Assembly: GCA_965112155.1 (NCBI GenBank)
Contig: OZ218104.1
From: Podarcis liolepis
Lineage: Eukaryota
Reading direction: 5' to 3' (one strand)
Length of the DNA stretch: 64,000 nt
Shown here: one piece after another, positions 1 through 64,000 of the stretch
How the letters are laid out: every line of letters starts with the position of its first letter
Position numbering within the stretch: the stretch's first letter is position 1
The notes under the pieces: generated by a model
What the model was told of the DNA's origin: nothing
The model's database searches: none
What the model saw: the letters and a program-made list of their open reading frames with translations, nothing else
Translations under genes and position numbers: made by a program

Positions 1-620
1 TCTTTTCCCTCCTTCCCACCGTCCCCCGTCCGGCTCCCCCCCCCCCCGCAAATGCGCGCACACACACAAAGTCCAACTCACCATGGCGGAATATGTGTGA
101 ACCAACATCTGGACAGCAGCCAAAAAAGCAACAACGAAAATCTTCTAGGAAAATGCCCCCAAACGGGGGGGGGGGGTGTTTGTTGTTGGAGGTGGATGAG
201 AATAACAACGACGAAAGCAGCCCCCAACCCTGGCGAAAGAATCCGTCAAAATCAAGTGGTGATCTGCGCTGCCATGGATGGCCTTCGCCGCCGGTAGCCC
301 AGCGAGCGGCGCGGTGGGATGGTGGCTGCTTCTTTCCCCGCGAGCCTTTCCCTTTAACAGCCTATGCTCCCGAGTTCTTGCTCCCTCTGAGCCCAATGCA
401 ACTCCATGGACTCCAGTTATAGAGGCGGGAGCGCGCCCAGAGCGCCGGGAGCGCGCGTTAAAGAGACAGAGCGCACGGCCGTCGCCTTGGGTGTTTCGAG
501 GATAGATTCGGCTTCCGCAGCGACTTCAAAACGGCGTCTGAACGCGCGGGGTCGCGGAGGAAGAGAGACCCAGCGCATGGCAGCCCAAATGTGGTGACTA
601 GGAAATAAGTAGCAGGGAGC
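1..620 (-). promoter_or_regulatory. CpG island: proximal promoter and 5'UTR of the TFAP2E MLVHTYSAM exon
   Basis: Dense CpG/GC content around the first exon; TATAA-like word on the minus strand at 417-421 (inferred TATA). Confidence 0.7.
82..108 (-). CDS. TFAP2E: Transcription factor AP-2 epsilon, first coding exon (MLVHTYSAM); rest of gene is outside the window to the left
   Basis: Minus strand reads ATG TTG GTT CAC ACA TAT TCC GCC ATG|gtgagt = MLVHTYSAM, the recognised AP-2epsilon N-terminus, followed by a perfect phase-0 donor. Position downstream of and co-oriented with NCDN matches the known TFAP2E-NCDN-KIAA0319L synteny. Confidence 0.93.
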
Positions 621-904
621 TTGCGGAGGAATAAGCCCCTCTGAACAGAGTGTAGATTTATCTCCGAGGAATCATTTCAGGATCGGGCTGCGATCCTACC
701 CGCACATAGATCCATACTGAATATAGTGGGATTTAATTCAGAGTGTAACAGACATAGGATCGAGGGGCAGGGCTGTATTCCTAGGCATAATTACTCACTA
801 AATCTCACTAAACAGACTTTGATTCAGGACGCATCTTCCGGGCGAGTAGTTTTAGGGTTGCAGCGTATCCCTTAGCAGTAAAGCTAAGTTAATTATCACT
901 TAAG

Positions 905-993
905 GCAGCAATCCTATGCACAGTCTTCCTTGAGAGCATGTCCCATGGAGCTCAGTGGTGCTTGCTTCCGAGTAGACTTGTATAGGCTTGCCC
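905..993. repeat. ~85-bp palindromic interspersed element (GCAATCCTAT...ATAGG.TTGC); many degenerate copies in the window
   Basis: Inverted ends and a central CCCAT.GA..TCAGTGG hairpin; similar copies at about 690-765, 770-865, 1280-1385, 2810-2872, 6804-6890, 34880-34969, 41244-41413. Confidence 0.65.
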
Positions 994-3089
994 TGCTAGT
1001 AGATCTCTGGGGCACAACTGTTTGCCAGAAATTCAAACTCTGCTTTGATTGTTGTTCTTAACTTTTATTCCCACCTCCGGGGGGGGGGGAGATTTATATT
1101 TAATAAAAGGTGAAACTTCAATACCGGTCTGTTCTCGCTACACATCCCTTCCAACCTCACTTCATGCAACCTAAAACATCTGGATGTGTAAAAGTGCCGC
1201 TTTCACAAATGGCCAATGTTTCATCCTCGAGGAGAAGGGGCATTTTATATTATTATTGACTTTTTAATGACAATACTGCGGGTTGTATCCTATCCAGAGT
1301 GGTCCCATTGAAATCAATGAGCATCACTAAGTTAGGTCCATTAATTTCGGTGGCTGTCCTCTGAGTATATTTGGTTGGCTACAACTTCAAATCCTCTTCT
1401 GCGTTTGTAAGGGGGGGGTAGATTTGGTTTTGGCGATTTCTCCTTAAACTTCAAAAGAGCGACTTAAATTTGTGAAAGAGCGGGGTGGATGGGAGAGAAG
1501 GACCCGAGCCCCACTAGTGCCTGCTGTGTCCCGGGTGGACCTGGGGAACGCGCAGGACAGAAGAGCGACGTCCCCAAGACTCTCTTTCCTGGCTGTTGGT
1601 GGACGGGTGGGGAGAGCGGCGGCTTTATCCGCGCCGCTCTTAGCTTTAATTTTATTAGGCCCAACAAGGTGATAATTCTGCCCCCACCTCCCCGCTCCCT
1701 TCCTGCTGCTTCTTCCGTATCAAAGACAGCAAGGAAAGCGAAGGCCCCGCAGCGATGGAAAAACATCGATCCGCCCAGCTAGCTCGCAGAGACTCTCAAG
1801 CGAAGCGCGACTTCCGCGGCTGCTGAAATGGACAAGGGCTTTGCTGCGCTTGGAAAAGCGCTCCAGTTTAGGACGCGTAGTAGGAGGGGGGGGGGAGTTG
1901 GGGCTTTTATTTATTTATTTATTTAAGGAAGGTTGGCTCCTTCTTAAAAAACGAAGGGCGATGGATAAACGGCATCCCGAGGAGAGAGAAGGGAGCTAGC
2001 CTCCACTTTTGATTCATCCTGAAGTTGCTGCTCTTGGGTGGGTGGGTGTGTTTTAATCAGGCCATATTCCCTTTCACAGTAGTCCCCCCGCAGTCAAAAG
2101 TTTGAAAAATTAACTCTCGTCGCCGTTTTAATCGCATTGCACGTGGGAGCCAAGGCCACAGTTTTTCACGTGGCGCGTTTTCAGTCCTGGGATTCAGTCC
2201 CGCAGACTCAAGCGCGCTATCCGCTGAGTTCAGTGTGATTATTAAGCAAGGGCTGGCGCTGCTGGGGGTATTTAGCATCGGAGCCTTGCAGCAAGTTTCC
2301 TCGGAAGTAAATCCCACGGGGTCAGCCCCCGGGGAAACGACCCATACACACGCAACTCAAGGCCCCACTTTGGATATTGAGACGCGCCTGCTATAGGATT
2401 GTGATGGGTTTAATCCTAAGGGCGCGCCTCGTCCCCCCGTCCTCTCACTTTCGGAAATGAATTTTAACATAGTTTTTTTATTCAGGTGGGTGCGAAGGAA
2501 AGGGGTGAGGGGGAGGATTGGGGTGGGGGGTGGGGGTTGTGGTTTGAAGTGCAGCAATTCGCCCAAAGGCAGATCAGTTATCTAGGTCCTAGCAAGGACT
2601 GAGTTAAGGGAACGTCTTTAGGGCTCAGGTCAAATGTGTGCAGGCCTTGTAGTCTCATCGACTTCCAGGGGGCAGTTAAGGGGGGGGGGGGACTGAAGTC
2701 TTTGCACATTAATACAAAAAGCGACTGTGACACTTTAAGCGCTGTAGGGTTTGCCTCTGGAATCTGTGCCCGCAGGACGGCACCCTTACAGTGCAACGTC
2801 TTCACTCAGAAGGAAGTCCCATTGAATTCAGTGGCACTTGCTCCCCAGTGAGTGTGCGCTGGATTGCAGCCTTAAGAATTCTCTTCATTGAGTCCGGATC
2901 TTGTCCCTGTGTTTGTCATATATACAAAGGCAGGTTGTTTTGAAAAGCTGCCCATCCAGAGAGTTAAGAAACGGTGCTTACATTTCTGACCGCAAGAACA
3001 AAATCGATGCTAGAATAACATTGGAAGCGCAGTTCCCTGGACGACCTTCGCCAGCCGGGCGCCCTCCAGATGTTGGCTGGGGCTGATGG

Positions 3090-3230
3090 GCATGGGCGTA
3101 GCCAAGGGGGAAAGAGGGGCAGCTACCCCCTCCCCAAATCAAGTAAATCAATAAAAAAATACTTAACTAACTGAGGTTCTGCTCCCCTTAATATGAAGCC
3201 TGCCCCACCACACATAAACCCTGCTGGTGT
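3090..3230 (+). repeat. Interspersed repeat fragment, second copy at ~9573-9685
   Basis: Both start CATGGGCGTAGCCAAGGGGG and share AAATCAAGTAAAT..ATAAAA..TAACTAACTGAGGTT. Confidence 0.75.
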
Positions 3231-5073
3231 GAATTGTAGTCCAAAATACCTGGAGGCCGCCACGCTGGCGAAGGTCGTCCTTAGTTCCCGAGGCCAAATC
3301 TGGGGGAAGGCCACGATTATTATTTCTTAAGGACCAAAAGAAAACAGGAAGGAGTCCCAGTAGATCCCCGCCTTCTGTTGCAGGTGGCATGATTGGCCAG
3401 CTCATTTTTCAATCTTGCAAATACCTGGGAAAGGCCAACTAGCAAACAGAGCATTTCCCCGCGCGCTGGTTAAGAGTGTCTGCCTGAAATATCACAAGTA
3501 CCAAAGAGGTATCGCAGCATGCAGAAATTATCTCCGCACAGAGCAGCTGGGGCCCGAATCCCAGAACCCTTGGGGACATCCCACCCGCTGTAGAATCTAT
3601 GACGCTTCAGCTAGATACAAACGTGTTTTTGTACGCACACACCCGCACGAGGGACGCTCACGATTAACGTTTTAGGACTGCGCAATCTGTGTACCGGTGC
3701 GTTCAAGAAGTGTCATGAACAGTCTGTGTGCCTTATAGCTAAGTGTGCAAATGTACAATTTCACACAAGCGACTGCACACGGGTAGAGACAGCTTGTACC
3801 TGTGTTCTGTGTAACGTGCGAACACGCTGCGTATGGAACTGAACGCATGCGTAATTCGCTGGTTAACAGCCGGCCTAATACAGCGTGGCCAAGAGGCGAG
3901 CGCCCCAGCTCACACTCGCTCTTGAGTAAAACACCACCGAAGATAGAGGAGCTTACCAATGAGTAAAGGTGAATGGGATCCCTCTTCACATGTACTTCAA
4001 AGAGATACAAACGTGTCTCCTCTGTCCGGAAAAACTATGTATGTCTATGTAGGAATGAGCGTGTTATAGGCATTATAGAGGGGCGCGAGGGGGAGAGAGC
4101 CAACATTAAGCTATATTCAGCAGGAAACTGAAATATACGAGCAAATATCCAACCCGGCGACCTGGCCCTTCAGAGGCCCCCCTCGCTACGATCTGTCTCC
4201 TTTTCCGTGCAACAAGATCCCGTTCTGATGTGCGCAAAATTTGTTTACCTACACATCTATAAGCTGATAGATGTGTCCATCCACCTCGCCCTCCGTTTAG
4301 TCTCCCCATCAACACACGCCCTGCTGCCTGGCCGCCCAGGCACCCATAGGTGCCTCCAAGAGGCGCAGAAAGTTAGTCTCCTTCGGCACCAAGTCTTTAC
4401 ATACCTCAACACACGCATTGAAAAGTACGAGCACCCGTGAAAGGCGAACGAGCCTTTCTCCACAAAAGCCACCTTCGCAGGATGAGACCAAAGACCCACT
4501 GAGTGGAAAAGCAAGGACGTTACAAGAGCGGCTCGTTCCTGGCACACGCGCACCATACATGTGAAGCACCTCCCTGTCCCCTCACAAAGAATCATGGGAA
4601 CTATAGTTTGCTCCCCACAGAGCACCCTTAAACTACATTTCCCAGGATAATTTTGAGATGTATGCTTTTAATGTGCGATATGGTGAGTGCACAAAGGAGG
4701 TGATGGGAAGTCGTGGCCTTCCTTGTCGTTTTGCCCCAGCAGCCTCCGACATTCAGAGGTATACTGGTCCTGTACCTGCAGGTTCCATTGAGCTATCATA
4801 GCTGAACAGTCCTTGGAAGACGTCTGTATAAGTCAGAGCTTCTCAGGTTAAGTATGTGCAGACTACCCTGGGACTAAGCCTCATTGAACATAGCAGGACT
4901 TGCTTCTTGGTAAGCACGCTGAAAAGTTGGCGCTGTTGACTCATCCGTTTCTTTCCACTAAACGAAAAAGCTGCAAACGTGACGGTCTGAAACGCAAGTC
5001 TTTCCTCGGTGTTCCAGCCCTTTGGACTTTTCTTCCCCACCCCTTTTCTGAAATTTCCCCCAAGATTTACAAT

Positions 5074-5076
<3 letters not shown>

Positions 5077-5130
<54 letters not shown>
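5077..5130. repeat. (CT)n microsatellite
   Basis: Seen directly. Confidence 0.98.
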
Positions 5131-5132
<2 letters not shown>

Positions 5133-6022
5133 CTTTCTTTCAAAAACGAAGTGAAGAGGACCCCGGGATTTGTGGACAGTTGGAAGCAATCCCAAAAGAC
5201 CTGAAGTCGACTCCACCCGCCTCCCTTTCAGCTGGAACGGAGAAAGAAGAACCGGGGCATCTAGGGATGGGTTTGCCAAAAGCTCTAAAAAGTCATAATG
5301 GACACAATACCTGAAGGCAAGGACTGCCACTGTTTATTTGGAAGTTCAAAAAGGAAAAGAGGAGAGCATAACCAGGCCGTGTGTCGCCCCTTTGGAGGAG
5401 GAAGACTGGACTGATACTCGCTTTTTATTCAGGTCTGCGAAGACAAGCTGGGTTGGAAGGATAGCATTTTAGCATCTGTTTTCCGCCACCAGCGTGGACA
5501 GAGCAATGACTAGCTCGCCCTAAAGCCGGACAGGGAACAGCAACTTTTCAAAAGGGAAAAGGGAAATGGGGCGCGCAGTTCTCTTTATGTCCCTGCGAAG
5601 ACTCGCTCGCTCCAAAACTTCTCTGGACACGATCCATCCCAAGGAGACCGCTTTGAAATCTCAACCATTTCGTGGTGGGAGAAGCGGTGGCTGGCGAGAC
5701 AGGTTTCCTTGGGAGTAAGCCTCCGGTTGAACCCATGCGAAGATTTGCTTCTGACTAGGTAGGGAGAGCCCTGGCCCTGCTCAGGACAGCGCGGGGAAGA
5801 TTCTGCTGTCCAGGCGAGCGAGTCTTTGCACGTCGAAGGAACTGCAGCAGAGCGAAAGGGGGTCGCCTTGCAGCGCCTGCGCGCTTTCTTGGAAGTAAGT
5901 CCTGTGCAAAGGGAAGGAAACTTCCTCCTTGGTTGCTGTTATTTATTTATTTGCAAAGGTGATTAATATATTTATTTGATAAGATTTACTTATATACCGC
6001 TTATTTGTGGGGGGAGACCCAA

Positions 6023-6156
6023 NNNNNNNNNNNNNNNNNNNNNNNNNNNNNNNNNNNNNNNNNNNNNNNNNNNNNNNNNNNNNNNNNNNNNNNNNNNNNN
6101 NNNNNNNNNNNNNNNNNNNNNNNNNNNNNNNNNNNNNNNNNNNNNNNNNNNNNNNN
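6023..6156. other. Assembly gap (134 N)
   Basis: Run of N. Confidence 1.
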
Positions 6157-8199
6157 GGCGCATAATCTAATATCGACTTCCTGGCAATCATGTACAGGAT
6201 CGGGCTGAACCCGTGCTTCACTATGGATTGAATTGCGCCCACGCATACTCAGTGGAGAGACCTATTTGTATCTTTAAAAGGGGGGAGGCGGGAAAAAGAA
6301 ACAGAAAAACACAGCAAGCGGCTCCCGCAGCAGGAACATAATACACACCCTCCCCGCTTCTTCCTCTGCCAGTGCCACTCCCGCCACTTAAAGTGGGCTT
6401 CATTCATTTGATGTGGCTTCTGAATCTCTTAGAGACCGTTTCAATAAATCACTGCGAAGCCTTAGGACATGGTCGCGTGGCATTTCTTACAGCTGGTTCC
6501 TTTTATTTGGGCTAGGGGGGTAGGCGGGGGAGAGAAAGGGGCAGGTGCAGGGGAAGGGAGGGGGAGACAGGGGGAGAGCCTTCAAGGGGGGAGGGGAGAA
6601 GAAATAACCACCACCACCACCGGCTCCAGTCAAATTTAGAGACACTCCTAGCTAAGGTGCAATGCTCAGCAAACTTGCTTAGAAAAGGTGGAAGCCCCCA
6701 GGGATTTTCGCTTTGGTGCACGAGGCTAGGATCAGGCACCAGGCCCCATGAATTTCGCCCGGAGAATTTTAAGCACGTGCCTGCAAACCAACGGGGTTCA
6801 AAGGCTGCAATTTTAGGCATACTTACCTGGGACTGGGACGCACTCAGCACGGGAGGGAATTATTTCCAAGTAAGCAAAGATAGGATCAGGATGGGGGAAA
6901 GGAAGCCGGACTTTGGCTGGATCGTGGCCAATAATGATAAGAAACGGCAATAAACAAACAAAACCATATTTGTTCCAGGAGCCGATGCTGCCTTCGGAGC
7001 CTTAAGGAAGCTAAATGCAGAGGTACAACTTTAAATAAACACTAAACTAAAAATAATAAATAAAAATACAATGCATTCTTTTAGGATTTCGATCAGGGTT
7101 TTTCAGTATGGGGAATATTTTTCGATTTTTATTTTTTTAAAATTTTATGTGCCGTTTGGCTATTGCTTTAATGGTGATGACTGCCACGACAGAGAATCTA
7201 TAGTCTTTTTATTATTATTAATGGTTCGCTCTGCCGGCAAATCAGCGTCACGAGGCCACTAAATATCGAGAAGAACAACGACACCCCTCTAGACAACCAG
7301 CGGGGGGGGGGAACGTTTTTTGCATAGGAACTCACAATTCGGATGACCAGGGCGTGGGGCGGGGGGTGGGGGGTGGGGAACCGATCTGGATGGTTGTTGG
7401 CCGTCAGGAGGCAACGGATCCTGCCCTGATTGAAGTCGGTTGCTTTTAGGTGAAATATCGAAAAGGAAGAGACTTAAGAGGTCTTAAAAGAACCGCCGGA
7501 GGCAAAGTAAAGTTCAGGGGTCCTCATCCGGTTCGCTTTCACATCCTTGAACTTGCTCCTAGTTGACGTGCAAGGGATTCCTCTAGAGTAAAAGGCAGGA
7601 TCCAGACAAGGCACTGGACTTCTGAAGGAGCTCCACTGATCTCACTGGGAGACGTGGGCTCTTCCCTAGATGCCTTCCATTGAGTTCCCTCCGGGGAGCT
7701 GGTGCCTAACTTGTGCTGGATTGAGGCCTTGAAAGGGACGCCGTTTTGCGTCTGATAGCTGCAGCATTTCCATGGTTCAGCTCCAGCGTCCCGAATACTT
7801 CCTGCGCACCATCTCACCACCTTAGCCCTGCAAATATTATGATGCCCATGTTACAGATGCGGGGCTGAAGCGGAGAGAGTTTGGCCCGGCACCCCTGGGC
7901 AACTTACAGCGCCACGCACACCAGCTGCCTTATTAGTTTAATGGAAATACTTTAATTAGGCAAATAAAAATAAAACACTGTTTTAGCAACTTGCATTAAT
8001 TCCGAATAAATACAATACATTTTTTGTAACTCTATTCAATATCTCCCTCGATGCTTTAGGCTCACTTAAATTTAAGCGCCAGTGACTCTCGAGTAAGTCC
8101 ATGGCAGGTTACCGGGCCTCCATCCTTCATCTTATGCCCACTTACTTGTGAGAAAGTCCCCTTGAGCTCAGTGGACTTATTTCCGAGGAATCGTGTACA

Positions 8200-9150
8200 G
8201 GATCTGGAGCAGCAACCCGAGCCTGTTTCCTCGGAAGTAAGTCCGTTTGACCTCAAGGGAATTTACTCCCGAGGGATCGTGCCTGCGCGTTGGCATCCTT
8301 ACGTGGAAATAACCCCCGCAAACATACGCGGAGCTGACTCCCAAGCGAAAACCCAGGGAGGAAAGCGAGCGTTAAATGAGAGCTCCGCTCCAAAAAGAAC
8401 GAAAACCGCCAGTCTTAACAGCCCCGATCGTCTGCTGCAGGTTTGCACGGATACAAAGCCGACTTGCGTGCAGCGGCGCTTTACTTCCGAGGAAGCACGC
8501 GCACCGGATTCTTTGCGCCCCTTATTTTCGAGGAAGTCGCTCACCTCTCGCACCGGCCGCAGGCGCGCTTGCCTGGCGCGTCCAGCTAGCGTGGCTGCTG
8601 AGCTAGGCAAGGGGGGCTTTGCACCCAGCCAGGATGCGTCCTGCTTGCTTACCTGCAGGTAGTAGCGCTCCTCTTTGATGTTGCCCGACTTCCAATGCAT
8701 CCCTGCGGTGCAAAGGTGCGAAGCGGAAAGCGTTGGAGACGGGACACCCCCAAGCCCAGCTCTCCTCTGCCTCCTTCCTTCCGTCTTGCCACTCCTGTGA
8801 GATTCAGGCGAGCCTCTCTCTCTCTCTCTCCCTCTCCCCCTCTCTCTCTCTCTGCGTGTGTGTCTGAGTGGCCAGGAAAGTTGCACCTTGGAGGCGATTC
8901 GGAGCAGCCCCCCACGAAAGACGCTCAGAGTCCAAGAGGCTGCGCGGAACCCCGAGGGGGCGGCAGCTGCTCTGGCACCTCGGAGGCCTCTTCTTCTTAA
9001 GCCCTTCTTCCTGGGTGCTGCGGGGGGATATTTGCTCTTCCAGCCCAGCCAGCCGCCCCCTCCCCAAATTCGGAGCAACACTTGCGAGAGAGATTTCTGG
9101 CTGCAAGGAGCAGAGAGACGGGTCGGCCTTGGTGGCGATCGTGCAATGCA
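8200..9150 (-). promoter_or_regulatory. CpG island: probable distal TFAP2E promoter with GA-rich leader
   Basis: CpG-dense block surrounding the 8653-8700 exon; (GA)-rich tract on the minus strand at ~8813-8853 just upstream of the ATG. Confidence 0.55.
8653..8700 (-). CDS. TFAP2E: Candidate alternative upstream first coding exon of TFAP2E (MHWKSGNIKEERYYLQ, AP-2 '1a-type')
   Basis: GGG ATG CAT TGG AAG TCG GGC AAC ATC AAA GAG GAG CGC TAC TAC CTG CAG|gtaagc: purine at -3, strong phase-0 donor, inside a CpG island. The peptide resembles MLWKLTDNIKYEDCE (AP-2alpha) and MLWKITDNVKYEEDCE (AP-2gamma). Confidence 0.65.
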
Positions 9151-9996
9151 GACTTCTCGATCTACTTACACCACCCTTTCTCTTGGGCTGCTGCTGCTGC
9201 TGCTGTGGAAGTTGAAAACAAACCCCAACAAAGCCAAGAGGAAGCCAAGAGGCCGGGAGTAGATGTCTGGGGGTGGGGGTGGGCTTAGGTGGGTTTAGGT
9301 GCCTTCCAGGGTCCTTGTGCAAAAACGAGCAGAGCAAGACATGCGAGTTCCCTAAGAGTATAAGAAGAGCTGCTGGATCAGGCCTATGGCCCGTCCAATC
9401 CAGCGTCCTGTTCTCACAGTGGCTGAACAGTCGCCTGTGGGAACCACTCAAGCAGGATTCGAACACAAGAGCCTCTCTTCCCTTCTGTGGTTTCCAGCAA
9501 CTGGTATTCTGAACCATTGCTGTGGAGGTAGAGCAGAGTCCCTATGCATGGCTGGTAGCCGTTGAAAGCCCCATGGGCGTAGCCAAGGGGGGCAGCTGTC
9601 CTTCCTAAATCAAGTAAATAAATAAAAATAACTAACTGAGGTTTTGTTCCTCCCCACCCACCGAACATAAAGCCTCCCCCTCTGCTCCTTTCATGTTTGT
9701 ATAGAAGGCTGGTTATGTTCACACTCCAGGGGTAAATGCGCAAGAAGTATCACACGCTCCAAGGACACATTGCAGCAAGGAATCAAGGAGCGTGCAAGGC
9801 AGGACTGGGGAGGGATGTAGTTCTGTAGCTGGTGTGGCCTCCGCAGAGTCCTGAAAGTTAGAGAGGCTTGGCTCTCCGCTCCCTGCCTGTGGCTTCCCCA
9901 TCTCTGCTATAGTGGTTGCTTAGAGAACAGCCCTCAATAGGGAATGGACCGGAAGACACACCCACTAACTTCTTAGCCCCGCCTACAAATTCCAGA

Positions 9997-10159
9997 CACA
10001 GAATCATAAATGGTAGAGTTGGAAGGGACCACGCAAGGATCATCTAGTCCAACCCCCTGCAATGTAAGGAATCTTTTGCCCAGTGTTGCATCCCTAAAAA
10101 TGTAGGGCTCAAACCCACGACCTCATGATTAAGAGTCTCACACTCTACAAACTGAGCTA
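9997..10159 (-). mobile_element. tRNA-Lys-derived SINE with CR1-type tail
   Basis: Minus strand TAGCTCAG..GTAGAG..TGAGACTCTTAATC.. head plus GATTCCT..ATTGCAGGGGGTTGGACTAGATGATCC..CCCTTCCAACTCTA..ATGATTCTGTG tail. Confidence 0.8.
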
Positions 10160-10351
10160 CCTGTGGATGACTCAGGCTATGTGCACACCACCAGCAGTTC
10201 AACTTGCATTTTCAATTGACTGTAAACACCAGAGAGGGAGCAGAGACTGTCTTCATCTGATGTGCACCACCAGGGCTGGCCCCCTCAAGTATTTTATGGT
10301 GAGGGGGCTGAAGTGACCTCAGACCCTAGGAGTTGGCTCCTATACACACTA

Positions 10352-10566
10352 CAATGGTACATCGGGTTACAGACGCTTCAGGTTACAGACTCCGCTAACC
10401 CAGAAATAGTACCTTGGGTTAAGAACTTTGCTTCAGGATGAGAACAGAAATCGCACGGCGGCAGCGGGAGGCCCCATTAGCTAAAGTGGTACCTCAGGTT
10501 AAGAACAGTTTCAGGTTAAGAACGGACCTCTGAAATGAATTAAGTTCTTAACCAGAGGTACCACTG
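10352..10566 (+). mobile_element. Non-autonomous Tc1/mariner (Tigger/pogo-like) MITE, family A
   Basis: TA|CAATGGTACATCGGGTTA ... TAACCAGAGGTACCACTG|TA: terminal inverted repeats with TA target duplication. Confidence 0.85.
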
Positions 10567-13496
10567 TACTGTACTTGCTTTGTTTTCCTGCACCAAATTT
10601 CTGTTCAGTGAAGCTGTGATCTGCGCATGTGCAACAGCTGCCAGAAATGTACACACCTCATCTTAACTGTGCCAGAAGCTGGTCTGAGGGGCTATTGTAT
10701 ATGATCCATCAGCAGCAATCGTCAAGAAACTACAAGAATACTTAGGGATGGTAGCTGGCAATCAAACAGAGCACTGGCAGTGGAATAAATGGTAAATGTG
10801 TGCAGAGCCTCAGTGGCAGGTACTGTGAGTATGCTCAGAAGCACTCTTGTCTCTTCCAGAGATGTAGGCAATGCTAGTCTGTTGCAGCACTGTTCTGACA
10901 CTCTAATAACTGCGCCACACCGTTTCTCTCTCTCTCTATGACCTAAATTAGATAAGATGGGTTGCTAAACTTCAATATCATTGATTGGAAGAAGCTGGGA
11001 GTGGGGCTAGATCAAACATTTGCTCCCCCTTATGACCAGCTAAATGCTGGCTGTTACAGTGCCCAGGCAGCTCAATGGACCAGACTAGGAATAGCAAATG
11101 CAGGCAGCTACTAGGATTGTATGCTACCCCCCCCCACAAGCTATATTGGCACAATAATATAAATATAATACTAGTAATAATAAGTATTTGTTAGATTCCC
11201 AGCTCCATCACAATGTTTGCATGCCATCTTTACCAGGTGTTTCCCATTGGTCATCATTCTCACCTGTTCCCTTTCCTCCCACCTTATCATCTTGCGCCTG
11301 TGCTTCGGTGGTAGTGGTACAGTAGTAGTGGTATCCATGGGATACAGACTCCAATGGAAGTGGCAAAATTCCCTGCGCTTGTGGATGAAAACTGTGTTAT
11401 TGGAGGAGATTAAGCAAACCACAAACCTCACTCCCCATCCTAATTTTCAGACCAAAAGGCTCTGGCGTGCCAAAGTGTTTGGGGAGCAACGGGAAGATGT
11501 TGGAAGCCTATTAAGGAAAGTATAACCAAAAGGATTTTCTAAGGATTTTCAAGAGGAGTCCACTTTAAGATTTGCATGGCTCTTATAAGATTACCTCTAC
11601 AAGTCTACATGTACTCTGATTGGGATTAAAAATAATAATAATCTGCAGCAAGAAAAACTGAATTCTGCAACCTTATGCAAATTAGATAAATCTGTATAAC
11701 CATAGTTCGCATTATTTATTCTGTTTCTGCTCGTTACAGGAAGGGAGATGGAACTACAGAGGCCACTTGCTGACCACCGGAAAATTAATCAACTCTGTGG
11801 TTTTTGAGATTTAGCCAGGCATTGTCCATACACTCTCAAGCATATTATTGCAACCATGAGAACTAGATGGTTTTAAAAAGAAAAGAGCAAAAGCAGAGAT
11901 TCTCAGGAATTTCATACTGAATATGGAACCTGGTTGTTTTCTATGCTTGTGTGGAATGGGAACATACACACATTCTACCCAAAAGCACCCTTCCCCTGAA
12001 ATTCTGATAAGTTCAGCTTTCAATAGATGTTTTGGTTCTCGTATTGTTTTGGAAAGTGCAGATTTGATACATTCCACTTAGAATATGAATAAAAATTTTC
12101 CACCATCCCTAGTGGCGGGAGTTGGAATCCAGCAGCATCAGAATCCACCATGTTTTGTGGACTTCTCTTTACACTACAGCAGATGTGGGGAGAATCTTTG
12201 GCCCTCCAGTTGTTGCTGGACTCCAACTCCCATCAGCCAGCGTGGCTGGTGGCCATGGATGATGGGAGTTGTAGTCTAAGTCTAATAGCATCTGGAGGAC
12301 CAAAGGTTCTCCAGCTCTGGTTTGTAACAACGGTATGTCAAACTGAGCTGATCAGAAATACTGATGCTTTTGAGGAATAATTGCAAGTGGTCTGAAACAC
12401 TAGGAGTAGGGAGCCTTCCTCAAACAGTGCCTCTTGCTACACAACCAAGGTCCATTAAAAATTACTCAGGTGTGGTCAAGAGATCAGCCCTCTCTTTCTG
12501 GGCCTCTCTGACTTCTGTTTTTGGGCAGGAGCTGCTGTTATAGTAGCCTGTCCACTTCATTCCAGAAATCTGCTTGCTTGAAAAATGGGAGGGGGGATCA
12601 TTTGCGTGTGAAGAGGGTTAGGAGCAGGGAAACACTTTAGCTTAAACTGTAATACACTATGATGTGTGATAGACATTAACAAACAGAATCCCACATTAAA
12701 TTTAATTTCATTCCACTCTTCCTGCCCGGAGCGATTGTTCCCTTCATTTTCATTTTTCCCCTGAATTCCCACAACTCAGGCCTCTTTGAATTCCAGGTTT
12801 AATTAACAATGCTCATTAAATGAATTTTTATTCCTTTCTTTTAATATTACTCTGCCACCTGTCTTTAGACATTGAGGGCTGACTGTTTATTCTAATTTAT
12901 TTCTATTAAATATGGCATTAAAAGGAGCAATGAAAGCAGGGCGGGGGAGAGGCAGGGAAGGGGGGGGCGAAGGTAGAAGTGAAACCAGAGGAGCTATTCC
13001 TCCCTCCCTCCCTCCCTCCCCAGTTCCTGCTCTGTCTCTAACAAAGACAACCCAAAATGAATTTCAAGGACACAGTGCCGAAAGTTCTGTGGGATTGCAT
13101 TTGTTTTCCACCAGATCTGTTTCATTTGCTAAAATTGGATCAGACATGCTATATTTTGTAGGGATTTTCCACCTAATTCTTAAAGCCCATTGCTCATCTA
13201 GTAGTCTGTGTATGATTCCAATTCTCTTTTTACAGGGAAAGAGTCAGAACAATGCGGGGGGGGGGGCAACTCTGTGGGGAAAGAAAGGCTGCAGAGATGC
13301 AGCGATGTGGTTTGTTTTGTTTAAAAAGGCAGAGGTGGACCATGAGAAGGAACAAAAGCTAATACCGTTCTCTGCTCATCCTGATTTGTCACAACTGCCC
13401 CCACTTGCAATGGATCTTCCATATACAGGGGGAGGATATCGCTGAACTGGGATGAACAACAGGAGGAAGTCGTCGTCGTCATCATCATCATCATCA

Positions 13497-13817
13497 TTTA
13501 TTATTTATACTCTGCCCATCTGGCTGGGTTTCCTCAGCCACTCTGGGAGGCTTCCAATAAAATGTTAAAAATACAATAAATCATCAAACATAAAAAACTT
13601 CCCTAAACAGGGCTGCCTTCAAATGTCTTCCAAAAGTCAGAAAGTTGCTTATTTCCTTGACATCTGATGGGAGGGCGTTCCACAGAGTGGGTGCCACTAC
13701 CGAGAAGGCCCTCTGCCTGGTTCCCTGTAACTTTGCTTCTCGCAGTGAGGGAACCGCCAGAAGGCCCTCAAAGCTGGACCTCAGTGTCTGGGCAGAATGA
13801 TGGGGGTGGAGACGCTC
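13497..13817 (-). mobile_element. L2-type LINE 3' end
   Basis: Minus-strand peptide RAFSVVAPTLWNALPSDVKEI...FGRHLKAALF, then a 3'UTR with AATAAAT-type tail. Confidence 0.8.
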
Positions 13818-14003
13818 GACTTCATGTCCTACTTGTAAGTTGACAGAGACTGCTTGCTGACAGGAACTCAGTATTGGACTAGAAGGATCTTTGGTCTGCA
13901 CCAGCAAAGCAATTGTTGTGTTCCATCTGAATACAGTATTACAAAACATATTAGCAGGTTAGCAAGCTTAAGCAGTGGAAAAGATGAGAAGCAGGATGAT
14001 CCC

Positions 14004-14187
14004 AACCTGAAACTGTTCTTAACCTGAAGCACCACTTTATTTAGCTAATGCTGCTGCGCCACCGGAGCATGATTTCTGTTCTCATCCTGAAGCAAAGTTC
14101 TTAACCTGAGGTAATATTTCTGGGTTAGCGGAGTCTGTAACCTGAAGCATATGTAACCTGAAGCGTATGTAACCCGAGGTACCACTG
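14004..14187 (-). mobile_element. Family A MITE, truncated copy
   Basis: Same internal sequence as the other copies; one TIR (GAGGTACCACTG|TA). Confidence 0.8.
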
Positions 14188-14327
14188 TAATTGCATGCAA
14201 GCCATTCTTGGAGCCTTTTGGCCTAAGGAGTAAGAGTAAATATACTCTTAACAAACATTCTTGGGGATGGCCCAGTCATATATTTCTAATAGGAGACAGG
14301 ACTGGGTATTTGTTGTGTATGCTTATA

Positions 14328-14569
14328 CAGTGGTACCTTGGGTTAAGTACTTAATTTGTTCTGGAGGTCCGTTCTTACCCTGAAACTGTTCTTAACCTAA
14401 AGCACCACTTTAGCTAATGGGGCCTTCCACTGCTGCCGTGCTGCCGCCACACGATTTCTGTTCTCACCCTGAAGTAAAGTTCTTAACCCAAGGTACTATT
14501 TCTGGGTTAGCGGAGTCTGTAACCTGAAGCGTATGTAACCTGAAGCATATGTAACCTGAGGTACCACTG
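14328..14569 (-). mobile_element. Family A MITE, full copy
   Basis: TA|CAGTGGTACCT ... AGGTACCACTG|TA. Confidence 0.88.
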
Positions 14570-15073
14570 TATAGCACATCTTCCAAATGCCCAACACTGA
14601 GCAAATCCTTCCCATGTAGTCTGTGCAGAGGCGGAGCTAGCTGCTGCGGCACCTGAAGCGGCACACATGCTGTGCACCCGGAGGCGGGGCTAGCCACTTG
14701 TGGGGGCTGGGCTAGCATCCCAGGGGGCCAGGGGGCCGATGTCAACCCCCCCCCCCGATGACACCTGGGGCAGACCGCACCAACCGCACCCGCTTCCTCT
14801 GCCAATGAGTCTGTGACAACCCACAGTGCATCTGCCATAGCAACTGTGTCCATGGCAGTCTTGTGTTAAAAGGGGTTAATGCTTTGCCACCTCAGCCATG
14901 ATGTCCACCCCCCTTCTCCTGGCTGTGTTCATAAATGTAGCTGGGTGGCTGGGAAGGCTTGTGCAGTTTCCCATGTGAAAACCATACCAGTTTTTATTAT
15001 GGCATGTGTCCATGTAAACATGTAAGCTGCTTTACAGAGAATCAGACAGCAGCCTCAGGTGGACCGTTGCTTT

Positions 15074-15206
15074 GAATCACTGAATCATAGAGTTGGGAAG
15101 GAGCAGCCCGAGTCCAACTGCCTGCAGTGCAGGAATCTTTTACCCAACGTGGGGCTCAAACCCACAACCCTGAGATTAAGAGCATCAGGCTCCACCGACT
15201 GAGCTA
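15074..15206 (-). mobile_element. tRNA-Lys-derived SINE with CR1-type tail, second copy (tail-only pieces at ~26288-26361 and ~42424-42455)
   Basis: TAGCTCAGTCGGTGGAGCCTGATGCTCTTAATCTCAGGGTTGTGGGTTTGAGCCCCACGTTGGG then AAAAGATTCCTGCACTGCAGG. Confidence 0.8.
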
Positions 15207-15294
15207 TAAGAAGCTTCAGGCAGAAGCTCTGCACAGCCTGTCCGGAATGGAATTGGAGGTACTGATTTTGGTGAAACGTGTCAGCTTTCTATAA

Positions 15295-15317
15295 CATCAT
15301 CATCATCATCATCATCA

Positions 15318-15370
<53 letters not shown>
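15295..15370. repeat. Compound (CAT)n(TAT)n microsatellite
   Basis: Seen directly; abuts the Penelope remnant. Confidence 0.98.
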
Positions 15371-15373
<3 letters not shown>

Positions 15374-15870
15374 CTCTCTATATTAGACAAACAGGCCAAA
15401 TCCTATGCCGAAGGATAAATGGACATAAATCTGACCTCAGGAATCATAAGACAGAGAAGCCAGCAGGAGAACACTTCGGTCTCCCAGGACATTCAGTACA
15501 GGATCTCAAAGCAGCTGTCTTATTTCAAAAGAATTTCAGAAATAGACTTGAAAGAGAAGTTGCTGAATTACAACTTATTACTAAACTGAAAACTATGGAG
15601 AGACTTGGTCTGAATAGAGATATTGGATTCTTGTCTCATTACACATGCTAAAGCTATTTTTGGTCATCTGCATAATATACCTTGCTTTTTCCTGTAGGAC
15701 TAATTGCAGTCGTTAACAGTCGTCTACAGGTTTACCATACTCATTGAGTCAACCACCCATCTCCTACTACCCTTCTGGGGGGAAAACCCACCCCACCCTC
15801 CCACTATATATAAGGGTCTGGTTACTTCTGTTTCAGTGTATCTGAAGAAGCCAAGGTGCTACTGGACATT
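15370..15870 (+). mobile_element. Penelope-like element 3' remnant with GIY-YIG endonuclease C-terminal half
   Basis: Open frame 15370-15651: SALYIRQTGQILCRRINGHKSDLRNHKTEKPAGEHFGLPGHSVQDLKAAVLFQKNFRNRLEREVAELQLITKLKTMERLGLNRDIGFLSHYTC*. Confidence 0.88.
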
Positions 15871-16182
15871 TTAAATTTTTTTTTAATGTAATTCAATTTA
15901 TTATTAGTAGTAGTATACCAACCTTTATCCATAGATCCCAGCTTGAGTATATGAGCAGCCAGGTTGCCCATTTACATCATGTACAGCTGGGTAAGAAAAA
16001 TCTCAGGAGTGACTCTAGGGACTCAAGCAGAACTTGAGAGGAAAAATTCCTGTTTCCTCAGGGAGGGCAAGCCCTTTTTTAACATAAGAGTGACCCCTAG
16101 TGGCACACCCTAAGAAGTACCCTGTGTTTTCTTTCTCTATTTACTGCCCATCAGCACAATGCAACAACTATTCAGAGTAAAG

Positions 16183-16218
<36 letters not shown>

Positions 16219-16301
16219 CCCCCCCCCCCTCTCTCTCTTTCTCTCCCCCTCCCCCTTACCTGGGACTAAGCACCACAGAATTCAACAAGACTTACTTCCA
16301 A

Positions 16302-16681
16302 ATAGGGGGTATGGGGGAAATTCGATTCAGTTCACAGTTAAAGGCAAACATATCAAATTTGCACTTTCCAAAAACAATTTCCTTTGAAATTGGCACTTTG
16401 CTTGACTGGAGAGCTGTGTTTCCAAATTTTGCAATGTGTGCAAAAATGCATACATTAGGGTAAAGTGTGGATATAAATGCATTACGGTATATTAGCAGGC
16501 ATGGCTTACAAAAATGTGTGTATTTGTCAAAATACAAAAATGTGCTTATTAGAAGAAATGCACACAAATTGTAAAAAGGTTTTTTCCCCTTCTTAATGCA
16601 GATTGCTGCAGAAATGTGGAAAAATGAATTTAAGACTGGAGAAATGAGAGAACCACAGACTGACAGATTCATCTATCCCTG
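16302..16681. mobile_element. Old non-autonomous DNA-transposon-like repeat; inverted partial copy at ~11880-12112
   Basis: Shared TATCAAAT.TGCACTTTCCAAAA.CAAT segment in opposite orientations; TAGGG.../..ATCCCT ends. Confidence 0.5.
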
Positions 16682-19481
16682 CTTCTGAGCAGACCTGGTT
16701 TGGATTTCACTGTTAAGTTTCCTTAATCTACTTGCTCTCACTCTGCTCTTTCTATTCCTCCTCATTATTAAAGTACTGTCCTACTCATGTGAAAATACTT
16801 CATGTGAAATACTCATCTCTGATAATAGCACCAGGGTGACTTGCCCAAGAGAACAAGAAAATAAGATGCAGAAGAATTATACTGTCAATGAGAAATGCCT
16901 TTAGTCCCAGAAATGTCTATAGCCACAAAGTTGACTGATATTGTGGCGGTGAGATGGACACATAGTGGGGGGCAAAAGAAGACAGTCCGAGACAGGAAAA
17001 ATGTAAAGCAGGGATGTGGAACTTGTGCGCCCACTGGGATCCCCAGGCTTCTCACCCCTGTTCTGGACAGTAAAGGGTTACCAAGTAGTGGAATGACTCC
17101 ATCACCCAAGCTTGCCATAGTTGTCCTTTAAAGGATGGCCAAGGCTTCCTGTAGGGCTGGGAATTTGCCTGGGCAATAGCAGCCTTTGTTGCCTCTTGAA
17201 TTGTTTTCCAGTTCTGCCCCCAGGGCGATACACCGCCTTACACATTAAACTGATTCAGAGGTTGTTCCTTCCCATAAATGAAATTACATTGCATGCCTAG
17301 AAAAGAAGGCAGCCTAAAAAGGTTATTATAGGCATGACTGTGTGCAGCACTGTTCTCATGAGCAGGAAGTGATATGGGAACAGGTATGTAGTAAAGATAC
17401 ACCTTGAGCTGGTTATTCATGTATAATCTTCTTTAGGAACAAAATAAAAGCTGCTTTATAAAGCCATTCCGCTGGTCCGCCCAGCTGCATTGTCTATTCT
17501 GACAGGCAGAAGCTCTCCTAGCGAAGGTGATCCCATCCTTTAAAGCCGGATCTCAAACCTGGGATGTTCCAAATGCAAAGCAGGTGCTTAATCCCTGAGC
17601 TATGGCTCTTCTCCTCCAGGCAAAGATTATGGAACAAGGATGCTCTTTGCCAGGTTGTACCAGTGCACCTGGCACTGTGATACTGCATCCACCAGCTTGA
17701 GGAAGAGCTTAAAGGCAGAGAAGTCAACTGAACCATTTGTTGGAATCCATCTGTCTCAAGAGACAATAGAGTGCGCCTCCAGGGGTAGTCAAACCGCTGT
17801 CCTAGCAGCACTGAAGTGACCAAGCCTGGGAAGTGTGTATGGAGGTCCTGGGCTGCCCAGATAACAAGACCACCACCCCTCAGCCTCACTGATGTGGTCT
17901 AAAGCAGCCTTTCTCAACCTGTGGGTCCCCAGATGTTGTTGGACTACAACTCCCATCACCCCTAGCAAAGCCAGAGCTCAGGGAACTATCTTCCCAGGCT
18001 GAGTCTAATCTGCCCCTTAGTTCCCTCTACAGCACATGAAGAAACTGCCTCCTTGACCATTGACTCACTTGACTATTGGTCTTGTCCACTCTATCTGCTG
18101 GTGTCTGTCTTTGTTTGCAGGGGAAGTCCCTAACTTACAATGGGTTTGAGACCCACTGGCTACCCTTACCTGCTTTAGCCGACCAGTCAAATCCGTTCCC
18201 AGGCTGTGGATGCTGTTACATTTGACACCTGCTAGGAGCTACAGGTGAGAGCTGAGAGCACGGTGAGGACCAATGGTGGCCAAACTACCCCTGGAGTATG
18301 ACGTGTCCCCCACCAGAGCTACTACCCCTCACCTAACATCCCATGAACCCGTCAGCTGAACCACAACTCCCACATCACAATGCCTACCCAGGGCTCTGAA
18401 CACATTGCATCCCCATAGGTGCTTCTTGGTACTGAGGCGGAATATTTTAACTGAGAAATAAAGGACCTTGCTTGAACTTCCCTCAATCGGGGGGGGGGGC
18501 AGAAAAGAGGCAGCACAGTGCTTCCTGCACTCACAAGTACACACAGGTCTGTGATTAGGAGCAAGAGCAGCGCTATTTAAAAGGTTTTATAGGCTTGGAT
18601 GGGAGATGGCTGCCTTCATCTGCCGCTGAGAACCTGCACGTCATCTCGGTGAGTCCAAGAGTGTCAATGGCCCTTTTGTCCCACTTCATACCACCAGTGC
18701 ATAAATGAGAAAGAAATAGTCTGTGACCAGAACGCTGAGAAGACTGTACCTGCTTTGTAAAAGGACTTTTCTTCCCATAAAGTTGAATTTTGCTTGAAGA
18801 ACCAACCGGCACCAGCCTCATAAAGCTGCCCAACTGGCGTAAAGACAACGGCCAGATAGGCCATACTTTTCTCCATTAATTGCTGAGTGAATGCCAACCA
18901 CTCTGCCCTCACTTTGTAGGTTCGCAGTAGGGAGCTGCTACCCAACAGATCAGATGGATCTGGATCAGGGCTTGTGGCCATCCATGGACTGGCTGGACTC
19001 TAACTCCCATCAACAAGCATGGCCAAGGGGTTAGGGATGATGGGAATTGTAATCCAAGCCAACCCTGGAGGCTCTCCAGCCACCCGACCCAGAGACACAC
19101 CACAGAAAATTCCTTATCAAAGCAAATTTCAAGGCAGACTAAAGATCAGTAACTAATATGTATTGCTTTGGGAGAGGCCCATCAATGGCTACTAGCCATG
19201 TCCAGAATCACTGGGACGTCGAATATTTGCTGCTATGGATGAACTGCAAAGGGTTGAGACCTCCATGCCCTGCTTGTGAACTCTTCGTAGGACATCTGGT
19301 TGGCCACTGCTGGAGACAAATACTGAACTAGAGGAACCTTTGATTTGACACAGTAGGGCTCTCCCTCCCTCTCCCTTCTGCTTCACAGGGATTACAGGAG
19401 GGAATGAGAGGAAAGGCGATGCTTGCTTCCAGCAGACACCCATTTGGTGAACAAGACCCACATGTCAGTAAGAACCAGGCA

Positions 19482-19508
19482 TTTATTACAAGACAAAGCA
19501 CTTTTATT
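19482..19508 (-). terminator. Tandem AATAAA polyadenylation signals, probable NCDN 3' end (~1.25 kb 3'UTR)
   Basis: TTTATT at 19482-19487 and 19503-19508 (AATAAA on minus), followed on the minus strand by GT/T-rich sequence. Another AATAAA at ~20027-20032 is an alternative. Confidence 0.55.
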
Positions 19509-20746
19509 TACTGAACTGTAAACACCAAGATATTAAGCCAAGGCCACAGCTTCAGGGGCTAATCCAGCCTCCAACTCATGAACATAATATTTACTGGCTG
19601 CATGCAAGAGCCTACATGCGGAGTAATACAGAGAAGCGAAAAACAAGCAAACATTTAACACTCCGGAGAGTACAGATCCCAATACTATATATTTGGCCCC
19701 GGAAATCCCTCTTCCTTGAAATGCAGTTGATTCAAAAGGGAGTCAATTCTTTTTAACAGCAAAATAGCTTGCACCCTCCCCCTCCTTGCCTGCCCCATCT
19801 CCCCGCACAGGGCCATCTAATGCCAGCAGCCACGTGGGAGCAGGCAGGCAAGCAAAGGAGACCTTGGTCATGCTCCAACTGGGGGTGTCATCACTCCAGT
19901 TAACAGAGTAAACTTCCTCCCCAGTTGTTTTAATCACATTTAAACTGTCCCTGCTTTTTTTAAAAAAATTGTAAGCCACCTTGGTGTTTTGTTTTGTTTT
20001 GTTTTGTCCAGAAAGGCAGGTACAAATTTATTAAATAAAGACATCAGCTACCATGTGGGAAGGATCCCAAAGGCTTGTATGTTGTTCAATACTGTTTCAC
20101 TGTGATTTTATCAATGTACTTCAATGTTACGTGTAAGCTGCCTAGGAAGAATTTGTATCCTTAAAAATTGAATATTCAAATAAATAAATAAATAGGTAAA
20201 TAAATAGTATCCTCAAGAAAAGAGCTCCAACAATGGCACAGTCCTGAGGTAATCAATAATTAGATGGCCAGAAGTCTATCCAGTATGCCCTTCATAAGTG
20301 CATTACTTAAGTCTACCCTGAAGCCTGATTAAGGTAGCAAAAGGACACCTTGGAAACAATCACTATACATAGTTAAAAACATTCCTTCCCTTCCACGCTA
20401 GAATGCCGCCAAAGTTCCTTTAGCATTTGTTTACTCTCCCCTCTAGAGGAAAACTAGCTTTTTCCACAGTGCATTAGAGTCAACTGAACAGCACTAACGT
20501 GCACTGGCATACATTTGTGCAATTGTTTCATGTTACTCTACGATATCACAGAGAGCTAGGACACATGCTTTATGAGACATCATATTTTGTTTTAAAACTT
20601 TGTGCAGCCATCTGGGAAGAGGTGCCCGACACATCCCATGCCCTACTGATTAAGAAGATCATCCATCTGCATGAAACAGGATGATAAAAAACTGCTTCAG
20701 GGAAAACATTTCCCCCCACCCGACCACAACGTGTTCTGAGCACTGC

Positions 20747-21183
20747 TCACTGCTCAGAGAGACATTGTTCCAAGGCAGCCATGCCATACAGGCTGGCCAT
20801 TTCCAAACCCCGGTGCTGTTGGATCATCTCCAAACACGGCTGGCTAGCTCGGGCCAGCTCCACCAGGATGCCTTGGAAAGCACGGACAACTTCCAAGTCT
20901 ACGGACGACGGCGCCACGCGGCCCAGCAAGGCCAGCAGCTCCTGAAGCCAGCCGGAGCGCAGGACGTCCTGCGGCAGCCACAGGAAGAGGGGCACGCAGC
21001 TAGCGAAAGCCTGCATGCCCAGAAACCACAACTCACGGATGGCTGGCCAGGCCGCCTTATAGGTTGGAGAAACGCTCATGGTCACCTTCTCCCCGTCGAG
21101 GTCAGTCTGGGCCACGTGGGCTTCTGCCAGGAAGCGGATGGCAGCATCAAAGAAGCCCTCAGATTCTGGAGTCCCCTGCAGAC
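20747..21183 (-). CDS. NCDN: Neurochondrin last coding exon (GLQGTPESEGFF...MAALEQCLSEQ*)
   Basis: ctcag|GT CTG CAG GGG ... TGA at 20749-20747; C-terminus MAALEQCLSE is neurochondrin-like. The six exons sum to 2151 nt = 716 aa + stop. Confidence 0.96.
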
Positions 21184-21289
21184 CTGAGTGAAAAAGAAAG
21201 GAGGAGAAAGGGAGGAAAAAAGAGAGATAGAGAGAGGTAATGTGGGCATTCACCAACAACATATGCTTCCTTGCAAGGTCTGGGAAGGT

Positions 21290-21576
21290 ACAGGAAGCAG
21301 TGATGGTCACTGACTTGGATGGCTTCCGAAGAGGATTAGGCAAATTCATGGAGGAGAGTGCTATCAATGGATACCAGCCAGGATGGCTATACTCTGCTTC
21401 TACAGCTGGAGGCAGAAAATGGTTCTGAATACCAGCTGATGGAAGCTGCAGGAAGGGAGAGGGCTCTTGTGCTCGAATTCTGCTTGCTGGTTTCCCACAG
21501 GTGCCTGGTCGGCCTCTGTGTGGCTTGGATGCTGGACTACTGGCCAGATCCATCAGTCTCTTCTTAGGTTCTTATG
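21290..21576 (+). mobile_element. CR1-type LINE 3' end in the last NCDN intron; related pieces at ~9358-9565 (-) and ~19170-19360 (+)
   Basis: Peptide QEAVMVTDLDGFRRGLGKFMEESAINGYQ (CR1 ORF2 C-terminus) followed by GGATGCTGGACTA..TGGCC.GATCCA 3'UTR. Confidence 0.75.
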
Positions 21577-22907
21577 GCATTGCCTTCCTACTACTTCCTC
21601 AGGTTGAAACCCCTCTAGGAATATTTTAACTTGAGCCAGGCCAGTACAAAGAAGAGACCTGAGTTTCCCCCCATGACCCCTTCCTTGGTCAGTTTTCAAA
21701 ACTGTTTCCTGAATAGGCCCAGAAGTGGTACGCCACCCCCTCCCTTTTCAGGTGACACTAATCAGAACTGATTGCAGGAGTACATTCAGTGTCATAACAG
21801 GGTTCACCATTGTAAGATGCAGTCCCAGCCTTTTGCCTGGGAGGCCTGGGGCCAGACTCAGCCATGACTCTCACTGGCTGACCTCAGGACTAGCCAGTGA
21901 CGCCGGGTATAGGAGGAGGAGGCTTCAGCTCCCCCAATATTGAGGGGGCCATCACCCCCTGACACTGCTGCGCACTCTCTGCACACCTCAGCCTCTGCCT
22001 AGCAGCCAGGCCAGGGGGGGGGATGAGCAAGCGCAGAGATAGCCCTCCGCACGTCCCGCCCCCACCCAGTACCCGCCGGGCAGCATCACCCCTGGGACAA
22101 GCTGCTCTTTTCCATCTTAATTTACCTCACAGTGCTGCTGCAAGGACAGAATGGGCTAGCACCTCCATGTGCATTATGCCTAGTTTTTCGGAGGAGGGAA
22201 AGATACAAACTTAATACTTAAAATAAGTACATTTTAATTAGCCCAACTGGGATGGCTGTGTGGGCTTTGGGCCACTTGCTGTGCTGAGTGATCAGCAGCT
22301 TATTCTGAGGGAACTGCCTCTGTGAGGCTTCTCTTGCTTGCACCCTCTCATCCCAGCTCTTTTCCTTCTCATTTGACTCCCCATATAATTAGAGCGCACT
22401 GTTTGTCAATTCCCAACTCGGGAGGGTAGTGGAGGAGGAAAAAGAGTGTCTCATGTTGGGCAACTCAAGAAAGAAAACGATACTATACGGAGTTGCCATG
22501 GAGATGGATGGTAATGAACCACTTGTCTGCCCACACAGGCCTAGCTTTCACTGAGCTAATAAGCCTGTGCCTGGGCTATACCACTTCAGGCTACTGCGGG
22601 GGTGCTCGCATGCTGTTCTATGCAAAAACAAAAAACCCAAAATAATCCCCACACAGTGAAAAACTAGTGCATCAGGGAGGAGGTTTGGCTAGAACCCTTC
22701 TCTTATGATGTGCTGGTTTTCTACATGAAAGGGTTTTGGCCTTTTGTTTTGTAAGGACAGCATTCAGGTCATGTGGGCACACACCTGCACTCTGAAGAGG
22801 TACAGCCTAGCAACAGATTTGCCGCTGAAGAAAAACTAGGGCATGGTTACATTTTGTTGACTTCCTACTCAGTTTTGGCAGTGGAAGCTGACAGCGCTAT
22901 TTCTTGC

Positions 22908-23050
22908 CTGGGTAAGCAAACAGCCTCTTGGACATCATGAGTCCCAGTGTTGCCACATTGGCTGTCAGGCCGAGATGTTCTCTCTGTGGCAGCAGAGAAG
23001 GAAGGGACTTCAGCAATGTGTCCATCAAGGTCGCAAAGCAATCTTCTCGG
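22908..23050 (-). CDS. NCDN: Neurochondrin coding exon 5 (REDCFATLMDTL...ANVATLGLMMSKRLFAYP), ends in a GC donor
   Basis: 143 nt, ctgcag|CCG ... CCAG|gcaaga; phase 2 to 1 is what joins the last exon in frame. Confidence 0.9.
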
Positions 23051-23526
23051 CTGCAGGTGAGAGAGAAAGCAAAACACAAGATGCTTTTGGAGTTAATCAT
23101 ATCTGCAGTCCACCCTTCACCCATAGTACTCAAGGTTATGTGCATAAACTTATCTATTTTTGGTCCCACACCAGCTTGAGGGGTTTGGCTAGGACCCTAT
23201 GAGCTTCATAACTTAGTGGGGATTTAAACCCTGGGTGAAGAATTAAACCATGATTTCCTCAGTCATGTGTGAATTCATTTGTTACATTTTTAGGTGTACA
23301 TCTCTTACTAAAGAAATTCATTGAGCAAGAACTTGATGAATATTTAAAGTATTATATTCCATGCTCTTCATTTTGTATTGTATTACAAACATTATTATAC
23401 ATATTAAAATAATAACATATTTTTTAAAAATATGTGAATAAGAAGTCTGCATTTGGAAACAGAGGTTTGCCTCTGTAACATGTTAAGGTGTCGTTAACTC
23501 ACTTGCATTCCTCCTCTACCCATTAC

Positions 23527-23751
23527 CTGATTAAATCTGGAGCAGTCACAACCAAATTAAGGAAAATTTCACAACACGTCTGAAGGCTGGTTTCCACAGT
23601 AGTCGATGTAGTCAGGGCATCTGTATTTGAAACAAATATCTCCCACCGGTACAAGAAATATTGGCACAGGAGTACCGGCGCCCCCTCTGAAATGAGGATT
23701 CCACGGGGTCGATCCTCTGCAGTCAAGTGGCTTAAGCCAGGTAAGAGGAAT
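23527..23751 (-). CDS. NCDN: Neurochondrin coding exon 4 ([16 protein letters not shown]...[12 protein letters not shown])
   Basis: 225 nt, tttcag|ATT ... AG|gtaatg, phase 2 to 2. Confidence 0.96.
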
Positions 23752-26610
23752 CTGAAAGGGGACATGGAAGTGTTGGAACTAAGTTAAAGGCAGAGGGGTT
23801 TTTTTCCATTTATTTAACGCATTTATATACCCAAGCTCTTAAGACAAAAAAAGTCCCTCGAGCAGCTTACAAAAACCACTAACTAGATAGTCCATGGCCT
23901 CAAGCTTCTGACAGCAAAGTTTAACAAGGAAGTTGTTACGACCATGGTGAAATTAAAATGCATTTCAACCTGGAATATGGATTTTCTATAGTAAAAAACC
24001 CAAGCCAGTTACAAAAGATTTGCTACTGAAGAGCTGCCACCTTAGGTCAGCTCAACAGCAAGCCCAATGCCATACCCTAGCACTGGCTACTGCTGAATAT
24101 ATTCAAAAAAAGGCCCAACAATTTTTGCACAAAGTAATGAGACCCTGCTGCACCTTCTGCCAATCTGACCAATAACGGAGCCTCTCCCATTATATTTGCA
24201 AAACATGACTAGGGGTGGGAAATTAAATATCAAAGTAAGATCTGAAATGTTCAGACTGCTTATTATAATGGGGTCTGGGCATTTTGTCTTGTTTATCCCA
24301 TAAAGTTTGTTTCTTGAAAGCATTTGTACCCAATCTTTCCTAAGTCTTTCTTTTCTTTTCCGGGCAGCCCACAATGATTAACACATAATAACAGACCGCA
24401 GGAGGACAGGTTTATAAAGTTAGCCTTAGATACCCCTGGCTCCTTTCTTACACTAGTCAAAGTCCTGATTATTTTTTTAAGGAGGAAATTATGTAAGTCC
24501 TAACACAATGAAGGGAGAAGTAGTTGCATAGAACTGGGACAACTACCAGAGGCACCGCTCCATACCCCTGCCTTGCCACCTAAGCAGATGGCAGGTAGGT
24601 GTACTGTAGCTCGTGACACTGCAGCAGCTAGGCAGTATTACACTACACATTATATCCTTATTGTAAAATGCAGGAGAGCGAACCGGCTCCAAACAATTCA
24701 AACATTCTTAGAAGAGTACAGCCATACAAGGGAGCTCAGGAACCTGGTTAAAGGTTGTAGGTCACCCAGGATGGAGGCCAATTTTGGAGGAGGGGACTGG
24801 GTATGCAGTGACTGTTGGGAATCACATACACTCCAGCAAGACCTGTTTTAACAGTCTGGGAACATGACAAGGCTGCACATGGTTGGGTCTTCTCTCCCCT
24901 CCTTTGATGCTAATTGGTAGGGACTCCGTGCCCAATCCTTAACAGAGCCAGGACAACATCCTACCTTTGGTTCTCAAGTGACACAGCTGACCGCAGCTGA
25001 AGGGCTGGTTTCAACTCAAGAAGCTTATTGGTGGTCTGGCCTTCCCACAGCTTTTATTACTGGTCCCACTAGAGTGGGAGTTGGTGATCATTGGGACTGA
25101 TAGGATAGAAGGGAGGATAATCAACAGCAGGTGAGGCCAGAGCCAACTAATTCCAGGTTTGCCCCCTGCTGAAGTATATATGGCGTGACAGCACTGAGGC
25201 TAAGAAGGAGGAAGCCGACAACCAGTGCTGTTAAGTAAGAAGGCAGGCAGGCAGGACTGGCTATGGGGCAGGCTGAAGTTGGTGGGGCAGTGCCCCATTT
25301 GCCTTAATGAACCAGCCTTTGTTGCTTAAAAGATGGGAACAAAGGAACTTGATGGAACTTTGCATATTTAAAATCAAGGTGGATTTGCATCCTGGAAGCT
25401 GTTCCTACATGGCTCCTGATCCTACATATCCAACAAAACCAACCTCAGAGCTGAGAGACTGGTGAAAAGAGGAAGAAAGAAAAGGAAAGGAAAGGAAAGA
25501 AAAGAAAAGAAGAAAAGCAAGCAGAGAGAGTGAACTCAAAGTAAACTGAATCACAGGAGTCAATATTGATGGGTTGATTTTTCCAGACCCAAGCTTGTAA
25601 TGCCATTCCACATCAGGAAGGTTGCAAAGAGTTCTCCAGGGAACACAGATGACTCACTTGGGAACCTTTGTGCTATAGTCAGGCGCCCACGAACAAATGC
25701 TGCTCCCACATGGTCTCAGGATTAGAAACCATCAGTAAGAGCTGTTGCATAAGCCTTTCTAGTGTTCATCATGCCATTGCTGATGGGTGGCCAGAAGCTG
25801 CCTTAGATAGACAAGAATGCTTGGCAAGTAAGCAGCTTACCCTCAACAGCATCCTGGTCCAGGGTAGAGGGGAAGGGGGCAGCACTACTGAAGGAGTCCT
25901 GCTAACTGCTAAGTTTTATACACGCTAATTGCAACAACAATAAATCTACTGCTATCAAATACTTGGGCTTCCAATTACCATCACTTCTGTCTTGCCTGGA
26001 ATTCAGCCTCAGTTTCCCTGCTTGTATCCAACTGATCACAGCCACTGCTGTTGCTCTTGGTTGCCTAGCTAAAATATGCAGCACTGGGAGTCACCAACAC
26101 TCTCCCCCACAGTTTCATGTAAATGTTTAAAAAAGAGCCCTGGTGGCAATATAAGACCCCTGTAAAAACTCTACACCTCTTATCTCCGGAGGAGAGTAAG
26201 CTGCCACCCCAAGATGGAATCTAGCCCAAGTCATTTCCACACTGATAACTAAGATGACAAAAGAAAAGCTTCATATTATGCTTTAGTTGAGATTCTTGCA
26301 TTGCAGGCGGTTGGACCAGATGACTCTTATGGTCCCTTCCAAGTCTACAATTCTATTCTGTGAAGAACGTTTCCAAAAATGTAGCAGCGCAGAATTTTAT
26401 CAGTGTATCAGCGAGGCAGAGGTTTGCCTAAGGCCCCTCAAGGACTTTAATGTCCAAGCTGAAACTCCAGCCAGAATGTTCCTGATCCTCAGCTCATCAT
26501 TAGAAGTGTTTAAGCAGAATAAACCTAAAGTGGTTCTGATTCCCAAACTGGAATCTAGAAGGCATAAAGCAGCAAAACAACATATTTCAACACTCAACGC
26601 TGTAATTTAC

Positions 26611-26852
26611 CTTATAGCATCTCCTTGCCAAACAGGAGGCTGGATGCTGCTTTGCCCAGCCTGCTCTGCCTCCTGCTGCAAACTACTTCTGACTCTCTTC
26701 TCCTCCTCAAACCGCATCTTGGCATAGTAGATGAGGAAAGGCAGAAGGTCACAGATCTCTTGCTTGAGGGAAGATGTCTCTTCAGCCAGCCAGGCCCCAA
26801 GGATTCGAACAGAGGCAAAGATGAAAGGGTCGTCCAGCTTCTTTCGCCCTAC
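26611..26852 (-). CDS. NCDN: Neurochondrin coding exon 3 (VGRKKLDDPFIFASVRILGAWLAEETSSL...GDAIR)
   Basis: 242 nt, cacag|GTA ... AG|gtaaat, phase 0 to 2. Confidence 0.96.
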
Positions 26853-27444
26853 CTGTGGGACAGAGAAAGCAGTCACAAACATGTTGTAAATCAGTGAGGC
26901 TGGGATGAGTGACATTGTGAGCCAGACAAAGGAAAGTGAGCATGTACCATCTGTTAAATCCAAGCTGATAAGCCGCAGAGCCTGCAGGACCACAAGCACT
27001 TCAGCTACTTGGCCAAAACAGCAATCTGGGGAAACAGTAGATTCTTTCCACCTTTTCTACCATCCTTGATGGATTTCAAAGGCCTTGATTGGCTCCCAGT
27101 TCAGTCTTCCCTACATAAACAAAAGTTAAGGCAGCCCCCATTTCAGAGCTCTATGCCCTGCTGTGTTATTCAGAACTTCCACATTTTCATTTAGTCCAGG
27201 GATGCCATTTCTATCTCCCCCTTTCCTCCTCTGCTCCTTGTCCTGTACTATGGTTCATTTCCCTCAATACTAGTTTGGGCTTCCTACCCACAAGAATTGC
27301 CTCACTTGGACACCAGATGACTCCTACCAACCTGGCACAGTTGACAGCCTCGGACCCTCATAAAGGTAAGACTGTTAACTGCTTCCCGAACTCCTGAGAG
27401 AGGCAGCCTTATAAGATTGGAAGATTTTGGGAGTCTTACTATAC

Positions 27445-28422
27445 CTGTCTCAAGTAGTGTATGACAGCCCCGAAGGCTTCCTCCAGGATCCCCACCAACT
27501 GCACTTTCTGCGCCTCCAGCAGCAAAGAACCTTTCTCTTTTGTGCACTCCACAATTGCCGTCTCCATCAGAACGTAGCAAGCAGCCATCAGCTCCTGCTT
27601 CTTGTCCACCTCTGCCAGATCCAGCTCCTCCAGAGTCAGGCGGACTTCGACACATGCCAGGTTGGACAGCAAGGCAAAGAACTTGCTGCCAGCACCCCCT
27701 CCTTGGATCCACTCTGAGCCACAGGCTTGTGACAGGCAGGCTGCCAGCTTCAAGGCAGGGTCCCGCTGGGAAGTGCTCAGCTTGCTGGTCAGGATGCTAG
27801 CCAGGCCTCGGTAGAGGGGCAGGAGGCATTCGGTGTTGGGCGAGAGAAGGGGAGGGATGAAGCGGGGCAGCACTTCACACAGCTGGAATTTGGTCATGTC
27901 TTCAGCCTTCTGGAATTCTAGACTAAGTACGTTCAGCACCCCCATGAGGTCAACAGTGGCTCTCTGCCAGCACTTTGCTTCAGCTGCGATCAGAAGCCCC
28001 ACAAGCAGCTTAAAGGCCTGATCAAAGCCATAGCCATGCTTCACATAAGCCCTGCACAGTGCTGGGACAGTGCCCCTGTTCACCAACTCTCTGGGACCCT
28101 TTGGAGTGGCCATGATAGCCCTGAGGCACTGATAAGCATCATCAATCATGGCATTGCAAGAAGCATCTCCTGGCTTGCAAGTTGAAATCACATCATTGAA
28201 AACCGGGATTTTGTTAAGGACCTGGGGATGCCGAGCCAAATCTGGATCGGTGCAGAAGCAGGCCAACAGGGTGAGGCCCAGGGCTTGGAATGTGTGCTGT
28301 GTGCAGCCCTCAGGGGCATCCTTAGACGTCAGAAGCCTGTTTGGGAATGTGAAACCAACCGCGTCAAAGATCCTCCGGCGGGTTTTGGAATTGATTTCTC
28401 CAGCTTTTGCTGCTTTGGTCAC
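27445..28422 (-). CDS. NCDN: Neurochondrin coding exon 2 ([10 protein letters not shown]...AVIHYLRQ)
   Basis: 978 nt open frame, ttcag|GTG ... CAG|gtatag; contains [19 protein letters not shown] and NLACVEVRL, typical of neurochondrin. Confidence 0.97.
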
Positions 28423-28821
28423 CTGAAGGATAAAATCAGGAGGCATCAGAAGCGTGCAGTTTTGTGACATGGCTTGACTGAGCTAGCCATTTCCCTTCCT
28501 CAGCTATAATTGCTTACTAGGCCTCCCCCTCCCTAAGTTCCTCTTGCATGCCACAGACATGGAAGGCTTTGCTCTTTCCTTGTTACAAGGATCTGTGTCC
28601 ACCTTTAGTCTACAGGACAAGAGTGGATGCTATTATCTAACCCAAGTCCTTATCTTAAGCAATTACTAGTAATTATGACTCCCATTTTACAGGTAGAAAA
28701 CTACTGATCACCCAGCCAGCCAGCCAGCTACCATGAATAGCTGGATTCAAAAAGCTTATCTTCATTCCCAAATTTGCTTCCAAAGCAGTCTATTCCTGCC
28801 AGTGCAAGGCCATATTCTTAC

Positions 28822-28947
28822 CAGAAGCAGAGCAGCAAACTGTTCACTATCGTTGCTTGCATCTCTAAGCACATTGAGGCATCTCTCCAGTGTAGGATTC
28901 TTGCTGCTCTCACCATCATCAGGGACAATTCCCGAATTTGAAGCCAT
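28822..28947 (-). CDS. NCDN: Neurochondrin coding exon 1 (MASNSG...DSEQFAALLL); exon acceptor at 28957
   Basis: tacag|AGCTGATATC ATG...CTG|gtaaga; NPTLERCL..LR.A.NDSEQFAALLL matches the neurochondrin N-terminus; 126 coding nt, phase 0. Confidence 0.93.
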
Positions 28948-31900
28948 GATATCAGCTCTGTACGTAAAGACCACCATTGTTTTCATACAACAGGATAGAC
29001 AAAAGATCACCTATCACAGTGACACTGGATAGACCAAGTTCCCCTACAGCAGTGGCTGCTGGCAAAGACACATTGCTCATGCCTAGAACTAATTGGCTAA
29101 CAACAGGGAAGAACCCAAAACTACTGAGCTTTCAGGATTACCAAGTTTTAAGGCAGCTAACGGTAGTACAGTGTAGTAGTTAAGAAAGACTGAGCTATGA
29201 AGCTTGATGCTTACTGGGATACTGCAGTAAGATCAGTAAAAGTGATGGGCAAGCTTCCTGAAAAAGCGTCTTGCCTTGATGCTTTTGCAGCAATAGGCAG
29301 CTGTGGTAACGTGCACATTCTTAGCAGGCAATGATATCTAATAGGCCTAACTAGCACTCCAAATGAAGTCACTTTAGATCTGGGGTTGCCAGCATGCATG
29401 CAATGGAACCCTTGAGGCCATCGCTTTCACATCGCATTCACAAAAAATCCAAGACCCCACCCTCTCGCACTGCAACCTTTGTCCCAAGACAGAGTATGGG
29501 CAATTACCTTTTCCTCTTAGAAAGGTAGAGTTGAATGAAGAATCGAGACAAAGTGATGCTCTTTCACCTCTATATGATTCTTAAGGTTCAGAACAGCACC
29601 TGGCCAGGTGAACAGAAAGCAGAGTGATGAAAATGGGGGGGGGGCAGAGTCAAGGGAAGAAGGGGGAGTGCTGCAGGAGTCAGGTAGGGTGGGGATATAG
29701 AGCAGGCACCTGTTTTTGTGGTGCTTGCAAGCACCAGATCTGTGGTTTCTACTGTGCCAATGCAAACTTTAACTTGATGGTGGTTGGGGGGACTCTGAGC
29801 AAAGCAATGCAAATTCAAGATATGTTGCAGTTTTGCCTGATTTGACTTTACCCACACCCTATGTAAAAACAAATAACCTGTGTGCACGCTTGCTCTCTTT
29901 TATGTAGGGACCTCCAGGGGAGGGGAGAAAGAATGCAACTAGAAGAGGTGGTATCCATTCAAAATTGCAAATGTGCCGGTGGGCTCAAAAAGGTAGGCAA
30001 TGTCAGCTTTAGACCATGCCCAAAATAGCGACGAGGAACCTATGGTCTGTCACATGTTGCTGGGACTCCAACGCTCACCATCTTCAAGTGCCAGTAAAGG
30101 CAAACAGGGAGGACACCCATCTTTGGGTTAGGACAGTCAGCTTTCCATAGTTATCTACTCTTGCCAAGTGCCAGGGTAGATTCTCTCAGAGGGTTTTTTA
30201 AAATGGCAATTGCTCTGAAATATTCATCTTCTCTCTCATGTGCGTGTAGGTTTAAGAAGGCAGTTTAAAAACCCTAAAGTACTCAAAAAGCAAGGCTGTG
30301 GTATTTGGAAAGAGACACCAGAAACTCTAACTGTAAACAGATGAGTAACTGATTGACCTAAGAGGTGAATTTAAATGCCTAGAAATTCAGAATTCAGTTT
30401 AATGATACATTTTCTTGGGAAATCTGTAGAGAGGTTTCAGCTTCTACAACTTTGGACACCATATTAAACTGTTGTATAGAAAGGGGTGTTCTAATAGACC
30501 CTGCTTTAAAGTGGTTTCAAAACAAGGTAATGACTCAGAATTTTTTATAGGGCTGATTTTGTATAGGGCTGAAGTATCTATTGTCGACTGAAGAGTGGCT
30601 CCCTGCAAGGATTAATGAAAGGCAATTTCTGTGTTGCTAGGAAATGTGTGCACTTTAATTTTTAACCTCTATAAAAAATGTTATGCTCTTTATTTGTTAG
30701 TACTGCTATGGAAAGGGTGCTGGTTATATCATTGCTAATAATTGATTGCATTGGAAATGTTTATCCAAGCTGGTTCTGGCTGATATAGTTCAGCTCACTG
30801 ATGTTAACTGATACATGTGTTTGATCATTTATTTTATAATTAGTTTAGAATGTTATAATATCCACATCATCAGAAGTGATCTATTTATTTGGATTGGCAT
30901 ATTCTGTTTTGAAATGAGTTAGCAGTTAGACTGTTATAGTAATGATGCATTGTTCTGTGTTTTTTGCTGTCACATTGGGAGCTGCTTTGGGCAAATGTGT
31001 GCAGAAGCAACATACACAATGGAATAATAAATAAAGTACGGGACTGGGATGTTTCCCAAATGTTGAAGCTGGAATCTTTACAGAACAGTTTCTTGAAGAA
31101 ATTGTTGGCTCTGCCCTACTACTCCTAATTCATTCAGAAACACAACTTTCTTCAATCTCATCCAGTAACCATAACGCTATAATTTATTGTTATAATTATG
31201 GACAATTCTTCAGATAGATTTAACAGGCTTTTAGTGTCGGCAGCTTCAGCTCTCTGGAACCGATGACCAGCTGAAATCACACAGATGAAGTCATACAGAT
31301 GCCTAGCATGGGGCTGTGTAGGTGCCTTCTGAAGACATTTTTGTTTAGGAAGGCTTTCCCCAAGGTGTAACCCAGTCATTTATGAAAGATAAATTTTATA
31401 CCTGGTAAAAGGTTTCTGCTGTTTTTAAGTTTATGTTTCTGTGTTTCGTTCTGTTTTTACGCTTTATGTCATGACACAGTCTATAAATTTGTTTACTAAA
31501 AATAAAATCTGTCTAAATTGATACTGAATTGCAAGGACTGGGTTTCCAGATATCAGAAGATACTCAGATTTTAATGTTTCTGCATACACTTTAGTCACCT
31601 CAACAGAGATGTCAATCTCATCTGATAAAATTAATGCTCTAAGGTAATGAATGACCATGGTAGAGTAAAAAAATGACCATGGTAGAGTTGCCAGTTTAGT
31701 TAAGTCTTACGTCTGCTAAACTCAGGCAAAGCTTTTCTGGCTCAGTGTAGATGCTTTCATGCAATCACTACTTTTAATTCTGTTCTTTATGCCTGGAATC
31801 CTGTTTTAAGGTTTCTAGATACTATTTTATTGGGATTACACACAAACAAAACCATCCTAGAAAACATTGTCTATTGCCAGATATCATCATCATTAATTAC

Positions 31901-32801
31901 TTGCTTTCACTAGAAAGTCCAAGGCAGGGTTCCACTAATGTAAAGTGCAACATTAAAAGAGTTTATAACAATTTACTATCATAACTAGAGCAGGCCCTAG
32001 AAATATAGGGATGTGGTCAACTAAGTCCTGCTCAAAGTAGATCCAGTGAAATTAAATTAGCCATTTCTATTAACTTCAATAGGTCTGTTCTGAGTAGTAA
32101 AAGACTGAATACGACACATTTTGTTGTTGTAGTTTTTGGACAACAACAACAACAATAGTTTATTCTAGAGAATATTTGGAGAATATTCTCAAGAATATTC
32201 TCAATTAATGAGGTTTGCACATTTAAAGCAGCTGTGTAGACACAGAATTTACAGTTTTTGGAGAATATTCTCCGGAGAATATTCTCATCTCACATCACTA
32301 TGGACAAGGATAACTTACATTTGTTGATTTCAATGGGTCTACTCTGAGTAGGACTCTGCCAACTAGAATGTCAAAGGCCAGGGTAAAGAGCTATATCGTC
32401 AGCATTCCAAGATTTATATTGTGTCTTTTTTATGTTTGGATCTTTGCAGCAGTGAGTGCAAATAGTGCTTTCAGAGATAGCTATAAATTGTCATGATAAT
32501 GCCACGATTTGATGATAGTTTTATTATTTTACTGCATTTTCATCCCTTGTTTTTACTGTTTGTTTTTCTTGCTTTTTAAATAATTGATTCTGGCTCTCAT
32601 TAAATATTTTTAGTACCTGCATTGGCAAACATGATTTACTGTTCACTCTTCAGCCTGTCTGAATTTCTGCAAAGGCCTTTGGTGATAAGCAATAAAAGTT
32701 TAATTTGGCTGACTCTCATCAGCCCTGGTCAGTCATAAAGAATGATGGAAATTTTACTCCAGCAACATCTGCAGAGCCAAAGGTACCACATCTCTACCCT
32801 G

Positions 32802-32803
<2 letters not shown>

Positions 32804-32834
<31 letters not shown>
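32804..32834. repeat. (CA)n microsatellite
   Basis: Seen directly. Confidence 0.97.
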
Positions 32835-32836
<2 letters not shown>

Positions 32837-34375
32837 AAGATTCTGCAGTAGATTATATGGCAAACAAGTCAATTTTTGTAAACACCTTTGAGTTTATTTG
32901 GTTGGTCCCCCCACCAAGTGGTTTATTTATTTTTGTTTAATAAAATTCATATATGTGGCAATAAGGCACTATATAAACCACAAAGTTACATAAAATAGAC
33001 AAAGATTAGGTATTTAGACCATGAATGTTTCAAAACTACACACCACCAAAACCCCACCCAAATTTAAAACAAATTTCACGTGGGGGCAGTTTTTTGCTTG
33101 CAATCCAGATTTCCTGGTTATTTTTGAAGACTTGGCTGTACCTCGGTGAAGAAAAGAGAACAAAAAGTCTTGTGACACTTTAACATACCAACAGATTGTT
33201 TAAGTGGTAATAGTGACATCTGCTCATCAGTAACAATGTAGCACAAGACTTGGCGGTCACATTATGTCTGCCCCCAGTCCTGCTCCCTAAAAGACAGAAA
33301 TGAATGCATGCGTCTTCTTGTGTGAAAAATAAATGAATTTTTCATTAGCTGCCCTGCAGACATTAACTGCAGTGGGCTACAAATGATAAAATTTACAATA
33401 TTATTTTTCCCATCCCACAGATGGGGTGTGTATACATATCCTGTAAGCCAAAATACTCATTCAGGGCTGGAAGTGGGGGGTGTAAGAAGGAAAACCAATG
33501 ACAAATCTGTAACATTGTCCACTGTTAGTATACCCAAATTGCAGATTGGGATGGGTGGGGAGGCAGGAAAATGGCTTACAACGATCCATTACTGTGATCT
33601 ATGATTAGACCAATATACCAAGGATTCTGAGGCAGGGACCCCTGTCCTAATAACACCGCACTCCTACTATTCTAACATCTGTGGAGATTCATTACATTTA
33701 TATCCCTTCTTTTCTCCAGGGTGACATGGTTTTTCCCACCCTCCCATTTCATCCTCACAACAATCTTGTAATTAACATATTTCTATTCGCCCTTGCAGAA
33801 CAAGTCCTCAGAAAGCCTAAAAATAAAAAATGTTTTTAAAAAAACAACTTGTCAAACACAGGCAGCAATAAGATTTATAAAAAGCTTGGAAAAATAAGGG
33901 GACTACTTAAAAGCCACAATAGATTGGGGAAGGGGGGGGAGGCAATTTCACAAATACAGTGCCACCACTGAAAAGGCATTCTCCCTGATACAGACATCAG
34001 GCTACTGGCCTGTTTGACCATAGTGATTGACCAGAATGCAGGACAGCTCTTAGCATCTGAGCAGGTTCATATAGGAGTACTTGGTCTGTCAAATGCAATC
34101 CTTATCTGGATTTATGCCCCGGAGAAATCAACAGGGCATACTTCTAGGAAGGTGTACATACATACAACTATGTGCAAGTTGAACCTTGAACAAGTAACCA
34201 TCTGTCTGCATTATCTGCAATTGTTTTGTGAATTACCATTGCCAATTATGTAATTATCAGCATATCTGTACTTTCTGCATTTCATTTCTCTCCGATCACA
34301 CTGTGCACAATTCCTTCCTTAAACCATGTGGATATATACCTGAATTTCAGATATGCATCTAATAAAGTAGTCTTG

Positions 34376-34498
34376 CATCTAATAAAGTAGACTGCAGTCC
34401 ACAAACACTTACGCCATAAGTGTTAGTCTTTGCCACAAGGTGTCACAAGACTCTGCTATTTTTACTGCAACAGACTAACATGGCTAACCGTCTGGAAA
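34376..34498 (+). mobile_element. Degenerate Penelope-like terminal repeat fragment
   Basis: GTTAGTCTT..AAGGTGTCACAAGACTC...TGCAACAGACTAACATGGCTA resembles squamate PLE pseudo-LTRs as I recall them; reversed pieces near 10855-10890 and 33150-33200. Confidence 0.55.
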
Positions 34499-34899
34499 CG
34501 GGTAACCAACGCAACCGGTGAAAAATCGGCGAGATAAGATAAAACTACCTAGCCCCTACAAGCATTCTGCTTCAGCTGAACTTTCTGGACAAAAAGCCCT
34601 CAGGAATTAACATGAAATAGCCTAGTCTCAGAGGAGCTAGCTAAAAAGCTTTCACTAGGCCAGTCGCTGAGTGGGGATTTGCACCTGGGTCCAAAAATAT
34701 TTCACCACTTACCCTGGGTGCAGGTCCAAAAATATTTCACCACTTACCCTTCCAAGGTTGCTCACAACATATTAAAGCAATAAAATGTTTGCAAGCATAA
34801 AACATTTTCTGCAAACGCATCTAAAAAAATACTAAGAGCAGCCGCTGCAGAAGCAGCACCACCAGAATAAAACAGATGGATGCTGCATTCCTAACCCCG

Positions 34900-35663
34900 C
34901 TTACTTTAGCGACAGCCGCACAGAATTCAGTGGGACTTACCGCCAAGCAAATCCCGCTAGGATCGCAGCTCTAGGCTCGTGCAAAAGCTGACCGGAAGTC
35001 TTCCCCAGGACACCAAACGGGAGATGCGAAATGCCACTAAAGGAAGAGCCTGCGCGCGTGGCGCATGCTAGAACGCGCAGGCTCTGCCAGAGGTGCATTT
35101 GCTCCCTCCTTAATAGCGCACCCACAGACACCCACCCAAGCCCTCAGCCTCCGCATACGTGACGCACTTCGCTTTTGCTCTCGTTAGAGAGCACCCCCCT
35201 CATCTCCACCCCCCTCATCTCCGCAAACACCGACACTCACCTTTTCCTCCAAGCAGGATCCGTCACTGGCGCAAGAAAAACACTATATTACATCCCCTTC
35301 CCTTCTTACCTCCGTCTCACCTCCTCTCAGCCCCCGCACTCACTAGCCTCACCAGCCCACGCACGCGCTCCTTAACCAATCAACCTCCCCCTTACTACCC
35401 CTTTCGCCAATAGCGCTTCGAGTTCATAAGACGTGCCCTAAGAAGCCACCGCCTCCATGTCAGATATGGGCATTTTCCACCTCCTCCACAAACCCCCTCT
35501 CTTTAAAAAAAACAAACCGTGGTGGTTGGGGGGCCGAAACACATTGTCCCTCGCGAAAACCTCGCAATCGTAGCAACGGCGCGCGGTCTTTTTCCGTTTC
35601 CGGCCAACCCAGCCCTGATTGGCTGGCCGGCCTGGCCTGCAAGGCGTACCTTTTTGTATTTCC

Positions 35664-35710
<47 letters not shown>

Positions 35711-36400
35711 GGGCGGGGCTAGGCAGAGTCGAGTGAGGTGCTGCTGCTGCTCTAGGAATGTCGCGCTGACGTGTAAGCGTCTGTAGGCGCGTGCTGAATA
35801 GCCTCCGACACTGAGGTGTGTTGTGGTGTGTTTTTTTTGGCGGGGGGGGCTGCTGCTGGTGAGGGAGCCTGAGGCCTACGTGGTTACCATGGTGAACGCG
35901 AGGCCTGCCGCCCAGACCTCCACCCTGAGGGGGGATGCTGACAGGGTGACGCCCCCTCCCCTTACCTGAGCCTGTCAAGACTACGACGCCCCCGCTCCGC
36001 TGCCCCTCACAACCTCCCCTCCATTCCCAGTCGCGCGGCCTGCGGACCCTTCGCCACCCTCAGCGGGCAACTGAAGAGGACTCTCTCTCCGCGTCCGCCA
36101 TGCACCTCTGGTAAGTGCCGCTCTTAACTGCGTTTCCTGAAAGTAGGGCGGGTGGAGAACGGCGGAGACCGAGGTGGGGCCTCCCGCCTTGTCCGTCCTT
36201 TCCTGTGACAGGCATGGTCAGCGCGGAGGGAAGGGGTCCTGGCTGCCTGGACGGCGCCGAGTGCGCTGCAGTGGGGGGTGGAAGCGACGCAAGGGAGATC
36301 CTGTAACTAGATGACGCTGGAGGCTTTTGGAGCAGCTGGGCTCCACTCAAGAGTGGCGGTTTCCGTCCTGAACAGCGAAATCAAACTTTTGTTGGGGCTG
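34900..36400. promoter_or_regulatory. Bidirectional CpG-island promoter shared by NCDN (-) and KIAA0319L (+), including their non-coding first exons
   Basis: CpG-dense; ETS CCGGAAGT (34992), NRF1-like GCGCATGC (35061), CCAAT boxes (~35376, ~35407, reverse ~35618), GC box GGGGCGGGGC (35710), CRE-like TGACG (35160, 35767). It lies between head-to-head coding exons of the two genes. Confidence 0.88.
35666..35707. repeat. (GA)n microsatellite within the bidirectional promoter
   Basis: Seen directly. Confidence 0.97.
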
Positions 36401-39219
36401 TAGGAAGTGCAGCTTCGGTTTAAATCCTTTAAGCAGAGAGAGAGGGGGGGACCTGCAACCTTACCAGTGCAAAGCAGGTACTCTTGAATTAAAGCCTCTT
36501 CCTGCAAATAGAAATAAAAGTGGCACGGGGAGGGATTTGTGGCCTGAAGATGGACAAAATAGTGCCAATAAGTGGACGAAACAATGCTCAGGCGTTGGCA
36601 AACCGTAGCTTATTTTTGTAGCAAGCCTTTGTAGGTGTGCCAGTGAGTGTGGCAATCTAGTTTTAAGGACCCTCTCCTAGCCCAAACCCTCAGATAACCC
36701 CAGGATGAGCAGCTTGAAGTGAAAAGGACTTGATTCTAGGCTTGGGCAAAGATTTGGTTTGTTGGTCCTCTCCGTACAAAAGTATCAAATTGTCTTCCTG
36801 CAAGTTGTTTGCATTAGGTATTATCTTCCTGCTGAGTTCTCTGGCAGGGTGTGTGTTTTAAATAAATTCTGTAATCTTTTGTTCTTGTATTTTAAAAACT
36901 TCCATGATTCTCCAGAGGAGGAGGAAATCAACCTGATTTATTCTTATTTGTGAGCCTGCTCATGCCCCATAAAATTTTTGGGGGTAGAGATTAGTAACCC
37001 TATGGGTATCAGTGGGATGCATTTTATTTATGTATGTCTTGAGGATGCATACTCTTCATGCTAGTTTGGAAGCTTTTGTGTATATAAATGCTAAGGAATC
37101 CTCCAGTGCTAATTTTGTACCAGTTAATTCTACTTTGAATCTCTTTTCTCTTAGCCCAGTAGTTCCTATACTGTTTACTGGGATTGGTGTGAACCTAAAG
37201 TAGCCACCCAGAAAGGAGATTGTCCATTATATCTCTGCATTTTACTGGTGCTTTGATTTTGCCTCCTTCCAATCAGCTTCAGTTGGAGACAGGTATTTCT
37301 TCATGTTGAGAAAGGATGGGATCATTTCTCATGTAAACACATATCAAAATGACCCACCAAAGCTGTCTGTTGTGTGACTATATGGGTTATTACTCTGGTC
37401 TTGCCATTTTCCCATCTGGAGGCTCATGCAGAACTCTGACTTGCAGACACATAGGAGATGGACATCTAAAGGATGGTAATTTTCATTCTAACTGTGAAAG
37501 TAGAAATTTTGAGATAAAAATGTGGCTCCAGTTTTAATTCTGAGGAAAAAGTCAACCTCAGGTGGCAAAAATTTGGAAAATACTATCTTAGCCTATAAAT
37601 AAATAAATAAAGTTAGGAAGAATTGAGGAACCTGGTTAGCCACAGAAATCTTGTTTTTGTTTTGAAAACACCTCGTGAATTCAAATGTTTCTTCTAATGC
37701 TGTTAAGTACTGTATCTTATCTTTTGCAGCTCTAGTTAATCTGCTTGATCAAGAACATTGTTGCAAAATAGAATATTTAGCTATACAAAGTAGCAAATAT
37801 ATCCAGATTGAGTCAAGTGATCTACAGTGTGTCTAGTAGACTTTTAGACATTGAGTGAAAGTTTTAAAAGCATGCATATAGTGGGAAGAACAGCTTTTAA
37901 TACATGCACTTAAGTTGAATGGTTGAAATCTTATTTGTGTTGGAGAATGGAGAATGAAAGTACCTTAAAAAGTATAAAGAAAGTATTACCGGTATATTCT
38001 ACTGAATATGAATAAGTTGTAAATTCTGTAGGAATGCATTAGATTTTGAAAGCTCACTGAGAAGAAATACCTTGTTAATAAGCTGTTTGAAATGCCATTC
38101 AGTAAGTGCATTTAATAGCCTCTTTGATTTAGCACTGAGTATAGTGGTTTGTGTCAAGGAACCCTTGGGGAGCACATAGTGATATAGAAGGCTGTGCTTA
38201 ATTTGCACTTTTTAGGGGCAGCTAATTAATGTGTGTGTCATTTGTAAATCAGATGGAGGCAAAGCTGTAGCTACTAGGATCCTCATATAATCTTGGAGCC
38301 AAACTATACAATGTGTTAAATGTGTGAAAGCATTTAATGTACGGTACTTGTTTCTTTCCCCCTTTTTTATGCATCGCTGTTAGGGCTTACATGACAAGCT
38401 ACAACTGTCAAAATTCTCTCTTCTACACAACTATTAAAGTTGGAGGAGCCCTGTCCACTTTTTCATCTTGCCACTCCAGTCATGGTCCCAATGAACTTAA
38501 GCTGCTATTTGCTCCAGAAGTGAAGCTGCTTTGGTGTCAATGTCAGCTTTCCTTTGGGGGCAACTTTAATTGAGAAAACAGTGCAGAGTGAAAGGGCTAA
38601 ATTCATGAAGGCATTTAACATACAGTATTGTCTAGTTTGGCACTTTGAAGTGCCAACAGGAAAATGTTTCTTTGGGTTCTTTTTGCAGTTTTATTCCTCT
38701 TTGGCACATTTTTTACCATCACATTACACCCTTTTCTCCATTGTATTGAGAACCAGACACGGAAATAAAATAAACCTAGCTGGATGACTTAGTTAGTCAT
38801 AGCAGAAGCTGGTGTTTAAACTTTCATTCAATGCTCAAAGTTCCTTGGACATTTGTTCACAATTCATAATTGCTATTGCCTACTTCGTCCAATTTTTTTT
38901 GTAAGAACTCCTTATTATAGCAGTTGAATAACCTGCTTCACAGCTTCTTGATTAGAAAGCTATTCATTGTTCTGTGGAAATGGACTTTCAGGCCTGTAGC
39001 TGACAGAATTGAACTTTGAGCTGTTCCTGACTCCTCAAATGGTGTTGTTAAAGACTTGCACAACAGCAGGAATTTAATTTAATTTGTCATCCTGCATAGG
39101 TGTTCAGAGCAAAACATGAGATTAGATGCTACTAATAGGCTGATCTCAGCATCAGCCCAGTGGTACAGAGTGACTGGGCAGGTGGCTGACACAATTTAAT
39201 TGGTGCTAGCCATGCTGGT

Positions 39220-39470
39220 CCTGCCCACCTAACAGTTCGAAGGCACGCAGTACAAGTAGATAAATAGGTACCGCACCGGCGGAAAGGTAAATGGCATTTC
39301 CGTGTGCTGCTCTGGTTCGCCAGAAGCGGCTTAGTCATGTTGGCCACATGACCCGGAAGCTGTCTGCGGACAAACGCCGGCTCCCTTGGCCTATAGAGCA
39401 AGATGAGTTCGCAACCCCAGAGTCGTCCGCGACTGGACCTTAATGGTCAGGGGTACCTTTACCTTTACCT
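39220..39470 (+). mobile_element. Sauria SINE, 5'-truncated, with (ACCTTT)n tail
   Basis: Shares the AAGTAGATAAATAGGTACCGC core with the 63830 copy; ends GGGGTACCTTTACCTTTACCT. Confidence 0.85.
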
Positions 39471-40224
39471 TAGCCATGCTGGATGTAGTGTAAGTCAGGC
39501 TGTCATGCTTCTTCCAGAGTTGCTGGCCCCCAATATAACCTGGAAATATGCCCTTAGAATCCTCTGCAACGTTATGAAGGGGTTTTTAGGCGTATCTTCT
39601 GTTTTTATACAGCATTGCAGAAGGTTGGGCTTTTGCATTGCTTCCTGCATGGCCAATTCCTTCCTTGTGCAATCTGAGGATATCCCTAAGATCCTCTTTG
39701 ATGGAGTTATGTAACATATTTTAGGTCATATGGGAACACCTTCATCTCTCCCTTCCTAGGATGATGCATGGTACTGAGGGAGTCCTAACCCCAGCAGTCA
39801 CTTGAATCTGTTGCTCTGTAGAGTCTTCAGGGCCCACTAGGAGCACAGAAATGTATAGTTTGATATCTGCTGGCCTATTAGTGTTGGTACTGGTGGCATG
39901 GTCCAAATGATGAAGTGTCTTGAGATTGTAATTGCTCCTCCAGGTAATTTGCACAGCTTTTGTTCACATACTGGCTCCCTTGCTTCCCTTTTAGTTCCAG
40001 TTCTTGGATGCATACTGGAGTGGTCTGTGCTAATTAGAATATAGATAAGTAGACGTTGCTATGAGGAATGGGCATTGCTTTGGGGAAGGGATAGATTCAG
40101 GTTACATGAAGAGGTTCTAGTTCCACTGCAGTTCAATTGGCAACTGAACAGTTATCAAATTGAGTGCTCCTGCCCTGGTGGTGACAATTGCCAGGCAAAT
40201 AGGCTTGCACCATAGAGGAGAGTA

Positions 40225-40929
40225 CCGTATTTTTCGCACCATAGGGCGCACCCAGTTTTTAGGGGGGGAAATCAAGAAAAAAATATTTCCCCCCCCAGCC
40301 CCAAAGAGCAGCGTACAGGCTGCACACAACCTCTCCCTGCCAGAGGGGTTGCGCGCAGCTATGGAAGAAGGCAAGGCAGCGAGCGGGATGGATCCCGCTC
40401 GCTGTTTTGGCTTCCCCTTTAGCCCCATGCAGCCTCTACCTCCTGGGAGAGGCTGCATGGGGCTAAAGAATCCATAGCCCTGTGCAGCCTCTCCTTGCCG
40501 GAGGGGTTGCGCGCAGCTATGGAAGAAGGCAAGGCAGAGAGCGGGATCCATCCCGCTCGCTGTTTTGGCTTCCCCTTTAGCCTCGTGCAGCCTCTACCTC
40601 CCGGGAGAGGCTGCGTGGGGCTAAAGAATCCATAGCCCCGTGTAGCCTCTCCTTGCCGGAGGGGTTGCGCACAGCTATGGAAGAAGGCAAGGCAGCGAGT
40701 GGGATGGATCCCGCTCACTGTTTTGGCTTCCCCTTTAGCCCCGTGCAGCCTCTCCTTGCCAGGAGATGCTGCGCAGGGCTAAAGAAGCCATAGCCCCGTG
40801 CAGCCTCTCTCTGCCGGAGGGGTTGCGCGCGGCTATGGCACAAGCCTGCATTCGCGCCATAGGATGCACACACATTTCCCCTCAATTTTTGGAGGGGAAA
40901 AACTGTGTCCAATAGAGTGAAAAATACGG
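40225..40929. mobile_element. Non-autonomous Tc2/pogo-like DNA transposon with an internal 158-bp tandem array
   Basis: TA|CCGTATTTTTCGCACCATAGG ... CAATAGAGTGAAAAATACGG|TA; repeat units start at 40331, 40489, 40647, 40805. Confidence 0.85.
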
Positions 40930-42200
40930 TATGTGCATGTCTTGGGGGGTAGAACAACTCTCACCCTTTGTCATGGTCTGTCTACTTTCAGTTTGTTACC
41001 TGAAATTCAGAGCTCTGGCCTTTTCTTCACTAGGTGTTATGCAAACTCTCTAGAGGTATGAAAAACATAGCCACTTGAGATTTTTATGGGCTTTGTTCTG
41101 TTCATGTGTCTCAGAACCCTTGAGAAGACACAATAAGGAAGGCAAAAAAACCTAACGTATTTGTTGGAGATGATTTTTACACTACACAGAGAATCAGTTC
41201 TGTTCAAATTAAGTGAACCAGTCTAAAGTCACTGGACTTAAAAGGCTGTGATCCTGTCCTCACTTACGTGGAAATAAATCCTGTTGAATTTTTGAGTAAA
41301 GAAGTATAGACCTATTCTGTTAGTTACCTGGTCCTGTACACATTTACTTGGAATTAAATGTCAGTGTGCTCAGTTGGACTTACTCCAAGGTAAGTCCCCA
41401 TCGGATTGCAGCTTTAAATTTATTCTCTATCTGAACATTTGTTTTCTTTCTCTTGGCAGAGCAAAACAGCTCAACAGCTTGTTACACCAATAACACTGGC
41501 TATGTGTCTATCAGAGCAAAGTGAATGGCAGCATGAGAAGCTTCTCATTGGCTGTTTGTGTGGGCTGTGCAGCTCCTGTTCCCCTTTTGTTTTCTTACTG
41601 GTGCCAGGCAGTGCAAATAAGCAATTGCTGATATTAGGTCCACCTGCTCAGCAGCTGGGCTGTATTTATTGGTATTTAACACACCCTAGGTAGAAGTGAC
41701 TGCCACCTCTGCACTGGAGACTTTCAAACAGAGTGTCCAAAAGATCCACCTGTTTAAAATTCATCAGCTCAGCACTGTTTGCTTGGAGTTTGGTTCATTT
41801 TGAATTGAATCCTGGAAGCTGCTACAAATGTGAGCTTGCTTCTGAGCTGTCTGTTCTAATGTGTGAAAGCAGCTGGCCAACAGTAGACAAGTGCCAAGAA
41901 GGCAGCTTTTCAGGTTTGTGTGGGCAACTGCTGTGGATAAATGAGGTTTGCTCTCATCTCATTGTGTTCAAAGGCTAAGGTACAGTTGGGAGAATTTTGT
42001 GATAATTCAGTAACAAACTTTGAGGCTTAATGGTAAACTGTGGCAACTATTTGCTTCTGCTCTGTGTGCTTTATTTTACGTACCCGCATGAGAGATATAA
42101 TTGCTTTGCATAAAGTGGTCTCAATTCATCTTTCCTGAAGGTGAACTGTGTCTCTTGTGTATTTTATATTTAGAGAGTTCTGGGTCTTCCCACAAAGGCC

Positions 42201-42342
42201 ATGGAGAAAAGGTTGGAAGACAATTTCAGCACCAGCTCTGTGAACATATTGGGATACTTATTTAGAAAAGCTGCCAAGTGCCTGGGCCATCTCCATCTTC
42301 TCTACATGTGTGCCTGCCTCAATGCCGCCTGTTCATATGCAG
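42201..42342 (+). CDS. KIAA0319L: KIAA0319-like protein / AAV receptor, first coding exon (MEKRLEDNFSTSSVNILGYLFRKAAKCLGHLHLLYMCACLNAACSYA); exon acceptor at 42174
   Basis: GCC ATG G Kozak; MEKRL start as in KIAA0319L; 142 coding nt ending CAG|gtaata (phase 1). Too short for the ORF track. Confidence 0.88.
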
Positions 42343-42699
42343 GTAATAGTTCACAATTCTCTTTCTGATAATTTTTTTAAAGATTGTGATGGTTGGGGTT
42401 ACCATCAGAGAAGCTTTAGCAGCAAGATTCCTGCACTGAAGAGGGACTAGACTAGAACATGGTGCTTGCGGGGTGTTGCTCAGTCCTATGGAGTCTCTAA
42501 TGTGGGGTTCCTGGGTTCAGTATTATCCCACATGCTTTTAAACATCAGCATTATTATTTCTTTTATGAATTGCTTCCTATGAAGCATCTCAAGGCAATTT
42601 TACAATAAAATAAAGATGTGTAAAACAATTTTACATATAAAATACTTATAAGAATTATATAAAAAAACCAGTTTCTGATACAGCCTGGCATACACCAAC

Positions 42700-43260
42700 C
42701 AATGGCTGGTGCCATCCAGAGTTTTGATGTGTGTTGTCATCTGTATGCTGATGTCACACAACGTTTATATCTCAAGTGGGTGTGGTGGTGCATATGCTGG
42801 ATCAGTGCCTAGTCTTTGTAATGGACTGGATGAGAACCAACAAACTGAAGCTTAATCCAGATAAAACACAGGCACTATTGGTACTATTATTTGGACAGAT
42901 GGAATGCATCCTGTTCTAGATGGGGTCACACTTCCCTTGAGGAGCTGGTTCACAGCCTGAGGTACTCCTGGATCCAACATTGTTACTGTTGTCACAACTA
43001 GTAACAGTGACAAGTGCTGATTTTGATCTTGTACTTCTCGAGACCTCTATACTTAAAGGACCATCTCTCCACATATGAACCCTGAGATGAAGCCCTTCTT
43101 TGTGTGCTTTCCTCCAAGGGAGGTCCAGAGAGTGGTGATGAGAGAATGGACCTGTTCTGTAATAGCTTCCCACTTATGGAATTCTCCTACTAGGGAGGCA
43201 ACCTGGTACCAAATTTGTCTAATTTCAGTGGCAGTCAAATCTGTTTTCATTTTCCTGTGC
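42700..43260 (+). mobile_element. Degraded L2-type LINE fragments (RT C-terminal part)
   Basis: HLYADV.Q (YADD-like), WM..NKLKLNPDKT and SVIASHLWNSP motifs with frameshifts and deletions. Confidence 0.7.
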
Positions 43261-44555
43261 CTTTGGACAGCAGCAGCAATTGAATGTGGTTTTTTTTTTA
43301 TTCTGGCTACACTTTTATTTTATTTTATTTCAAAAAAAAAAAATTGATTTTCCAGAAATGTTTAAACAAACAAAAAAATAAACATAAATGATAACCTTAT
43401 TTAAACCGATCTTATTGACATTGTTAATTATGTTTATTACTACATTTTGTATTTTGCTCTAAATTACATTGGGACTTTGTGAGAAGCAATTCATAGATGT
43501 AATAAACTAAACTAAAATAACTAAGAACATTTGAAACAGATGAAAGCAGGAAAGTGTAGTGGAGTAGTTTAAGGCCTCTCAAAGAGTAACTTATTTCACA
43601 GATTTCTTCTATCTTACAGTAATTCCCCACTGCCTCTTGCCGCTTGAAAAGTTCTTTAAAAATAAGCCTTCCAGCTGGCAAACTTGTAACATTTACTCTT
43701 TTTTCAGAGAATAGAGGGATCACTTATACTGACTCAGTTGCATTTGATCTCAGTGGGTTAGTACTATAGTTAGCAAAATCTCTGCCTTCTGGACAGGGCT
43801 GCTGCTGTAATCTCCATAATTATCCTATGCTTTCTCTGACGTTCGGCAATTGGGAAATTTGATTAAGCTGATGTGCAGTAAGTGAACCATTAATCTCCAG
43901 CTTGTCACACAAAGTTGATTTAAAATTCATGGTTTATTATCTTTTTAGTTGTAGAGAGTAAGTAGTAATCATTACATGTTTTAAGTTAGAATGGATCTGC
44001 TTCTTTTTTCTTTTTTCTTCTTTTGAGATTAGTTTCCTGTTTCCTGAGCCTACTGGAGTCGTGTTTCAAAAACCACTGGCTTTTTTTGTCTTTTTAACCA
44101 TAGCTATGATAATTTGTGTTGGTGGGTGGGGGCACTTTGAGGCTTCTATGGTGGAAGGTCTTGTGGCCTTGTTTGAATGTAATTCTTTACAAACCTACAT
44201 TTTGCCATTGAAATGCCTACTTCAGTGCATTCTGTTCCCACTTTTATACACACAACAAAATGAGTCCCAAAGGTTTAGTAGTAGGATGATTTGGACATTT
44301 TTAAAATAACTTACGGAATTGCTTTATTAGAATTTAGAATTATTGTTCCAGCGTACTAAACTGTCACAGTCTGTCTCTTCTTAACTCCCACCTTCATAAT
44401 GAATATTCACATACTTGAAGAATGAAATTCTTCTTTGTTCCATACAGCTTTCTATTCAGTAGAAAGTGGATATTGTCTAGCTGTTACAATGCTATTTTTA
44501 AAAAGCCACCATTGTTTTCAAACAACAATGTAATTGCAAATTGTTGCAGTGAAAT

Positions 44556-44557
44556 TT

Positions 44558-44607
<50 letters not shown>
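44556..44607. repeat. (TTTC)n microsatellite
   Basis: Seen directly. Confidence 0.97.
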
Positions 44608-44608
<1 letters not shown>

Positions 44609-44863
44609 CCCTGTCAGAGTTAGTTACAATCTCTTGAGAGAGAAAGATTCATGAATGTGGCAAAACTGCATTTTCTTGATTGATTGATTTTATTCTAAAC
44701 TGGAGGCAACATAAGGCTAATATAACGTGCTGTGGTAAATCTGAAGTCAGCAACTGGTTCACTTCTGAGAGCTACATGTGAACATCAAAGATCTGTAACT
44801 GACTTCATTATTTTAAGCCTGTAATAAACGTAAGGTCAATAGTGTAGGCTACAATCTGTGTTG

Positions 44864-45178
44864 CTGTTGTTGTTGTTTAGTCGTTTAGTCATGTCCGACT
44901 CTTCGTGATCCCATGGACCAGAGCACACCAGGCACTCCTGTCTTCCACTGCCTCCCACAGTTTGGTCAGACTCATGTTCGAGAACACTGTCCAACCATCT
45001 CATCCTCTGTCGTCCCCTTCTCCTTGTGCCCTCCATCTTTCCCAACATCAGGGTCTTTTCCAGGGAGTCTTCTCATGAGGTGGCCAAAGTATTGGAGCCT
45101 CAGATTCAGGATCTGTCCTTCCAGTGAGCACTCAGGGCTAATTTCCTTAAGAAGGATAGGTTTGATCTTCTTGCAGTC
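44864..45178 (-). mobile_element. BovB/RTE LINE 3' fragment
   Basis: Minus-strand peptide MLGKMEGTRRRGRQRMRWLDSV (RTE-BovB ORF C-terminus) and (CAA)n tail. Confidence 0.88.
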
Positions 45179-45301
45179 TGTGTTATTACATGTAATAAAA
45201 ATAATGCTTAAACAGCATTTTTATGTGCTCAAAGTACTGCTTATGGTCATATTTGCAGCAACCTGATAAGGTTAGCCTAGTATTGTATTACTCTAATACA
45301 A

Positions 45302-45436
45302 TAGGTTTCCTCAACTCGGCCCTCCAAATGTTTTTGGCCTACAACTCCCATGATCCCTAGCTAGCAGGACCAGTGGTCAGGGATGATGGGGATTGTAGTC
45401 TCAAAACATCTGGAGGGCCGAGTTTGAGGAAGCCTG
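45302..45436. mobile_element. Palindromic hAT-type MITE (CTACAACTCCCAT family); related copies near 12190-12318, 17903-17990, 18985-19080, 32700-32800, 61440-61555
   Basis: Long inverted arms GGCCCTCCAAATGTTTT/AAAACATCTGGAGGGCC and CTACAACTCCCATGATCCCT/AGGGATGATGGGGATTGTAG. Confidence 0.75.
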
Positions 45437-48400
45437 CTCTAATCTTACTAATGAGAGGACAACCAGAGAGTTTAAAATGAAGACATCTCAGCCCATGTTC
45501 TTAGCTATTATGCTGATAAAAACCTATGGTCAATTACAATATCTTGGAATTGCTCTCATTGTATACTGACATTATTTTAGAAATTTCAGAAACCACCTGG
45601 GGCATTTTTTGGCTGGGAGAAGCTCCCATTATCCTCAGTGGTATGTTGTCTTCCTGTTCTGAATTGGGACAGCAGTAGGGGGCAAAGAGTTAAAGCCATA
45701 CACCAGAGCCTCAATCTGGATCCCCACTCCACAACTGCTGTTTGTGAAAGTAAAAATCTTGCATTAGTGCTGCTCCATCATAAACATCCAAGCAACTTTG
45801 ACTTTTCTTTGTGTAGAGAAGGCCTGTTTGATGACACTGATATGGGTCCTTAGCAGAGCATGCTTTCCCCCTACGCAGTTGCTGTTTAAGCAGTTCAGCT
45901 GGCTGTCATGCGGTCACAGTGCTTGTGCAAGAAAACTGCCTGAGCCACTTGTAAGGGTTACGAAACCTTTAATGAGTGTGTGTATTTGGATAAGAAAATA
46001 AATACTTTGCAGTTCTTGAGCTGGTGAATTGTTTGCTCTGCTGTTTTAATAGCAGTCATCAGGTTTCTCTGGAAGGACCCACCCTGCAAACTTTTGAGGA
46101 AGTAACTCAGGCACAACTGGGGCATGCCATGCCATTGGTTGATTCTACAGTATTTGTGTTCTACCTTTTTCAAAGCAGTGGTTGTTTCTCTCAGAGTCTA
46201 GCATACCCTCTCCATGTTAAAGAAAATTCTTCCTGTTGACTCAACAGTGTTGAGAATTCTCAAGGCTTTCCACAAAAAGGCCCCCCCCCCCGAGAAATAC
46301 AAATCCCCCTTCCTCTTGTGGTGAAGCAACTCCTGGCTGCCATTCCCCATCTTTTGTTTATCTCCCTTACTCCCTTTGTGCTTATTTTCCTTGGGAATTG
46401 AGAGAGGAAGAAGCTGGGTAAATTAGCTATTAAGACAAGTGTCCACATGTCAGACATTCCCAGTTCAAGCTCCAGAGTTCCTTACACTTTGGATGCTATG
46501 TTTGTTCAAAAAATTTAAATGGCAACCTCAAGGGGTAGAAAGGGAACCAGATTAGAATCAGAAGCATGATATGTGGTGACAGTAGCTAATCCTTCATTCC
46601 TCCTTCACTATAGTACCAGTGACATCTCCCTCAAAGCTTCAGTTCATGTCAGGAGGGATACTTCTGTTAGCCCCAATGGAGACCTCTTCTAGGGACTTTA
46701 GCAGCTTCAGGGAAGCAATTTTCATTAGGGACCATGGCATAGGACAGAAGGTTTAACAACCCAGTGGAAAATTCCAGTGGAAGTGGAAGTGAAAATAACG
46801 AACGTTTGTTAATTTGTCTCATGTTCAGAATAGAAATGAGTTTGGCAAATATTATCAGTATTCACTGTTGTTTCCAGTCCGCAAACAATACATGATTGAT
46901 GACATTTTGCCCCCTCTCATTTGCATTGAACTGATTGGCATTTGCATTGAGTTGAATTGTGTGGAAAAGCATAATAACATAATTTCGTAAAATTCAGTTA
47001 CATCAGTCAGCGATACGAATAACGTTTTTGTCGGAGGCTGAACTGCAGCAGAACAGAAATAGTGCAGCATGCAGAAAACATAGGTTGGAATAGAAATCAG
47101 TGCCTCACCCCTAGGCATGGCCTCAATCTCTCACCCCCAACATGGTTTCTATTTGATATGTAAATACCAGATACATGAAAGGCATTACATATCTTGTGTA
47201 TGACCTAACTTGGCCCCTTGTTCTCTCTGAGACGGCTTCTTCCCCAGTGTCCCTTAAATCCTTCAGCTCTATAAAAAGCTTAATGATGCTACCCTTGCTG
47301 CAAGCATGCGCAAGGCAATTTCTGCTCCTTAATTATGTGGTTTCTTTCCCTTATATGTTTGCCAAAGCTTGGGCATTTTTAAGAAGCACAATGAGATGTC
47401 TGCTTTGGCTGACATTTGGTGACTAGGCAAAGCATTTAGAGGATTTATTTAATATATATGATGAGGAGGGAGACAAATGCAAATAAACAAAATGTAAGTA
47501 CAGCTTGAATGTTTAATGGAAGGCAGCTGGCAAGAAAACATAATTAGGAATATTCAGCTTTGCCCATCTGTTTTCAGGATTCAAAGACTTTTCCCACCAT
47601 TTCCTCCCTCCCATTCCATCTCAAAGCTGGCAGGAATACTGTGTCACCTATTTTAATTATGCTGCAGTGAATTTTTATGGTGCTTGACAGATTAATCAGC
47701 ACACCAGACCAATACCAAACTCAGTAAGAATCTAAACTGTGATTTGCTTCAAATTAAATGTTAAAAACACACACACATGCTTGAGAACCTGTCTAAGAGA
47801 TCTCCAGGGATCTGTTGAAATAAACCCAATAAAGTTGGCCGCCAGCCCCCTTGATCCTGTTTATTTTTGTTGTCTTTTAGGTGAACTTTGAGGAAAGCCT
47901 CAGTTGTTAAATCCACATTTTGTAAGACCAATCCAAACATAATTTTAATTTTTCTTTAAGGCTGCCAGTACTTCCAATTTGCTATGGAAAATGTATCACA
48001 GAAACATTTGCTTTATGGACCTCATGCCCTTGTTATTATGACACCTGTCCTTTCTCAGCCAGTGGTATTGGGTGCTCAGCCCCTTTGTTCCAAAATGAAG
48101 TCCAGCTGTGTGCTAAACACAGAATGAATTTTGGAACACAAGACTTTGCAATGCAGGATGTAATGAGGAACAAAATATTTAAAACACCCATGCTTTTCAC
48201 CCCAAACCTCATACTATTCTCAGGATTCATTCATGCCAGTATACACAAAGATGCCAGACTGTTCAGTGACCGGTTGTGGTGTTAGTAGCAAGCATCTTAA
48301 TTGCTGAGAACTCTTCTGATGGCAGATTTTCTTATAGGTCCAGTAATAATAATGTGTAATATTTTTGGAGCATATTAGTATATTCAGAATGCTTTACCTG

Positions 48401-49553
48401 CAGTGGCCCATTTCACACGTAATGATGAGCCATGTTTTAGTGCTACATGGGTGACCATTAGAACAACAACTGAAAAAAGGCAGAACATGCAGAAAACGCT
48501 TGAATCACCATCTGATTTTCCTGATGTGAGCAAAGAAAGGATAGCCATTTTTAGTTTGGAAGCATTTGATATTTTAAATAGGATGAAAGGCTGACCATTG
48601 AGACCATTACTGGGCAAGAAACCAGGTAGGAGATTGGAATGTCAGATAAAGGCTGCACAGTATTTGTAACTAACTTGAACAGATATGAAATTTACAAAGT
48701 ACCCACTGAAGAACCACAAACGTGACATCCAACTGGCTAGTAGATTTTTCCTGCTTTGCATCTGAGTACAGACATCTAGAGTGAGATGAGCGCACAACCC
48801 TAGAGTCTGTCAAGACTGGCCCGTACGGGCAGGGGGTACAGACACTGTGGCTGTGTTATAGAAAGAAGAAATGAAATCCAGAGTTGATATACAGATATTG
48901 TAAATCTGCCATACAGTTTGATGAAGAATATTAGGATAGGAAAGAGCTACATCAGGAACATGCAAGGAAAAAAGAAAGAGGTAAAATGAGGGTCAAAACA
49001 TTTTAAAATAAGAGGAAGTGTATATGAAAGCCTAACCCAATTCTGTGGCCATTGAACTCCTAGGGAAATATAAAACCATTAGGGTTTCAAACAAAAGCAC
49101 AATAAGCACATCTCAGATTTAGAGGGAATTATCAGTGTTTATTTAGAAAGAAAAAAATATAACATGAAAAGATCATGGGAGAAAAATAGTCGTCTTTGAT
49201 GTGCAATAATTAATTCCTTAACTGATGTGATAGCTTTATTGTGTTCTTTACCTTCTCCCTATTGTTGAGTTTAAGCTTAATTCACTTAAGTAAATTGATA
49301 ACCTTTCGTTTAATGGCACAGTAGCAGCTAAGAACATAGCATGTGAATCAAGGAGTTGCTTTAAGGGTCAGGGCAATATGACCTGGTTATAAATTAATCT
49401 TGCAGAGGCCTATTTTCCCAGTCTAGTCATCTCACAGAGGCTAGCTGTCTATTTTAAAGTGTCCTTAATCCCTGGAACTTTATATATAAGGCTCTGATCA
49501 ATGGAGTGAAAACAGGTGACAATTGTATTAAAATGAAATCCATGAGCATGGTA

Positions 49554-49779
49554 CAGTGGTACCTCTGGTTACGTACTTAATTTGTTCCGGAGGTCCATTC
49601 TTAACCTGAAACTGTTCTTAACCTGAAGCACCACTTTAGCTAACGGGGCCTCCCACTGCTGTCGCGCCGCTGTCACACAATTTCTGTTCTCATCCTGAAG
49701 CAAAGTTCTTAACCCGAGGTACTATTTCTGGGTTAGCAAAGTCTGTAACCTGAAGTATATGTAACCCGAGGTACCACTG
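49554..49779 (-). mobile_element. Family A MITE, full copy
   Basis: TA|CAGTGGTACCTC ... GAGGTACCACTG|TA. Confidence 0.88.
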
Positions 49780-50449
49780 TAATAATAAGAAGCATTTCTG
49801 GACTACTTTTTTTTAATGAGATTGCACTAAACACAAGAAATGTTTGGTACATCAGTTACAGAATTAATAAGATCAATCAACTTCAGGGCTGGGATACCAT
49901 CCACAGTTTTATCCTATTGCAATGTAAATTATCCCTTTTCCTTCTCCACCTAAAGTTATGTCTGCCTTAAACATTGTGACAAGAGCTGCCCAAAGTGGTT
50001 ACAAAAAAACCTCAGCAGTTAGAAAATCTTGAAATCAGATTTTCTATTGCCTGGTATCCAAAAAACTCACCTATCGAACAGTGTCAGGTAGGAGCAGCCA
50101 GGCTGGTTCATTTTGCAGAAGAGTACCTGCACATTTTGCTTCATAACTTCCTTTCTAGGAGGGCTAGACAGTTGAGTTTTTAAAAAAGTCAGTCTGGGGC
50201 TCTTGCCCAGGCCTTGGAGGTTGCCTCGGTATGTGTATCCACTTAAAAGTACCTGTAAAACACTTATATGTAGAAGCTTTACATTTTCAATTTTTCAGCA
50301 GTATCCTGCCCCCATTCTCCCTCTGAAAACTGCCTTCAAAGGTTGAGCTCCAAAGTGATACTTCATGAGACATTCAGAGTTGCCATTGGAAAAGGAAACT
50401 GCAGACATACTCTTGTAGAAATATTTTTTTCCACACACACATGCATGTA

Positions 50450-50680
50450 CAGTGGTACCTCGGGTTACATACGCTTCAGGTTACAGATGCTTCAGGTTAC
50501 AGACTCCGCTAACCGAGAAATGGTACCTCGGGTTAAGAACTTTGCTTCAGGATGAGAACAGAAATTGTGCTGTGGCAGTGGGAGGCCCCATTAGCGAAAG
50601 TGGTGCCTCAGATTAAGAACAGTTTCAGGTTAAGAACAGACCTCCAGAACGAATTAAGTTCTTAACCCGAGGTACCACTG
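50450..50680 (+). mobile_element. Family A MITE, full copy
   Basis: TA|CAGTGGTACCTCGGGTTA ... TAACCCGAGGTACCACTG|TA. Confidence 0.9.
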
Positions 50681-52079
50681 TACTGGCCTCCAGATATTAT
50701 GCTTTGAGTTGGGATAGCTCAGAACTTCAAGAATACTTTGAAAAGGGCTTTGGCACTTTAAAAATTATTATACCCCCCCCCCAAAAAAAAACCCTATTGC
50801 AACATCTTGAAAATGAGAGTGGGTGTGGGTATGGCTATTTAAAAGTTAGGATAGAATCTCAACCAATAATCTACTCCAGTGCCATGGGAGTAAAGCACAC
50901 CTTATGTAGTTTCATAACTGCCCTTGGGTGGTGCTGTGTAGTTTTGGGCTCTTCAGGCCTGAACAGATGGTAGTGTTATGAGCACATCATTACCAGTGGT
51001 GTTAGATGTTTGCTCTGTTGTGTTTCCATTCAAAAACTCCTCTGTAAAAGTCAGTCATTAAAAAGCACTTTAGGCTAAAATTTGATAGGCAGGCACCTTG
51101 TGGTATTAGCCATTTTTTCCACCCATTGGGGAAATCTTGTAATCGTTTGAGCAGACTTTACTGTGGATGGTATTTGTATTGGAAATAGTCCTTTTCTGCT
51201 ATATGTTCTTGCAGGAGATCTTTGACCTTGGAGCTGTTAATACACAGGCACAGACTACAGGCCCCCAGCCATAGTCATTTGGTTTTCAAGGTAGCTGTGT
51301 TTTTTTGCCAGACTCTGCACCTACCAAGGGAAGGGGGTAAGGTCCTGGAATCCAGGCAAGGCTGGGTGCAGTGAGGCAGAGGCAAAGAAGAAGCAAGACA
51401 GATCTGTGGCAAGGAGCAGCGGAAGAGTTCTTTCATTGTCTGGAGCACAGGTGGGAACCTTACTCAGCCCAAGGACTTCATTCCCACATGGGCAACCTTC
51501 CAAAGGAGGCCACATGCCTGTATTGTCCAGGGCAAAAGTGGGCAGAGCAATGGATGTGACTCTTTCCTTTGTACAGTAGGCTACATTCTAGCCATGCAAA
51601 AGCCAGGGGTTTATATGCACTCACATAAACACTTCTCCATTAAGGCAGGCAAGAGATGTTTCAGTCAGGCAAAAGCACTCGAGGGCATGGAGCAGGACTG
51701 GTAAGGGGTGGGACATAGCCAGGGGAGAGTCACAAGGGCTACATTGACCCCTGGGCCCAACCTTCCTCATCCCTGGTCTGACCTGGACAAGGTAGGCATA
51801 GCAGATCTGTTCTCCTGATAACAGATTTATTTGAGTGAAATTGTTACTTTAACCAACATCCATTGGGGAGGTTGCAACAAACAACTTGTTTCCTAAGTTA
51901 TTTGTAACTTCTCATTGTTTTGCACTTCATAGTTATAGAAGGCAACTCTGGTTCAGAACTGTGTGCACTGTTGACTGCATGCTTCTGTTTTATAGGGCAA
52001 GGGACCCTTCTCAGATTATAACAATGTAGAAAGAGAGAATCTTACAAACAATTGTGTGTGAATGAGTTGTTTGCCAGTA

Positions 52080-52324
52080 CAGTGGTACCTTGGGATGTGA
52101 ATGGGATCTGTTCCGGAACCCCGTTCGCATCCTGAATGGAACGTAAGATGCGATGGCGCGTCTGCGCGGGTCGCATTCTGTGCATGCACGTGACGTCATT
52201 TTGAGCGTCTGCGCATGCGCGAGCGGCGAAACCCGGAAGTAACGCGCTCCGTTACTTCCGGGTTGCCATGAAACGCAACCTGAAAGCGCTTAACCTGAAG
52301 CACATTCAACCCGAGGTATGACTG
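52080..52324. mobile_element. Tigger/pogo-like MITE with family A-type ends and a different, CpG-rich interior
   Basis: TA|CAGTGGTACCTTGGG ... CCCGAGGTATGACTG|TA. Confidence 0.8.
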
Positions 52325-52629
52325 TACTCCTTTGCTTGTACTTCTGACCTAGCCAAGATGATCTTTTAGTCTTTGGCAACAAATGGTAATCGTTTGAAGA
52401 TAAGACACTTCTGATTAAACAGATTAGTATTTAAGGCAGCCATTTAAAGCAGCCATTAGTATTTAAAGCAGTATTTAAAGTACTTCCCATGATTCCTGTT
52501 TGTAGGGTGTTTAGTCTTCTATTTTTAGATCATAATCATCTAACAATTTAGATTTGGGTGGGTTGGCAACTTCATGCTTGAAGGAAACAGAGTTCTGTAC
52601 CCATTTCATTCCAGCTTCAGGCCTGGATA

Positions 52630-53000
52630 TTTGGATGGAAACTGCATTGATCACCCTGAGCAGTGACCTGTTTGGGGAGAAGGACAGGAGGAGTGTGACT
52701 CTGTTAATTCTCCTTGACTGCAGCACAGCTTTTGATACCATTGACCATGGTATCCTTGTGGACTATCACATGATTTTGGGAGTTAGAGATAGCGCATTGC
52801 TATGGTTCTTCTTTATTGAAGTCTGGCTCCAGAGACTATAATTGGGTTGCTACTGCTTGGCCCCATAGGAATTATTTTGTGGGATTCTGCAGGCTCCAGT
52901 CTTGTAACCCATTTTGTTTAATACCTTTTGAAGTTATTGGGAGCTGTCATTGGGGGATTTGGAGTGAAGTGCCATCAATATGCTGATGACACCCACCCCT
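52630..53000 (+). mobile_element. Degraded L2-type LINE reverse-transcriptase fragment
   Basis: ETALITL..DL...LILLDCSTAFDTIDHGIL, then GILQAPVL and HQYADDT motifs. Confidence 0.8.
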
Positions 53001-53148
53001 GATAAGTTATGTTTATTACTAGAGAGTAGAAATGAAGTAGGGTTTTTTAAAAAAACAACAATCACCCAGATATAATTATTTCCTGGATTACATCTATGCT
53101 GTTGGATTCTTATTTAAAATTGTTATAATTTTATTTCTCTTTGCTCAG

Positions 53149-53843
53149 ATGCAAGCTGGACTAGAGGCACTTGCCAGCCAGGGAAGGCTCTCCAGGGAGG
53201 CCATTTGAGGTCACTGGATGGTGTTCACCTCCAGCTGCTGGAAGGATTTCACTCTGTCCAATCTTGTCAAGCTACTTGCTGTCAGAGCCCTACCTGTGAT
53301 GCCTTTTGGCTCAAGGGAAAGATGTGCATCCAGGTGATCTGTATCAAGCCTCATTGGTGTCAGGCAATCTGGACCAACACCACTGACTCGATCTTGGTGT
53401 TTGTAAAGAGATCTGAGCATACGATAAATGCCCAACCTGCAGCAGAGAGGAGAGGTTATCTTCCTAAGTGGCTGGACTGGAGGGAAGGACATCAAAGTAA
53501 AACAAGGATGAGAAGGTCCTTCAAAGAGTTGCTGGCTTACAGAGCACACTTGGCAGACATCAGGGGACGCTCTCTTAAGAGGGACACAGGCTCCAACAGC
53601 GGAGGTCCTGTAGCCCATCCTGCTCCATCTCAGCCCTTGGATAGTAAATCCACCCATAATGATCTGACGGAAGCTCCTTCTTCACATCAAGAAACAAACC
53701 TTCCCAGAAACCACATTGATCCAGAAAAAAACCTGCTGCCAAACAGTGAAGACTTGAGAACAACCAAATTCAAAAGCTCCTCTCCCCCCAGCAGCAATAA
53801 TGTGAACAGACCAAGTGACCTTGCTGGGAGTGGCCTCATGAGG
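53149..53843 (+). CDS. KIAA0319L: KIAA0319L coding exon 2: MANEC/MANSC cysteine domain plus linker
   Basis: ctcag|AT GCA ... ATG AGG|gtaagt, 695 nt, phase 1 to 0; HLQLLEG..SVQSCQATCCQSPTCDAFW....CIQV.C..P..CQA pattern. Confidence 0.93.
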
Positions 53844-56800
53844 GTAAGTGCAAGATAATATTGTTAATGTCAACACTAATCCAAATTCTGTTGTATAAAT
53901 GCTTTATAATCCTTTTTTATTGCACAATAGCAGCAACATACTGGACATTGTTTGGAAATTCTAAGAAATAAAAAAAATCAAAATAGTTTTGAAAACGGTG
54001 GTTAGAATCAGTGCAGTTTTAAAAGGTTCAGTCCACTGCCTTGATGAGAAATGGTACCCAAAGGTTCACTCTTGCATTTGTGGATTAATGAACTGATAGG
54101 TCTGACTTGCTTGAAAGCCCACTACTGATGAGGAACCTCAAGCCCAGAGACTGAATGCAGCCTTCCAGGCCTCTCTGTACAGCCCTTGGGACTCTCCTCA
54201 AGTCACACTCCTCACTGGCTTTGCTCCATGCTCTTCTCAGACAATTTTGTCTGGCTGAAATATGTCCATGAATTGTGATGATGGAGAGATATGTCTGTCA
54301 AGTAAAAAAATGAAGTTGGAAGATGCCCCCCACCCAGCTTTTTCTTTAAGAAAGTCTGGAAGGGAAGAGAGCTTGTCAGCTGGGATGCCTCTGCTTGAAG
54401 GTACCTCAGACAGAGGGAAAGTCTGGCAGAGGAGGTCCACTGCCTTGGACACTCCTGATTGAAGGTAACTCACGTGCCTTTTCAAAGAGGAGTGCTGGGG
54501 GGGGGGAGGACCATTACAGTTTAGACACAACTGCTGAAAGTCTAACCTCCCACACACTGGGTTTTCTGGTGGAGAGCATTCCAGCTTGGGCACCATTAGG
54601 CAAAGCTGCTTGGATCACTTTTTCCTAGAGATCACCCCTCTGCCTGCACTGACCTTTCCTGTTCTGGAGCACAAAAGGCTACTAGTGCTGATTTAGCCTT
54701 GCATAGCCCAGGCTTTCCAGGCACCTTGGCCACAGAGCTGCCAAACATCTCCCAGTCTTCCCCATTCATAGTTAGAAATAAAACTGGTTGCTTATAACTT
54801 CATGGCAAGTGCAACAAACAGAATGGTTGAACTCAGCATATGTGTGGGGTGTGTACCAAGTGTACTTTTTTACTCGCATCCAGGTAAGGGTGCAACAGAG
54901 AGTCTACCACAGCAGACAACTCAGTGACATAACTCTTATCAGTGGCGTCTATCTCATTTTTAGAAATCTCTTGCTCAACTTAGTATGTTTTCAGTAGATT
55001 GTGGTTCTTAAAAGCTGTTATTCTCATGTACCTGGTTGCAGATTTTGCAGTCCCAGGTTACATTGCAGCTGTGATATGAGAACTGCCAACCTGGTGGAAC
55101 AGGATTTGGCTCAGAGCCAAAGGACACGCCTAGGAAACCTGGAGCTATCCTAGTTAGCATGCAAAACAACCGCATGGTTTAACTTTGCCTTGCTGACTCA
55201 GCTGTCCCTCAGCCCTTGACTTCTTAACAGTCACTTAGGAACTGCTGTTTGGCTCCTCTGTCTCAGCAATACATCAATAATGATGCTTCCCTAAAACCGT
55301 AACCATCTGGCCTTTCACAAGAGACTGTCACTCAGGAAGTGATCCAGTGTGGTAGAGACTGCACAGCAATCCCTCTGCTAAGATTGATTCTTGCTTGCCC
55401 TAAGTGATAAATAGTAATGTGTCCCTAATTTCCCTGCTGATTTCAACAACAGGGTGTTGAGCTCTGAGCTATCAGATTCTCTTCTAATGCTCCAGCTGAG
55501 CAGAGAATGTAAAATTAAAGCTGTAAAAATAAATTCTCTGAAATCTGATGTTTTGCTGCAATTCCAGGCCACTTCCCTAGGGTTACCCATTTGTGATTTC
55601 TCTCATGGTGAACTTAAATTTTTTGATTTCCAAGTTGTGGAAAGCAGGTTTTGCAATAACTGAAGGTCCCCACAGGACAAAAATTTTCATAAGAAAAAAG
55701 AGAACATAATTTGCACAACAGCCATCTTAAAATCACAGCCCCGAGTAGTCCTACAACCCACGTCCTCCTACAAGATCTAAGTGTAGTTATGTACATTTAA
55801 AGATTGATGCACGCTGCCTATTTTGCTTCTTATAGTAATTTAAAAGGGGGACTTGCCAGGCAGTGTTGCTGTGTATCTCCACCCTCTCAGGCATACTCCT
55901 GTTCAGGGCTCCAGTCAACCAGAAGCAGGAGCCTTGCAGTGCTTTTCAGGGTTGCAGGGAGATATTCAGGAGTGGGAAAGGGATAGGATACACACACTGC
56001 TGCCCAGCAACCTCCTGCATTGCTATAGAACTCCTAGTCCCAACCTGTCGTTCTCCCTTGGAAGTGGCATTTTTAAAGAACATTTTGCTTCTTATAGCAG
56101 TATTGTAGTTGATTGATAAATAGTGGATTTAAGACATATTCTCATAGGATCAAATAATGTTCTGAGGGAAATGAAGTGAGAAAATGTTAACTTGAATATG
56201 GCGTACCCTGGCTGTTGTCTAAGGCAAGCAAGGGGAAAATACCACATCTTATTCTTAGCACTACATTGCATTAAACATAAACTGTATCAGTGTACCTCCA
56301 CATAATGAGACTGGGGCTGTGGAAGAAAGGGAAGTCATGCTGTGTGTGAGATGCAATAATGATAGGGCAGGAATTATTAATTACTGGGGATGTCTAACGA
56401 TGCCAGAGAATTCCAAAGAAAGCAGAAAAAGGAGCAGGAATTATCAGCATTCACTTTTTTGTCCCATGTCTGGGACAAAATTATATGATTATAATTGGTA
56501 TTCACTGTTGTTTTCAGTCGGCAACAGATACATAACTGATTATGCTCCTGCCACCCAGTTTGCATTGTGTTCCCTTTGCATTTAAATGAATGGGATGGAA
56601 TAATATAATGGCAACCTAAATTATGTAATTATTTAAATACTTTACATAAGTTATGTCATTTCACCTCAGTGAAAGACAAATAATGAAATTTTTGGTGGAA
56701 GACAAACTGCAGCAGAATAAAAACAGTACTGTATGCAACAAATACAGGGCAGAACAGAAACCAGTGTCACGTAATGTCCATAATGATGTTGCACACACTT

Positions 56801-59285
56801 GTCTGTGGACCTGTCTGTGACATTCATGTATCTATTATCCAAACTGTTGTAACAAACACACTTGGTGAGGGAGAAGGTATTTCATTTTGCCAATACCAAC
56901 ACACTGCATTTTCCCTACAACAGAAGCATTATGTTGGGGGAAGATAGTCTCACATTTACTGCTCATATTAAAAATGTTTGAAAACCCCTCAGGAAGACAA
57001 ATTGGCATATGCTCATGAGAGTGAGTGAGAGTCTGTCACGTGCCAAGTTGCAGCCTGGCTCCATTGCCTAATTAGTGCCTTTGTCTTCAAGCGCAATGCT
57101 GTGTATTTGAGTCAGACAACAGTGATTGACTAGTCAAGAGAAGTATTCAAGTACAGCACTGTCGATTAAGGGGTCTGCTGCTGCATCACTGTGGTATGCT
57201 TGCAGAAGCAACCCCTATAAATAATGCGCTTTTTTCAAATGAAACTCTTACAAGGTTAGTGTTTCTTGACTTCCACTTCGACTGTGGTGTAGCTGAAGTG
57301 TCTTTATCCTTGGCCAGTGTTTGCTTGCCTTGGTCACTGATCATATTCGCTGCACTTGCAAATTTAGGTCCTGTGACTTCTGCAGAGTGATCAGAGTTCA
57401 ACATTGTTCTAAATATATTAGAATGTGACCCCCTGCCCCTAAACACATAGGGATTGACACAGAAGGCTGTTCATCAGCAGAATATGTGGAGGAACCAAGA
57501 GGGAAGAAACCAGAATTTGCTAGAAACAAACCTTTGAATTTTGAGAACTGTTTCATAACAGTTACTTATGAAAAGGTTGCACATATTAAAAATGTATGTG
57601 CCTGTGTCTATTTCTAGACTATTGATGGGCAAACTGCGCTCCCTGTCTTGAATTGGCTCAGTGCAAGCTTTCTTGGTGATTGTCCTGAAACAGATGTCTG
57701 TTTTAAGAGAGTTCCAGATAGTTAGCACATGTGCAGTGATGGTGCTGTGCAATGTGCACACAGTTGTATATTACATCCTGAGAAATGTAGTTTGATCTCT
57801 CTTGCTGTGAACTCCAGCCCATTGAACACCAGCTATTGTGGAAAGGCTTCTCAATCTCCCACTAAAAACAAACAAACAACCATGCAGGAGACGAGAGGGT
57901 CTGAATGAGGAGGCAACCACCACATAAAATCTTTGCAAGAAATAATTGAGATAATTGATTTACACAATTGGAGAAGTTGCTTGCCAACATGAGCCTGCTT
58001 GTTGATTTGATGATTTGATCACATAGTTCACAACAGTAAATGAGAGTTCATTGCATATGAGGCTGCAGTGTTGAAAGAACTTCTTTTCATATGCCTTCAA
58101 CGCAACTGGCTTTGTAGTTTTGCAACAATCAACAAGAGTTTCATTGAGAGTCATGGGTTAACATTAAATTAAGTTTGTGTACTTTGTGGTTTGGGGCACT
58201 TGGCCTCCGGGCTGTACACCTTCAGAATCTCATTTAACATTCCATACCAGAGAATAGCTTCTTGAGGAAACAAGGCTTGTTCCAAAATGATATGAACATT
58301 ACCAGCCTATCAAATTCATATACTAAACCAGATAACTAGTGCTGTCACCAACATTTCATAATCCAGATTGACTCAGTCCAATAGTCTCCAGTGGTCTCTC
58401 TCTCCATCTATGAATTGAATGTGTGTTTTGATCATCCCTTTAAATTCAGCTGGTACCACATCTTGAACAGAACAGCACCGCAACCCAAAATTATTTCATA
58501 ACTGGGGCCCTGAGCCCAGAGTTCAAATCCAGAGCTTTATGTGCTGATACTCACCTTCCCAAATTACATAACGTGCATGATAACAGAAGTCATGAATTTC
58601 TCGCCCTTAGCTTGACCTTTTAAGTATTGCCATTTGACTGCGCCACAAGAAAGAGTGCTGTGATATTTTTGTTTGTTATGAAAATCAAGTCCAGGTTGTT
58701 GATATTTCTGTGTGCTGTGATTTAAATGTTCATCTTATGCTATACAAAGATCAACTCAGGAAAATATGTAGCATATACAGATAAGCCCAGTTAAAGCTGA
58801 AATGTCTGGTTCTGGCTGCCTCAGGCTACCCACCGGAATGAGGAGGGCCTGGGGAAGGAATTTTCTTATGAAAGAAAGGAAATTGTTTTCGTCTGTTCCC
58901 TTGTCTTGTTTACACTGGTCTGATTAGTCTCTCACGGCACTCAAAAGTGGGAGAATTTTATAAGTGAGCAAAATGGGCTTGTCACCCAAGTTCTTGACCA
59001 TAAAGCCAGAAATTCTGTTTGCACAATGTGCTCCTTTTGAACAGCATCTGAAATCCAGTTCTCTCATGTTGCAGAGGCTGTTACATCTGCATAATCCCAT
59101 CTTTTTTTGCTATTCACGTCTATTATTGTTATGTGCACCCTTCACCAGCAAGTCCCAAGGCAGGTTACAACAATTTAAAACACACCTCTCAGGCACACAA
59201 AGGGCCAGGATAAAGCGTTAGCTGAAATCTGTATAGTGAAGGTGTGACATGCACCTCTGCAGGGAAGGAATTTTACAATTTAGAG

Positions 59286-59540
59286 CAGGGGTCAGCAACC
59301 TTTTTCAGCCGTGGGCTGGTCCACCGTCCCTCAGACCATGTGGTGGGCCTGACTATATTTGGGGGGGGGGGGGAAGTGAGCGAGTTCCCATGCCCCACAA
59401 GTAACACAGAAGATGCATTTTAAATAAAAGGACACTTTCTACTCATGCAAAAACATGCTGATTCCCAGACCTTCCACGGGCCGGATTCAGAAGGCGATTG
59501 GGCTACATCCAGCCCACGGGCCTTAGGTTGCCTACCCCTG
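59286..59540. mobile_element. Non-autonomous hAT element
   Basis: CAGGGGTCAGCAACCT ... AGGTTGCCTACCCCTG TIRs flanked by a perfect 8-bp TSD ATTTAGAG (59278-59285, 59541-59548). Confidence 0.9.
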
Positions 59541-60131
59541 ATTTAGAGGAATGTAAACTGAGTGGTTAATGTGCATAACAAGCCACTGTGCATATTCAAG
59601 TATATATAATCATTCCATGAAGAAGGAATTATGCACATTTCCCAGTCAAGATACATAATCTGCAATAGGCCTTGGGAAATGTGCATATATTGACAGAATT
59701 TTATACGTTCTCTAGTCAGGATACCTAACCTTCAACAGGCCCCTGGGAGTGTGCATATCTCAATTGCATTTTGCACATTTTCCAGGCAGTATGCACTTTC
59801 TCCAGTCAGCATGCAGTCTCCAGAAACTTGATTCTCCCCCTCTTTCTTGTCCAGAAATGTGCAATTTGTGCACGTGTGTGCACCCCCAGCTGTTTCTAGC
59901 CAAACATGTTTTTCTCAAGTGATATGACACATACATTAATAATGAATATTACTACTACTACTACATCATTTTCCCTACTCTTCCTCTGAATGGGGCCTTG
60001 AATGGGGTGAAATTTCTGACAGAGTTGGGGAAATGTTCATGACTGGTGATGATAAGAGTTAGGTTATAAATGCCATTTTGGATGTTGTGGTCAGTAAATG
60101 CTTTCTCGTGTTCCTTTCTTGCTTTCACTAG

Positions 60132-60405
60132 GCCCCTTCTGGAGCTTCCACTTCAGAGCCCTCTCTGGCAGCTGCATTCCCCAGTCCTGTTGCAAATGCT
60201 GAGAAAGTCGAGCCATCCAACAACACTTCTACCCAGCCTTTCTCGTTGGAGGATGCCATTCCAACTTCTAGCAGTCTTCATGGGAAGGGTATGGGGGAAA
60301 CGCAGCTGGTTACTTCTGTTCCAACTGGCGCCCCCACCAATGATAGTAATCCTGTAGTCCCAACAAACGCTGCTGTGCAACCCAGCACTGCTGCCCCAAC
60401 ACCAG
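60132..60405 (+). CDS. KIAA0319L: KIAA0319L coding exon 3: S/T/P-rich mucin-like linker (APSGASTSEP...AAPTP)
   Basis: cactag|GCC ... CCAG|gtaaga, 274 nt, open frame; phase 0 to 1 bridges the neighbouring exons. Confidence 0.85.
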
Positions 60406-61321
60406 GTAAGAGCAACTGTCGGCTGAGGAGATGTTGTAAGCCTGCCTTTAAATGCTACTGGCATAGTTCCACAATCTCAGCTCTTAATCTGACTGTTCAT
60501 TTGCCAAATGTTTTGACAGAAGTTTTTTTCTAGTGCTTGTTTAAAGCATCACATCTTGCTATCTTAGTTCGGAAGAGGGTAAAAAACCTTTTGGTGATAT
60601 TGTACAAGATCTAGGAACGTATCATTCTGGTTTTGCACTTTACCACAGCTACTCTTTTGTGTTGTGCATCGCTTGATTAAGTGAAATAAATGTTTTACAG
60701 TGTTTGGCCTCGGATGAGAAATAATTACAAAAAACTATGTACAGCTGCCTTTTCTGGGACCCTCCTCTAACTTCAACCTTCAGTTTGAGATCTGCTTTTA
60801 ATTTTTACATTTTACATCTCTGTTTTCTACGTTCCCATTCCAACTTTGTCATTCTCCTTCTCTGGCAGCCTGGCTGGGACTTTCATACCAACAGCTGATG
60901 GCTAAGCCCCCAGAAGCATCAATTTCAGATTTCTCCCTTCTGCACACCTGTGCTGTCCCTGGTTCTCCTCTTTTGCACCCAGTTTCTGTCAATCAGCAGC
61001 AAACAAAATAAAGCTCATTTTTTAAAAGAAAAGAAAAGAAAAGAAAATGGTGGCTGCTGGTACCACTCAACTGTGCTCATCATTATAATAATTAGCGTTT
61101 ATATAACACATTTCAAGTATTCAAAGAACTTCACACTCTTTTATCTCATGAACCTTTGTAACAGTCCTGTAAAGGAGGCCAGTCCTCTTCTCCTCAGGTG
61201 GAGTGTGTGTGACTGTGTGGCTTGCTTAAAGTCACCTAGTGGGTTTGTGGTTGAGGTGAGGTTATTTTGCAACTCTCAGTCTTGGCCTCCATGCTATACC
61301 TCTTCTCCAAGTGTATTTTGA

Positions 61322-61600
61322 GGGAAGGGCTCATGCTTTGTATACAGAAGGCTCCAGGTTCCATCCCTTGTATCTCCAGGTAGGACTGGGGAAAAGCTCT
61401 TGTCTAAACGCTAGAGAGCCACTGCCATGCAGTGTAGACCAGTGGTGGGGAACTGGTGGCCCTCCAGATGTCATTGCACACCTGTTATTGGTCATGCTGG
61501 CAGGACTGATGGGAGCTGCAGTCCAACGTCTGAAGGGCCACAGAATCCCTAGCACTAGTTTGGGTAATACTGAGTTTGAGGGACTAGTGTTCTAACTCTA
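61322..61600 (+). mobile_element. tRNA-derived squamate SINE interrupted by a hAT-type MITE (~61440-61555)
   Basis: ATGCTTTGTATACAGAAGG.TCCAGGTTCCATCCC..ATCTCCAGGTAGG head and body; SINE-like sequence resumes at AATACTGAG after the MITE. A reversed head of the same family is at ~17550-17607. Confidence 0.6.
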
Positions 61601-63189
61601 TATATGGTCTATGGTCATATATGTTTTTCTCCCCTCTCTGTTTTTTAAATAGATACTTCTGAAGGTGTTCTACTGTTCTATATCCTCCCCGCCCCCCTTA
61701 TTCTGAAGCTAAAGTGCCATTTCATTTTTGTTGTATGTTTGTTGCAAGGGGGCAATGAAGGGCTGGTCTGTTTGAGAAGAACTGGAGTGCTTTTAAAATT
61801 GAAACAAAGCAGAAAGATCAATTTCAGTGATACCACCCCATATGCAAAGGTACAACAAGTACCAGAGAGTTAAATTTTATGGGATCTGCATACTTACTTG
61901 GACCTTAAAATGCTTCTCAGTTTCCAGCTCAGAATAGAGCAAATTCTTGCTATGTTTGCAAAAGGCTAAGCTTACAGTTGAATAAATAGAGGCTCTTGTC
62001 CCTCTCAGTTTGAGAAAGAGCAGCTAGATTGTCTCCTGAAACATATCTGATTCAGCTCTTCTCATCTCTACTGCACCTTGCTGACATCTCCCTTCAGTAC
62101 AGAGCACAAAGTGCATGTTGAATTTTCCAGAAAGATAGCAAAGAGTTTAATTTCTGTATGATTCTGTTGGTTTGTATTCACTTTCAGTTTAAAATCTCAA
62201 ATGACATCTAAGTTTAAAGAATGGGATGTTATAGTTTAATAATTTGTAGCTTGTTATTTCTAAAGCTTTGCAACTAAGGGCTTGTGGTGCACTTTAATTT
62301 TGAGACGTGGGATGATTTCTGCAAGCAATTTCTGTGCCCGGGGTTATTACGCACAGCTTGCTTCTCATCAAAAACATGCATTTTCGTATTCCAGGCTCCA
62401 GAATATTGAAAACTGCTGTAGTTAATTGAGAAGCATATGACTCATTCACACAATGGCCCCTTTTGGATGTAACAGGTTTAAAACTGTTGGTTAGCATGGC
62501 ATGCACGACAAGCAGTAGCAGCAACCCTTAAACTTAGTGTGGGTGAGGGAAGATTGGAAGCTTTCACTTCTGGTTTAAAACAAACCAGAGTTTCTCATTG
62601 TATCCAAATGGGTTGGGGTGGAGGACTCTAGTTTGTTCAAACATGTCAGGATCAAGCCATACTTTAAACAAACCAGTTTAGACATAATTTTCTGGGGGGA
62701 CACAGGGGGATGCATACCCCTAAACATTTTGTGAATCTAAGTTTGGCTTCATTGAGGGGCAGTATTTCAATATGAGTAGGAAAATGAGAGTGCCCCTAAC
62801 CTTTTTTTTTTTAAAGAAAAAAGCACTGGACATGATGAGAATCTCTGGTTAGTTCAGAATGGAAAGTGGATGCTTTTGATCTCCTCCTTACAGTCGTGCC
62901 TTGCTGCATCTCGGTGCTTTTTAAAATGAATACATACTTCTCAACGTGTTCTACTCTCTCATGCTTTCCCCTTCTTTTTGAAGTGACAATGTCATATCCT
63001 TTTTGTACAACAAAATGGCTGTTGCAAGGAGGAAATGAAGGGCTGGCCTGCATGCAAAGTTCAACCATGAGTTACCATCACATCCAAACTGAGCCAATAC
63101 TACTTCCACAAGCATCTGGGTATATGAATGGAAAATGTAACATGTGAAATGGTCTTGTCTTTTAATTTTTAATTCTCTCTCTCTTACAG

Positions 63190-63291
63190 TTATTAAGAAA
63201 CTGGCAGTTTCTGCTGGAGACAGTGTTGAAGTGACACTGCCAAAGAATGAAGTGGAGCTGAATGCATACGTCTTGCCTCCACCACCTAAAG
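63190..63291 (+). CDS. KIAA0319L: KIAA0319L coding exon 4: start of PKD domain 1 (VIKKLAVSAGDSVEVTLPKNEVELNAYVLPPPPK); gene continues beyond the window
   Basis: ttacag|TT ... AAAG|gtagat, 102 nt; L.VSAG.SV..TLPKNEV.LNAYVL is the AAVR PKD1 start. Confidence 0.95.
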
Positions 63292-63829
63292 GTAGATCCC
63301 AGGGGGCTATGGCACATAGTACATGGTAGCAAACCTGAATTTGCCACCTTGTTAGTTTTGCTGGGAGAGATGCGTGCTCCTTTAATGTCAGCTCAAGATA
63401 GGCGATGAAGCTGGAAACGCTCAGTCAAACCTGCTTGGTAATCAACAGGTAAAGCCTGTCCACATGAGCATGGCAGGAAGAAGTTCATCTGGGCTAACTC
63501 CAAGATACACTGGCCAGTTCTGAGCCAGTTGTGTGTACACAGCCTCCACACACTGAATTCCGCTTTGAACAGCTTTTGATATACCCTGAGAGTGGAAATA
63601 TTTACAAGAGTCCAGGGGAGACTCTTTCCTGAGCAGAGATGGTTGCTTAGATGGGCATAGAACTGACTCAACTGTATATATTTTGGGTGCCAACTGTTAC
63701 CATTTTGTGAGAGGGATTAAAGCACATGCCAAATTAAGTTTGCACAATTAAGGTGGAATAAGTGCTCTGTTGCTCTAACATAACAAATCCACTTTTAAAA
63801 AAAGTTTTGCAGTTAAGTAAGTGCAAAAT

Positions 63830-64000
63830 GGGATGCGGGTGGTGCTGTGGGTTAAACCACAGAGCCTAGGACTTGCCAATCAGAAGGTCGGCAGTTCGAA
63901 TCCCCGAGACAGGGTGAGCTCCCGTTGCTCGGTCCCTGCTCCTGCCAACCTAGCAGTTCGAAAGCACGTCAAAGTGCAAGTAGATAAATAGGTACCGCTC
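63830..64000 (+). mobile_element. Sauria SINE, 5' part (runs off the window)
   Basis: tRNA-like head with GTTCGAATCC B-box and the GCAGTTCGAAAGCAC...AAGTAGATAAATAGGTACCGC core recalled from Sauria SINEs. Confidence 0.85.

Follow-up and report, generated by a model that had tools for sequence, protein, structure and literature searches.

A transcribed exon upstream of TFAP2E in the lizard Podarcis liolepis bears a putative AP-2 1a-type start and splices to an exon that closes its reading frame

The TFAP2E locus and its 16-codon upstream exon

The window, that is the whole stretch of DNA analysed here, comprises 64,000 nucleotides of contig OZ218104.1 from the Podarcis liolepis assembly GCA_965112155.1. 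Close to its first letter lies a minus-strand exon of nine residues, MLVHTYSAM, which reads from an ATG at 108 and ends in phase 0 (Table 1). In the six-frame translation of the window this is the only AP-2 start apart from the 16-codon exon described below. The remainder of TFAP2E, exon 2 included, falls below coordinate 1 and is thus outside the window, which carries only 9 + 16 residues of TFAP2E type; the open frame around MLVHTYSAM extends over about 48 codons. The neighbouring neurochondrin gene was recognized by three matches to PF05536 (E-values of 3e-122 at 27442-28470, 2.6e-19 at 26610-26999, and 2.5e-06 at 20750-21553). It is followed by a KIAA0319-like gene on the opposite strand, so that the two may be arranged head to head, as judged from the one KIAA0319-like exon viewed. 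These neighbours fit the human gene order, KIAA0319L-NCDN-TFAP2E. With the nine residues of the MLVHTYSAM exon and this synteny, the naming of the locus as TFAP2E in the original prediction appears sound and is upheld.

Table 1. Features of the TFAP2E locus and its surroundings in the window
Feature	Coordinates	Strand	Basis or remark
TFAP2E MLVHTYSAM exon (1b-type start)	82..108	-	gtgagt donor; pyrimidine-rich cag/ATG tract directly before the ATG
Second exon of the upstream transcript, least extent	7674..7827	-	X3 record 9 junction; translation G, then stop
Intron, 825 nt, GT..AG	7828..8652	-	Joint in X1, X3, X23
16-codon ORF segment, M.WK..NIK.E	8653..8700	-	3' end of exon 1; CAG before phase-0 donor
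Exon 1 of the upstream transcript, least extent	8653..9048	-	X1 record 7 and X3 record 9: 8652-8804; X3 record 10: 8869-9048
Simple repeat, GA-rich, in the 5' leader	8805..8868		Sequence; skipped in read alignment
Neurochondrin (NCDN) exons	20750..28470	-	PF05536; upstream neighbour, TFAP2E strand
KIAA0319 N-terminal-domain exon	53205-53855	+	Pfam search

Read on the minus strand from 8700 to 8653, the 16-codon exon runs in whole codons from ATG to CAG (ATG CAT TGG AAG TCG GGC AAC ATC AAA GAG GAG CGC TAC TAC CTG CAG) and translates to MHWKSGNIKEERYYLQ. The donor CAG/GTAAGC lies at 8653/8652, with gtaagc beginning at 8652, and follows the complete codon 16, that is, in phase 0. The start codon, its 16 codons, this donor, and the phase shared with the MLVHTYSAM exon had been described in the original prediction and were confirmed. 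Residues 8-11 of the peptide, I-K-E-E, agree with psi-K-x-E, as expected from the SUMO consensus that had been claimed for the exon. The ATG at 8700 has a G at -3 and is 8,592 bases away from the ATG at 108.

The exon is embedded in GC-rich DNA (GC 0.55-0.62 across 8200-9199, and about 0.6 for 8400-9199). The CpG observed/expected ratio amounts to 0.50-0.58 at 8600-9199, which covers the exon and its leader, and to 1.01-1.26 at 8200-8599. The CpG island attributed to the exon is thus roughly correct as a description of the region, but CpG richness peaks immediately downstream of the 16 codons. Exon 1 is transcribed from a GC/CpG-rich promoter 8.6 kb upstream of the MLVHTYSAM exon.

The minus strand contains no ATG between 9341 and 8701, so that the ATG at 8700 is the first AUG of the upstream RNA. 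As a sign of translation or selection an ATG-free leader was dismissed as weak, since the plus strand is nearly as poor in this triplet, with one ATG between 8701 and 9262.

Directly 5' of the ATG of the MLVHTYSAM exon, 22 of 30 positions are pyrimidines, and the tract (within 82-140) ends in cag/ATG; among all AG sites within the first 20 kb, 14.8% have a pyrimidine count of 19 or more. Judged by these letters, the tract could serve as an acceptor, in which case a distal transcript would enter the MLVH exon in frame. The 27-nt MLVH exon would then be an internal micro-exon, readable from a phase-0 upstream exon. A run of 134 N (6023-6156) interrupts the long intron that separates the first exons from each other.

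Transcription, splicing, and reading frame

Twenty public sequencing runs are listed with part of 8560-9000. Four of these, from three studies, were aligned to 6400-10400: X1 and X3 are Logan contigs from two studies and are RNA by guess, and X23 and X24 are raw RNA-seq reads from a third study. One canonical joint is present, 7826-8652, at which 825 bases with CT..AC on the plus strand, corresponding to GT..AG on the minus strand, are skipped. It occurs in three of the four runs (X1, one contig with a depth of 18.9; X3, one contig with a depth of 3.45; X23, two reads from two starts) and in none of the reads from X24, for which the mean exon depth is 1.01. The X3 contig (record 9) has 320 letters and joins 8804-8652 to 7826-7674. 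Six letters fit on either side of the joint, and the RNA sequence is the same either way.

The first mate is always on the plus strand among the raw reads at 7070-8811, including those of X23 and X24 over exon 1, and by the usual sign this indicates a minus-strand RNA. Raw-read coverage of the exon is low (mean depth 2.78 in X23 and 1.01 in X24). In X1, a contig of the exon covering 8652-8804 at a depth of 16.5 ends at the donor, and the unspliced contigs are shallower (8337-8681 over the donor, depth 3.85; 7804-8198 over the acceptor, depth 4.26). Since the depth of the junction contig matches that of the exon contig, compared to 3.85 for unspliced sequence across the donor, the junction represents most of the exon use in this run.

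The segment 8653-8700 is the end of a real, transcribed minus-strand first exon, and the donor 8653/8652 is used. Exon 1 appears to be continuous across the skipped repeat at 8805-8868 and to reach at least 9048. We consider it highly improbable that the joint reflects genomic DNA (a deletion allele or a retrocopy) or contig mis-assembly rather than splicing. The guessed RNA status of X1 and X3 would leave room for such an artefact, as would the X1 contigs that pass unspliced over donor and acceptor. However, the skipped segment begins precisely with GT and ends with AG when read on the transcribed strand, the read direction is uniform, and the same joint was obtained from two contig sets of two studies and from two raw reads of a recorded RNA-seq run.

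The original prediction regarded the exon as an alternative first exon of TFAP2E, spliced to exon 2, and proposed junction reads as the check. Transcription on the TFAP2E strand and use of the donor agree with this, and reads from the 8653 donor do exist; the sole junction, however, leads to 7827 and closes the frame, so that the splice to exon 2 is unsupported. A join to exon 2, which lies off the window, could show only as a loose end at 8653, and none is found among the loose ends listed, at low depth and in unspecified tissues.

The exon that starts at 7827 continues the frame from 8700 with GGC (7827-7825) and TAA (7824-7822), that is, with glycine and a stop codon. More stops occur in the same frame beyond 7822 when the exons are read one by one. 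Given that the first AUG is at 8700, splicing from 8653 to 7827 results in a 17-codon ORF and does not yield an AP-2 epsilon N-terminus. The observed RNA cannot encode an AP-2 epsilon isoform. A Pfam search assigned no family to the longest ORFs of both exons (8302-9081 and 7542-7820), and an Rfam search found none within 1-20000. The upstream transcript is thus a spliced RNA that lacks a long ORF, as is characteristic of spliced non-coding or short-ORF upstream transcripts. A repeat origin of the second exon was considered and rejected: when 7000-9500 was compared to the window by BLAST, one 76-nt match was obtained (8129-8201 vs. 911-986).

Beyond the second exon, the reads of X24 extend down into the 7606-7739 bin. 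Minus-strand reads of X23 are found at 7070-7337 (mean depths of 2.56 and 1.83), and this run has no reads at 7338-7605. Polyadenylation-like signals are present in this region (AATAAA at 7213 and 7133, ATTAAA at 7172), the AATAAA signals spanning 7213-7128. As for splicing, the sequence offers donor-like sites, at which exons would end at 7646 and 7336, and resembles an acceptor at 7289/7288. The upstream RNA may have its last exon in the region 7070-7337.

Several further details of this region are recorded here. Four X23 reads have G>T at 7159. For contigs from both X1 and X3, agreement with the window stops at 7376, beyond which the contigs run on for 80 and 255 letters, respectively, with the same A/T-rich sequence. 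The depth of the 7338-7376 bin is 14.2 in X1 and 3.46 in X3, a ratio close to that of exon 1. This divergence at 7376 could reflect another exon, an insertion allele, or a cross-match of C-rich sequence. Compared with the window, the X3 contig has 8 mismatches over the 153 letters of the second exon (7674-7826) but 1 over the 153 letters of exon 1 (8652-8804). Several of the second-exon differences (7694, 7710, 7722, 7781, and 7789) are shared by X24 reads. They point either to a divergent haplotype or to relaxed constraint on the second exon.

On the distal side, the first mate of the raw reads at 9348-9615 is on the minus strand, which suggests a plus-strand RNA, possibly from divergent transcription out of the same GC-rich promoter. 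The depth of the X1 contigs rises to 138-913 at 9348-9615, where the loose ends, at 9429 and 9449, point to a repeated element. Very high depth was encountered in all four runs at 10018-10151 and 10286-10400, with a maximum of 83,709 in X1, and loose ends occur on either side and in either read direction. The segments are expressed high-copy repeats, presumably transposon pieces.

Likeness to AP-2 1a-type first exons

Three N-terminal forms of AP-2 alpha with differing activity are described by Berlato et al. (2011; PMC3219183), and isoform 1a alone is sumoylated and repressing. Its main SUMO site, required for repression, is IKYE, with lysine 10 at the centre. According to the same paper, AP-2 gamma is the homologue of isoform 1a and has a homologous SUMO site, AP-2 beta is represented by ESTs of both the 1a and the 1b type, and AP-2 epsilon has a 1b-like start only; the authors hold the 1b type to be the most ancient (PMC3219183). 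The background given with the original prediction (a SUMO lysine in TFAP2A 1a, its link to repression, and a 1b-like AP-2 epsilon) matches this account.

The likeness of the 16-codon peptide to a 1a-type start, as had been noticed at the outset, was compared with chance. The family motif was taken from the text of the original prediction as well as from the description of "IKYE centred at lysine 10" (PMC3219183). In the six-frame translation of the window, M.WK.{2,3}N[IV]K.E is expected 2.8e-5 times, and for the loosest version (M.WK, with psi-K-x-E within the next 10 positions) the expectation is 0.011 per window; these figures are optimistic and the true odds are less extreme, since the motif was defined after the sequence had been seen. 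None of the four versions of the motif occurred in 300 windows simulated with a first-order Markov model. In addition, the pattern "ATG, 8-25 open codons, GTRAG in phase 0" has seven candidates on the minus strand at 108-20700, among them the 16-codon and the MLVH exons.

The match is too good for chance, and we infer kinship with the AP-2 1a-type first exon. Position and strand, the M.WK..(.)N[IV]K.E motif, and the phase-0 GT donor are all those of such an exon. Based on its sequence, the 16-codon exon is very probably a descendant of an AP-2 1a-type exon, and in this respect the original prediction holds up well.

A fortuitous likeness would mean that an ordinary promoter-upstream lncRNA has a first-exon ORF that happens to recall the AP-2 1a peptide. 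We regard this as improbable. The observed RNA is indeed non-coding in effect, the motif was defined post hoc, and the order of the exons is reversed relative to human TFAP2A. The expectations and simulations given above nevertheless speak against a coincidence, and so does the setting: the peptide adjoins an AP-2 gene, is on its strand, begins at the first AUG, ends at a phase-0 consensus donor, and is one of seven candidates in 20.6 kb.

Protein databases were searched with the 288-codon open frame at 8302-9165 (minus strand), of which residues 146-185 were scored; such a search finds near-identical sequences and misses divergent versions. Among the proteins of 158-504 aa in a collection of 5.8 billion, none has three 5-residue words in common with the exon region. 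For the full-length neurochondrin representative P0002, 287 proteins were retrieved from the collection with E <= 1e-50, and all those named among the best 120 of the 287 are from birds. The bird matches show that recent NCBI vertebrate annotations are contained in the collection, and it is thus unlikely that an annotated isoform with the 16-codon exon, or a near-identical one, is present there. Alternative first exons are a known feature of AP-2 genes. In the literature texts searched, neither an alternative nor a 1a-type first exon is described for TFAP2E.

The exon might nevertheless function as an alternative start of TFAP2E. Wherever the gene is expressed, 8653 would be spliced to exon 2 and the protein would obtain a 1a-type N-terminus with a SUMO acceptor, and the junction to 7827 would be used elsewhere. 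This is conceivable but rather doubtful. It would be consistent with a motif far beyond chance, with the first AUG, with a phase-0 donor compatible with exon 2, and with an exon on the right strand that has its own promoter. Also, both TFAP2A and TFAP2B have 1a and 1b starts, which makes an ancestral pair plausible (PMC3219183). It conflicts with the sole junction from the donor, which leads to a stop after one codon, with an X1 junction as deep as the exon itself, and with the lack of a loose end at 8653 among those listed. The negative protein search also counts against it, as does the divergence of the peptide from the paralogue version quoted in the original prediction (a residue is missing ahead of NIK, and the tails are not alike). 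A SUMO-switchable AP-2 epsilon isoform, as suggested by the sequence, is thus an unproven candidate possibility that runs against the one splice observed.

Interpretation and comparison with known systems

The best explanation, to which we assign an even chance, is that a 1a-derived exon now serves a non-coding or short-ORF upstream transcript. An ancestral 1a-type AP-2 first exon has most likely survived at TFAP2E as a descendant exon. Exon 1 (from at least 9048 to 8653) is made from the GC/CpG-rich promoter, and its near-consensus donor joins it to the exon at 7827. In the sampled tissues, the 16-codon exon would serve as first exon either for a spliced non-coding RNA or for a short-ORF leader from a distal promoter. 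Such an RNA might either end near the AATAAA signals at 7213-7128 as a lncRNA or run into TFAP2E, for example via the acceptor-like tract before the MLVH ATG.

Some observations are at odds with this explanation. The traits of a coding exon are present (the first AUG, the G at -3, and the same phase-0 donor as in the MLVH exon). Without selection on the peptide, it is difficult to see how such a motif could have persisted after the divergence of the paralogues, and this is the strongest argument for a coding use that is current or was lost only recently. Furthermore, the reads are thin, X1 and X3 are RNA by guess, and exon 2 is off the window.

Only tentatively, we propose that a 1a-type exon with a SUMO motif predates the split of AP-2 alpha, beta, gamma, and epsilon and is still alive at the lizard TFAP2E gene. 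It might be coding in cells that were not sampled (neural-crest, pigment, or olfactory cells), or its 17-codon ORF might be translated and gate a distal TFAP2E promoter. If this is true, the published view of the 1b type as the sole ancient start of AP-2 epsilon (PMC3219183) needs revision. A recognizable 1a-type exon at TFAP2E would place both first exons before the paralogue split, and would also mean that AP-2 epsilon has lost its SUMO-regulated form in some lineages or retains it unannotated. The exon would be relevant for lizard biology only if a coding isoform is shown; at present, the result is a modest one at the level of annotation.

Among known systems, TFAP2A isoform 1a is the closest in sequence features: in both cases, a short ATG-bearing first exon of an AP-2 gene has psi-K-x-E near residue 9-10 (PMC3219183). 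The lizard exon also coexists with an MLVH-type (1b) exon that has its donor in the same phase. In contrast to TFAP2A 1a, the only splice seen misses exon 2 and closes the frame, and the lizard peptide lacks one residue ahead of NIK and has another tail than the peptide quoted in the original prediction. The lizard 1a-like exon is located upstream of the 1b-type exon, whereas in human TFAP2A the 1b-type exon is upstream of 1a, which would weaken the case for positional homology. With AP-2 beta and gamma, more than one paralogue retains the 1a type, whereas AP-2 epsilon is reported as 1b-like only (PMC3219183).

The upstream transcript also resembles promoter-upstream spliced lncRNAs and leaders with short uORFs, in that it has its own CpG-rich promoter, at least two exons, a canonical intron, and a first AUG that opens no more than 17 codons, and lies on the TFAP2E strand a few kb upstream of a developmental gene. 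Unlike these, its short ORF bears the N-terminal motif of the paralogues of the neighbouring gene.
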